A stretch of 64,000 nt of DNA from NCBI GenBank assembly GCA_043228905.1, contig JBHGNT010000007.1, forward strand, positions 16,988,001 through 17,052,000. Reading direction: 5' to 3'. The DNA is from Azolla caroliniana. Its lineage: Eukaryota > Plantae > Polypodiophyta. Both the position numbers and the translations under genes were made by a program. Below, one piece after another: positions 1 through 64,000 of the stretch (positions are counted from its first letter, which is position 1; each line of letters opens with the position of its first letter). The notes beneath the pieces were generated by a model. That model was given only the letters and a program-made list of their open reading frames with translations, was not told the DNA's origin and made no database searches.

Positions 1-2099
1 CCTTCTCGACTTTTATGCATCTAAATGTTATTGTTTCAACAAGTTTCCTACCTTTTCCGGACAATGTGTTGCAATAGTCAAACACACACACACACAATGA
101 TCTTGTATATACTATATTTATAGTCCCTAGAGACTCATATTATCTAGAATCTAGAGTTAGGTATAAACGTAATGTTGATGTTGATTTGCTTATGATCTCA
201 AATTAAATCAATCTCCAAGACGTTACATGTATTCCGCATTACGAGGTATTCGTATTCCCACGTCTATACTTAGTTTAGCCATCTATACAATGTGTACAAG
301 TATATACATGTGCATTTGCATACATATATGAATATATATATCTTTGGTATATTTCCTTATTATAAAGTGTGGGAAAATGTGGACGACATATTACATTATG
401 TCAAACCTATAATGACACATGAGTAACTCCAAGAATCAATGCATTAGTCTGTAAAATGTGCAAGTATGTACATGTGCATATGCATATGTCATGAAAATAT
501 ATATCTTTGGCATCCCTTTTACAGGTGTAGGAAAGTATGGAGGAGAATCAAACCTATAATGGCACATGAGTTACGGTCAATAAATGATTGCATGTTGAGA
601 CATAGATTAGGGGTGTGGGAATATATCCTAATAACAAGTTGTGAAGCTTTAAAAGATAGGTTCAAATATATAGCATCTACATAAGGAAACAAAGATATTG
701 AATAAGCACAAAAAGTTAAAGCATTCATAGATAAAGCTCATTTTTGCGTCAAAATTGATGAGATTACATATAAGATCATATGGTACCATGTCTAGACCTT
801 ATGCTAGATATTAAAATAACACAATTTGTGGGATGGAGAACTCAAAAACGTGTTAACGTTAGGACAAGGATTTGAGATATTCCTTTACCATGTAGTGTCT
901 CATGTTTTATGTCTAATAAGCATTCATTGTGGATGCATAAGGTTTGGATTCATCTTCTAGAACCTTTTCTCGTCACGGGATTTCCGACATTAAAGCTTTG
1001 CAATATACAATTTAATTCCAAAATTTATCACACAAAAATTATTATCATTTTTTGTCAAAGAACGGTGCAGGCATGTTGTTAGACAATTTGTCACCTTATT
1101 GTTAAATATTTGCAATTGCAAGTTGTGCACAAAAAATTACATAGAGTGTGATAACATGAGTTACGGTTGAGTGATAGTAAGAACAAGTAAAGGCTTGAGT
1201 GCTAAACTATATGTGTGTGTCTGATTGCTATTAACTGTTTAGTGTGAGAACTTGATCAGAGGGACATTCCCCGAACTATGTTTAAGCCTCCTTGTACAGT
1301 CTCTTTGTAATAATCCTTCCTAACTAATGGGAAAGTAGCTTCATTTTGGGAAAATAAAATAAAATTTGTTTAGTGTGTTAATGGTTACATACATAAATGT
1401 CTTTTATTCTAATAGAATCTATTATGCATTAAACTGAAAAGAAGAAGACAAAACCATGAAAAAAATTGAGAATTCAATGGAGCGCAGTAAAAAGGGTTGG
1501 TCGTGGATTTGTACTCCCATACATTTTTAGTTTTATACCAATTGTAGAATAAAACTGTCCAACTTGATTTCCAATCTTCAAGAAAATTAGGAAGCATCAT
1601 TTGAATGCTTTATGTTAAATATATGGCCTTCAAAAACCATGTAAAGTAAACGTTGATAATATAGATCATTGGCGTTTGATTTTGAATACTATTATGATTG
1701 TAATTTTCCCCACTTTGTTAACAATCTTTTTTGGGGGCTTGGAAACACACAATTATATCAATAAATGTTTTTGATAAATAGTACAATGATACCATTATCG
1801 AGTCACTGCTAACTACGTAGTAGGACATGTTGAATCGCTAATAAGCAAGACAAACACTCCACCAAGGTCAGATTTTCAACTTGCTACAAAAAACAAAACT
1901 ATCAGATCATTACTCCCTTCAACTTATGAACTACATCCTACCATCAAATACAAAAGCATTGCACATATCAAGATTTTGACTTAATTCCCAATATCTAAGT
2001 GAGAGGGAAACAATCTTCATCTCCGACCTATGTGAATTGTGCAATCATCCTCTCTCTCTCTCTCTAAGATCAGTTCCCATTTAGATAATGACCATGGAC

Positions 2100-2381
2100 C
2101 ATTGTTATAGAATACATATGCTAAGTATTCTAACTTTTTTTTAAAAATACTTAGAATACGTATTTTATAGATAAAATATGTTAAATTATTCTTAAATTTT
2201 GAATTTTTTTTGCACAAAAAAAAATAATTAAACTTTTTTGAAATGATAAATACTTGTTAAATACATTAAATACGTGAAATTTTGAGAAATGGCAGTTCTA
2301 AAATGTAGAATACATGTAGAATACTTCAGAGTATTCTAAAATGTATTCTAAATGTAGAATACACGTTTTTTAACAACTATG
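2100..2381. mobile_element. hAT-type MITE
   Basis: Imperfect TIRs (CATTGTT... / ...AACAACTATG), near-perfect 8-bp TSD CCATGGAC (2092-2099) / CCGTGGAC (2382-2389), and repeated AGAATAC/GTATTCT internal motifs. Confidence 0.7.
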
Positions 2382-4020
2382 CCGTGGACAAGGTTATTGA
2401 GTGTTGAAGGCTGAAAAACAGCCTCAAAGTGACTTCCTAATATCACATGGGAAGCGCATAAAAAGATTCAAAAGACACAAAAGAAAAAAAAATAGAATTT
2501 TAGATAAATGCAAGATATGAAGAAATTGTTTAGAAAATGGGATAAATTGCATTTGTTTCATGATGCACCAACAGAGTTCTCTCTATCACAATAGGAGACC
2601 TTTTTCCAATGCCAATCTACATTTCACACATGCTAGCATTTTCTCCAAATTACAGTCATTGATACATGATAGAGCTTATACATCTATTTGTCATATGCAC
2701 CATGTCTTCCATATAAATAAACTCACTCTCTGTGATGTGACATGGGGCATTGGGCCCCAATTGAGGATACTCCTCAACTATGCATAGTTTGCCTTGTACA
2801 TTTTTAAGAGTCAAAGTATTACGCTTTCATGTGATGTGCATTAACATCAAGTTTGCACTCCACAGAGTTTAAATCCATGTTGATTGGCAAACGAGTACAC
2901 TATAAGGAGGGCAAGTTGATGAAGTGAATTCCTATGCATATCTAAGAGTCACATTTACAAGCACAAAGGGGCTTCCCTATTATGCAAGCCACCAAAGATC
3001 GACTCAACTATATGTAGCACTAGCAATGCTAGAATGACAATGCCATCATCCACTTCCAAGGTCTTCGCAATCACCCTTACCGTGTGCATGTGGAAATAGA
3101 GTGTTCACAATCGTGTTGTCATGGATGATGCATAGCAAACCATATCCATTCCACATGAAATAATTCATGTTGAATTGGTTGGACGTACATAATGATGGAA
3201 CCATTTATCAACACAAAAACAATTGGTGTGACGCAAGGAAATCCACTCATCTCACCCTTCCAACCATATACTGAATTGGTGTCTTCAGTTTTTAGTTTAG
3301 AATCATTTTATCTAGCCAAGCATGCAAAATTGGTAATATATTCCTCCACTTGTTTAATATAGAGTATACTAATTGACCAAATACCACTACAAACATTCTA
3401 TCAATCTCACACAATACACATGATTGGGCATTTGCCTACATCAATATGACCTAGGATCCACAATGCATATGCTCCAAGGTTCGAACCATTGAAAGTTCAA
3501 CATTGTCCAAAGTTTGATCCATGCCAATAACTCTTCTTACCATAGAGAATTTGATGTGGAAAAATATTAATGCATTTTACAAGGTTCAGTATGTTGTCAT
3601 CAAGTTTGGGCTTTTGCAAATTACAGACTTCTAGGCCAAAACCTCTAACCCTCAAACCACCCGAAACTTGGAAAACAAAACTAGATGAATTTGCTTATGT
3701 CTAAAAGTGAAACACAAGCTTAGGGGGTTTCGGAGGATAGAACAAAACCCAAACTCTATATATATCGATGTATCCTATGAATCCTAATTGAAGTTGTGAA
3801 CAGTCCCAACAAATTGTAAACTAGGAATTGTACACCTTCAACTCAATCTTTAATTAAACAATTTTACTCAATATTTCTATACATTCACCATGATATTCTT
3901 GGAGAACCACAAATATTAGTGGAATATTCGAAAATATTCGAAACCACAATGACCTCATTTTACAAGTGTACAACGTAATAGCAATGCTATTCTTGGAAGA
4001 AATGGAGGTTTTCAAGAACA

Positions 4021-7000
4021 TTATGATTTTAGGGCAACTTTAAGCTGATGTAATGATTCTTTTTGATAATCATAGAAGAATTTACATATGTAATTAGCCG
4101 TTTTTTCCGCACATAGAGACCCTTCTGTAACAACCTTCCAGCCTTCTTCCGTACCATACGTTAAACATTTATCATCCATAATCAACACCACATGAACTTT
4201 CTTTATTACAGTGTCCACCTGAAACAAAAATAGAAACTAAATTCAAAGGCAACAAACAAAGATAGCAACAAGTAAATTATCATTTCTAAGGTTTAATAAG
4301 ATCATTAGCACCCCTTATATTAATATTTTTACCATATAAACCGTGACTGTCATGAATCTTTTAGCATAACTAGTGCTTAGGTGTACCACTAGCAATAGTT
4401 TTCAAAAAGATTGCATGGACTTTAAGAAATGGTATTTTTTTTTAAACAATGTAATTTTCCAGCCTTAGTTGCAGTCAAACCATATAACATGACTAAACGT
4501 TTGAAAGTTTTTGCTGTGGTGATCCCAGAATTTCAACTACACTCCACTTGCAGTGGCTTTTTACTAAACGTAACTCTTGGCCAAATATAGTATTTTACCA
4601 CATTGATTTTTCGAAGGGAAGAACTCTGAAATACCCAAGTTCAGGGGCACTAGGGAGAAAAAAGGTAAAACTCAATGATAAATTGAGACGACCCTAATGT
4701 AAAGCAAAGAAACAATGAAGCCCGACACATGAGTTATAAATAACTTACAGGTACTTCATGGTCGATATGGTCCGATAAATAAAGCTCATTGCCAGTACCC
4801 ATGCAAGGAAACCCTGTATCTGAAGGACGGTAAAACCATCTACAACACAAATATCCAGGCTTCTTAGACTGAGCCTTTGATTCTATTCCAGCAGATCTGG
4901 TTTTCACAGTACCAGTATAACACCCCAAGAAACTCTCTATCTGTGCAATATAAGGTTCCTTCTCTTCTTTCGATTGTGGTTGAATCTGAAAAGAGGAAAT
5001 AAACCACTCACATTATCTAAATAATACCATTATTCACCAACAATACAGATCTATGAATGAAAGGCCAAAACAATTGAAAAACTGAAATGATTCAGCAAAT
5101 ACCTCAACAAAATCTCCAACAGAATAGATGACACTATTGAGATTAACAGATTTATAATACAGGAAGTTTTTGGGAAACTTCTTGGATGTCGCAACCTTGG
5201 GCATTGGCATCCCGAAAGATAAACCTTTTCTGGTAAATGAAGGACTGAATGTACCTTTACCCAAAAAGGAGACGCTAAACTTGTCTTTATTCCCTTCTTC
5301 AGATTCCTGTATATGATTGGTTCCAACCCTCTTTAATGTGTGGGAGACATCTTTTGAAATTTCACGTTTAACCATACCAATGCTATCCAGATTCTTTGCT
5401 TTGAAATCTGTAGAACATTTTTCTGTTGGAGACAATGGCAGGAGTCTACCATCAAGTAAGCTATCAATTACCCAATCTCCAGACTGCAAAAACATTGAAA
5501 TTTTTTACTCTCTCTCAATTTTGAACACAAATAGGACTTAGACTAACTATACATAAAGTGTTCCAAAATTGTGATGTGTCATATGAGGTAATTCTAAGTA
5601 CAAAATGCCTGAGACAAACCTGCATACAAATTGGAAAAAGGGACCTAAATAGTCTTTGGCCCAGTTAGACCATTCCCAAAACAATTTTTCAGGAAGAAAA
5701 CACAATTCAAAGAGCAGGTTCAAGGATTAACCAACAGCATCAAGGGGATTTTGATAAACCAAATAGTGTTGAAACAATGAGGGATGTTGAGGATATTAAG
5801 TATAGAAGCAGGAGAGTGATCAAGTAGGGAGTATAAAGAACATGGTCTGAACAAAGCTAAGGAAACCATTTGTACAATGATTCAATATCAATGTCATTAA
5901 TCAATCAGCCACACAAATTATATTCCCCTTTCTTCCCTTTCTACGAACAATTGACTTCTTCAAAGGGTACAATCCCAGGGAATGTAGTTGAAAGAGTCAT
6001 TCAGTAGGATCAGTAAGCGCCACCATGAATGCTTCATTTGGCAGCTTACTACAAAGGATATTGATGCCATTATTGCAAGAACCACGAGAGTTTTTTGGAG
6101 ATGATTTCGCCTACCCCAATATCAGAGAGCCTACTCCCCACATATGGATGTATTACTATCACTTGTATATTTCTTTTCTTTTTTTATTTAATCTCAATAG
6201 GGCTTAATTTCTCTGGTCTGACAGGTCCTCTCTGGAATTGAAGAGAATAATTTAACATTCCATTTCATTTACTCCCTCCATGTTTAAGGCTCCCTTTGCA
6301 ATGTAGCATTGATATTGTATCAAATCTCTATAGGATCTACATATGCATACTCTGCCAAACAAAGCCTACATACATTGAGATTTAACTATATTCAAATTAT
6401 CAAGACTACCCTCTTGTCAAGTTAGGAAACAGACCACAATGGATACTCCAAATCTTCCTGCAGCCTTTTGTAATCCTCCAGGTAATTTGCTTTGGTGCTC
6501 TGCTATTACAATCTGTGTTACACCTTTCTTTCTCTTTTTCTCTTGTACCAAGTGCTTCAAACTTTGAAACAATCGCCCTCCCCCGTGCTGTTATTAATCT
6601 AAATAAGTAAATTAGCCAAAAAATGAGAAAGGAAAGATTAATGCCATATTATTAAGATGCTCATGCTTGCCTGAATTAAAAGTGATAATTTCGTGCAGTA
6701 GCCATGTCGTCCATGTATAAATGCTTCAATCCTACTGAAAATAAGTTCTTTGCTTCTTCCAGCCTTGAAAACAATCTGATTCTGTGAAGTTTTCTCTTTT
6801 GTGCTACATCATAAAGGAACAACTACTTCAAAACAGAACCATTATTGTATTCCATATATGCTGTCAAATTATGTAAACATTTGACCATCAAATAATACAT
6901 CATTATATAATCAAATAAAATACTATGGCAGAATTTTAGCTAAAGCATCAAAGTTTGGAACACACATCATCATCAATATTGCTGTTAGCAAACATTCTGT

Positions 7001-10000
7001 AAACACTTAACCATGACTTGCGTAATTTTAAATGTATAGTATGATCAGCAAAACTACCATGCAGAATATCAGCTCAGGACAGAACATAAAACAAGCCATC
7101 TTAAGTTTTTATTGCCACAGAGCTTACCTACTTAGAGAAGGCATGCCATTTCTGGAAATGCATTCATCTATCCAGCTTGGTCTCACAAAAAGTGAACCCA
7201 CAGAACAGCCATAAAGGTACTTCAACGTACGAACCTGAAAAGCAATGGCAGAGTCATTTCAAGGAAACAACAAATAAATTAGAACTAATTTCAGGATTTA
7301 TTTAGACTAGACCTTCTGTGGTGCTATAACAATACAACATGGAGTATTTCCTTGATTTATTTCAGGAGCTTTTTGAGAATCTAAACTTGAAAATACCGGA
7401 ACAGTTGAGAGCAATGTTCCTCCATGCAGTTGAATTTTCCTACAGATTTCCTCACAAACTGGCTTGTGATTATCAGGAAATCCAGTAATAAGAAAATTTA
7501 ATCCCTGAAAGAGACAGCTATTCATGCCACTTGTCTCTCTTTGTCCATGTCTGTCAACTTCAGCCTTGCAGTTTTCTAGATTTTCAATATCTCTACGGTC
7601 ATTTATCAGCACACTATTTTCTGTTATTTCAAAAACAAATATCATTAACATAAAGAAAAGGTTATTTTATTACGAGACATGTCTGATATATACAAACTAG
7701 ATTGCAGAGATTAATCAACCTTTATGTAGTTTAGGTAAAGCTACACTTGAATTTTGAGGATTGTCCCCTAAAATTCCGGTTCTTTGCACTTTTACCATTC
7801 CTACAATAGAGTTGATAGTTGATTTTGCAGCTTTTTGAGACACTTCCTCATCAATAGGGACATCGTCAGCCAAGCAATCATAAATGGCATCCTCACATGT
7901 ATCCTGTGTTAAAGCACTTTCAACCATTCGGTAAGCCCTTAATCTACGCCTTTTTCCACGATGCCACGTAAGAGGAGAATCCGGCATGGTTGACTCTTGC
8001 AAGATAAATCTACACTGCTCATCTAGACTTCTGTCAGAATCTCTCACTATACAGCCCATGTCAATATTGTTGTCAATTTGTTTACTTTGCAAACAAGTTA
8101 TTCTTTTTTCATCTAGTATTTTATCAGAATGAGGTTTCTCATTAGCCAACAAACCAGCCTCAAAAAGAGGTGATGTATGATTTGTACTATAGCTCTTCAA
8201 CGAGCTTGAATATATCCTCGTAACACCATTACGTGATGAGAATTCAGGTGGATACTGCTTGTTCTCCTGAGATTTACCAAGCCCCCGGTCCTGTAAGATA
8301 AATTCTGAATGCTTCAATGGGCAGCCTGTAGTGGTTCCAAAGCAATCAGTGTCAATATTTGATTGATGGTCATTATCTTTGGCCATAACAGTCAATTGAG
8401 GCATCTGTTTTGCGTTTATGCTACAGGGAACAAAGGAGCAGAGTGGTTCTTGCAAGGAGCATTTAACTGATGCCTGAGATGAAGTCACTAAAATCTCAGC
8501 ACAAGATCCAGCAGTAACCGTGCAAGGTTTATCTGTTTCATTTAGTATCTGGGGCACACAGATAAGTGGGCCTTTACAGTTCGTTTTTGATAAATGCCTC
8601 CATCGATTTTGAGTGTGAGGAGCCAAATCACACGGTTCAGACAAGTCGCTTGTTGCAGATTCAAGATGCTTATTATGCTTCTCATCTGCTTTCTTTGATT
8701 GAAGCTTGTTCTCTAGTTTACTGTCCTGAGAGATCCATGCTTACATCAGATGAGTAAAAATTAAGTTGCTGGAAATAAATTAAAGCATTATCAAAGTTGG
8801 CCTTACCATGGTCATCCAGCCTCCAAACCAACGACTGGTATAAGTACCCTTAGCACTCATTGGTAGATGCCTATGTTGATGTGAAGCGGGCTCCATATTG
8901 AACCCAGGAAGCAATACTCCTTCATTCTGTACCTGCCTAGTATGATGATGTTCCTCTATAACATCGCCATCTTGTGAATGTGTTCTATCATCACATTCTG
9001 CTGTGTCATTTTTGAGAGGGTCAGAGGTTCTCATGATTTCTGTAGAATCAGCAAAAAATTGTAAATCAACGAAGTGTGAATGAAAGGATATGTTTCTATT
9101 ATCAAATACTCTACCTGATATAATCTCAGCTACGTTTGCAGTTGTTCCTGAGTTTAATTCAGTTTCTTTGGGACTCTCTTTTATTTCCTCGCAATTGTCA
9201 TTATGCTTACCTTCATCTTGAGAGCAAATTCTCAAATCAGAGATATAGTCATCTTGTAAAGCCACGTCATCAAGTTCATTATCCCAATTCAAGTTGCATA
9301 ACTTATCATAAGATAGAAGCTCCAATGTGAAACTATCAAGCCCAGAGGTTTCCCTTCCTCTTTTAAGTGCCAAAGCAGCATCGATAATTGATTTTGGTTC
9401 CAAATTCTGGCAAACTTGGCATTCATTCATAATGTCTGCAACAACTAATGTCTCTGCTGACGCCACAGTAAGCCTGATTGCTGCCTGAAAATCTTCATTG
9501 AAATGCTTGAGCTTCCTCACCTTGGTTTTTTTCCCTTTTACAGGTATATTCAGCTCTGCTGCCCTCTTTGAATGTGATTGGGAATGTTGACTGGGAGAAA
9601 CTGGTATGACATGGATTTTAGACATTGTTAGCATAATGAACAAAATTTCCTGGAAAGTACATGTGAGGCCAAATTCTCTTCTTTAAGATTTTAATGAGCC
9701 TCAAGTTTTAGACAAATATCCTTTCAAAGTAGCTTCAGTAAGAAAAGGCTATCAAGAAAAAGTAGTACTTGAAGATTGAATTGATGGTGAGCTTGTACGT
9801 TCCAATGTACGAGACGCCTTTGGTACAAAGATAGATTTCTCAACATGGGGAGCCCTTTGAGACTTGCAATTTTTACTCGTTCCTGGATTCGCATAAGGGG
9901 TAGAGCCATTGTCAGCATTTATCATTTCTTCTACCATAGCCGTCTCACAATTTAAATCAAAATCTGCAGTCTGTGTTTGAGAAAGATTAAGAACCAATGA

Positions 10001-13000
10001 AAAATCCTGCAAAACGCAGGAATATCAGGAATCAGGCATGTAAGAGAGTATGCTTCACGTTTTATAGCAAAGTATAGCATTCAGCTACACCCACATAGCT
10101 ACACAACAATAGTAATAATGAACTTTAGATTTCCATAAAAGCACTGCAACCATAATAAAATCTTAAGGAAACCACATACCTTAGATTTTGCATATGCCTG
10201 TGCATCTTCATTATACGTTTCCAGAGTGTGATCCTGAAAACAATAACATTTGCATTCCTACATCATTTCAAGAGGATTATTGTTCCTATGATGCATAATT
10301 AATCTAGCAAATCACTGTAGTTTTTCATCAAACTTTAGCTTAAGTACATTTGATGAATCCAAGTTTGTTGGGCATAAAGGTCTCAATTTGTACCTTTGTG
10401 AAGGCCCGTTTGACACTATAGCTCTCTTATGAGCTTTTAGGACATATTTGGGTCACTTGGCCAGTACAAACTGGCTCACGTGCATTAATCACAATCTAAT
10501 AAAACTATATACTTTTGCTCTTCGAAACACACTATTAAGGACACCAAAAACCTATGCGTTCTTCTCAGGCAATAGCAATTTGTCGTGCACATAGGCCCCC
10601 GCCCCATGGGCCACAACCGCAGCACCCTTGTCATCAACAAATAAAGGCCATTATCTCCCGCCATCACAGGTGCTTCCCTCACCTCGGAGACCTCTCCATT
10701 CTGGATCGACCTATGCTAGAGATCTTTCCAAGGGAAAAGTTACAATATATCTAACTTGAGAATCTCACATGTGCCGAAAACCAGATTCCCTCGTCTGTTT
10801 TTATATTATTTACTTTTATATTTACTGAGTAATACTTATTCTATTTTGATTTGTTGTTCTCAAAGACGAGACAACACTTAAGATTTAATCTCTTGTTTGG
10901 TCCTAAAGGCCATTTTGGCCTGTTAAAAGACATTAATATATCTTTCTTTCTTCACAGTTTTCTCTGTACCTCACCTATTTTATCTCTCCTGTCACTTCTT
11001 CACGTCCACCATTACACACAGCAAGTACCAAAACAAACCTCTGCTGCTATGTTTTATCTGCACCTCAGCTATCTTATCTCTTGTTCAACAGCTGGTACCA
11101 AAATAAACCTCTGGTCTCCTTTTAACTGGTATAAAATTGCAAAAAATGAAAGAGTGTTGCTGCTGACTCTGTTCCCCAAGCACTTTAAGCTTCTTTGAAA
11201 AATTTCATCCTGAGAACAGGTCCAAAATGGGAGGAATCCCTCGAATACTTCTTGTTTCCAGGAAAACTCCATTACAATAGTATATGCAGATTTAATTCAA
11301 ATTTGTCTGACATAATTCCCTTGATGCCTACGATCTTCTCAGGTGGTGGTTTTTACTTAATAGCAATTTTTCCAATTACAGTTATAAAATTTCAGAAACC
11401 AATTGACTTGATCTCCGAGTTTAATTTTGGGTAAAAATGGGCAAACACTACAAGTGATCTTAAATCACTGTATGGGATCAAAAAAAACTTAAAGCACAAA
11501 TTGTCTAATAACCCCAACCTTATGTTGAATGGGGCTAAAGGCTGTATCTTGAATGAAGAGGTATGAAGGAAGCTCAATGGTGAGAGTAGTGGGTCTGCTA
11601 ATGTTGTTTGTGGAAGCAAAATCACAAAATCAAATGCAAAGCAGAGAAAATATAGAAAGAGCTGAGACAAATCCAATGTTACATGCTAACGGACCACAAG
11701 AAGCCTGATTGTAGGTACTTTAAGAAAGAACTTGAACATAGGAAGAATGCCAATGCCAAGGAGGATGAAAAAGAGAAATTCTGATGTTACAAAGAGCCCA
11801 AATGGGAGTGAGAAGGCCATTTTGTTCGCTAATATGGTCATTGAAGAGCTATCTCATGAATTGAAGGCCAATAAAAGGGGGGGGAGCATTGCATTTTGTT
11901 TATTTTGTTGAGGATTGTTCAAGGAGAATTTGGGTTTATTTGCTGAAAAGCAAAGATGAAGCCTTTGCTGCACCGAAAACTTTTTGTGCCTCATAATCAC
12001 CCAAACTCGTATAAGGCTAAAATGCCTAAATAAGGACAATGGGGGTGAGTTCACAGGCATTGAATTTAGAAGATTAAACGGGGGGGGGAGCATTGCATTT
12101 TGTTTATTTTGTTGAGGATTGTTCGAGGAGAATTTGGGTTTATTTGCTGAAAAGCAAAGATGAAGCCTTTGCTGCATCGAAAACTTTTTGTGCCTCATAA
12201 TCACCCAAACTCGTATAAGGCTAAAATGCCTAAATAAGGACAATGGGGGTGAGTTCACAGGCATTGAATTTAGAAGATTTTGTGAGTTCAATGGTATAAA
12301 GAGGGAGGTAGCAGCACCATGCAGTTCCTCTTCTTATGGCCTGGGTGAAAGTTATGACCGGGCACAATGAAGTGTGAGATGCAATTATCTATAGCTAATC
12401 TCCCTTCTGGCTTCTGGGGATAGGCTGAAAGATATGATAGGACACAATGAAGTGTGAGGTGCAAGTTATCTACAGCTAATCTCCCTTCTGGCTTCTGGAA
12501 ATAGACTATGAAAACTGCAGTACATGCATAGAATACATCCCCTTACACTGTATTGAAAGCTGGCATCCATAAGATGTTTGGTCTGGCAAATCAACCTCAT
12601 ATGACTATTCATGCATATTTGGAATAATTGGGTAAGAAGATATACTAGATTAAGGACGGCTTTTTTGAGATACGTGCCCTCGTTGTCATACTTTATGTTG
12701 ACTAATGGGGGTGGGGCTCCTACATCAAAAGAGGCTGGATTATGTGGGCAAAAGAGCAAGTGGGAGCTTGCAATGTAAGAAATAAAAGTTTTGCATGAAC
12801 TTAGTTGAAAGGATACTTGGGAGTTAGTCGAATTGCCCAAACATAAGAATACCATTCCTAAGAGGTGGCTACAAAATCAAGAGTGTGGATGGAAAGCCCA
12901 CATACAAAGCAAGCCTAGTTGCAAAGGACTATTTACAAGTAAATGGAGTTGACTTTCAAGAGGTATTCTCCCCTGTAATCAAAATGACCACTTGTGAACC

Positions 13001-16000
13001 TTGTTTGCTCTTGCTACAGCTCTTAAGTTGGAGCTTTACCAAATGGGTGTAAAACTGCTTTCATACATGGTGGCATTGACGAAGAGTTATATATAAAACT
13101 GCCAAATGGTTTGCAATCCCTGATATATTCAATATGCAAAGTCGAGAGGAGTCCATATGGGCTGAAACAAACTCCTAGACACTGGTACAAAATGTTTGAT
13201 GCTTTTAAGGTATTAAGTGGATTAAAAGGAGCCATGTAGACCATTCTCTTTACCCAAAAAGGGATGTCGATGGCACCACATCATTTCAGTGCTATATGTA
13301 GATGATATGCTTATTGTTGTTATATAAAAAGGTACTCTAAATTCACTTAATGACCAGCTAAAAACAACCTTTTCCATGTAAGCTTTAGGCCCAACTAAAC
13401 ATATCTTGGGTATGAGGATAAATAGAGATAGGCAACATCAGCTACTTTATCTGTCCCGAGAAACTACTTTGAAAAAGTGCTTGAAAGGTTCTGTGATGGC
13501 AAGGTTTGAACTTGTAACCTATGTGTATATATGCCAAGGACCTAACTATTAAGCTATCCGATACATATATTTATTATATAGTAATATAATATCATAATTG
13601 GTATAATTTCCAAGAACATTCTAAAACTTCCTAGACCTTCCTAGAACATCCCACGACATTCTAGAAACCCTAGAATGCTCCATGACCCACTATATAATGA
13701 AGGCCCCTCACTCTTGTCGAACCATTTCGGTTCAACACCAATCTCGAGTCCTCCAAGTAAGCTCCCTTTATCTTAATACATATTTCCTTTCATAGTTACT
13801 CTCTCTCGCTCACTCTATCCATTGATATCTCGTCTATCTCTATCATCCCTCACTCTTTCTCTTGCTCTTTCTATCACTATCTTGTTTCAATTCTGACAGT
13901 TTGAACCAGACTTCCCCTTTCCTTAGCCACTTTCTAAGCCTTATATAGCTATGGCTGTTGATAGCCAGCAAGATTTTATCATTGTTGTCCCTGCATTGGA
14001 AAGCTTTAAACCCAAATTTGTGGCACTTGAGATGGAGAATCAATGATTGCTTGCGGATCTGTTACAAGAATGACCATATAATATCCTGTGGTAAGATTGT
14101 ATCGTAGTATTCTATACATGTGGATAAAGTGTGAGAGTTAAATGAGAGTGTAAAGAATACTACAATACAATCTAACCACGGGATATTATATGGTCATGCC
14201 TGTAACAGGATCTCCAAAGGTGACTGTGGAAAAATAACATGATGAGTTCACACGATGCATACAATAATTAGAGTCGGCGTTGGTGGCTTTGCAACAACAT
14301 TTGACAAGAGATGAAGGGTTTATTAAAGAACCACCCAAGTTTAGCCTACCTGCGAAATTTGATGGTACAAGGTCTCAATTTCTTGACTACGAGTTCACAT
14401 TCTCACGTATTCGGATTGTTCTTCTCTGGATTTAAGTGAGTAGGCATTGGGCCTTTACTTCCTACAATCATTTGTTCAATAGTGCCCTAGGAGCAGGAAT
14501 GGCTATCCCAACTTTTTGCAAGTGGAATAGGGAAACAAGTTGTGCTGCTTGATAAACAACAATCAGGAACAAAGATCTTTCTTAACCAGTGCATCCAGGA
14601 AATAGTAATATGGCAAACAATAGAGAAAAAGACACTTTAGGACCATCTGTAAATTTCCACTTCGCAAATGAACCAAAGATAGTAACTGATGCATTTTAGA
14701 CTTGTGTAGAATCTACATATTTTGTACTCCGCATTGGCTTGTATTACACTTAAAGCTCAGTAAGTGTAGTATCATGATCGTTGATGATCGTCTTCAATGG
14801 GTTTGATCAACCACCATCGGAGAGTATAATAAGCTCAATCATGTAATGACACAAAAAGGAGATAAGAACTAGCATTTAGATTTGGAAGGAGCTCTAGCAC
14901 ACATAGAATGGTTGCACCTAGGACTGTTATTGAGGAGGAGAAACATCCAAATGGAAAAATACTAACTTTAACAATGACAATAATATGGGAAACCCAACCA
15001 AGCAGCAAACAAAGAAAACGAGCATTACCTCTATGCCTGTGTTGCACTCTGGATCAGTTGATCCATCATCAGAAAGATTTAAGCAGGGAAATGACTGGTT
15101 AGCAATGTCTTTAAAGCCAGACGGTAACACTGCATTTGCAGCACCATTGAAGCTTGATATCTCAGAATCCTACATACCAGCAACAATTTAACACTATATA
15201 TTTTAATTCTAATTAACATATTGACATACCCATGTATCTAAGCATAAGAGATTTTCAGGTTTGAATGTTAAAACACACAATTATATCATCAATAAGTGAG
15301 GGCAATTCATTGATCATATTTTCTTTCTCAAGATTTATTTGGTCTTGCCATATTTAAACTGTGATCATTATATTCATATATCCATTTTTGTTTCATCATG
15401 CTTCCCTCGTACTGCCTCTTCCTGGACAATCGGATTAGCCTGCAGTTTGCCATAGTATGGCTTAAGTCAGAATCCGTTTCTGAGCTTCTTTCTATTCTTT
15501 TATCCAATGTACCATACAGACCTATACATTCTTTTACCTATATCCAACGTCTTTGGGAGCTTCCTAAAAGAAGGTACTCAAGGTTGGCACTTATGTTATC
15601 AAGAAAACTGACTGAACATAAAAACATTCATGGTTGGTATGCGGAAATGCAGCAATGGTTCGAGTCACATGGCATAAGCATAAACGCACTACCCCCGTTC
15701 CAATATAGCTTAGACTATCCCCATCTAAACATGACCAAAGTGGAAAAAAATAGAGTGATTCGAAATTATATTATTAACTTCGAAAACAAGATAACATGAA
15801 TCAGCCCCAAAATATCACTTGGTACGAAGATGGCCCACTACAAGACACTTTTTACACACATTGGCGAATGGATTCATCATCGGGCCAGCTTATAAGGACA
15901 TACACCTATCCTGCACAATGTGTTGTGTGATAGGGCAGCTGCGTACTTCATCACATCGGTTAGAGATTGAGGTAGACAGATATGCACAAATACCTATAGA

Positions 16001-18370
16001 AGAAAGAATTTGCCAATTCATTGTAGTGTCATTTATGAAATAAGAGGGAGATACCATTGCCTCTTTAAACAAGGCTTTTGCCTACTACACAAGGCAATGG
16101 AATACAAGGATCAACAGTTGTCAATACCTAGAACTTTTCTTGCTAGAACTCAAGAGACACGGGAAAAAGTTGTCGAAGGACAACAGTACAACCACACAAG
16201 CTCATCCACAAAAAACAATCACTTCTTTCTTTCGCCCCATCACTCCTACTAATGCTACAAGTCAATCAAGGACTACACAAATGCGCTCCCAACCATGACA
16301 TAACAGCGGGGTTACAATAGATCAGGCAATAGCAATTCACCATGCGTGTAGGCCCCAGCCCCATAGACCACGATCTGACCACCCTTGTCATCGAAAAATA
16401 AGGCCATTATATCCCACCATCGTAGGTGCTTCCCTCGCATCGAAGACCTCTCCATTTGGATCAACCTATGCTAGAGATCTTTCAAAGTCAAAAGTCACAA
16501 TATATCTGACATGAGAATCTTACGTGTGCTGATAACAAGATTCTTTAGTCTCTTTTTTATCTTAATTACTTTTATGTGTGCTAATTTATGTTGTGACATG
16601 CTTTTCAATAGGAATTCCTTGATACACATAATACCCATTTGGATCAAATCATATACTTGCATTTCGTTCTGATGTGCACAATAAATAAAGCACGCTTACT
16701 AACCAGAACAACTAAAAACAAAAAAAAAAAAATCTATAGTTAATTTGAATACCTTTCCATATGAAGCAAACATTGAAGGAGTGTCGCATGGATGGAGAGG
16801 AGAGAAAGAAAGCCATTGTGGAAGCCAGGTCTGACCCTAAAGAAAGCAAACAAGATATAGATTGTTAAATTAAACAAGATAAGAGTAAAAACATTTAGAA
16901 TTAAACAAGAAATATGCATATTCTTTAACGAAATTTTTTTAACAGGAAAACAAATTGACTGTCGATTTTTTAGCAATGATTTTCATCATATCATATTTAA
17001 TCGTACTAGACTCATTCTTGATAGGACTTCAAGTGGAGGCATGTTTCATGATGTTTTTGGTTGCAACATTTGTGATGGGTCAAGAATCATCCTCATTTCA
17101 ATACCTAAACATGAAAAAAAGAATGCAAAATTTACATCGCTTGTCGTTAAGTTGGTGGCAATTGTCAGTCGGATACATATTCCAATTTAGATGCTAGATA
17201 TGGTTATAGTTAATGATCTCGATATGTTCAACCTTTCAAAATGACACATTAATAGGACTTGCTACTTGGATACACATTCCAATTTGATGCTATATATATG
17301 ATTATGGTTAATGATCAAGATATGTTCAACCTTTCAAAGGGCTGAGAGGAATGCTTATGATGATTTCAAATGGATTAATGAAAATTTAATTGAAAAATTT
17401 TCATATGGGAGGTGCATCTGGTCTTTGTTATAACATCACTTTGCTTTATGTAACACCAACATATTCCTTGTCAAGATTTCAACTGGATTAACCATGCCTT
17501 TCTACAATAACAAAATGCAACGTTTCCATTAAAACGTCTTAACTCTTTTCCGAACGAAGATCCAGCTCTTTCTTGACGAAATATTCACGAAACATCTTAC
17601 CACCTTTATCACAACATTGTGTTTTCCCTTTGAAGACAATCCTACTGAGTATTTTCTTGAGGAAACATTCTATGCTAACAACATACCCTCGTTATCCTGG
17701 CATGTTTGTTTACCTTATGAAGAGGATGATCATTCTCCAGATTTCATCTGGATTAACCAAGGATTTTCTTGTGTTCAACGGTCTCTTATCACAAGTTTTA
17801 CCAAACAAAGACTTTTCTTTTTTTCAATTTCAACTCTTTCTTCAAAAAAAGCATGTAATACATAAATGCAGTCTTTATCATAGTGTTCTGTTTTTACTGT
17901 ATGAAGAATACATAGCTTTCCCAGATTCCAATTGGAATCAGCAAGTATTCCTTAAAAGATATTTCTTATGTTTCACTGCCTTTTTCATTACAGGCTTTGC
18001 CATTATGAGGTCGTTCCTCTCTCCGATTTCACCTCATTCTTGAAAAAAATTCTTATGCTTAACAGTCTTTCATCATACATTTTGCCTTAACGAAGGTATT
18101 TATTTTTTCCGACTTCAACCGTTTTCTTGAAGATTTTTCACATGCTTTAAAGTTTTAACAGCATCCATTCTTTTGTTACACCATCAGAACAGAGGCAACA
18201 ACAACGAACGACATATTTTCTATGCCAACAAAGTCCAGCATTATCGGTATACCATTACCATCACCATCGCAATTGCCATCACCATGATCAGGAAAGAAAA
18301 ATTAAGAACAACGAGAACAAGAACAAGAGGAGAGCACCTGCGAAAACACGGGGCCTCGTGGAGGCGCCAT
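4021..18370 (-). CDS. Tandem-BRCT plus C-terminal BAH domain protein, about 1300 aa, 14 exons (resembles the plant At3g43930-type BRCT family)
   Basis: Phase-compatible exons: 18370-18338 (MAPPRGPVFSQ), 16836-16753 (GQTWLPQWL), 15169-15029, 10233-10180, 10006-~9800 (donor unresolved), ~9649-8807 (AAIRLTVASAE...SRWFGGW), 8725-7720, 7620-7313 (LFQGLNFLITG...HGG), 7234-7128 (RTLKYLYG...SWIDEC), 6803-6671 (GC donor), 6587-6435 (HGGG), 5483-5103 (DWVIDS...YSVGDFVE), 4985-4749 (PYIAQIE...CRWFYRPSD...ELYLSDH), 4218-4021 (YICKFFYD, TAA). BRCT and BAH motifs read directly; the family match is from recalled motifs. Confidence 0.85.
10567..10820 (+). mobile_element. Truncated copy of the 3' region of the non-LTR element at 15398-16732
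   Basis: Clear alignment to 16322-16570 (TCAGGCAATAGCAATT...ACCTATGCTAGAGATCTTTC...GAGAATCT). Confidence 0.7.
11700..13491 (+). mobile_element. Degenerate Ty1/copia internal region (integrase then RT) in an intron
   Basis: Integrase KDNGGEFTGIEFRRFCEFNGIKRE, followed by RT motifs LVAKG, GVDFQEVFSPV, YGLKQ, LYVDDML and KHILGMRINRDR, with many frameshifts and stops. Confidence 0.85.
11877..12279 (+). repeat. Near-identical tandem duplication of about 200 bp within the Copia remnant
   Basis: Two units, each starting at a G-run + AGCATTGCATTTTG (11877 and ~12080) and ending TGAATTTAGAAGATT. Confidence 0.9.
13492..14385 (+). mobile_element. 3'-truncated Tcn1/Tf1-like chromovirus: 5' LTR (13492-13898), self-priming-type PBS and gag N-terminus
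   Basis: TG...CA LTR with TTCTAGAA repeats and a TATA box. GTTTGAACC directly after the LTR is complementary to GGTTCAA in the R region (~13729). Gag motif EPPKFSLPAKFDGTRSQF. Confidence 0.7.
14060..14207. mobile_element. 148-bp fold-back element, ~54-bp TIRs, TGT...ACA ends, 5-bp TSD
   Basis: TGTTACAAGAATGACCATATAATATCC... is the inverted repeat of ...GGATATTATATGGTCATGCCTGTAACA. GGATC occurs on both sides (14055-14059, 14208-14212). Confidence 0.85.
15398..16732 (+). mobile_element. 5'-truncated non-LTR retrotransposon, RTEX/CR1-like ORF2 C-terminus plus 3' UTR, in intron 2
   Basis: Motif QLRTSSHRLEIEVDRYAQIPIEERICQ followed by a degenerate Cys/His motif, then AATAAA (~16680) and an A-tract (16713-16732). 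A second partial copy lies at 10567. Confidence 0.65.
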
Positions 18371-18648
18371 AGCCTGGATCGCGACGGCTTCCGCGTAGTC
18401 TCCTAGAGAGCGCGGGAAAGAGAGGACGAAGGAATAACAACAATTTCTGAGATACTGCTACATGAATAAAATGCACGAATACTAAAGAGAAGCGAGAAGG
18501 GGCATTTCGATGGAAATAAACCAAAACCTGGGAGGGGCATTTCTGGAATAAAGAGAAATACGCTCAAGATAAAAACCGATAAGCCGTCCCCCGATGGCCA
18601 ACTTTGTCCGGAAAGGTCCCTCCCCGACAATGAGGCCACGGTTGTTAC

Positions 18649-18946
18649 TAAGAATCGGCAATGGCTCGGCTCAAGCCTGAACCGAACCGTTAAAACCATT
18701 TTTAAACGGTTTGGCAGTTCGATTTAGGCTTGAGCTTCCTTAACCAGTTTGAGCTCGGTTTGAGAGGGCTCGAGCCAAACCAAACCAGTTAAGGCTTAAT
18801 TGGCTTGGCTAAACTAGTTAGCCTTAACCAGTTTAGAAACTGGTTCGGTTTAAGTTTGGAAACTCCCAAATTGGTTAAGCCTTGCCCAATTTGGTTTGGA
18901 CAAGGCCAAAACGATAAAGCCAAAACCAAATCGTTGTTGATTCCTA
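18649..18946. mobile_element. hAT-type MITE about 280 bp upstream of the BRCT-BAH start codon
   Basis: TIRs TAAGAATCGGCAATG / CGTTGTTGATTCCTA, perfect 8-bp TSD GTTGTTAC (18641-18648, 18947-18954), and AACCG/CGGTT subterminal repeats. Confidence 0.9.
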
Positions 18947-20677
18947 GTTGTTACTGCACATATATGCTCTCTCACATGAAACCTACCTCTCACGCCTTCT
19001 CGCTCGCTATGCATGCCTTTGTGATATTGTCATCTCTGAAGGGATCGACACTCGAATAATTGATTTCCTTGAAAGTTCTGGCCTTCCTATTGGTCGCATA
19101 ATGATACTTGATCATAAGATTTGGTGAACTATGGAAAACCTATTGCAAGATCAGTTATTGTCATGCTTATTATGAGACACTTGCAGCCTCACTATGAACA
19201 TTCTACATTGCTAATGGTCTACTCAACCATATTCGAAAGGTTTGTTTTCCAAATTTGTTTGAATTTAAAATGAGATTTATTTTTCTTGAATGCAGTGTAC
19301 CCTCACTAAGGCATCCTAAAACACATCATACACTTGTTATCATTTTTACTCTCTTTTTTTCTAGTTGAGATGCATCTTGATATTAATGATTATGTGACCA
19401 AATATCACCATTCTCGGGTTACCAATAAATATAAAGAGCGGCAAAGATTTTCAATTTATTAGTGATGTTTTGGATAAAGTCTATTACGAAACTAGAAACT
19501 ACCTTGAGCATGCACTCCATAGACCAACCTTGGTGTAATGGACCAATCGACCAAACAATCAAATTAATGATGATATGCTTTGAGCTTTGGAAAAATAATG
19601 TCCTATTATAGAGTTTTCTCCAAGCATATATTGATTGGATATAGTCATTTGACATTGATATATGATTTTACGTATGAGCCTCGATTGATGGTAGCATTCA
19701 TCGTGATGAGTTATACACAACATAAACTATCTAAGGGATATATAAATGTATGTTGCATATTGCATGACACAAAGTCACATTTGCTCAAGATAGAGCATGA
19801 TTTGATGCCAACTAGCATTGACAAACCTTGTGTATTTAACCCTAGACAAAAGGTATTTCTATGTGTATTTCTAAACTCTAAGACTTTGTCTATGATTCCC
19901 ACGAGCTTGTGAACCTTTCACAATCCTCAAATGCATTTATTGATATACCAAATTGTCTTAAGTTCTTAACCTTCTAAACACACAACTCACCTCCCTCAAA
20001 TAGAAATCGCAAGAGAATGTTCCAAGCATAACCATAATTGATCTTTAGATAGGTTTTTTTGTAGTTTTCCCTTATCTTATTATAGGTATGTGTCGGTTAA
20101 TTCCAAAAGGAACGAGGGTATGAATTGAATTTTATAATTCTACGGTGTCAGATAAATTGTTAAGTGTGTTATCACTTAACCACTTCACATGAAGTAGTCG
20201 AGTGTGTGAACACACATTTTTGTGCAAGGAAGATGATTCTAATTTATTCATGTCCACAATTCTAATTTATATGTGTTGTCGAACTAGCAAAACATCCTAC
20301 CCTATGATTTCAAATATGATCTCATTCTTATTACAAGATATTAGTTTTTTTTGTATTTTCAAAACTTTGAGTATCACACAATTGAAAATTATACATAGAT
20401 GCAATAAACTTCCATCATATGGTTTCAAGCAAATACATGTCGTTTAATTGCGGAACTTCCTAACCTAGATCTCTTGCATCTTGTTCTATGTCCAAAATAT
20501 TCTATTGATAGTTTTTTAGGCATCCAATAATATGCAACACATTAATTCACGAAATATTGATCATGAATGGTCTATCCATGTATGTAATATGTAACCTTTG
20601 CGTTTCACACGATCTTCAAATCAACTGAGCTAATAAGCAAACCTATGATAATAAAAATGTCTACAGATTCACAATAT

Positions 20678-21010
20678 GGGTGAGTTCACAAGCATTGAAT
20701 TTAGAATATTTTGTGAATTAAATGGTGTTATGTACACATAACATAGGTGAAGGTAGGTCACTAATATTTATATAAATGAAGGGTATGTTCACTAATGTTA
20801 GAAAGGGACTAATTTGATTGGATAGAAGGAATTATAGGTGCATGCACTATCGTGATCTTGACAACCAATGAAAACACGATGCAATTTCCATGAAGTCTAT
20901 CTTCCTTGCATATGATGAGGGAGGTGAAATGGGCTACATGATATGGTTCTCAGCTTAAAAATCCTTTATGCATCTAGGATGTCATCTTTAATAAGAGTAA
21001 GTTCCTCGAA
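20678..21010 (+). mobile_element. Degenerate Ty1/copia integrase fragment
   Basis: GGGTGAGTTCACAAGCATTGAATTTAGAA matches 12246-12275. Downstream YDEGGEMGY..W..SRDVIFN is the typical post-integrase copia motif. Confidence 0.65.
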
Positions 21011-21452
21011 TATTGTTGTACCTCTAAGAAACATAACAAAAAGTCTACAGTTCAGCATAACCAGCCAAACATGAGACTATACATGTGTTTTAGAGGAGTA
21101 TAAAGATGCGACATCTTTATGGAGATATGTGAGCTTCTTAATGTTAGTGTTTTTCTTAAAGGCTTAAATCCTAGAAGATGATTGGTGGTGACACTGGTGA
21201 CAATGGAAGTTATGAACTCAAGAACTTGGATGACACTCTTCATGAATTATACTTATTTTCAAATTCTCTCCGCAATGTTGATACTAAGAGAGTTTTCCCT
21301 CATTTCTTGATACATTCAAAAAAGGTTTTCTTTGTGACCCTAATGAGGTCGTCAAGCGTATAATCATCCAATAATGCTTGATGAAATCTATTGCAATCTA
21401 AGGGGATTTTTTTTTACAATTTTGCTACCTTTATTCGAACTTCTAGAGTCAC

Positions 21453-21871
21453 CGTTGTTCTCTGACCGGACAAGGCCTAACACAAGGTGTCACGGAGACA
21501 CTTCACCAAAGGGTGATTACGGCATAGGATTATGACTCAACGATTACACCGACCTAAGTAGGTTACACGATTAAAGCGCTTTTGTTAATTACACGCATAA
21601 GATATAACAGTAAGTACAGAACGGAAATCAACACAGAAGTATAAACACCATACGCTCTATTAATTATCCGCCGCTATTACAATGGGCTCCGGGCCTTTAA
21701 ATAGGTTTCCGGTCCGTAGTACAAAACGGTGCCTATCGCACCTATTCGGGATCCGTCCAGATCTGGAACGACATACCGTTTCCAGTCCGTCCGTCCATAC
21801 TATGCTTATTTACAACCATACTTAATTAATTCCTTCACTCCGTATTTTGGACTCCTTGCCGGCCGGTAACA
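21453..21871 (-). repeat. 3' LTR of element A
   Basis: Direct repeat of 38235-38653. Minus-strand TATA CCTATTTAAAGG. Terminal base is C rather than T at 21453. Confidence 0.95.
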
Positions 21872-21873
21872 CA

Positions 21874-21911
21874 TGGCACGCCCGTGGGACAGTACCTTGT
21901 ACGTCGAACCC
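21874..21911 (+). promoter_or_regulatory. Inverted tRNA-Arg(UCU)-like primer-binding site at the position where the PPT is expected
   Basis: TGGCACGCCCGTGGGAC starts 2 nt from the LTR, followed by a 13-nt spacer and TCGAACCC. The arrangement is conserved in element F at 60031-60070. Confidence 0.75.
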
Positions 21912-21923
21912 TTCTCGGCCCCT

Positions 21924-24593
21924 TCATTGTTCACCCAAATTGTCCAAAATACTTTGTTCCAGAGTTTCCAATTGTTCTTCCGGTTGTGGTTGTTGCGGCT
22001 GTGCTTGCTGCTGCTGCTGTGGTTGCGGTTGGAACTGAGACTGCTCCGGCTGCTCTATAGGCGGCTGCTCCGTTTGTTTCTCTGACTCTGGCATCCCCGT
22101 TTGACTGCTTCCGGTCCGGTCTCCTTCCAGTAACGGTTCCTCATCACTGAGGTTGACCGTAACCGGTTCTCGTGCTTTCTCTTCCCGGATCCGGGACCTC
22201 TCGTAGCTTTCAAACTGGATTTGCGCCTCCAGCATGTCGTCGTCCAGCTAAGCTACAAGTTGCCGGATTTGCCCTAGTTGGTCCTCTGCCAAGGCTTGAA
22301 AGTCTTCGGCCAGCTCATCTCTTATGCCGGTGAAGTCTTCGGAAGTCAGCATATAGCAATCATCTCCCTCCTTCCGCCGATTCTCTACGTCGGCCCGGAG
22401 CAATTGGAGTTCCACCGCGTTCGGGGCCCACTTGGTCCACCATTTGACGGAACCGTTGTCAATCAAGCTCTTGGTCTGGTTCAACCAGGCCCGCATGATA
22501 TCCTGGATGCGACTTGCTCCCATTTGCGCTCTACTTTCCACAACTTGTCGTTCCTCCTTCAACTGCTTGATGAGATTAGCCGTATCCTCCGCCTGCTCTC
22601 TGTAGCGCGTCAGCTGCCCTTGATATGTTGTCTGCAGTCTCTGCAGTACCTCCGCCGCTCTTTCTTTTTCCGCCTGCTGTTGCCTGAGGAGCTCTGTCCG
22701 AACCTTCTCCGCCTCTTCCAACCGTCTTCTAGTTTCCGCTTGTTCATTAGCGTATGCCGTTGCGGTCCGATCAACTGCTTGCCGGAGCTCATCCGTCCGT
22801 TCCTTGTGCTCCGTTTGCAACCGTTTATACTCCCGGTGCAAGTGCTCAAATTCCTCCGTTTTTTGTTTGAGCTTGCCGTTGATCTGGCGATGGTTCCGGT
22901 CCTCCCGGTCCTTTAGCTGCCAGAGTTCCTCTTTCAGGCGCTCTACTTCTGTTTCACCGTTTCTCCGGAGCCTGTCCTTCTCTTGCAGCATTTTCTCCTT
23001 TTCCTCCTTGAGCCGGTCGTACGCTTGGTGGCCTTTTCGTAAGCTCTCCTCGGCCCGGCGTAGATTCTCAGCAGTCTTTTTGAGTTCTGCCTCCGCTGCC
23101 GTCTTCAACTCTCTTTCGCGGCTCCTCAGCGCTTCTTGGGCAACTAGCTCATCCTTTAAGTCCGCAAGCTCTTGGGCTTGTGCCACATTTCTCTCCGGAA
23201 CGGTTTCCGTTGCCGGGGTCTGATTGCTATGTACAGGTTGATCTGACGCTTTATTCTGTACATTGCCCGGAGTCACCGGTGCTTGGACTTGTGTTGTCAA
23301 AGCCAATTGAGCCATTTCCCTTGTGACCCTGTCTAAGTCTTGTTCAAGGCTCCGGATTCTGGACCGGGCCGTCTCTAGATCTACGGTTGTGACGAGCAAC
23401 CGTTCGTGGTGCGCTCTCTCCTCCGCCTCTATGTACTCGACCGCTCCGGCGATCTGCTCGCCTACCCACCGTAGCCACATGCTACTGGTGCCTTGCTGCT
23501 GTACTGGTCGGGTTGGCTCGTTCACTGTGGAATTATCTGGCCTGAGTGCCTGTATCTGCCGTTCTGGTTCTACTCCTTGGCCGCTGTGTGTGCTGGCTGG
23601 GCTCGCCGGCTGTTGAGTTCCGGTTCTCGCCGTCTCCGGAGCCGTTGGAATGACTTCTTGTACAGAAGTCGACAAGGCCGGTTCTATACGCACCGGTTCC
23701 GGTTCCTCCCTTGTGGTTTGCTCAGGTTGAGTTGGGGGCGTTTCTTCCTTTTGCGGGTCCGAACGCTCCCCCGTTGTCCCGGCGGTCCTACTTCTTGACC
23801 GTCGTTAGAGGTGCTCTACTGGCTCCTCCGTTTCCTCTTCCTAGGTAACGACATGTATCTGTGCCGTCAAGGGTTCCGGTTCCTTCTGTCTCGGTCGCCG
23901 TATGGTTATCTTAACGGGTCGGACCGGTGACACCTCCTCCGGTTCTGGGAGCCGTTTCTTCCCTTTCGTCGCCTTCGACGCCAGCAGCTGCTATCGTTTG
24001 GACGCGGGTTTCGAGGTGCTTCCTTCCGATAATCTTGGCCGCTTCTTTGGCTGGACGGTCTCGACCGGCGGCGCGAGCAATGTTATCCACTGAGCTACGG
24101 CATGCCACAACTTCCGGCCCTCCTTGCCGTCCTTTCCTCGTACCGTGTCGATTGCCGCGCACAAACCGTCTGCAATCAACACCGGCCAATCCACCTTGAT
24201 CCCTTCATAGGTGGCTATGATCATCCCTGCCCGATTTTTTGGCATGACAGGGGGTCGGGGGTACACGTGGCCGTACTCATGGAGCACTCGAGCTATTTCC
24301 CTGAATAGCGGATCTTCGCCGCCCTACGTTCGATAGCCTTTGCCGGCTAGAGAGTACTCACCGAAATATCGGATGAGTTGCTCCGAGGTTGGGTTATCGA
24401 TCTGAAAAATACCTCCCTCCGGAAGGCCTGTTAGCGCACGGATCGCTTCCTCGGTGATGACTTCTGTGTCGAGCTCCTTGATGACCCGGTCGGCTTCTTT
24501 GTGCGGTGGTGCCTCCATGATGGTCAAGAACCCATCCAGTCCGTGTTGCCTGAGCCATTTCCTGGCCGCTTCCGACAGCGTTTGTGGTTCCAT
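21924..24593 (-). pseudogene. Extra 3' ORF of element A (~890 codons): globular N-terminal domain, low-complexity linker, long coiled coil, Gln-rich tail
   Basis: One reading frame from ATG 24593 (MEPQTLSEAARKWL) to 21924, broken by in-frame TAG codons at 24324, 23991, 23841 and 22248. Homologous to the ORF in element F. Confidence 0.8.
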
Positions 24594-24963
24594 GTCTGCT
24601 TCGAGGTCGAGGAAAGATGGCGAGGTAGAGTGGTGATGAGAGTGAAAGCGAGAGAGAGAGAGTTCCGAACGTGGGGGTTCTCTGAGTGCAGGTTCGCGTT
24701 TGCTAAGCTTCCACCGCCTTGGTGCTTCTGTGCTTCTTGGCTCGCGAAAAAAAAAGGTCTCCATGCGTTCTGCTTTTTCTCTGTGCGTCTTGGCGCCTTT
24801 TTCGAGCATGCGCACGTCGTGTACCAATTTAGTATTAAGTAACGTGGCGGCTCTTAAATGCCCACTACGTACCTTTTCGCTCCATGCTTTCACGTCCGTT
24901 CATACCTCGATTTTTAATGATTTTTTTTTTTTTTTTTTTTTCTTTTAATGACGGTATGTGATC

Positions 24964-26313
24964 TTACACATCCGTAGGTCCCTTCGGACCCTTACCGTTT
25001 TCCTTACGGGTTGCCGTGTCTTCCTTCGCCTCTGCTATGGGTTCCCCGTCGTCTTTTTCTTCCATCCGTACCGTTCCCGGTATAGTGCCGGTGGGCTGCA
25101 TAAACGGGTTACTTGGCATCGGTCCTTTATAGGGCTTTAGTCTAAATCCGTTGACCCACTTGCCTAGCACTTCACCGGCAAGTGTCCCTAACTGATAGGA
25201 CCCGTTGTATTCCCGTGTCAGCCAATACGGGCCTGTCCATCTAAACCGGAGTTTACCCGGCATCTTGCTCATCCTCCTTTGGAATACTAGCACCGGCTTT
25301 CCGATTTCGAACATCTTTTCATTACCTTTCCGGTGACGGTCAACGAACGCTTTCCGTCGTCGTTGCTCCAGTTCCATGTGTAGGATGTTGGCCAGCCGTT
25401 GCTCCTCCAGTTCGCATAGTGCTGCTAGCCGCATTTCCTCCGACTCCTTTTCATTCAGCCGTTCCCGTAGTTGGATCCGTAAGCTTGGTACCTGAAATTC
25501 CACCGGCATGACCGCCTCTAAGCCGAACGCTAACCGGAACGGCGTTGTCCGGATACTTGTTTTGTATGCCGTTCGGTACGCCCATAGCGCGCTATGGAGC
25601 TTTGTATCCCAGTCCGTCCGGTTTTCATTGACGATTTTGCGGAGAATGTTCTGGAGCGTTTTGTTGGTTGACTCTGCTAACCCGTTTGCTTGTGGGTAGT
25701 ACGGTGTGCTCCGTTTATGGACCACGGCATAGAACGTTGTTAAGCTTTCAACTACCTGGCCGAGGAAGTGCCCTCCTTGGTCGCTGATTAATTCAATCGG
25801 ACATCCATATCGGCACCAAATGTTCTCGTACAAGAATTTTGCTGTGGATGACGCGGTGTTGTCTCTCAAGGCCTTAGCCTCCACCCATTTAGTGCAATAA
25901 TCTGTTGCCACGATGACATAACGATTACCCGTTCTCATTGTCGGTGGCTTGAATGGTCCGACAAAATCCAACCCCCACTTCTGGAATGGCTCTAGTGGAA
26001 GTACCGGTTGGTGTGGCATCCGTGCTTGCTCCGTAGGCTGGCCCATTCGTTGGCATAGGTCACATTCCTTAGCATACTTGACGGCGTCTTTTAACGTCGT
26101 GGGCCACCATAAGCCGCTCTGCCATACTTTCCTTGCCGTCGCTTCCCCGACATAGTGTCCTCCGGCAACCCCACAATGAGCTTCCCGTAAGATTACTTGT
26201 TTCTCGTCACTACGGACTGCCCGTCTCCATATTCCATCTGCTCCCTTGTGGTAGAGAGTGTCCCGTAACAGACAGAAATTGCGGCTCTGCACCGCCAGTC
26301 GTTTCCTCTCGTC
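24964..26313 (-). pseudogene. Integrase part of element A pol
   Basis: HHCC motif (EAHCGVAGGH...CDLCQ), core WGLDFVGP / SDQGGHF / QANGLAE and GPY motif. In frame with 33661+ once element B and one CCGG are removed (EMNR|DERKRL). Confidence 0.95.
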
Positions 26314-26317
26314 CCGG

Positions 26318-27129
26318 TGTCGTGAAGAAAACCGTCCATAAGCGGAATCGGCAGACCAAGGCGTGGGAACCGGTTCCTCACGCGCGCACGCTCCAAGTCG
26401 AACATAGAAGCGAGTTAGGAGGATATTCGGCAGGAACGGGCCCTAACACGAGTGGAGACAAAGACCGCGCGAACAGTCTTTTCGGTCGCGCGCGCGAGCT
26501 AAGGGACGGCACGAGTCGGCGGCGTAACTACGCGTATGCGTGAAGAACGGAGCGGATCCCTGTTCGAAAGGGACAGGGGATAAAGCTGACATGACGGCCT
26601 GCTCGTCGATATATATAAGGAACAGGAAAGAGCTGTAAGAGATATATCGCGCGGAGAGGACGAAGTGCTGCCGGACCGTTTCTGGACGCTTCTCTCTCTC
26701 TGTTTCCTTCCTTCTTGAGCTCCATAGCTTTCTGTGCAGGGTTCCGAGGAGGCTCGCGCTGTTTCGAGGAACGCCCGAGTGCTTCCGGCAGCACCTCCAA
26801 CCTGCTACCCCCCCCCCCCTTGCCCTGTTTTGTGCCTCGAAGCGGGCAGGCATCGGCATCTGTTCGCCGGCCTGTTCGGTTGTAACCAACCTGTGCCCCA
26901 TCGAGGGTTGTAGTAGTGTTAGCCATTTTTTTTTAATATACATATTAAGTCATTCGCATCTGTCTGTGTCGGTGTCTGTTCGCGTTCTCCGTGCTGAAGG
27001 GCCGTGTCCCTGTGTATCCCCGGTCCTGCGTAGCCGGTTCTCTCTCTTTCTCCTCCCTCGCTTGCTCTTTGGTTCGAGGCCCTCGCGGTCCCGCCTCGTT
27101 TCCACACGCACTTGCTTAATACCTCGACA
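26318..27129 (+). repeat. 5' LTR of element B
   Basis: 812-bp direct repeat with a TATATAA box near 26611. Confidence 0.97.
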
Positions 27130-27133
27130 TCTT

Positions 27134-27151
27134 TGGTGAACCCGACGTGAA
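27134..27151 (+). promoter_or_regulatory. PBS complementary to tRNA-Trp
   Basis: TGGTGAACCCGACGTGAA is the complement of the recalled cytosolic tRNA-Trp 3' end TTCACGTCGGGTTCACCA. Confidence 0.9.
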
Positions 27152-27173
27152 AGAGGCGGCAGAAGAGCAGAAG

Positions 27174-29300
27174 ATGAGGGGGTCGGATCTTGCAGAAGCC
27201 ATGGCTTCGGCCGTGGATCGGATTGTAAACGCGCGCGAGGGCACCGGTGCCCTCGACAGAGCTATTGAGGCGGTCGTCGGCACGATCGGCCGGTTCGATG
27301 GGAGGGATGCCACGAAGTATCTGGCGTCCTACGGTGCAGAAATGTTGATGCGGGACATTCCGGAAGAAAGGCGTCTTGCCGGATTTCCCCGAGTGGCAAT
27401 GCCGAGCATCCATGCGGAGGTGCTCGAGGTGCGGGCGGAGAGCCGTACCTGGGAGGAGTTCGAAGGCCGGCTCCTAGAGAAATACGGGCTGGACGACGCG
27501 CTCCGGCTTTCGAAGCGAAGGTTCATGGAATGGGTGGAGTCCCCGGGGAAGGGAAGAAACGCGTCGGCACTCCTCCGGGAGTTCGAGGAAAACTTTGCGC
27601 GCCTTTCGGCGCTCGACCGAACCATCCTGGACACGAGCCGGGTCTTGCTGTTTGTCAAGTCGGTCGACGAGCGGGATCGGGAGCAAGTGGGCCTCTTGCT
27701 GGAAACCGAAGACGGGCTCACTACCGACTGGGCGGCTGTCAAGAAGGTCTGTGGCCGTTTCGACAAACGGCGAGAATGGGCGGATAACGGGGTAACCGGG
27801 TCGGGCTCGGTCGCAGCAAGGAAGTTCGAACCAGCGCCACAGGTGCGGGAGGAAGAGACCCGAGAGTGGTTGGAAACCGGTTCGGCTTCGACCGGCGTAG
27901 TCAGAGGCTCAACCGGAGGAGCGGCGCTGGAGGAATTGACGAGGGCGGTAAAGGACCTCCAAATCGCGCAAGCCCGAAGGGAAGGTGGCGAACCGGCTCG
28001 TGACCGACGGCCGGTGGCAGGAAACAGGTGCATGTGGTGCGATGAAGTCGGCCACATTCGGAAGGACTGCGGCGACTTCGCGGAGGCGCTAAGGGACAGG
28101 GTGGTGTACCTGTGGGAAGGGCGGGTGCATGCCAGCGACACCCGAAGGGCCCTGAGCCGAAACGACGGGCGAGGTGGTATGAAAAGGTTGATGGAAGAGG
28201 CAACGGCCCGACACGCGGAAACCGTCCACTACTCGGCGTCGGCCGGCATTCGAGTCGGGGGCGGCGAGGCCCAAAAGGAAAGCAAAGCCGGATTCTGGCC
28301 GACGATGCTGGGAGGCCTTGCCGGTGCAAGGCTTAAAGGGGAGGAATCGGACCGCGCGGAGAAACGAGTACGGGAGATAACCGGGTGGAGCGACCCGGTC
28401 GAGGAAAGGACGGGCTTCGTGGAAGCCGCTTGCCAGAACTACGAGGCTCTGGTAGAAGAGAAGCGGGTGGGGAAACCCGGGACGACCGGGCCCTCACAAC
28501 GATACGAGACCCGGTCCGGGCCACGACGGGACGAAGCCGGCGGGGCCGGTACGAAAGATAAACCCCAGAAGGGCGGGTACCGTCTGGGGACGGAGATAGA
28601 AAGGACCACGGACTTACGAAAGGTCCTGGAGGAACGGATCCTCGACAGCAAGGTGGAGCTGTCGTTACGAGAGGTGCTGGGAATCGCCAAGAAGGAGTTC
28701 CACGACTCCATCGTGGACTTGGTGAAACGGAAGAGGCTGTCAACGGAGACAGAACCGGAAAGACCAATGGAAGTGCGGACGACGCACCTAGACGACATGG
28801 CGCTGGGAGACGAGTGGGCGGAAAGCCACTATTCGAGACCACACTGGGCCCGAGCGACCACGGAAACCCCGGTGAAGATCGGCGATGTCCAGGAACCGGT
28901 GATAGCTTTGGTGGACCACGGATCGGAGATCAACTTGATGTCCATGGACTTCTATAAGAAGGGCAAATGGCCGATCAACACCAAGCACGGGTGGAAAATA
29001 AGGGCGGCAACGCGCGCCACCGAGGAGCTGCACGGGGCTTGTCCGAATGTGCGAGTCAAGATCGGCGACGTCGAGATTGACCAGCACTTCTTCGTGCAGG
29101 AGACATCTTCGCATCCGGTCATACTGGGAGAGCCGTACATCACGGCGGCGCGGATGGAGACCAAGGTGCTGGACAACGGTTCGGCCTACGCGAGGGTCAA
29201 AAGCCAAGACGGGCGCCATTCGGTCCAGTTTCTGACGGTACGGCCGAACCACGAACGTAACCGCGACTCCCTCGGTTCCGAAACCCGAGAGGATTTTTAG
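27174..29300 (+). CDS. gag: Gag-protease ORF of element B
   Basis: Open frame with zinc knuckle CMWCDEVGHIRKDC and aspartic protease ALVDHGSEINLM...VILGEPY. First ATG is at 27174. Confidence 0.92.
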   Translation: MRGSDLAEAMASAVDRIVNAREGTGALDRAIEAVVGTIGRFDGRDATKYLASYGAEMLMRDIPEERRLAGFPRVAMPSIHAEVLEVRAESRTWEEFEGRLLEKYGLDDALRLSKRRFMEWVESPGKGRNASALLREFEENFARLSALDRTILDTSRVLLFVKSVDERDREQVGLLLETEDGLTTDWAAVKKVCGRFDKRREWADNGVTGSGSVAARKFEPAPQVREEETREWLETGSASTGVVRGSTGGAALEELTRAVKDLQIAQARREGGEPARDRRPVAGNRCMWCDEVGHIRKDCGDFAEALRDRVVYLWEGRVHASDTRRALSRNDGRGGMKRLMEEATARHAETVHYSASAGIRVGGGEAQKESKAGFWPTMLGGLAGARLKGEESDRAEKRVREITGWSDPVEERTGFVEAACQNYEALVEEKRVGKPGTTGPSQRYETRSGPRRDEAGGAGTKDKPQKGGYRLGTEIERTTDLRKVLEERILDSKVELSLREVLGIAKKEFHDSIVDLVKRKRLSTETEPERPMEVRTTHLDDMALGDEWAESHYSRPHWARATTETPVKIGDVQEPVIALVDHGSEINLMSMDFYKKGKWPINTKHGWKIRAATRATEELHGACPNVRVKIGDVEIDQHFFVQETSSHPVILGEPYITAARMETKVLDNGSAYARVKSQDGRHSVQFLTVRPNHERNRDSLGSETREDF

Positions 29301-29356
29301 AGAGGACTGCCAAGGCGTGGGGCCGCGACAGTCCGGATGCTCCGGGAAAACCCCAC
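29291..29356 (+). promoter_or_regulatory. Predicted -1 ribosomal frameshift signal (G GAT TTT plus H-type pseudoknot)
   Basis: Slippery heptamer 29291-29297, 6-nt spacer, stem GGACTG/CAGTCC, and loop GTGGGG pairing with CCCCAC at 29351-29356. The pol frame is -1 and open across the site. Confidence 0.8.
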
Positions 29357-32300
29357 ATCTGTACGATAAAACCGTGTACAATAGGTAGGAAATTTTGCTT
29401 CTCCGACAGCGGAGCATGTACGTTGGTCGGCATCGCCGGCCGAGAGAAAACAAAGACGGAGGGGAGACTTCGGGCGTGCGGAGTTCTCGGCCCTGACGAA
29501 GAAATCAACGGAGCCGTGGAGGCAGTCTCCTTCGACGACACCTTGGGGATGCTGGGGAGGGTAGTCGAAGAAGACCTTATCGAGGACCGGGCGATACCGG
29601 TATGTTCAGAAGAAATGTACGAAGTCATCGCGGACTTCGGTCGAGGGCTCGAGTCGGAACGGACGGCCCGAGTTAGCACCAAGTACAAGACTGTGGACCG
29701 GAAGGTGAGGCCAGTTGCGGCGCCCCTACCGGAGGGCAGCGAATCCCGAATCAAAGGGGTTGCATCGGACCCCAGCTTACGGGATCCGGCCTCCATAGGA
29801 CACACCTTCACCAACGAGACGCTCCGCGAGCTGAAGATCGGTGGGGGCGGGTTCCTACTGCCGGCGGAGGAAGACCGGTTCCGGAGAATGCTCGGAAGGC
29901 ACGGGAAAGCCTTCGCATTCTCACCGGAGGAAATCGGGTGCGTAGACCCGACGATCGTAGAACCGATGGTGATATTCACGGTACCGCATGTACCGTGGAA
30001 TCTCAAGCCAATTCCGGTTCCGAGAGCTCACATCTCGAAGTTGATGGAGCTGTTGAAGCAGAAAGTTGATATGGGCATTCTCGAGCCGTCGAGCGCCCCG
30101 TACTCGAACCGATGGTTTACCGTACCAAAGAAAAACGGATCATTGCGCTTCATTCAGGACCTGCAGCCGGTCAACAGAGTGACCATTCGGAACGCAGGGA
30201 TCGGACCGACCATAGACGAGTTCGCGGAGGCCTTCGCCGGAAGGTCGATTTACTCGGTCGGTGATCTATATTCAGGGTACGACCAGTTCCAGCTAGCCGT
30301 GGAGAGCAGAGACATTACGACGATGCGAACTCCCCTCGGCCTAGTGCGGATGTGTACGCTGCCGCAAGGAGGGACCAACTCGGTGGCGCACATGGTGAGT
30401 GCAATGAACAAGGTGCTGAGGGACTGCATCCCGGACATCACCATGCCGTTTCTAGACGACATCCCGATCAAGGGATGCCTGGTAGAAGAGAAGGACGAGA
30501 CGGTCGGGCCGGACGGATGCCGGCGGTTCGTGATGGCGCACATCGACGACTGCGAGAAGGTGCTGCAAAGGCTAGAGGATGCGAGGCTCACCTTCTCGGG
30601 GGAGAAATCAGCCTTCGGGCAGTCGGAAATCATGGTGGTCGGACACTTATGTGGGCCATATGGCCGGAAACCGTCTCCGGCAAAGGTAGAAGCCATCTCC
30701 GCGATGAAGCCCGACTGCAGCTCGGTTACGGAAGTACGAAGATTCCTGGGGGCATGCGCATTCTACCACATATGGATCCCGCATTACGCGCACGTCGCGG
30801 AGCCGCTGTACGGATTATTGAAGAAAGGGCGAAGATTCGAATGGCTAGACAAGCACACGGAGTCGGTCCGGAAGCTGAAGGAGGCTCTTTCGGCAGCACC
30901 GGCGCTCCGAAAGGCCGTCTACAGGAAGGGCACCCCAGTGTACATAACGGTTGACACGAGTCCGACCGGAATCGGGTGGGTCGTCAACCAAGAAGACGAG
31001 GACGGCAATCGGTTTCCGATCCGATTCGGCGCGAAGGTCCTCAGCGAACGGCAGCGAGGATACGCCCAGGTTAAACGCGAACTCTGGGGTATCGTTTCGG
31101 CGGTGAAGGCCAACAAGGACTATCTGATCGGGACGGAGGTAATCATAGAGACGGATTGCATGCCGATTCTCGGCATGATTTCCGGATGCGCGACGCCGGA
31201 CCTGGCAATGCTCAGGTGGATAGCGTACATCAAGTCCCTGGACCCGGAAATACGACACATTTCCGGGAAAGACAACGCCATGGCCGACATGCTTTCAAGG
31301 GCGAGATTCGATGACGAGGGCGGCATGGTTTCGGAGGACGAAGACGTCGGCGTGGACTTCTTCGAGACTGCGTATGTAACAACCGACGGAACAAGCACTC
31401 CGGCGCTTAACGACTTCGACGCGAGCAAGTACGACGGGGAGTGGCTGCAGATCGGTGGGTTTTTGAAGACAATGACGCCCGATGCGTCATGGACGAAGGA
31501 CGAGGCCATCCGGATCCGGAAGAAAGCGTACCGGTTCTTTCTCCGGGATGGCTATCTATGGAAGCACCCGAAGAAGAAGGACGGCGCTCCGCTCCGGGTG
31601 GTGGCGATGAAGGAAGAACAGGAGGAGCTGCTGACGGCCTACCACGACAGCCCTTGGGCTGGACACCGTGGAACATGGGCTACGTTTGAGAAACTGAAGG
31701 GGAAGTATTGGTGGCCGGGGCAGTACCGGGACGTGCATCGGTTCGTGACAACTTGCGAGAGCTGTCAGATGCACTCCATAGTACGACATCGGGACGAGCT
31801 TCACCCCACGTACCCTCCGACCATCCACTTCAAATGGATGGTAGATCTGGTGACGATGCCAATGGGGGTAGGACAGATGCGGTACCTGGTCCTAGCGCGG
31901 GAGGATCTGACGAACCAGGTGGAAGGCCGGGCCCTTCCGAACAAAACGACCGCGGCCGTATGCCGGTTCCTAATCGAGGACGTGATATGCCGGTACGGGT
32001 GCGTCGGGAAGATCGTGGCTGACCGAGGGGAGTTGGACGCCGAAGAAGCCGCGGAGCTGTTCGGCCGGCTGGGAGTCAAGCTCTCGCTCACCACTGCGTA
32101 CAATCCGGAGGCGAATGGAAAGGTGGAGCGCGGACACGGACCGATCGTCAAGGCGTTGGTTCGGGCATGCGGAGGCCGAGTCGGTGACTGGCCGCGGCTG
32201 CTACCTTATGCTTTGTGGGCAGACCGGACCACGCACAGTTCGGTAACCGGGTACATGCCGACGGAGCTCATGTTCGGCCAGAAGCCGATCATGCCGATGG

Positions 32301-32779
32301 AACGGACGATCTCCTCGTGGGCAACGGTCGACTGGAGGGACGAGATGAGCCGGGAGGAGTTGTTGGCCGCGCGCATACGACAGCTCGAGCGGAGACCGGA
32401 GGACGTGGAACTGGCTGCGGAGAAGCTCCGGGTGGCGAGGAAAAAGAACAAAGCCAGGTTCGACCGAACGCACCGGCTCCGACCGAAGAAAATCGAAGAA
32501 GGTGACTGGGTGCTCGTCTACGACAGCAGCCTCGACAACCAGCACCGAGCTACACGGAAGTTCGCACGAAGGTGGTTCGGGCCTTACGTGGTACGGAGCG
32601 CCAATGACAACGGGACATATCACCTGGCGGAACTCGACGGCACGAGAATGGCGATACCGGTTGCAGGGAAGCGGATCAAGGCGTTCAAGAAGCGACACGA
32701 CGACGAGCCAGACCCGGCTCTCCTGGTCAGCAGTGACGAACGATCCGAAAACGAGGAAGAACCGACGGGCGAGGAATGA
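29297..32779 (+). CDS. pol: Pol (RT-RNase H-integrase) of element B, -1 frame
   Basis: RT motifs DLYSGYDQF, LPQGGTNS, PFLDD; RH motifs ITVDTS, KRELWG; INT motifs YHDSPWAGH..CESCQ, ADRGE, NGKVER; GPY; no chromodomain. Confidence 0.95.
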   Translation, partial: LERTAKAWGRDSPDAPGKPHICTIKPCTIGRKFCFSDSGACTLVGIAGREKTKTEGRLRACGVLGPDEEINGAVEAVSFDDTLGMLGRVVEEDLIEDRAIPVCSEEMYEVIADFGRGLESERTARVSTKYKTVDRKVRPVAAPLPEGSESRIKGVASDPSLRDPASIGHTFTNETLRELKIGGGGFLLPAEEDRFRRMLGRHGKAFAFSPEEIGCVDPTIVEPMVIFTVPHVPWNLKPIPVPRAHISKLMELLKQKVDMGILEPSSAPYSNRWFTVPKKNGSLRFIQDLQPVNRVTIRNAGIGPTIDEFAEAFAGRSIYSVGDLYSGYDQFQLAVESRDITTMRTPLGLVRMCTLPQGGTNSVAHMVSAMNKVLRDCIPDITMPFLDDIPIKGCLVEEKDETVGPDGCRRFVMAHIDDCEKVLQRLEDARLTFSGEKSAFGQSEIMVVGHLCGPYGRKPSPAKVEAISAMKPDCSSVTEVRRFLGACAFYHIWIPHYAHVAEPLYGLLKKGRRFEWLDKHTESVRKLKEALSAAPALRKAVYRKGTPVYITVDTSPTGIGWVVNQEDEDGNRFPIRFGAKVLSERQRGYAQVKRELWGIVSAVKANKDYLIGTEVIIETDCMPILGMISGCATPDLAMLRWIAYIKSLDPEIRHISGKDNAMADMLSRARFDDEGGMVSEDEDVGVDFFETAYVTTDGTSTPALNDFDASKYDGEWLQIGGFLKTMTPDASWTKDEAIRIRKKAYRFFLRDGYLWKHPKKKDGAPLRVVAMKEEQEELLTAYHDSPWAGHRGTWATFEKLKGKYWWPGQYRDVHRFVTTCESCQMHSIVRHRDELHPTYPPTIHFKWMVDLVTMPMGVGQMRYLVLAREDLTNQVEGRALPNKTTAAVCRFLIEDVICRYGCVGKIVADRGELDAEEAAELFGRLGVKLSLTTAYNPEANGKVERGHGPIVKALVRACGGRVGDWPRLLPYALWADRTTHSSVTGYMPTELMFGQKPIMPMERTISSWATVDWRDEMSREELLAARIRQLERRPEDVELAAEKLRVARKKNKARFDRTHRLRPKKIEEGDWVLVYDSSLDNQHRATRKFARRWFGPYVVRSANDNGTYHLAELDGTRMAIPVAGKRIKAFKKRHDDEPDPALLVSSDERSENEEEPTGEE

Positions 32780-32850
32780 AGACGGGCCGGTTTTCTCCGT
32801 CCCAACTTTCTTGGCGCATACCGGAGGATGCGCGGTTAGGTGGGGGCGGA

Positions 32851-33660
32851 TGTCGTGAAGAAAACCGTCCATAAGCGGAATCGGCAGACCAAGGCGTGGG
32901 AACCGGTTCCTCACGCGCGCACGCTCCAAGTCGAACATAGAAGCGAGTTAGGAGGATATTCGGCAGGAACGGGCCCTAACACGAGTGGAGACAAAGACCG
33001 CGCGAACAGTCTTTTCGGTCGCGCGCGCGAGCTAAGGGACGGCACGAGTCGGCGGCGTAACTACGCGTATGCGTGAAGAACGGAGCGGATCCCTGTTCGA
33101 AAGGGACAGGGGATAAAGCTGACATGACGGCCTGCTCGTCGATATATATAAGGAACAGGAAAGAGCTGTAAGAGATATATCGCGCGGAGAGGACGAAGTG
33201 CTGCCGGACCGTTTCTGGACGCTTCTCTCTCTCTGTTTCCTTCCTTCTTGAGCTCCATAGCTTTCTGTGCAGGGTTCCGAGGAGGCTCGCGCTGTTTCGA
33301 GGAACGCCCGAGTGCTTCCGGCAGCACCTCCAACCTGCTACCCCCCCCCCTTGCCCTGTTTTGTGCCTCGAAGCGGGCAGGCATCGGCATCTGTTCGCCG
33401 GCCTGTTCGGTTGTAACCAACCTGTGCCCCATCGAGGGTTGTAGTAGTGTTAGCCATTTTTTTTTAATATACATATTAAGTCATTCGCATCTGTCTGTGT
33501 CGGTGTCTGTTCGCGTTCTCCGTGCTGAAGGGCCGTGTCCCTGTGTATCCCCGGTCCTGCGTAGCCGGTTCTCTCTCTTTCTCCTCCCTCGCTTGCTCTT
33601 TGGTTCGAGGCCCCCGCGGTCCCGCCTCGTTTCCACACGCACTTGCTTAATACCTCGACA
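32851..33660 (+). repeat. 3' LTR of element B, preceded by PPT AGGTGGGGGCGGA
   Basis: 810-bp direct repeat of 26318-27129. Confidence 0.97.
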
Positions 33661-36600
33661 CCGGTTCATTTCCTTCGGTGGCAGACCCGTGCTTAGGAAT
33701 TGGTGCATGTTTGTCAGCCACCTATCTTCTGATACCACCATGTCGTCCGCTGCCGTTTCCGGGGCCATACGGAATAACTCTGCGTCCGGGAATTCATCCG
33801 CTACTCCGTCGCCTGATTCTCCGGACTCTAACCGGCTCAGATAGTCTGCTACGACATGCTGGATACCGGGCCGGTGGAAGATCTCGAATTCGAACTCCTG
33901 CAACAACAAGGTCCAACGGGCCAACTTACCGGTCAGGGACGCCTTGGACACTAAGTACAGGAGCGCCGAGTGATCCACATGAAAGGAGAACTTCCTTCCC
34001 AATAGGTAATGACGAAACTTTGTGACACTGTAGATCATGCCCAGGGCCTCCCGTTCCGTAGTCGAATAGTTCTTCTCCGCTTGGGACAGCTTCCGGCTGG
34101 CGTAGTATACCGGCCGGTACCATTTAGGCTCCGTAAGTTGCATTAAGGCGCTGCCGATAGCGATGTCGGAAGCGTCAACGAACACATGAAATTCCTTGCT
34201 CCAATCCGGAGGCTGCACGACGGGTGCTTGCGACAAAAGTACCTTCAGGGCATTGTATGCCTTATCCTCCGTATCCGTCCATTGGAACGGTGTCCGATGT
34301 ACTGCGGTGTGTAATGGTGTAGCCAAGTCAGCCAAGTGACGGAGCATCCGGCTGTGCCACCGGATCTGTCCTAAGAATCGGCTTAGTGCTTTGGCCGTTT
34401 TCGGCGCCGGTGCCCCTAGTATCGCGTTTACTTTGTCCGGGTCGACCGCAATGCCCTCCTTACTTACAATGTGTCCCAGTAAGATTCCACTTGACACCCC
34501 AAAGACGCATTTTTCTGGGTTTAAGCTTAGCCGGTATAACCTACACTTTTCAAGGCATAACCGTAGGTGCTGCAAATGGTCTTTTTCCTGGCTATAGACT
34601 GCAAAGTCATCCAGGAAAACCTGCATGAAGGCTGGAATGTATTCGCCGAAGATCTCCATGATGATTCGCTGGAAAGTTGCTGGTGCCGTTTTTAGTCCGA
34701 ACATCATTACTACGGCCACAAACACCCCCCATTCGGTGACGAACGTTGTCTTCTCCTGGTCGTCAGGGTGCATCCGGATTTGATTGTATCCGCTGAACCC
34801 GTCTAAAAAGCTATAAACTTCATGGCCGGCGACGGCATCCAGTACTCCATCCGTGAACGGAAGAGGGAATGCATCCGTAATTGTGGTTGCATTTAGTTTC
34901 CTGTAATCTACACACACGCGGATTTTACCGTTCTTCTTTGGGACGACGACGATGGGGCTCAGCCACGTTGCTTTCTTTACCGGCCGGATGAAGCCCACTC
35001 TTAGGAGTTTGTCGATTTCCTCCTTCACTTTGGCGGCGTAGTTGGGGTTCATTCGGTAACGTCTTTGCGCCACTGGTTTCGCGTCCTTGCCTAAGTGGAT
35101 CTGATGCTGATATAATTGAGGGTCCAGCCCTTGCATGTCTTCGTATGACCAGGCGAATACGTCGCGAAACTCCGTGAGAAGTTTGATTATCGCCGCTTTA
35201 TCTTCCAGTTTCATTTCTTTGGCGATGTGTACCGGCTTTGATTCGTCCTTGCTTCCTAGGTTCACTTCGTCGAGCTGGGATGTTTTTACCCGTTGGGAAA
35301 TGGCCATTTCCCGTTCCAACGCTTCCTGTGCTTGCCGTAATTCCCGAATCGAATCTTTGTCTGGTTCGGCTTCGGTTTCGTCCCGCTGCGGCAAGTATGG
35401 CGCTACGGCTTCAGCTACGTCAATCTCGAAGAGTGGTACGATCTTTGGGTGTTCCTCCAAGTACTGGGCTTCTTCGTCGTCTGCCAACCCTTCAAGCATG
35501 TTCACGCATTCCGCATACAACGGTGTGCATTCCTTACCGTTGCTCGTCCGTGGTTGTGTCGGTACCCGGACCTTGGCTTTTCCGCGCCGGAAGGTAATCA
35601 TATTTTTCCGCCAATTTTGCTTGATGTGTGTTGTTTTCAACCATGGTCTGCCCAGCAACAGTGGGTACGCGCCTTGCGCCTGTAGCTGCAGCACTACAGC
35701 CGAGATGTGAAATGTGTGACCTCCTATGGTGACCTCCAATTTCCGTATTAAGCCCATCGGCCGTACAGAGCTCGTATCCGCCATCCGTAGCCAGAACGGA
35801 CATGGCTCCCATTCATGTATACCCAAGGCATCACACGTGTGGAGGCTTATTACGTTCACCCCGGAACCTCCATCGATTACTGTGCCGGGAAGTTCGTGCC
35901 CTTTGACAATAGCTGTAATCACCGGACTACTAGTGTCCACCACCGTCGGTCCCTCCTCCGGATTCGAGAAGAGGACTGGTGCCGGTGGGGCTATACCGTC
36001 TGTCATGATCGTTTTTAGTCCTTCCGTAAATCGCGGCACGAGCTGCAAGAGTCTTCCTAATGGCAACGTGATCTGACATTCTTGCAGTGCTTGCCATGTC
36101 TCGTTTTCTGCGTGGCTACCGCCGGCACTCCCTATGGTATTCGCCTTTTGTCGTTCCGCGTCCGCGACGTTCCTTTCATTGGCTTCCTTCACCCATTCCG
36201 TCGCCTGTTTTCGTATGGCCTCTTGTGTTTCCCACTCTTTGGCCATGCCTTTCGACCGTGTGGTTACTTGCTGTACATCCGCCACTTCCGGAACCACCAT
36301 ATTAACTGCTGGTCGTTTATCGTAGCTCTTTGCCGGGCACTGGTTACTGTAGTGGCCTTCCTGCCTGCAGTAGTAGCAGTACTCTTTACGGGTATTGCTG
36401 GATTCAACATTGCTGGTAGCCGGAGTCGGTCCCATAGTGAGTGGTGCGTTCTGTGCCGGTTGGCTCCTTGGGGTTCCATGTTCCGGGTCCCTAGGGTGAC
36501 CACCTTTCTTGAAATTACGTTTCTTATTATTCTTATTTTTATTTCGGTAGTCCTGTCGTGGTGGATCATAAAATCGGCCGTAGTCCTCCTGGTGCCTTCG

Positions 36601-38181
36601 GTAACCAGGGGAATGGTCTCTGTCGTATTGCTCGTGTCGTCTGTTGGACTCCCGATAACGGTCCGATCGCTCATACCGGTCGTAGTTATCATGCCGATCC
36701 CCGTACCGGCCATCATTCTCTTGTCTGTCTCCGTACCGGACATCCTGTGCCGGTCGGTACCGGTTCATTCTTTGCCAACGATCTTCATCTTCGTCCCGGC
36801 TGCTTCTTGGCTCGATCCGTCGGACGGGTGGTGCTTGTCGGTTTAGCAGGTTATACTCACACCGGTCCGTTGTATGACTCTTGGATTGACAAATCACACA
36901 CTGGGTTCGCATGGTGCACTCCACTGCCGAGTGTCCGGCATTCAAGCAGATTGTGCATTGAATTGCCTGCCGGAACCGGAGATCTTCATCTGTGGGTAAT
37001 GCCCGTTGCAGTGCTCCCAGTGTAAGCCATGAGCTTGACTTTTCCATTTCTCTGACCCGGTCAATGACTTGGTCAATGGTGCTTCCTCGAAAGTCGATCA
37101 CCGTACACACCGTGCGTAACGGTTCCCGGAGTGTGCTTAAAAATATCGTCCGTAATTCCTCCTCCGGGGGTGCACGGGCAAGCTAGCTATGCATTCGTTG
37201 GAAACGGATGACGAATTGGGGAATGCTTTCCCCTGCCTCCTGTTGGATCGTATAAAACAGGCCCACCATTGTCGTCTGGTCGACCTCCTTGTGGAAAAAA
37301 TGCAAGAATTTTGCTTTTAATTCTGCAAAGGTTGTGATGGTCACCGGGTCCTGCGTCCGCCGCCATCGTGCCGCTGGTCCTTCCAACGTGACCCCGAATT
37401 CCGCTATCTTCGAGCGTTCTTCTTCCTCCGCTGTCAATCGCTGGGACGCGTGATTTGCTTCCCATGTCTGCTCGAAGGCATGAACATGCGCTTCCGCGTC
37501 CGGATCATCGCGATACTTTGAGTATTGGAACGGCATGTCGTCGTCCAGTATTAGGCCGTGGTTTAGTGGCGTTTGTTGATCTCTTTCCGGTTTTCTCTCC
37601 GGTTCCACTTCCAGTTCTTTTGCCGGTGCTTTTTCCGGTTCCTCTTCCGGTTCTTTTTCCGGTTCCTTCACCGGCGCTTCTTCCGGTACCTTCGCCGGCT
37701 CTTTCGTTGGGGTCGGTGGCTTTGCTTCTTCCACTTCCGGTGTTGGTGGGTTGACGGCTTCCGTTTGCGGTTTCGGATAGCCCTGGTCGAACGGTTCCGG
37801 TTCCGGAGTCGGCACGGTATCCGACTCGTCGTCCTCCGGGCCGCCGGGGGTATCGTTGTTGCTCCGGTAGTTCGTGTGCACGCTGTATCCCCCTTCGGAA
37901 TCCGATTCGTAGGCTGAAAAGGCTTCTGCCTCGTTTTCTCCGCTTGCCAGCGCCTCGAGGAGGCGTTCGGTTTCCCGGAGACTACTTAGACCGCTTCCGT
38001 TGTCCTGGTCGCGAGTTTGCTGTAACCGAAGAGATTCCTCCGCGACTCTCCGGATCTCGTTGGAGAACGAACGATCCGAGCGAATTTCGTGCGCTGCTTG
38101 CTGGAAAGTCTCACGCCGTCTTTGCCGTTCGGCGAGGCGTCAAGCTCGGTCTGTAACCAGGTCGTGCGTTGGTCTCGTCAT
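33661..38181 (-). pseudogene. Gag-PR-RT-RNase H part of the single gag-pol ORF of element A
   Basis: One frame from ATG 38181 with premature TGA (38140) and TAG (37183). Three CCHC knuckles, PR VIDGGSG, RT FLDGFSGYNQI / FLDD, RH FHVFVDAS. Confidence 0.93.
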
Positions 38182-38217
38182 CCATTAAGCCGTCGTTCGC
38201 TGCGAGAAAGCAGGAAT

Positions 38218-38228
38218 CGTGGTCGCCA
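38218..38228 (-). promoter_or_regulatory. PBS of element A (tRNA-Arg(UCG)-like)
   Basis: TGGCGACCACG begins 6 nt after the 5' LTR; 10-11 nt match to the recalled tRNA-Arg(UCG) 3' end. Confidence 0.7.
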
Positions 38229-38234
38229 AAACTG

Positions 38235-38653
38235 TGTTGTTCTCTGACCGGACAAGGCCTAACACAAGGTGTCACGGAGACACTTCACCAAAGGGTGATT
38301 ACGGCATAGGATTATGACTCAACGATTACACCGACCTAAGTAGGTTACACGATTAAAGCGCTTTTGTTAATTACACGCGTAAGATATAACAGTAAGTACA
38401 GAACGGAAATCAACACAGAAGTATAAACACCATACGCTCTATTAATTATCCGCCGCTATTACAATGGGCTCCGGGCCTTTAAATAGGTTTCCGGTCCGTA
38501 GTACAAAACGGTGCCTATCGCACCTATTCGGGATCTGTCCGGATCTGGAACGGCATACCGTTTCCAGTCCGTCCGTCCATACTATGCTTATTTACAACCA
38601 TACTTAATTAATTCCTTCACTCCGTATTTTGGACTCCTTGCCGGCCGGTAACA
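38235..38653 (-). repeat. 5' LTR of element A
   Basis: 419 bp, TGTT...AACA termini. Confidence 0.95.
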
Positions 38654-38895
38654 ACCACTATATTGAACATTACATTTTCTAATGCATCTTTTTACATAGT
38701 GTCTTCCATGTGATCGTAGGCTAGAGTTATCACATCCCTTTTCATATCCTGAGTTATTCATGTCTATCGGAGTCATCCCTTCTTCTTCTTTTTTCATAGC
38801 AGTGGTCTCCTCTTTTGCTCGCTTTTGATAATACTTCTTTCTTCTCGCAAGAGAAACAAGTCAAAAAAGAAGGGAGCCCGATGTTTAGAAGGACG

Positions 38896-39014
38896 TAGGA
38901 ATCAGCTCTTGTTCAGTTCAGTTTTGGAAACTCCCAAACCAGTTTCGGCTTAATTGGTTTGGTTTGGACAAGGCCAAATAGGTTAAGCCTAAATTGAACC
39001 ATTGTCGATTCCTA
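38896..39014. mobile_element. Internally deleted copy of the 18649 MITE family
   Basis: TAGGAATC...GATTCCTA termini, shared TTTGGAAACTCCCAAA and GGTTTGGACAAGGCCAAA. No TSD visible. Confidence 0.75.
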
Positions 39015-39129
39015 CATCATTCTAAACACTTGGCTCCCTTCTTCCTAATTTGTTTCTCACGTGTCTTAAGAGAGCCCGTATACATGTGACTTCATTATGC
39101 TTCTTCTTGTTCTTCTTATAAACTTATTG

Positions 39130-41410
39130 CAAAGATAATTGTTAATCATATTAAGGACACTTTGTTGGGAGGCATCCACATAAACCAGTACAGGTTCATT
39201 CCCCGAAGGCAAATTACAGATAATATTGCTAATCCCTATATTGGAATGGAGTATGCCAAATACACCAAACAAGATGTATTGTTCATGCAACTTGACATTG
39301 AAAAGGCCTTTGACACCATCCAATGGGATTTTGTGGCAGCCACAATGGTCAAACTAGGATTTGGTTCGAAAATGTCTCAAGTAATCTAGCACATCTTCAT
39401 GCATTATTGAGGGTGATTTGACGGATTCATGGAGCTTAGCCAAATCAGTATGACAAGGTTGTCCTGTAAGTGCATTGTTGTATGCAATCACAACTCATCC
39501 ACTACTATTGTACATGGATCATCTAGTATCAATTGGTCAACTTCACGGTTTGCAAATGAAAGACGAACATGATTTCGTGGCTCAGGCATATGCAGATGAT
39601 ACACCATTCTTGTCACAAAACAATCCAGATGATATGAGGGTGATTATGGATGCCCTCAAATTGTATGGATTAGCTGTTGGATTGCATGTTAACTTCAACA
39701 AGTCCAAACTTCTACCCTTGCCACCATATAGTTGGCATCAACTTTTGTGGCCAGGTCAAGTTGTTAGCCCAAATGAAATGGTTAGACATCTTGGCTATCC
39801 ATTGGGATGGAATGCAACATGGAAAAGAAAGCTTGAATGAGTTCTGTAAAACGTGAGATAAAAGATGAGCTATTGGAAGATTGCAACATGGCCACTCCAT
39901 GTCAGATTGAGGATAGTGCAATCTATATTCATGGCTTACGTGCAATATTACTTATTTATGATTGATTGATCGAAACACATGATATAAAAGATTAACTCAA
40001 AAATCATAAGCAACTTTCGGTGCTCTAAGCAGTCACATAGAGGTATACGACTCCTATCACTAGAGAAGATAGGCACTGCACGATTGAGTGGAGGGCTAAA
40101 TATTCTTAATTTGCATTTTTATATGTTGGCTAGAAAAGCTACTTTATTGCCAAAATTTGCTGAAGAAAACATTGCCTTGGGCAAGAATGCTATATGATAT
40201 GTTTGATCATTTGAAAACCAAGTCATTTGCTTCATGAGATACTAACCATTGGGATGTAGTGTTTGGAAAGCTTGACACGCACATCAAAGGCTGTCCGTTT
40301 AGCTCAAAGCTTCTAAAGCACTGGAAGGAAGTATTGCACCACATGAAATGGAGGTCAGAATTCAGAATCAGGGAACTCTTTACACCTCGAAAGCTTACAC
40401 TAGAGTGCTATATTCCCACAACCACTAGTTGAACAATAACTTAGGAAAGCTTATTCTTTAGCAAAGAAGGGACTGAAATCAATTGTAGATGTGGTAAATG
40501 ACCAAGGTCACTTATTGCACTTCAATGACATGACATGTCGTTATAGTCTTGGGCCACATCATCACATTATCTGGAATCAAGTCGCAGAGTTGGTACTTTC
40601 CTTAGTACTTGTGCCACCTCTAAATGGAAATTGCAGGATTCAGGATTGGATGTTACAAAAAGGGAACATTGTTATTCCAATGCATAACATTACAACACAT
40701 TCAGTGTATATGTTGTTGCAACTTGTCCCATGGTTTCACGAACATGCAAATGCATTATGGAACGTACACAAAACGCAGTCTTGGTGGAAAAACTGGGTTA
40801 CAAGCTTATGGAGCTCAATTCAGGTCTTCCACTTAAGCGATGGGTATTCCTATGGAGATGCCTATTGGGTGCGCTCCTGACTAGGTAAAATCCTCAAAAT
40901 AGATCAATAACCTCACCGCATTGTGCAAGATGTGGTGGACGATTGGAAACGGTCCCACACTTATTATGGACTTGCTCATTCACTACAACATTTGTACAAA
41001 GACTAAGTGCATCTCTTTATCATAGATTTCCTGGGCGAAGGTTTGGTAAAGACTTTTGGATATTTGGACAAATTCCGTGCGCCCTATCCAACAATGCCTA
41101 TTTTCTCCAACGGACACGATTTTGGGCAATCTGGACCATTTGAACAGCCCACAATAACAGGGTCTTCGATTGAAACCAACTGCATGAAGTTAGCTTCTTT
41201 AAGCAATCCGTCAGGCAATCTTTGTTTGATTGTTTGCAACGTAGAGACACGTCGCGCTGCAAATTTTAACAGTCTTTACTCTGAGTGCTTTTAAAAAGCT
41301 CATCGTCTAATCGGCACTTGGGTATTATTTTTCTTTTAGTCTTTGGCGGGTTTTCGCCTCACATTGAGTTTGCCCAGTAGTAGTAATAAAAAGTGTTACT
41401 AAAAAAGAAC
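39130..41410 (+). mobile_element. Degenerate 5'-truncated L1-type LINE (RT and zf-RVT region)
   Basis: FIPRRQITDNI, LDIEKAFDTIQWDF, QGCPVS, QAYADD, GLHVNFNKS, LGYPLG and C..C...ETVPHLLWTC in order, with many stops and an A-rich end. Confidence 0.88.
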
Positions 41411-42442
41411 AAGTCATGGTAAGAGATGGATGATGTGTTTTGTGTGTGTGGGGGGAGTTATACATGGAAAATGCACATTATTCATTCACAACCGCCCAAA
41501 TATACAGAGAAAACAATGAAAGAAAGAAAGAGGAAATCTTCGTGTTCCCATGGATTCTTCCTTTGGAGAGAACCCATTATTGGGAATTCTGTGAAACCCT
41601 GATTATTTTTATTTTTCACTTTTTATTTTTCCTTCTTCTTCTATTCTTTTGTTATTTGCCTTCTTGAAGAAGAAAGAATTAGCAGGAAAACCTTCAGATC
41701 TCACCCATCAAACCGATGCTTCGATTGGTGCAAAGAAGATCTGTTTCGTCAGGTTTCTGAAGAGGATTTTGGATGAAACTAAGGAAAGTATATCTAGATT
41801 TTTCTTGGGCTTTTCTTCAAGAAACTTGAAAGGTTAGTTTCCTGATTTCTTCTTTTCTTTCGTCTTCAAGAAAAGAGAAGGTTATATTTGTTTTTCCGTC
41901 TAAAGAGGTGTCGGTGAAAAAGGAGACGTTTTTGTTCTTCAAGAAAAAGCAAAGGTTATCTGAAAAAAGAGACAGGCTTTTCTTTTGTTTTTCTGATTGA
42001 TCTAAAAGAAGGTTTTGATGGAAAAGGGACGAGCCTTTTTTTTCCTCTTCAACAAAAATGGAAAGTCTTGTTCTGATCCAATATGGATTTCACAGAAAGC
42101 CAAATAGTAAGTATTTCACCATCATCACCATCTTCATCTTCTTCATCTTCTTCTTCAAGAAGGAGAGAAGATTTTTGGACTAAAAGAGAAATACATGAAA
42201 AGAAGGAGGTTCCGCTTTTTCTTTTCTTCAAGGTAAGTGAACCTTTTCCTTTATTTGTTATTGCCCTAAAGAAGAATTGATGAAAAGAGAAGAGGGTTTT
42301 TTCTCTTCTTGAGGAAAAAGAGAGAGTGAAGTGTCTTGTTATTCATCTGAAGAAGAATTGATGAAACGAAAAAGGACTTCTCCTTCAACAAAAAGAGAAG
42401 GTCTTTGCAACTGATCAAAAGAGAGCGAGAGAAGGATACATA

Positions 42443-45400
42443 ATGTCTGGTGAGAGTGTAGTGGCAGGACCTGAAGTAGATATGGTAGAAATGGAACCTA
42501 TTTCTTCGTCTTTATCATCATTTGGCGTGGATCTGGATTTGAACCTTGGATCTTCTTTTGCTTTGGATCTTGCTCTTGGAAGAGGAGGGGGAGGAGGAGA
42601 AGAAGAAGAAGAAGAAGGAAGAAATGGCACCACTACCACAATTACTACTCCTCCCCATGTTTCAAGGCCAAATTGGTCGAGATTCGAACCTGGTATGTTA
42701 GCTGGAGGTCAAGAAGAAATAGAAAATCTTATAAGAGCGGATGTTATCTCATCATCATCTAACATGGTTACAAACGAAACCGATCATCGCCGACATGGAT
42801 TCAGACATGGCATCAGCACAATTGGCCATGATGATACGAATCATGGTGGTGATGGTGAAGAAGGGTCATCACAAAGCCCTCCTCTTGCATTAAGGTTAGA
42901 CAATATGTTTTGATTAATTTGAGGGAAAAAACTCTAAAAATACCCCTAGACTTTTTCATTATTTCCCAGTTGTAAGTTTTTATTGTTTTCCTGCTCACCC
43001 CTCTTCAATTCAATTAAATGCACTACTTGAGCAGTTATATTATCAATTCAATCTCTCTCCCTCTCATGTTTTTCCCTTTTGGACAATTATATGTATAGCA
43101 ACTACTATCATGGTTGGGTCATCTCCTTTTTCCTTTTTTTCGGGGATTGGGTAAGAGCATTTGGGAAATATCCCCTTTTGTTATGCTGGTTCCTGTGGTT
43201 AGTTCATCCCTTTTTGTCTTTCATTCCGGGGATTGGAAAAGAATGAACACATCGGTATTTCAGGAGTTTTTCCCTTAATGTTATTTCAGGTTAAACCATA
43301 TTTCAAATGGATTATATGCTCATATCGATTTGTTCTTTGTTTCCTATTGTATCTCTCAAACAGTTATAGCCAGTAGTTAGAAGATTTATTTTCTTAGTGA
43401 AAAATAGGATTTTGTATTTTTCTTATGTTTTTTGTGGAATATTCATATAATAGAATTATGTTACTATTAATATGGTGGTGAAGATGGACATTAAGTGTCA
43501 AAGACCATGAATTGTTTTCGAATTGATTGGTAATTTTTATGTACGAATTTGTCTTTTCTTTTGCTTGCATATTATTTTTCCCATTCCAAAAGGCAATGCC
43601 ATTAGGTAGTAAAATTATTTTGGCTCAAGAAATAATATTTTTTTGTTTTTTCCTCTTGCTATATACGTTGAATATTCACATATTGATTCTGATCATTAAA
43701 AGGATCAGGTTGAAGACCTCGATTTTGTTATTCAAATGAGGAATTTCTTATTATTCTATTTAATTAGCAATGTGGCCATAAGTTTTTGACACTTGTTCTA
43801 TGGCATGCAGTTTTTGTTTCTATTTTCATTTTCTTCGTTGCATGTGTTGAATATTCGTGTTAAGATTCAAATTGTCCCAAGCATTGGGTTGAAGCCCTTG
43901 ATTTTGTATTCAGATGGGAAGTTGGTTTAGATTTCTATTTTTAATTAGCAGTATCAATTTCACCATCTGTTCTTTTTTGCTAGAGATCTTGATTACTCCC
44001 TTCTATTAATGAATGCGCTTTTGCCTCCATATGTTCTTTCACCCTTATTGGGCTGTGCCCATTGCCAAGTGGGCAGTAAGAGAATTATTTTAGTTAAAAT
44101 CAAATAGGTATCTCTAGTTTTTCCTTTGGATTCATCTTTCATACTAAAAAGAGTAAGTATTGATATTTACAATCCTTAATTCATTGTTCAATATCTGTAT
44201 AATGATTTTCAAGCACTAGACACTGAAGGCAAAGGGTGCTTGTTATAAAGAACTTGGTTATTGATGTATAGATCCCTGGCATTATCAGAAAATCAGTTCC
44301 TACTACATCCGGTTGAGTCAAACCATATTTTCTAATAGTTTGGTCGTATCAAAACTTTCTTTGCATAAATTTAGATCTTACTATGTCGATTCAAAGGGAA
44401 ATGCTGCTAGTAGACAATGAATTCCCTTTAATGATGTCAATCATTTATTGATTTGCTTCATCTCTAATGAAAAATAAAGGTCGTTTCTTTTTTTGTTAAA
44501 TAACCATGTGATGATCTATTGATTTTGTTATTCTTCTCTAGTGCAAAGTGAAGCTTTTTTATTCCTCTAATCTTTTTTGGTGAATGCCATCTTCCAAGGA
44601 TTTCAATCATTCTATCGAGTTACTCCTTCTCTTTCTCCTTGCCAATGCGAAGTTTTCAATCATCAATTGGTTTTTCTCATCTTTCTACTCTGTTTTCATG
44701 TAATGACTTTTATTGTAAATTAATTTTCTATTTCTTTCTCTCTTCCTCCTCATTGTCCTACTTATCCATGGTACATGCATTTGAAGCTTTGTTTCACCTT
44801 GACTTTTTTTATCTTGTAGGAACCCAAGATACACAAGACTTCCTCGCCGCCCTCGACAAGCCCTGTTCACCTCTCTTCTAAACCCGGTCGAAATCCCCAT
44901 CTCTTCTGACCAAGGATCAACCACTGAAAATAGGGTTGTTCTCGAGGTAGCTGAAACCTCAATTCCACAGGGTACATTTTTGGGGGCTAGAACTCCGAGA
45001 ATACAGAACTCTCCCTTGGAAATCCCTCTCTCGAATGAGAACTCAAATCAAGAGGAGAATAATAATAATAAGTTCCAAAGAAGCAACTCTGGAGGAATTC
45101 ATTTTGAATGTAATATATGCCTAGAAATGGCAGTGGAGCCAGTGGTTACCTGCTGTGGTCATCTCTTCTGTTGGCCTTGCCTTCATGAATGGTTGCATTT
45201 GCATGCAAGCCAAAAAGAGTGCCCTGTATGTAAAGGTTTCCTATCAGATGATGTGATTACACCCATATATGGTAGAGGCACATCTGAGGCAGGAGATAGG
45301 ATGAATGGACATAACAATACCCCACCACGTCCTCATGCTCACCGGATCAATGGGAAAAGGCGGTTGCAAGGAAGATCTAATCATGAGAGGTCACAAACAC

Positions 45401-46122
45401 TGTCCGAAAATATGGAATCTGGGGTATCACATAATGCTTCTGGTGCTAGTGCTGAGCTGCTTATATTGAATAGATTGAGAATAGCACAAAGATTGCAACG
45501 GGAGCACCTTGATGAAAGGCTTAGGCTCCGATTGAGGCAAAGGATGATGGGAAGACGGGGTAGTGCTTTCCGTTCATTTTCAGGCCTCGAATCTGCCACC
45601 CGAGCCATGGTTACCCCTATACCGAATAGAGATTTGAGCAGACAAGTGCAAAACCTACCATTTGAGAATATGGCCGGCCAAGTGCAAAACCAATCCATTG
45701 AGAATATGGGTGGCGGGGAAGTGCAAAACCAACCCCTTGAGAATATGGGTGAGCAACACCGTGAGAACACAGATGAGAGCCTCATTCAAAACACCATGGA
45801 AAGAAGCCGGGGAATGCTATCATCACACCAATCTTTTGATGAAGAAAGGATTGATATCATAGGGACAAGATCCTATTATTCGCCTTCAAATGGCAGTGAT
45901 TTACGGTTGTTCACACCAGAGTTGCCAGTGTTGGAGACGGTTACTCCTGAACGAGGACAGATTGCATTTAGATCCTGGCAGAGGCAGGACACAGAAAGTG
46001 AAAATGCGTCTCCAGTATCGCCTCAACAACAATCATGGAGAGCTGGTCTGAACAATTCATCTAGCTCCTCTGATGTGGAACCCGAAGCTTTGCATGCACG
46101 AAAGAGGCGCCGCCTCAATTAG
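42443..46122 (+). CDS. RING-HC (C3HC4) E3 ubiquitin ligase, RNF5/RMA-related, about 584 aa, two coding exons
   Basis: Exon 42443-42894 (AG|GT, phase 2) joins 44820-46122 (TTGTAG|G) in frame. FECNICLEMAVEPVVTCCGHLFCWPCLHEW...ECPVCKG...PIYGRG...PPRP. N-terminal LDLNL motif and C-terminal RKRRRLN. Confidence 0.9.
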
Positions 46123-47149
46123 GTTTATATCCCATTTATATGTGTATACTACAGGTATATGTTTATATGTACATATACATGTGTGTATATACATATAAAT
46201 CTATGAAGGTTTTTGTAAAGGATATGATGGATGTTGTGCTGCTTGTTGAGCTACAAAGCATTTAACATAGTGTATAAATAAATTCTTGTTGTAAATATCT
46301 CTTCAGGGGCCAACAAAAGTGTAGATAATAAATGACCATATTGGTTATGTTTCCCCATTGTCTTATGAAGTTAGTGGTCTTGTTTCAGTATATACAATGA
46401 TGTCTCACATTTTGTGGCGAGGCCATTAATAATGGGTGATCTGAATTCTGAAATATGAATCAGCTGTGCTAGCAATTGATCAAGTTTTAACCTACATTAC
46501 ATTGTTTTCCACATGAATAAATTATCCTCTTATAGTAGTTATTCTGGATATGTGCTTTTGTTTGTGAAGTTAAGCTTTTACCCGAGGTTAGTGAGCTTGA
46601 ATTTCATGCTTTTTTCTTGGCATAAATTAATTAATTAAAATGAGTTGCTTTTGTTAAGTATGTTAACAATCCATCTTTGACTAGGCAACCACACTCATAC
46701 ATACATGCTAGAGCTCATCCCCTTGTCAACCACATGTATAGTTCCTTCCATATGCCTTAGATCACTTCCTTTTCGATTTGAAAAATGATTTTGAGGCTAT
46801 GGTGATAAGATTCATTGAGGATCACACTTGTAGTGCACTTTGAATTATCCCTAGACACCGCTCTATTACTTGTCAACTTGTGCTCTCAATTGCAATACCC
46901 ATTTGTATGATTCTTGAACATCAAGGATCACTTGCTCTTAGATTCTCAAGTAGCATTGAACAGTGGACGATCTTTCCAAGACATTGACAATTGATGGAAA
47001 ATAAGATTTCTCAATTTCTTCTCTTAGATATGAAGAATACAATTGGATTGTTAGTCAACTACCAAAGGACTCTTCAATTCTATGATACTATCTACCACAC
47101 TATCATCATGTAGTAGACACAGTGTTAATCTACTCACATGGAATACATG

Positions 47150-47496
47150 TAACAGTCGGCAACGATTCACGAAACTGCGATTTAACGGCTTAACGGTTTA
47201 TTATTATTTTTTAACTTTTTAAAAAAATTGTAAAAATTCATTTCAAACAATCTTTTAATTTTCAGGCCTTATTCTCACATTTTAGGAAAATCTTTAAAAT
47301 TTTGAAAAATGAAATATTTTATAATTTGAATTTTGACCTAAGTTGGAACTGAAACCGAACCACAAAATCATGGTTTTTATGGTTTAAAGGTTTAACGGAA
47401 TTTTTTAACGGTTTCGTGGTTCAGTTTAGGTTTCAAAAATTTTAAACGGTTTGGTTTTGACCCTCTCAAACCGAACTGAACCATTGCCGATTGTTA
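47150..47496. mobile_element. hAT-type MITE downstream of the RING gene
   Basis: TIRs TAACAGTCGGCAACG / CATTGCCGATTGTTA and perfect 8-bp TSD AATACATG. Confidence 0.9.
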
Positions 47497-48036
47497 AATA
47501 CATGCACTAATAAATCTAGCTTATGTGCAACCTCGCCTATCTTTTTTATGGTCATCCACAAACCCCAACATTTTGGATGTAGTTTTGGTGTCTTAATAGC
47601 AAAACATATATGGGGAATAATTAGCAAACGCACTCATTCTCCCACCTTAAAGATCTCGAAGTACATTTCTTATCGGCAAAAGAACATTACTCTATCCATA
47701 GTTGATCAAAAACATTTATGGGGAATAATCAACAAATGCACTCATTCTCCCAAATTAAAGATCTCGAAGTACGTTTGATAGATAAACACATAATCCATAA
47801 ACATATCGTCCAACACTTAAACCCTTTTTATTTGACCATTGGTGTTGGAATGTTCTCTACCTCTAAATGTCAATTTAGTGCCTAGTCTTGCAAACATCTT
47901 GGTTCAAGCTTATTTATGTAGAATATATGTCAATTGAATAGATTCGTTAATTGCATATCAATTGCATTCTTGATAGTAGTGTGCCATTTTAGTCAATCAA
48001 CCAACCACAACTAACACAACATCATCATATTTTCAT

Positions 48037-48177
48037 ATAACACAATTTCAATCTATATCTTCTATGAAGTCTTCATTGTCATCATGATAAAATAACACAA
48101 TTTCAATCTATATCTTCTATGAAGTCTTCATTGTCATCATGATAAAATAACACAATTTCAATCTATAGCTTCTATGA
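48037..48177 (+). repeat. Tandem repeat, ~55-bp unit, ~2.6 copies
   Basis: Repeated ATAACACAATTTCAATCTATATCTTCTATGAAGTCTTCATTGTCATCATGATAAA. Confidence 0.85.
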
Positions 48178-48770
48178 ACACAAATATATGTTTTCAAATT
48201 TCTCCTTCTAATGACCCTTTACTATCTTGTCAAGAGAATTAGCTATACATGTCTACGATTTGTATATGATGTTTCAATTATAAATTTTTACGAGGAAGAA
48301 TAGATGATGGATTTTTTTTAAAATAATTTTTATTTTTGGTCTAAGATTGAGATGAACAATCTTAGGAAAATGACTAGATAAACTTTTAAAATTATGGTTA
48401 GGTTAATAATAAGTAAGAAATTTTCCACTAGGGATAAAAGTTTTTGTGTAACATTGATAATGATACACAAATATTGAACAAAACCAATTAATCAATAAAA
48501 TGAGACATTTTGTTTGAAAAAAATGATGGAATAACCAAAAATTTGCATTTCTTGGATATTGATTCTCTTTAGTTTGATACAACTCATGCTCTATCCATTC
48601 TAAGAAAAGCCCATTCCTTCATTAGCAAAACATCCACTCTATTTATATTCTTTTCCCAATCACAAATAATTGATAGAGGCCTAGAGAAAATATCGTTTTA
48701 CACTTCATAACCTTATTTTGCTTTTTCTTGTACAAATCATTGAATTTGGTGCTCGTTGATCTTTAGTTAA

Positions 48771-48821
48771 TGTCGTGACTTGAGAATAGGAGAGAGAAAA
48801 ATAAGATGACAGTAGAAGGTA

Positions 48822-48875
<54 letters not shown>

Positions 48876-50821
48876 ACTAGAAATAGAAAGAGAGTTTATA
48901 TTATAAGAGAGCAAGGATTACAAAGAGTAGGCTAAGGGGCTACAAACTGGTGTTGAACCGAATGAGTTGTGATGAGTGAATACACCTATTTATAGGTCCT
49001 TATGGAGTATTCTGGAATGTTCTAGAATATTTTAGATATTTATGATATTTAATATAATCATGGAATATCCTAGAATGTTCTAGAATACTCTAGAATGTTC
49101 TAGAATACTCTAAATATCTTGTAATAACTAATAATACATTTATTATAACTATACATCATATATGTTAGTATAATGGTTAAAGGTCTAACATATAGATCAA
49201 GACGTCTTGAGCTCGAATCCTTGTAAGGCCAAAATGTATGTTGTCATGACATTATCCCCCCTTTTCGACGACGAGTTCCACGAGTCGGAAGACAAGATTT
49301 CAGACTTGGCTTATGAGGATATTTGTTGTGAAATGCAGCAACCATTTCGGAGGCATTAGCAAGATTCTCAAGAGGTTCCCATGTTCGATCATTAGGTGTA
49401 TAACCTAACCAGTCAACCAAATAATACAGTTTGTTGCGAACGATCTTGGAGTCGAGAATGGCAGCAACTTCATATTCGGAGCCATCTGAAATTTCGATTG
49501 GAGGTGGGGGAGATGTAAGACGGCCTGGAATAGAGCTGGTTGTGTACGGCTCCAAAAGTGAAACATGGAAGACCGGGTGAAGATGCATATGAGGGGGAAG
49601 ATCAAGGCGAAATGCAACATCATTGATCTTACCAGATATCACATATGGGCCAAAACATTGATAATCCAATTTGCAGCAAGGTCGGGTTGTTTTAATGCAA
49701 CCTTGTAAAAGCCATACTTGATCCCCCACTTGAAACGTAATCGATGAATCACGTCGATGATGGTCGACAACCTTCTTTTGAGTGTTTTGAGCATCACATA
49801 AATGGTGCAAAAGGATATCTTGAACTTCGTGGAGTCGGGTGAGCCGATCTTCAGCAGCCAGGTTCGTCGGGAGTTCGGGATGTTCAAGCATAGTCCAACG
49901 AGGATGGTACCCAATGTTTGCAAAAAATGGGGAATATCCAGTAGAAGAATGTTTTGAGTTGTTGTAAGCAAATTCCGCCAAATGTAATAGATCAACCCAA
50001 TCATCTTGTTGATAGTTGACAAAACAACGAAGATATTGTTCTACTGTTTGGTTGGTGCGCTCACTCTGTCTGTTAGATTCTGGATGGTAGCCAGAAGAGA
50101 GTTTGCAAGAAGTATGTAAGAGTTTGAACATGTGCCGCCAAAATTTTGAGATGAACTGGGGACCCCGATCATTGATAATATCATCAGGAAGACCATGATG
50201 CTGAAACACCTCTCGCATGAGTAACTCGGATGTCTCTTGGCTTGTAATGGCCTTTGTGCAGGGAAGAAAATGTGCCATCTTGGTAAAACGATCTACTACC
50301 ATGAGAATAGAATCAAAACCCTAGGAAGGTGGTAGATCCATAATGAAGTCCAATGAAATAGATTTCCATGGACTCTCAGGAATAGGCATTGGCTGTAATA
50401 AGCCATATGGATGATGTCGAGGTTTTTTGGATCGGCAACATGTATCACAACTATGAACATAATCCGTAACAAAATGGCGAAGTCGTGGCCACCAATACCT
50501 TCGAGAAATTAACGCCAAAGTCTTGTGGATGCCAAAATGTCCAGCCATTGGTGTATCATGACATTGTTGCAAGACTTGGAGTCGAGAAGGACCATCAGGC
50601 ACATATAAGAGATTTTGTCGAAAAAGTAAACCATCATGCCAATTGAACTGGTTGTAGTCTTGACGAGGATTTTGAGATTGTGAACAAGAAGCACGATCTG
50701 GGATAATATGGCTTAGAATATCTTGGGTGAATTTATCAGCCTCAATATGCTCCCGAATGGAGTCTAGAAGACTTGAATCCTTGCTCTCTTATAATATAAA
50801 CTCTCTTTCCATTTCTAGTGT

Positions 50822-50859
<38 letters not shown>

Positions 50860-51213
50860 TCCCTTCTACTGTCATCTTATTTTTCTCTCTCCTATTCTCA
50901 AGTCACGATAGTTTGAACCGAATGAATTGTGATGAATGAATAAACACCTATTTATAGGTCCTTATGGAGTATTCTGGAATGTTCTAGAATATTTTAGATA
51001 TTTATGATATTTAATATAATCATGGAATATCCTAGAATGTTCTAGAATACTCTAGAATGTTCTAGAATACTCTAAATATCTTGTAATAACTAATAATACA
51101 TTTATTATAACTATACATCATATATGTTAGTATAATGGTTAAAGGTCTAACATATAGACCAAGACGTCTTGAGCTAGAATCCTTGTAAGGCCAAAATGTA
51201 TGTCGTCATGACA
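48771..51213 (-). mobile_element. Element C: Tcn1-like chromovirus with gag-RT deleted and part of the 5' LTR inverted
   Basis: 3' LTR 48771-49251, PPT AAAAGGGGGGATAA, residual 5' LTR ~50893-51213, inverted U5 at ~50777-50890, perfect TSD GTTAA. Confidence 0.92.
49244..50760 (-). pseudogene. Integrase with group I chromodomain (element C)
   Basis: CHDTPMAGH...CDTC, SLDFI, DRGPQF, and EYEVAAILDSK...YYLVDWLGYTPNDRTWEP; one stop and one frameshift. Confidence 0.92.
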
Positions 51214-51679
51214 GTTAATATGAACGGTAAAAGAAAGTATATGAAAATCGTGCGTGTGAATTAGAGCAGGACTATTGGAGACTTGAACGGGTGGGGATGG
51301 GTTAGCAAACCTTCATGTGTATGATGCTCGAGGTTGTCAAAGTGCACACGCTTGTTTGTATGTGTGTGAAATTTGTCGAGGTTTGTTCAAAGGTTAACGA
51401 GTGCACTTGTAAGTATGTTGAGTTTAGTTGAATTAAGTAATTGACTAAGAGTGGGTTAGGTATTTTAATATTTATTATTATTATGTTGTACTATCTTATT
51501 TTTCTTTATTTTATTACTTTTATTACTATGATATCTATGTTTAATTTATTATTATTATTTTAAATTTATTTGCCCTAAATTTACCATTATTATTGTATTT
51601 TCATTTTATATTATTCTTATCATCATTTTATATTATTATTGCTATTTATTAATTTTGTTGTTATTGTTGTTAAGAAAAG

Positions 51680-51850
51680 TTACTTAAGTTTTTGTAGGGG
51701 CATGAAAGATAATTACAAAACCTAGATAAATTTTTATAGGGCACGAAAGGTAATTAAGTGAAACTAGATAAGTTTTTTAGGGGCAAGAAAGGTAACTAGA
51801 AAAATGAGATAAGTTTTACATGGGCATGGAAGATATTAAAGAAAAATTAT
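51680..51850 (+). repeat. Degenerate ~37-bp minisatellite, left part of an array split by element D
   Basis: Units like GGGCACGAAAGGTAATTAGAAAAATGAGATAAGTTTTATA; the array resumes at 58107. Confidence 0.8.
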
Positions 51851-52634
51851 CTTTTGGAATGTAGGGGGTTAAACCCATGACCTCCTGGTCTTATTGAGCA
51901 ACCTTACCAATTGAGCTACATCTATCTATACATTATTGTATTGTATAAGTTTCAACTTATTACATTCTATGTTAATCACTAGAACTTTCAAGAAACTTCT
52001 AGAGAATGCATCTTCATGCACTCTCTAGAAGTTTCCATGCACTCTCTAGATGTTTCCTAGCTTGCATGCATACCACCGCATTCTTGTATAAATACTTCGG
52101 TGCACCTTGATTACAATCAAGGTGAACAACACACAACCCCAGTGTTGGTCCACCTCGACCCCACAAGGCCCTTCCAAGTTGAAACCGATGCCACCGACTT
52201 TGCCATTGGAGCTGTCTTGTCCCAACCAGATGACGAGGGCACACTACATCCTGTTGCCTTACTCTCGGAAGTTTACCACCCTAGAAATCAATTATCTGGT
52301 CTACGACAAGGAGCATGCAACAATCATATCTGCTTTCACCGAGTGATGACCCTATTTGGCTGGGGCCCAACATCGCATCCAGGTGCTGACCGACCACAAA
52401 AATCTAATTTACTTCACCACCAGTCGTACATTGAATCGGAGGCAAGCTCGATGGTCATCTTTTCTCTCCGACTACGATGTCTGCTCGAAATCATTAGTGA
52501 CCAAGGCTCGCATTTCCTCAACGAAGTGATAGCACATTTACTAGGTGACTTTGAGATCTTGTTTCGACTTGGAGTTCAACATGGGAAAGCTGATGCCCTC
52601 TCTCAGCGTCCTGATTTTGCATTGGAGATGACGC

Positions 52635-55600
52635 TGTCGCGAAGATTCGCGCGTGCGTGTGCTACTCGAGCGACCACCGGGGTCTTGGACTGGGGAGGAC
52701 GTTCGCGGAATTATCGACGCTAGATGACGATCAATGTAAGATTGGATGGAATTTGTTCACTTGAGAAGAAGAAAGATTGTACACTTGAGAAGTAGAAAAA
52801 CATGAAGAAGATAAAGACAAATATAATTTATATTGATGATAATGGTGTTGGTGATATCACATATTGAGCCCCCCTTACACAAGCCCAACTAGAGGCTTTT
52901 ATAGGTCTTTCCATGCTCGTGACATGCACAAAACCATGGGCTAAAACCATGGTTTTGTGCACACGGTTTTGCTTATGTCATGCACAAACCATGGGTTTAA
53001 AACCATGGTTTTGTGCACATGGTTTTCTATGGTTGTTTCGTCTATAATTTGTATATGAAAAGGAAATACATAAAATCTACACTATATGATAGTTGTCCTA
53101 GTGGTAAGGCAATTATCTTGTATCTTAGAGGTGCAAGGTTCAAACCTTGCTTGCACCCCTCTGTATGAACTCAAGTGCCACTAGGCTAGGTTTATTTGCT
53201 AAGTGCATGTGCAATGTTGCACATCCTTGGTTTATTCGTCTCACTCGGTTTCACACCGTAGCTGAAAATCGTCACGACATCCACCCCCACCAAACCCGCA
53301 CATCCTCCGGTATGTGCCGAGAAAGGTGAAGAGGTGAGATCTTTGGCAACGGTGATCAACCGAGTTCCTCTGCACGCTCGTCGACTTCGTCTTCCACTTC
53401 GAGTATGCGCAATCTTTCCAACCGAACCACCGTAGCCACCCGATCCACCATATCCGGCGCTCACACCTTCTTCCCCGATCGGTTGTAGTAGATCTACCGA
53501 ACGATGTCGTCGATACGACCGCTCTTCCTTCGTCCACCGCACGTGTCCTTCGATTGGACTCCTGAACACTCCTCACGCTCACCGTCTTCAACTGGGTATT
53601 GTAGATCGTTCGTGTCGATCTCCGATTAGGCCGAGTTTGCCCTTGTCCGGATCGGTCTCCACCGATCGCTTCTTGGCTTGGTTGGCCTTCGTCTGCATTC
53701 ACATTTCGCCGAGTCGGGCTCGACCGATTGATTCTGGCTGGGTCGGCCCCCTTTTGGATCGGAATCGTCCGATCGATTTTCGCCGAATCAGGTTTCGGCC
53801 GGGTCGGTCCCGGTCGATCGGCTCCCATGTGGATCTTCCTTCGTTCGGGTCGGAATCCCGGCCGGATCGTCTTCCGGTTCAACCGGTTCTCGACTCTTCC
53901 TTCCTTCCCGCATGCAACCTCTCCATCGAACTCAACCGCAGCTTCATCCTTGGCCTCCACGTCGGCCATATCCTTCCCTCCCTGTATGCTCGCCGCGAGC
54001 CATATTGTCTCCTCTTCGCCACCTCCTTTATCTTCGGTCTTATGCCGACACACGGTCTCGACTGCCGAAGTCTCCGGAACCGGTGTGAAGGAATCCCTTC
54101 GCTCATGCACTTTTACCTTGTCTTCTTCATCGCCCTTCCGGTCGTCCTCTTTTTTGTCCACACATTCCGTCTCTCCGGTCTCACGTTGGCGCACGTGCAC
54201 AACCGCCGAAGTCTCTAGAATAGGTGTGGGGATATCCTTTCTTCCTCGATCTTCTTCCTCCTTGTGTTGGGCCTTCGTCTTCCCGTCACCACCTTCCGTA
54301 TCTCCGGTCTCACGTTGGCACATGGGTGCAACCGCCGAAGTCTCTGGAACAAGCGTGAAGAAAGTGTCGACATGGCTATCCGTCGTCGACTCATCCATAG
54401 CCACCTCCGACTCGATGTCGTTTGTCATGGCTACCTCCTCAATCTCTTCAGACTCAAACACTTTTCCTCCCTCGATCATGCAAGCTTTTCTCATGCTTGC
54501 ACCGTCATCACCCGATGTTTCGTACACAATGCGTGTTCCGAAACATTTATCCTCCCTCGAAGTGGCGTTCGCCGTCCTCGAGTCATCGGCCTCCTCCTTC
54601 GCCGTCGTTTCTTTGTAAGACAAGAAGGTGACTTGTTTCACACCTTCTCTCTCGGTACCATCATACCGAACGAGAGCCTTTGTATCGGCCACTTCATTAA
54701 CCCGCATTTGTTGGGAGTTCTCTTCTTCCTCGATCACCATTCGCCTCGGTTTTGTCTCCCTTTTAAGCTTCATTTCTTTTGTTGGTGGTGCGTTGTTGCA
54801 TCTTGTCCCTCTTCGATCGTCCCTCATGGACCGTCTTGTTGTCGCCGATATTCTCGCTTGCCCCTTATCGTGTAGTCGGCATACACTTTCCACTTTGCTC
54901 CAATCCTCGATGAGGCCATTTGCACCATCATCTTCTTTGAGTTTGAGGCCGATCGCCATTCTTTCCATTCGATCGATTGACTTCACGAACATAAGGACCT
55001 TATCGACCCCCACCAATCTTTGTTCCCGCTCCGACAATTGAGAAAAATGATGCTCGAAGTCTGCGAATGCTTGTGTCGCGCCTTGGTGGGTCTTCGCTGA
55101 TGTCACCCATTGGTCGAAGTTGCGTCGATCTTGTCCCTTCAGTCTCTCATAGCCATATTCCTCCAATAGAGCCTTCTCGAAAGTCGCCCACGAATCATGA
55201 GCTTCTAGAAGCTCTTCTACATCTTTGAAGATCGGTTGAGACACCACCCGACAAAAGTACTCTAGCCTCATAGCTTTGTCCACACCTCTTGAATCCATCT
55301 CCGCATTGTAGACTTTTAGGAAACTTTGGACTTCAGCACCGTTGAAATAGCTCATTCGTTCGACTACTTTGTCGACGGCTTGTTGGGCTTCATTTCTTCT
55401 TTTCTCTTCTCTCAGAAACTCCATCATCCTTCTTGACATTGCCTCCATGAGATATTCGCCATCCATCTTTGTCCTCCCCTACTGCTCTTCACGTCGGGTT
55501 CACCAAATGATGTCGCGAAGATTCGCGCGTGCGTGTGCTACTCGAGCGACCACCGGGGTCTTGGACTGGGGAGGACGTTCGCGGAATTATCGACGCTAGA

Positions 55601-56155
55601 TGACGATCAATGTAAGATTGGATGGAATTTGTTCACTTGAGAAGAAGAAAGATTGTACACTTGAGAAGTAGAAAAACATGAAGAAGATAAAGACAAATAT
55701 AATTTATATTGATGATAATGGTGTTGGTGATATCACATATTGAGCCCCCCTTACACAAGCCCAACTAGAGGCTTTTATAGGTCTTTCCATGCTCGTGACA
55801 TGCACAAAACCATGGGCTAAAACCATGGTTTTGTGCACACGGTTTTGCTTATGTCATGCACAAACCATGGGTTTAAAACCATGGTTTTGTGCACATGGTT
55901 TTCTATGGTTGTTTCGTCTATAATTTGTATATGAAAAGGAAATACATAAAATCTACACTATATGATAGTTGTCCTAGTGGTAAGGCAATTATCTTGTATC
56001 TTAGAGGTGCAAGGTTCAAACCTTGCTTGCACCCCTCTGTATGAACTCAAGTGCCACTAGGCTAGGTTTATTTGCTAAGTGCATGTGCAATGTTGCACAT
56101 CCTTGGTTTATTCGTCTCACTCGGTTTCACACCGTAGCCGAAAATCGTCACGACA
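52635..56155 (-). mobile_element. Element E: non-autonomous gag-only LTR element of the same tRNA-Trp lineage as element B
   Basis: Near-identical 645-bp LTRs (52635-53279, 55511-56155), TGTCG...CGACA termini, 4-bp TSD ACGC, Trp PBS (~55488-55505), PPT TGGTGGGGGTGGA, no pol. Confidence 0.95.
53241..55466 (-). CDS. Gag-like protein (741 aa) with a repetitive acidic/basic C-terminal extension
   Basis: N-terminus aligns with element B Gag (FNGAEVQSFLKVYNAEM vs FDGRDATKYLASYGAEM; FVKSID vs FVKSVD; GLIEDWSKVESVC vs GLTTDWAAVKKVC). Three ETSAV repeats. The stop codon lies inside the 3' LTR. Confidence 0.8.
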   Translation of the reverse strand: MDGEYLMEAMSRRMMEFLREEKRRNEAQQAVDKVVERMSYFNGAEVQSFLKVYNAEMDSRGVDKAMRLEYFCRVVSQPIFKDVEELLEAHDSWATFEKALLEEYGYERLKGQDRRNFDQWVTSAKTHQGATQAFADFEHHFSQLSEREQRLVGVDKVLMFVKSIDRMERMAIGLKLKEDDGANGLIEDWSKVESVCRLHDKGQARISATTRRSMRDDRRGTRCNNAPPTKEMKLKRETKPRRMVIEEEENSQQMRVNEVADTKALVRYDGTEREGVKQVTFLSYKETTAKEEADDSRTANATSREDKCFGTRIVYETSGDDGASMRKACMIEGGKVFESEEIEEVAMTNDIESEVAMDESTTDSHVDTFFTLVPETSAVAPMCQRETGDTEGGDGKTKAQHKEEEDRGRKDIPTPILETSAVVHVRQRETGETECVDKKEDDRKGDEEDKVKVHERRDSFTPVPETSAVETVCRHKTEDKGGGEEETIWLAASIQGGKDMADVEAKDEAAVEFDGEVACGKEGRVENRLNRKTIRPGFRPERRKIHMGADRPGPTRPKPDSAKIDRTIPIQKGADPARINRSSPTRRNVNADEGQPSQEAIGGDRSGQGQTRPNRRSTRTIYNTQLKTVSVRSVQESNRRTRAVDEGRAVVSTTSFGRSTTTDRGRRCERRIWWIGWLRWFGWKDCAYSKWKTKSTSVQRNSVDHRCQRSHLFTFLGTYRRMCGFGGGGCRDDFQLRCETE

Positions 56156-57964
56156 ACGCATATTCACAACAATCCCATTGTTTGTTGCGACCCGATCAAC
56201 TTCAGATTTTCGCCACCTGCATGTTGCATGATGATTCTTTGCTCAACGAGATTGCCACAACAACCATGTCAGACCCATTCGCCAAAGAAATCATGGCCTG
56301 CATCAATGACCCATCTCTGGGCATGAAAAGCTCATATCTCAACCAATTTACAACCCAGGATGGGTTACTATATCATAATCATCTCTTGTACGTTCCCGAA
56401 GGATCATGTTGGACATGGGTACTACAAAACTGTCATGATGATCCTCTTGCCGGCCACTCTAGGGTCACAAATACCCTGGAATTGCTATCTCGAGGGTTTT
56501 GGTGGCCCCAACCTTGGAAATTTGTCAAGGAATTTGTCAAGACATGTGATGTATGTGCTCGGTCCAAAATGCCTGACCACCGGCCATATGGTCTTCTCCA
56601 CCCGCTTCCCATTCCAAGTCGACCATGGGTCTCTCTATCCATGGACTTTATCACTGACCTCCCTCTGGTTGGTGGCCATGACACGGTGTTAGTCATTGTC
56701 GATCGGTTTTCGAAGATGGCTCACTTTGTCCCATGTTCCAAAACCATTTTCGGGGAAGAGACAACTGACCTTTTTCTTAAAAATGTTGTCTAATTACATG
56801 GCTTACCAGAGGATATCACCTCTGATCGAGGTTCTCAGTTCATTTCCCACTTTTGGCGACGACTTCTACAAACATTCGAGACTTTTGTAAACTTGTCCTC
56901 AACATACCATCCTCAAACTGATGGACAAACAGAACGAGTCAACCAAATCCTCGAACAATACCTTCGGTGTACCGTGAGCTACCAACAAGAGGATTGGGTG
57001 GGTTTCCTTGCAATGACGGAATTTGCCTACAATAATAGTATCCATGCTTCGACTAAGGTTTCCCCCTTCTTTGCAAACTATGGATTTCACCCTCATTTAA
57101 GCATTTCCATACCTGCAACTTCGGTCAATCCATCGGTAGAGACACGTGCCCATGCTTTACACGATGTCCATCGTGATCTCTCCTTGGAGCTCCGTGCTGC
57201 TAGCGACTAGTATAAAGATTAAGCAGACCGACATTTCTTGGCTACACCAACGTTTGCAGTCGGGGACATGGTTTGGCTGTTACGTCGCCACATCGCCACC
57301 ACACGTCCTTGTGCAAAATTGGACTATAAAAGACTAGGCCCTTTTTGTATCATCGAGCGGATCAACCTAGTCGCCTTCCGGTTAGCACTTCCTCCACTCT
57401 CGATATCATCAACTCCTCAACTCTCGATATCATCGTCGACAACTTCAATATTTGGTCTTATGAAAAGGTTACCCCATTTTAGACGCCACATGGGAACCAA
57501 TTACACATTTACAAAATGCTCCGAAGGCCATTCGTGATTTTCATCAACGATACCCACATAAGCCAGTCGCGAGTTCTGGGAGGTGGCCTTAGAGGGAGGA
57601 TAATGTCATGGACACGATGGAATGTAGGGGGTTGCACCCATGACGTCCTGATCTTATTGGGAAACCTTACTAATTGAGCTACATCCATCTATGCATTATT
57701 GTATTGTATAAGTTTCAACTTATTACATTCTATGTTAATCACTAGAACTTTCAAGAAATTTCTAGAGAATGCATCTTCATGCACTCTCTAGAAGTTTCCA
57801 TGCACTCTCTAGATGTTTCCTAGCTTGCATGCATACCACCACATTCTTGTATAAATACTTCGGTGCACCTTGATTACAATCAAGGTGAACAACACCAATT
57901 ACGGAAGCATAATTTAGTTCTTGCTCTTTTGTCTACCTTCTCTCTCTCTTGTTCTCTTGTCTAT

Positions 57965-58021
<57 letters not shown>

Positions 58022-58106
58022 CTATCTATCTATCTATCTATCTTTCGCTCTCTCTTAATATTTATCTCGCCTACTTATCCCTGTCCTGCTCTACCCGTCT
58101 GTGACA

Positions 58107-58472
58107 CATGAAAGGTAAATAGAAACATTAGATAAGATCTATAGGGGCACAAAAGGTAATTAAGAAAAATTATATAAATTTTATAGGCGCACAAAAGATA
58201 ATTAGAAAAATGAGATAAGTTTTTTAAGGGCACGAAAAGTAATTTGGAAAAACAAGATAAATGTTTCAGGGACATGAAAGATAATGAGGAAAATTAAATA
58301 AGTTTTATAGGGGCACTAAAAGTAAGTAGGGAAAATTAGATAAATTTTATAGGGGCATGAAAAGTAATTAAGAAAGTTAGATAAGTTTTATAGGGGCACA
58401 AATGGTAATTAGAATTTTTTTGATAAGGTTTATAGGGGCACAGAGGTAATTAAGTAAACTTGATAAGTTTTA
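58107..58472 (+). repeat. Degenerate ~37-bp minisatellite, right part (about 10 units)
   Basis: Repeated GGGGCAC(A/G)AAAG(G)TAATTA...TAGATAAGTTTTATA. Confidence 0.85.
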
Positions 58473-60079
58473 ATAATTTTGACATATCCTTGGGCGCTGT
58501 CCAAGAGGATGAGACGCCAACGTGACGGGTTCAACTGTCATCACTTGAAACTTTTATGGTAGGACGTTTCTTCGCGCTCGGAGGTTGGACATTGTTTGGT
58601 GGACGAGATGTCGATTTCGGCCGACGTGGCGGGTTCAACTTCCGTCCCTTGAAACGTTTATGGTAGGACATTTCTTTCTGCTCAGAGGTTGGAATTAGAA
58701 TCGGAAAAATCCATCGCAATGCTCGTAACTTAGCCTTTGTATTGACTTCATGAGTTTTCGGATGTGATGGGTTGATGATTCATTATACGCCGATTTCGCC
58801 AAAATTCATGTAATTTTGTGTCCCAAGCTTAGAATTTTGGGCCGAAAATTCCACACGATTCACGTGGTGAAGCCTTTATATTAGATCCTGAAACAAGGAT
58901 TTGTAGAAACAATAAAAAGAAGATATAATATAATAAAATTTTGTTAGCAATAGTAAGTTTATGAGGGTGTGTGATCACAATGAGAATATTCTCGACGCCA
59001 TTACATGGAGTGAACAAGAGACAAAAGAAGGACAAGAACATAGGAGTATATGTAGAGGGTAAAATCACAAGTAGAGCTCCAGGGGAGATCCTTGAGTTTT
59101 GGAGCAACATCCCAACGAATGATGACCATGTCGCCTTTTCTCGATGTTGGTCTTGCATGTCATGGACATAGGCCACGGAAGATGGCAAGGATTGAACCCA
59201 AGACCTCATGGTCTCAATTGGGAAACCCTACCAATTGAGCTACATATACATCCTCATATTAAATCCAACTTCATATGTATTATCCCTTAGGCTGGACAAG
59301 CCCTAACACAGGGTGTCCCTATGGAACACTTCACCAAAGGGTGGTACGGGGAGATATGGATAAATTGTGGTATCAAATGGCTCTTAACTGATTACTAACC
59401 GGCACTGTTAATGATTGTAATACACACATAAGAGTAATTATATTAAGCACAAGATGGTAAACAAATAGATACTAAATACTACGTAAAATAACAACACTTC
59501 TATTAATGATCCGTCGTTGATTACATTCTTGCCGGGTCCTTTTATAGGTCTCCGACTGAGTTACAACCGGCAACGATCCGGTCCGGATCCGAATTGGCAA
59601 ACCGATTCTGGGTCCGTCCGTCCGGTTTCAAAATCACATAATAACATAATTAAACCCTAAACCCTAAACCCAAAACCCAAAACCCAATGCTTAATATAAT
59701 TACTCTTACATGCGTAAGAGTAATTATATTAAGCACAGGATGGTAAACAAATAGATACTAAATACTACGTAAAATAACAACACTTCTATTAATGATCCGT
59801 CGTTGATTACATTCTTGCTGGGTCCTTTTATAGGTCTCCGACTGAGTTACAACCGGCAACAATCCGGTCCGGATCCGAATTGGCATACTGATTTTGCGTC
59901 TGTCCGTCTGCTTTCAAAATCACATAATAACATAATTAAATCCTTATTAATGTCAACTCCCTATTCCTAATTAAACATCCCTTTCACATTCTGGACTCTA
60001 ACTGGCCCTTTGTCCTTGCCGGCCAACACATGGCATACCTGTGGGACAGTACATTGTACATCGAACCCACGGTTAGCCC

Positions 60080-63000
60080 TTTATCAATCGTCTGTTAAAA
60101 TGTCCAGAATGCTTTGGTCCAAGGGTTCTAGAGGTTCTTCGGGTAGTTGCTCCGTTTGTTGTGGTGGTTGTTGTTGCTGTTGCTCTTCAGCCTACTCTTC
60201 CTTTCTGGCTTCAGTCCCTTCTTGCTCCAGTCCCTCCGGGCTTCCGTCTCCGGCTCATATGTTCTGGGCTCCTCCCGCTCCTGACGCCTGGCTTGCACTA
60301 GCTCTTTCGGGTCCGCTATCTTCAGTTGCTCTTCTTGGGCTACTTTTGGCTGGCTTCCTTTGGTTTCAACTACATTCGACGCCTGCTCCGGAGATTTCTC
60401 TTTGTCACTAATGTTAATTGCCGCTGTTCTTGTAGTCTCCATTTGCTGTCTCCGCTCCCGTTTGTATCGCTCGAACTGGAGTTGGGTATCCAGTTGGTCG
60501 TCATCCAGCTATTCCACTAGCCGGCCCACCGCCACCAGTTGCTCTCCGGCCAAGGACAAGAAGTCATCCAATAACTCCTCCTGTATGGTCACAACGCTTT
60601 CCGCGTCCAGTTTGTAGAAGTTATCATCGTCCTTTTGCTGGTTCTCCACATCCGCTCGCCGGACCTGCAACTCGGCTGCTTGCTTTGCCCATTTGGACCA
60701 CCAGTGTACTGAACTGTCTTCCACTAACTTCTTCATCCGGTCCCTCCATGTCACTACAATATCTCGAATACGATTAAGTCCCATCTTTGACTTCTCCTCT
60801 GCGGCCTGCTTTTCTTCCTTTAATTGCTTTATGAGGATCGCGGTTGCCTCAGCTTGTCCCTGATACTGCATCAGTTGCGTCTGATAAGTCGTCTAAACTC
60901 TGTTTAGAGCCATCTTTGCTTGTTCCATCTCCTCATGATGTTGCCGGGTAAGCTCCATTTTGTCCTTCACCGCTTCTGCGAGCATCTTTGCCACTTCGAC
61001 TCCCTTGGTCCTTTCTTCCACCAATGCCGTTGCCGTCCTGTTGACTTCATCCCGGTTCCCGCATCTTTTCTGGCTGCTGGTCACCTTTTGTCATCAATTT
61101 CTTGTGTTCTGCCTCTAGGTGCTTGTGATTCTGGTGCAACCTATCAAAATCCTCCATTTTCTGTTTCAACCTCTGATTGATTTGGCATCGGATTCGGTCC
61201 TCATGGTCCTTCTGTTGCCGGAGTTCTTCTTGTAGTCGCTCAATCTCGACTTCCACTGATCGCTGGAGTTTGTCCTTTTCTTGCAACAACTTGGCTTTTT
61301 CTTCCTTCAATCGGTCATATGCTTGATGACCTTTCCGTAGATTGTCCTCGGTTTTTCAGAGGTTTTCTGCCGTTTTCCGTTGTTCTTCCTCCGCCGCCTT
61401 CTTCAGGTCTCGTTCTCTAGCCCTTAAGGCCTCTTGGGCTGCCAATTCTTCTCTAAGAGTGGCTAGTTCTTGTTCTTGTGCCTTATTTGTATCTAGTGCT
61501 ATTTCCGTTACCGGCGTCTTATTGGTTTGTTCATTCTCCGGGGCCAAAGGTTTCTTGACCGAGCTTTCTCAAGTTCTTTGGTTGTGGCGAACAACTGGTT
61601 CCCTTGTGCTCTCTCCTCCATTTCTAATTGGCACACGACCCCGACCACCTGCTCGCCTATTCACTGTAGCCACTGACTGCCGGTGCCTTTTAGTCGTGCC
61701 GGTGTCGCATTGTTACGAGCGTGCGTGTAGAAGGGGCGGGACCACGGGGGTCTCGGACTAGGGAGTAGAGGAGAAGGAATAAGATAGGATATGGAGGCTT
61801 AGCTCAAGAGGAGAAGAAGAAGAATAAGATCATGACATAGAAGGAGAGATCGGCCAAGGCAAGATACTCAACAAGATATATTAAAACAAACGAATGATTA
61901 CAACAATGGTGGCCGCGTGGGCCGCACCAAATGACTATGAGAAAACCCTAACCGAGGGTGAATAAGGAAACCCTAAACGAAACCCTAACCCTAAACAGTA
62001 AGAACTCTAGACTAAGTGGTATACCTTTCATACGCAAAATAGGCAACCCCTTCATAAGTGACCCCTCCCTTCCTTTTATAGCCCAAGGAGGGAGGGACCT
62101 TACAACGTGGGATGAAATTTCCCCTCTTATTTCTATACACCATTTCCTAGTAATCGTGTGCACATGTTGCACACCACCGATTTGCCCTTTCCACCCCGGT
62201 TTTCGCCTATGGACGAAAATCTTCACGACACCGGTTTTGGTTGTGGCATGACCTCTATTCTCGCCGGAAGCCCTTTTTGGATTGCTGACTGTAGCGGTAA
62301 CTCTTGCTCTTGCTGTGCCTACTGCCCTAGTGAGGTAGGCAATTCGATTACCGGTTCTTGGACCATCAACACTGTTGCTTCTTGCCGCACAGGTAACTCT
62401 TTCCTCGGTTCTGGTTGAGCCGATTCCGCCTCCTTTTTTGGCTCTAGTCCCTCGGAACGGGGTGTCAGTGTGCTGTCCTTCACCGGACCCAATTCGTCCC
62501 CCTTCTGATCTGCGTTGCTACGCTTCTGGCGACGTAGGAGATTATCGATGGGGTCTTCCTCCGCCTCCTCCTCTTGGGTTCTGATATTGATCTTCATTGC
62601 CAAGGGGTCCGACTCTTGTTCCATTTGGCACAACTTGATTTTAAGAGGCTTTACTGGTGGCTCTACTAGTGTCTCTGTCTTCTGCTTGCCTCTTCCGCTA
62701 GGTGGTTCTTTCCCTTGCTGCGAGGTACTGCCCTCTTTCCATCCAGGCGTGTGCTTGGCCAAGAGTTGTTGCCGTTTTGAAGGTTTGTTGGGCATGGTCT
62801 CCATTACTTGAACCCGCTTCTTAGTCCTTACCGGCTCCACTGGTGGCGCCAAAAGAGTCAGCCATTGAGCCACGACCGTTCATAATTTCTTGCCGTTTTG
62901 CACGGATTCTATCGTTGTCCGCAAGCAACCGGCGATGATTACTGACCAATCCACTTGCACCCTTGTGTATGTAGCAATGATGACACCAACTTTGTTCTTT

Positions 63001-63353
63001 GGCATTGCTGGGGGTCGGGGGTACACAAACCCATACTCGTGGAGGACACGAGCCACTTCTCTGAACAGGGGGTCCTCGCCGCCCTGTGTTTGGTGAGCCT
63101 TACTAGTGAGGGAATACTCGCCAAAAAACTTGGTTAGCGTTTCAGGAGAAGGGTTCTCGATGGAGTAGATGCCCCCTTCCGGCAGTCCGATTAGAGCGCG
63201 GATGGCTTCCTCTGTTATGACTTCCGTGTCGATTTTTTGCAAGACTTCTTCTGCTTTGTCGTGCGGCGGCGCCTCTGCTATTCTCAGGAAGCCTCCCAAC
63301 CCATGTTGGTTGAACCATTTCTTGGCTGTTTCGGAAAGTGCCATCGGTTCCAT
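60080..63353 (-). pseudogene. Extra 3' ORF of element F, broken by frameshifts, stops and a solo LTR
   Basis: Collinear homology with 21924-24593 (DTEVITEEAIRAL.GLPEGGI, LHEYG.VYPRPP.MPKN, ELAAQEALRARERDLK, WWSKWA). Confidence 0.85.
61703..62230 (-). mobile_element. Solo LTR of the tRNA-Trp lineage
   Basis: TGTCG...CGACA termini, 4-bp TSD CCGG. Minus-strand start TGTCGTGAAGATTTTCGTCCATAGGCG resembles the element B LTR start, and the other end resembles the element E LTR. Confidence 0.9.
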
Positions 63354-64000
63354 CTCGTCGTCTGGTTCTGCGAGGGTGGGTAGGGCCGATGTGCTTCTTG
63401 CATCCGTTTGTTCACTTGTATTGTCCTTTGTGCGCTCAGTGCTCGGTGTTTGCGAAATGAAAGAGACTCTGCGAGGCGGAGGTTTTGTGTTCCCATGCTT
63501 GGTGCCTTTCTCGATTCCCGTGCATGCACGTTGTGTACTATAATAACAATTGTGTGACACGTGGTGCGCTTTAACTAGGCTTTAAATAGCCACTACACAC
63601 CTTTTCGAGGTGTCCTTCGTTCCTCGCCTCTGCACGATGATCTCTCTCTCTCCTTTTTTTTAGTTCCGGTTACCTGGTAACCCCAGCTCCCTTGTCTGTT
63701 TTTCTTCATGGTTGCCGGCCAACTGTTTGCCGCTGCCTATTTCCGCATTGTTCTCCGGTTGATGAAACGGGTTCTATGGCATGGGTCCATAATATGGTTT
63801 AAGTCGGAACCCATTTACCCACTTGTCCAGCACCTCGCCGGCTTGCATTCCCAGCTGATATGAGCCGTTGAACTCTCTCGTTATCCAATATGGTCCGGTC
63901 CATCAGAACTATAGCTTCCCTGACATTTTGTTCATTCGGGTCTGGAACACTAGTACTGGCTTGCTGATTCCAAACATCTTCTCGTTACCCTTCCGGTGGT

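Follow-up and report, generated by a model that had tools for sequence, protein, structure and literature searches.

A family of Ty3/Gypsy-type LTR retrotransposons represented in Azolla caroliniana carries, beside the 3' LTR and at the position of the polypurine tract (PPT), a two-block complement of the 3' end of tRNA-Arg(UCU). This split tRNA site is real, selected and family-wide. The missing PPT and the conserved tRNA complement at its position together suggest that a second host tRNA likely primes the plus strand; on sequence grounds we give a probability of roughly 0.6 to the reading in which tRNA-Arg(UCU) would anneal to minus-strand DNA and prime plus-strand synthesis in trans.

Layout of the split site in elements F and C

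Element F lies at the end of the window (the whole 64-kb stretch of DNA analysed here). Its 3' LTR (59276..60028, minus strand, TG...CA) contains a 286-bp internal tandem duplication, carries two minus-strand TATAAAA motifs, at about 59826 and 59540, and terminates as ..ccaaca at 60028. It is followed by a 2-nt offset, CA (60029..60030), which separates the LTR from the match to the tRNA CCA end and which among relatives is fixed in length and variable in its letters. Block 1, TGGCATACCTGTGGGAC (17 nt, 60031..60047, plus strand), is the complement of positions 76-59 of tRNA-Arg(UCU), as judged from a proxy tRNA that is not the host's, with one base skipped relative to this proxy at the acceptor/T-stem junction; read on minus-strand cDNA, it is a primer-binding site (PBS). 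A 13-nt spacer, agtacattgtaca (60048..60060, plus strand), of the form GTAC-att-GTAC then sits between tRNA positions 59 and 58 and contains a 4-bp hairpin with arms at 60049-52 and 60056-59, and block 2, TCGAACCCAC (10 nt, 60061..60070, plus strand), is the complement of positions 58-49, that is, the T loop and the 5' T stem. As a whole, the site matches the last 28 nt of tRNA-Arg(UCU) in inverted orientation. The two-block pattern has two matches in the window and none in each of 100 shuffles. No tRNA genes were called in the window by ARAGORN, and Rfam gave no match above gathering score at the site.

The other match belongs to element C, where the site (21872..21911, plus strand) has the layout seen in F, with a second block of 8 nt. 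The adjoining 3' LTR (21454..21871, minus strand) carries a TATA-like minus-strand motif, CTATTTAAA, at about 21696, and comparison with the 5' LTR (38235..38654, minus strand) gives 4 differences in 418 nt. Between these direct LTRs, gag, PR, RT, RNase H and INT follow in Ty3/Gypsy order, with two extra ORFs at the 3' side; gag, RT, RNase H and integrase are on the minus strand. The part from gag through a protease-like motif and RT to RNase H (33481..38139, minus strand) has its catalytic motifs present and is separated by the nested element D from the integrase (24964..26442, minus strand; Integrase_H2C2 and rve). An ordinary sense PBS, TGGCGACCAC (38219..38228, minus strand), is separated from the 5' LTR by 6 or 9 nt and directly precedes gag; we take it to be complementary to another tRNA-Arg. 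As to a 4-5-bp target-site duplication, the two flanks of C agree at three of five bases under either boundary, and only one end of F falls in the window.

Of F, a diverged and broken relative of C with protein identities of 48-65%, the window contains the 3' part, and its placement in Ty3/Gypsy follows from the homology of this part to C. A broken extra ORF (60515..61702, minus strand) is homologous to the 3' extra ORF of C at 48-58% identity in pieces, a second extra-ORF remnant (63087..63389, minus strand) is 58% identical to its C counterpart over the matched part, and a C-terminal part of the integrase (63687..63998, minus strand) is 65% identical to that of C, the element continuing past the window end. 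The F copy differs from most matched public-run contigs at four CpG-type places, which marks it as a decayed copy. Between its extra ORFs, F is interrupted by an LTR-like insert (about 61713-62172; TG...CA, TATA on the minus strand), around which no matching target duplication was seen.

F itself is inserted into an LTR of the neighbouring E family. The starts of the E-family LTRs (51855-51930, 57618-57690 and 59180-59250) resemble, by eye, a tRNA head on the minus strand with box A and box B-like motifs; this head was called by neither ARAGORN nor Rfam, and it may be Helenus-like. Element D (26318-33640), nested in C, is a near-intact Gypsy element that has a DUF4100 gag and whose PPT is of the ordinary, G-rich kind.

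No PPT was found before the 3' LTR of C or of F, where purines make up 8 of 15 positions in both; the corresponding counts in D and E are 11/15 and 12/15. The first-pass annotation of this DNA had described F as an LTR followed by CA and two blocks around a spacer, with an unchanged 2-nt offset and 13-nt GTAC-nnn-GTAC spacer, a longer, 10-nt T-arm match, and no PPT. Our coordinates for this arrangement (60029-60070), the layouts of the two elements, the lengths of block 2 and the purine counts all agree with that description.

Conservation, tRNA match and spacer hairpin

Aligned globally, C and F are identical at 39 of 44 columns of the site, at 150 of 335 columns of the LTR part and at 57 of the next 100. 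The site is the best 44-column window in this alignment: the 836 windows of that length that do not overlap it, some of them gap-rich, reach 75% at best with a median of 41%, which contradicts the possibility that the motif is no more conserved than its neighbours.

A pattern scan of metagenome collections, with the offset (0-6 nt), five block-1 bases and the spacer (4-30 nt) left free, returned 120 loci in 60 of 64 collection parts. Sixty-one were kept as the family, all counts referring to members with both blocks, since the scan needed these, and members lacking them or carrying a full 18-nt block lie outside; the 61 all belong to a single record-name series, possibly that of one study. The remaining 59 loci are unrelated, comprising 20 near-identical loci (offset 0, spacer 8), 20 copies of a tRNA-derived repeat (offset 0, spacer 27-29) and 19 others. 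This repeat (L006, L009, L017, L031 and 16 more) is interspersed, has an antisense tRNA-like body and looks like a tRNA-derived SINE. The sole viral match (L001) was rejected as an unrelated phage-like contig, and a single match with offset 2 and a 5-nt spacer (L044:1783-1816) lies outside the main record series.

Among distinct copies of the family, 51 of 52 have a 2-nt offset, though 0-6 was allowed, and six dinucleotides occur there (CC 19, CA 18, CT 9, CG 2, TA 2, TC 1). The spacer, though allowed to range from 4 to 30 nt, is 13 nt long in 33/52 and 14 nt in 16/52 (13-14 nt in 49/52), and the three copies with longer spacers fit the full 44-position model with a decayed second block. Sorted by flank, the 59 loci whose spacers measure 13-14 nt form 28 groups unlike one another. 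At the PPT position, all 51 distinct stretches have 8-11 purines in 20, a range partly set by the search pattern, and most copies have no PPT substitute within 100 nt. ARAGORN called no tRNA genes in the 61 family loci. Some members (L026, L061, L040) are inserted into or next to one another, each with its own decayed site, and in L026 the site directly follows an ORF stop, with no purine tract.

Public-run contigs matched to C without use of the pattern pile up over 21844-21917, running loose at 21911 in 59, 83, 64 and 19 contigs and at 21868 in 30 and 29. The same core pile-up with diverging flanks is observed for F in runs labelled organisms A, B and C, the depth at both cores being a sum over contigs and not a copy number.

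To identify the tRNA, the joined blocks were searched in prokaryotic and viral collections, which gave 3 loci, two of them tRNA-Arg(tct) genes by ARAGORN that end in CCA. Positions left free by the metagenome scan follow this proxy tRNA in 47/50, 49/50, 39/50 and 30/49 copies at positions 52-49, and the match falls to 6/48 at position 46, so that the edge at about position 49 coincides with the edge of the T stem. Departures of block 1 from the proxy are C>T or G>A in 41 of 47 cases. Cofolding with the proxy, computed with RNA-RNA parameters and a bacterial tRNA in place of the host's, gives -25.0 kcal/mol for both blocks of C versus -18.9 for block 1 alone, with a three-way junction; the non-autonomous L042 family reaches -26.2 kcal/mol and F -16.4 kcal/mol, the weaker value of F being explained by its four CpG-type departures from most contigs. 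The hairpin splits the site at the position of m1A58 in the tRNA, a modification that blocks Watson-Crick pairing and ends the 18-nt PBS of retroviruses, as described in PMC13191261.

Covariation of the spacer hairpin was assessed over 28 distinct rows with a 13-nt spacer (set A1, the 14-nt copies left out). Hairpin cells are paired in 87.5% of cases versus 72.1% in shuffled rows and changed on both sides in 20 cases versus 6.7; none of the 500 shuffles attains either figure, and slid controls pair in at most 59.8%. Of the five measures used, two do not exceed their shuffles (301/500 and 500/500) and three are inflated by relatedness. The two-sided changes include transversions. At one pair, 21 rows have U-A and 6 have G-C, a difference that deamination could not have made. 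Changes from G-C to A-T could come from methyl-C deamination, and an A-T version of the pair is seen in L072. Mismatches in the stem (8 A-C versus 4 G-T) do not tell the folding strand apart. Because C and F have the same arms, they display conservation and no covariation; of the covariation that the first-pass annotation had proposed to look for, two-sided changes are found across copies and not between C and F. As DNA, the 61-nt site has no folding advantage over shuffles (z of -1.5, +1.4 and 0.0), and such a stem, weak alone, suits a hairpin stabilised in a junction.

It had also been argued, from a spacing and hairpin kept across subfamilies, that the site reflects selection and not a one-off tRNA capture, and the family data uphold this: offset and spacer are fixed across 28 flank groups, the stem changes on both sides, conservation has its edge at about position 49, and the core is common to contigs whose flanks diverge.

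Orientation of the site and a proposed tRNA priming of the plus strand

A TATA-like motif occurs on the ORF strand of 26/38 distinct LTR stretches, versus 4/38 for the strand of the site. A downstream protein match was obtained in 17 of the 61 family loci, being the 3' extra ORF in antisense in 16 and gag in none. The remaining locus, L107, has a stretch on the site's own strand that is likewise not gag (L107:1-642, lying 120 nt after the site, 77% like the C region between the integrase and the first extra ORF and in opposite orientation to C). With TATA and ORFs on the strand opposite to it, the site belongs to the U3 end, where it takes the place of the PPT. At the other, 5' LTR of C, the PBS precedes gag, and no PPT abuts the LTR on the opposite strand (8/15 purines). 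The alternative named by the first-pass annotation, that the ORFs are simply antisense and a PPT lies at the other LTR, is contradicted for C and the L042 family by the sense PBS found there. A purine-rich stretch opposite the RNA strand is present about 17-21 nt from the 5' LTR (38209-38216 of the window for C, about 2224-2236 in L042) and is too far away for a PPT. No locus with an F-type LTR start joined to a PBS was found.

At each of its two junctions the L042 family carries TGGCACGCCC, a 10-nt tRNA-Arg match that faces outward and is set 2 nt off the LTR, with an ordinary PBS at the other LTR; the tRNA-like 3' end of its RNA is complementary to its own PBS over 10 nt. Its units of about 2.2-2.5 kb form arrays of LTR-internal-LTR-internal structure (L042:1-2624, L019, L015) that are either true tandems or a collapsed assembly, and the array in L019 abuts a copy carrying the extra ORF.

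The replication cycle that we propose would begin at the ordinary PBS, where a first tRNA starts the minus strand. After this strand has been extended beyond U3 and the RNA has been cleared by RNase H, tRNA-Arg(UCU) would pair over about 27 nt, its positions 76-59 and 58-49 binding on either side of the looped-out hairpin and skirting m1A58. A tRNA bound there on minus-strand DNA has its 3' end directed towards U3-R-U5 from a position 2 nt outside the LTR; its CCA end would be extended across these 2 nt into U3-R-U5, after which RNase H would remove the tRNA as it does a PPT primer and integrase would trim the 2 extra bases. Integrase trims two bases from the cDNA end, and a gap of fixed length and free letters is what is expected if the primer sets that end. 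Three points stand against trans priming: a tRNA hybridised to DNA can be attacked by RNase H and would need to survive until extension, the U3-side match is longer than the 10-nt ordinary PBS, and the C-homologous stretch of L107 lies on the site's own strand.

The last two of these points are accommodated by a reversed polarity, in which the replicated RNA is antisense to the ORFs, the site is the first-strand PBS and the short PBS primes the second strand, so that there would still be two tRNA primers. The 27-nt U3-side match, split like the bipartite PBS described for Ty1/Ty3 in PMC5371799, is stronger than the 10-nt site at the other end. This arrangement would need a separate mRNA, and both the distribution of TATA-like motifs (26/38 versus 4/38) and the position of gag directly after the short PBS in C speak against it; we regard it as improbable. 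A primer in cis, also unlikely but less so, would be provided if the tRNA-like stretch of the element RNA itself (T-stem, hairpin and CCA) survived or steered RNase H and so acted as a non-purine PPT. Its position and the fixed 2-nt offset fit, the L042 sense RNA can fold GUGGG/CCCAC around the hairpin, and it would work without a trans partner. Yet it leaves unaccounted for the 27 bases that match a real tRNA and end at the T-stem edge; the T loop is broken by the insert, conservation does not extend to a 5' acceptor strand, the RNA folds no better than shuffles (z of -0.8, -0.2 and -0.7), and when cut it is in a hybrid and not folded.

The site could instead have a role apart from priming (RNA circularisation, packaging, small-RNA decoy or Pol III promoter), with the plus strand starting otherwise. 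The complementarity of the L042 RNA 3' end to its own PBS would suit circularisation or the like, and tRNA-derived promoters occur in the LTRs of Helenus, according to PMC10886601, which also has Helenus retaining its PPT. However, the ends of C have only TGGC in common, the hairpin interrupts box B with nothing conserved upstream of position 49, and the strict 2-nt offset points to end definition, so that this role ranks low, just ahead of the reversed polarity. Far less credible is a neutral relic of a single tRNA capture, which is already contradicted: single copies, F included, do decay by CpG-type changes, but the identity of C and F at the site against the median of other windows, the retention of the site in 28 flank groups with two-sided stem changes, and the lack of a PPT substitute within 100 nt in most copies all oppose it. 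We therefore retain priming in trans by tRNA-Arg(UCU) as the probable reading. In a broader formulation, held with nearly the same confidence, these elements would form a clade of LTR retrotransposons of non-seed plants that lacks a PPT, primes both strands with tRNAs and has a 27-nt hairpin-split site shaped around m1A58.

Relation to known elements and implications

Elements of the C/F type are Ty3/Gypsy by structure, lack the PPT of that group and fit none of the named plant lineages compared here, each taken as described in its source. With canonical Ty3/Gypsy elements and retroviruses (PMC5371799) they share gag-PR-RT-RH-INT, TG...CA LTRs, a 5' PBS and a primer site before U3; unlike in canonical Ty3/Gypsy, this site is not purine-rich, and the copy of the tRNA 3' end in the RNA amounts to a PBS on minus-strand DNA. 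As in the bipartite PBS of Ty1/Ty3 (PMC5371799), two blocks set apart from each other pair with the acceptor stem and T arm of a single tRNA. However, the Ty1/Ty3 blocks lie on genomic RNA, bind tRNAi-Met and prime the minus strand while the PPT is kept, whereas the blocks described here have, as far as their sequence indicates, the opposite polarity (the strand opposite the ORFs and TATA) and apparently replace the PPT.

Among plant non-chromoviruses (PMC6317226, 10.64898/2026.03.20.713144), Athila, Tat, Phygy and Selgy resemble C in the absence of a detected chromodomain, a non-Met PBS and 3' extra ORFs, and Athila also in a PBS several bases off the LTR (3-6 bp in Athila). Brassicaceae Athila differ by a conserved PPT junction and an Asp/Asn PBS, neither of which applies here; Tat elements (TatI-III, Ogre, Retand) by an additional archaeal-type RNase H, the scanned ORFs of C having given RT_RNaseH families only, in one place; and Phygy by a tRNA-Trp PBS, a 4-bp NCGN target-site duplication and the absence of the extra ORFs that C has. 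Neither PBS 10-mer occurs in the text supplements of PMC6317226, the element-level table apart. Among the 120 homologues listed for the C integrase, the nearest are unnamed metagenome proteins and the closest named ones come from a fern and liverworts; in a quick tree of 92 rows, C groups with the unnamed metagenome proteins beside the fern and liverwort proteins and apart from those of Pinus and Arachis. No relatives of this integrase were found among viral contigs.

The TRIM elements Helenus, Ajax and Cassandra (PMC10886601) likewise combine an LTR element with small-RNA-derived sequence. Theirs lies inside the LTR, is likely a Pol III promoter and coexists with PBS and PPT, whereas the site reported here is outside the LTR, includes CCA and is found without a PPT. 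The open-access full-text literature covered yielded neither a tRNA-primed plus strand nor a comparable PPT-less clade, and tRNA priming of the plus strand, as suggested by the arrangement of these sequences, would be a new route.

Annotation tools keyed to PBS and PPT may miss such elements or call them in the wrong orientation. The site itself offers a small, testable substrate for asking how primer choice determines both the cDNA end and the 2 bases lost to integrase. For retroviruses and LTR retrotransposons, reviews (PMC5371799, PMC13191261) treat a plus strand started from a PPT as the rule. If our reading is true, a successful and diversified PPT-less clade would be a natural exception to this rule, its RT would be able to use a tRNA on a DNA template, and RNase H would not need to select the second primer.
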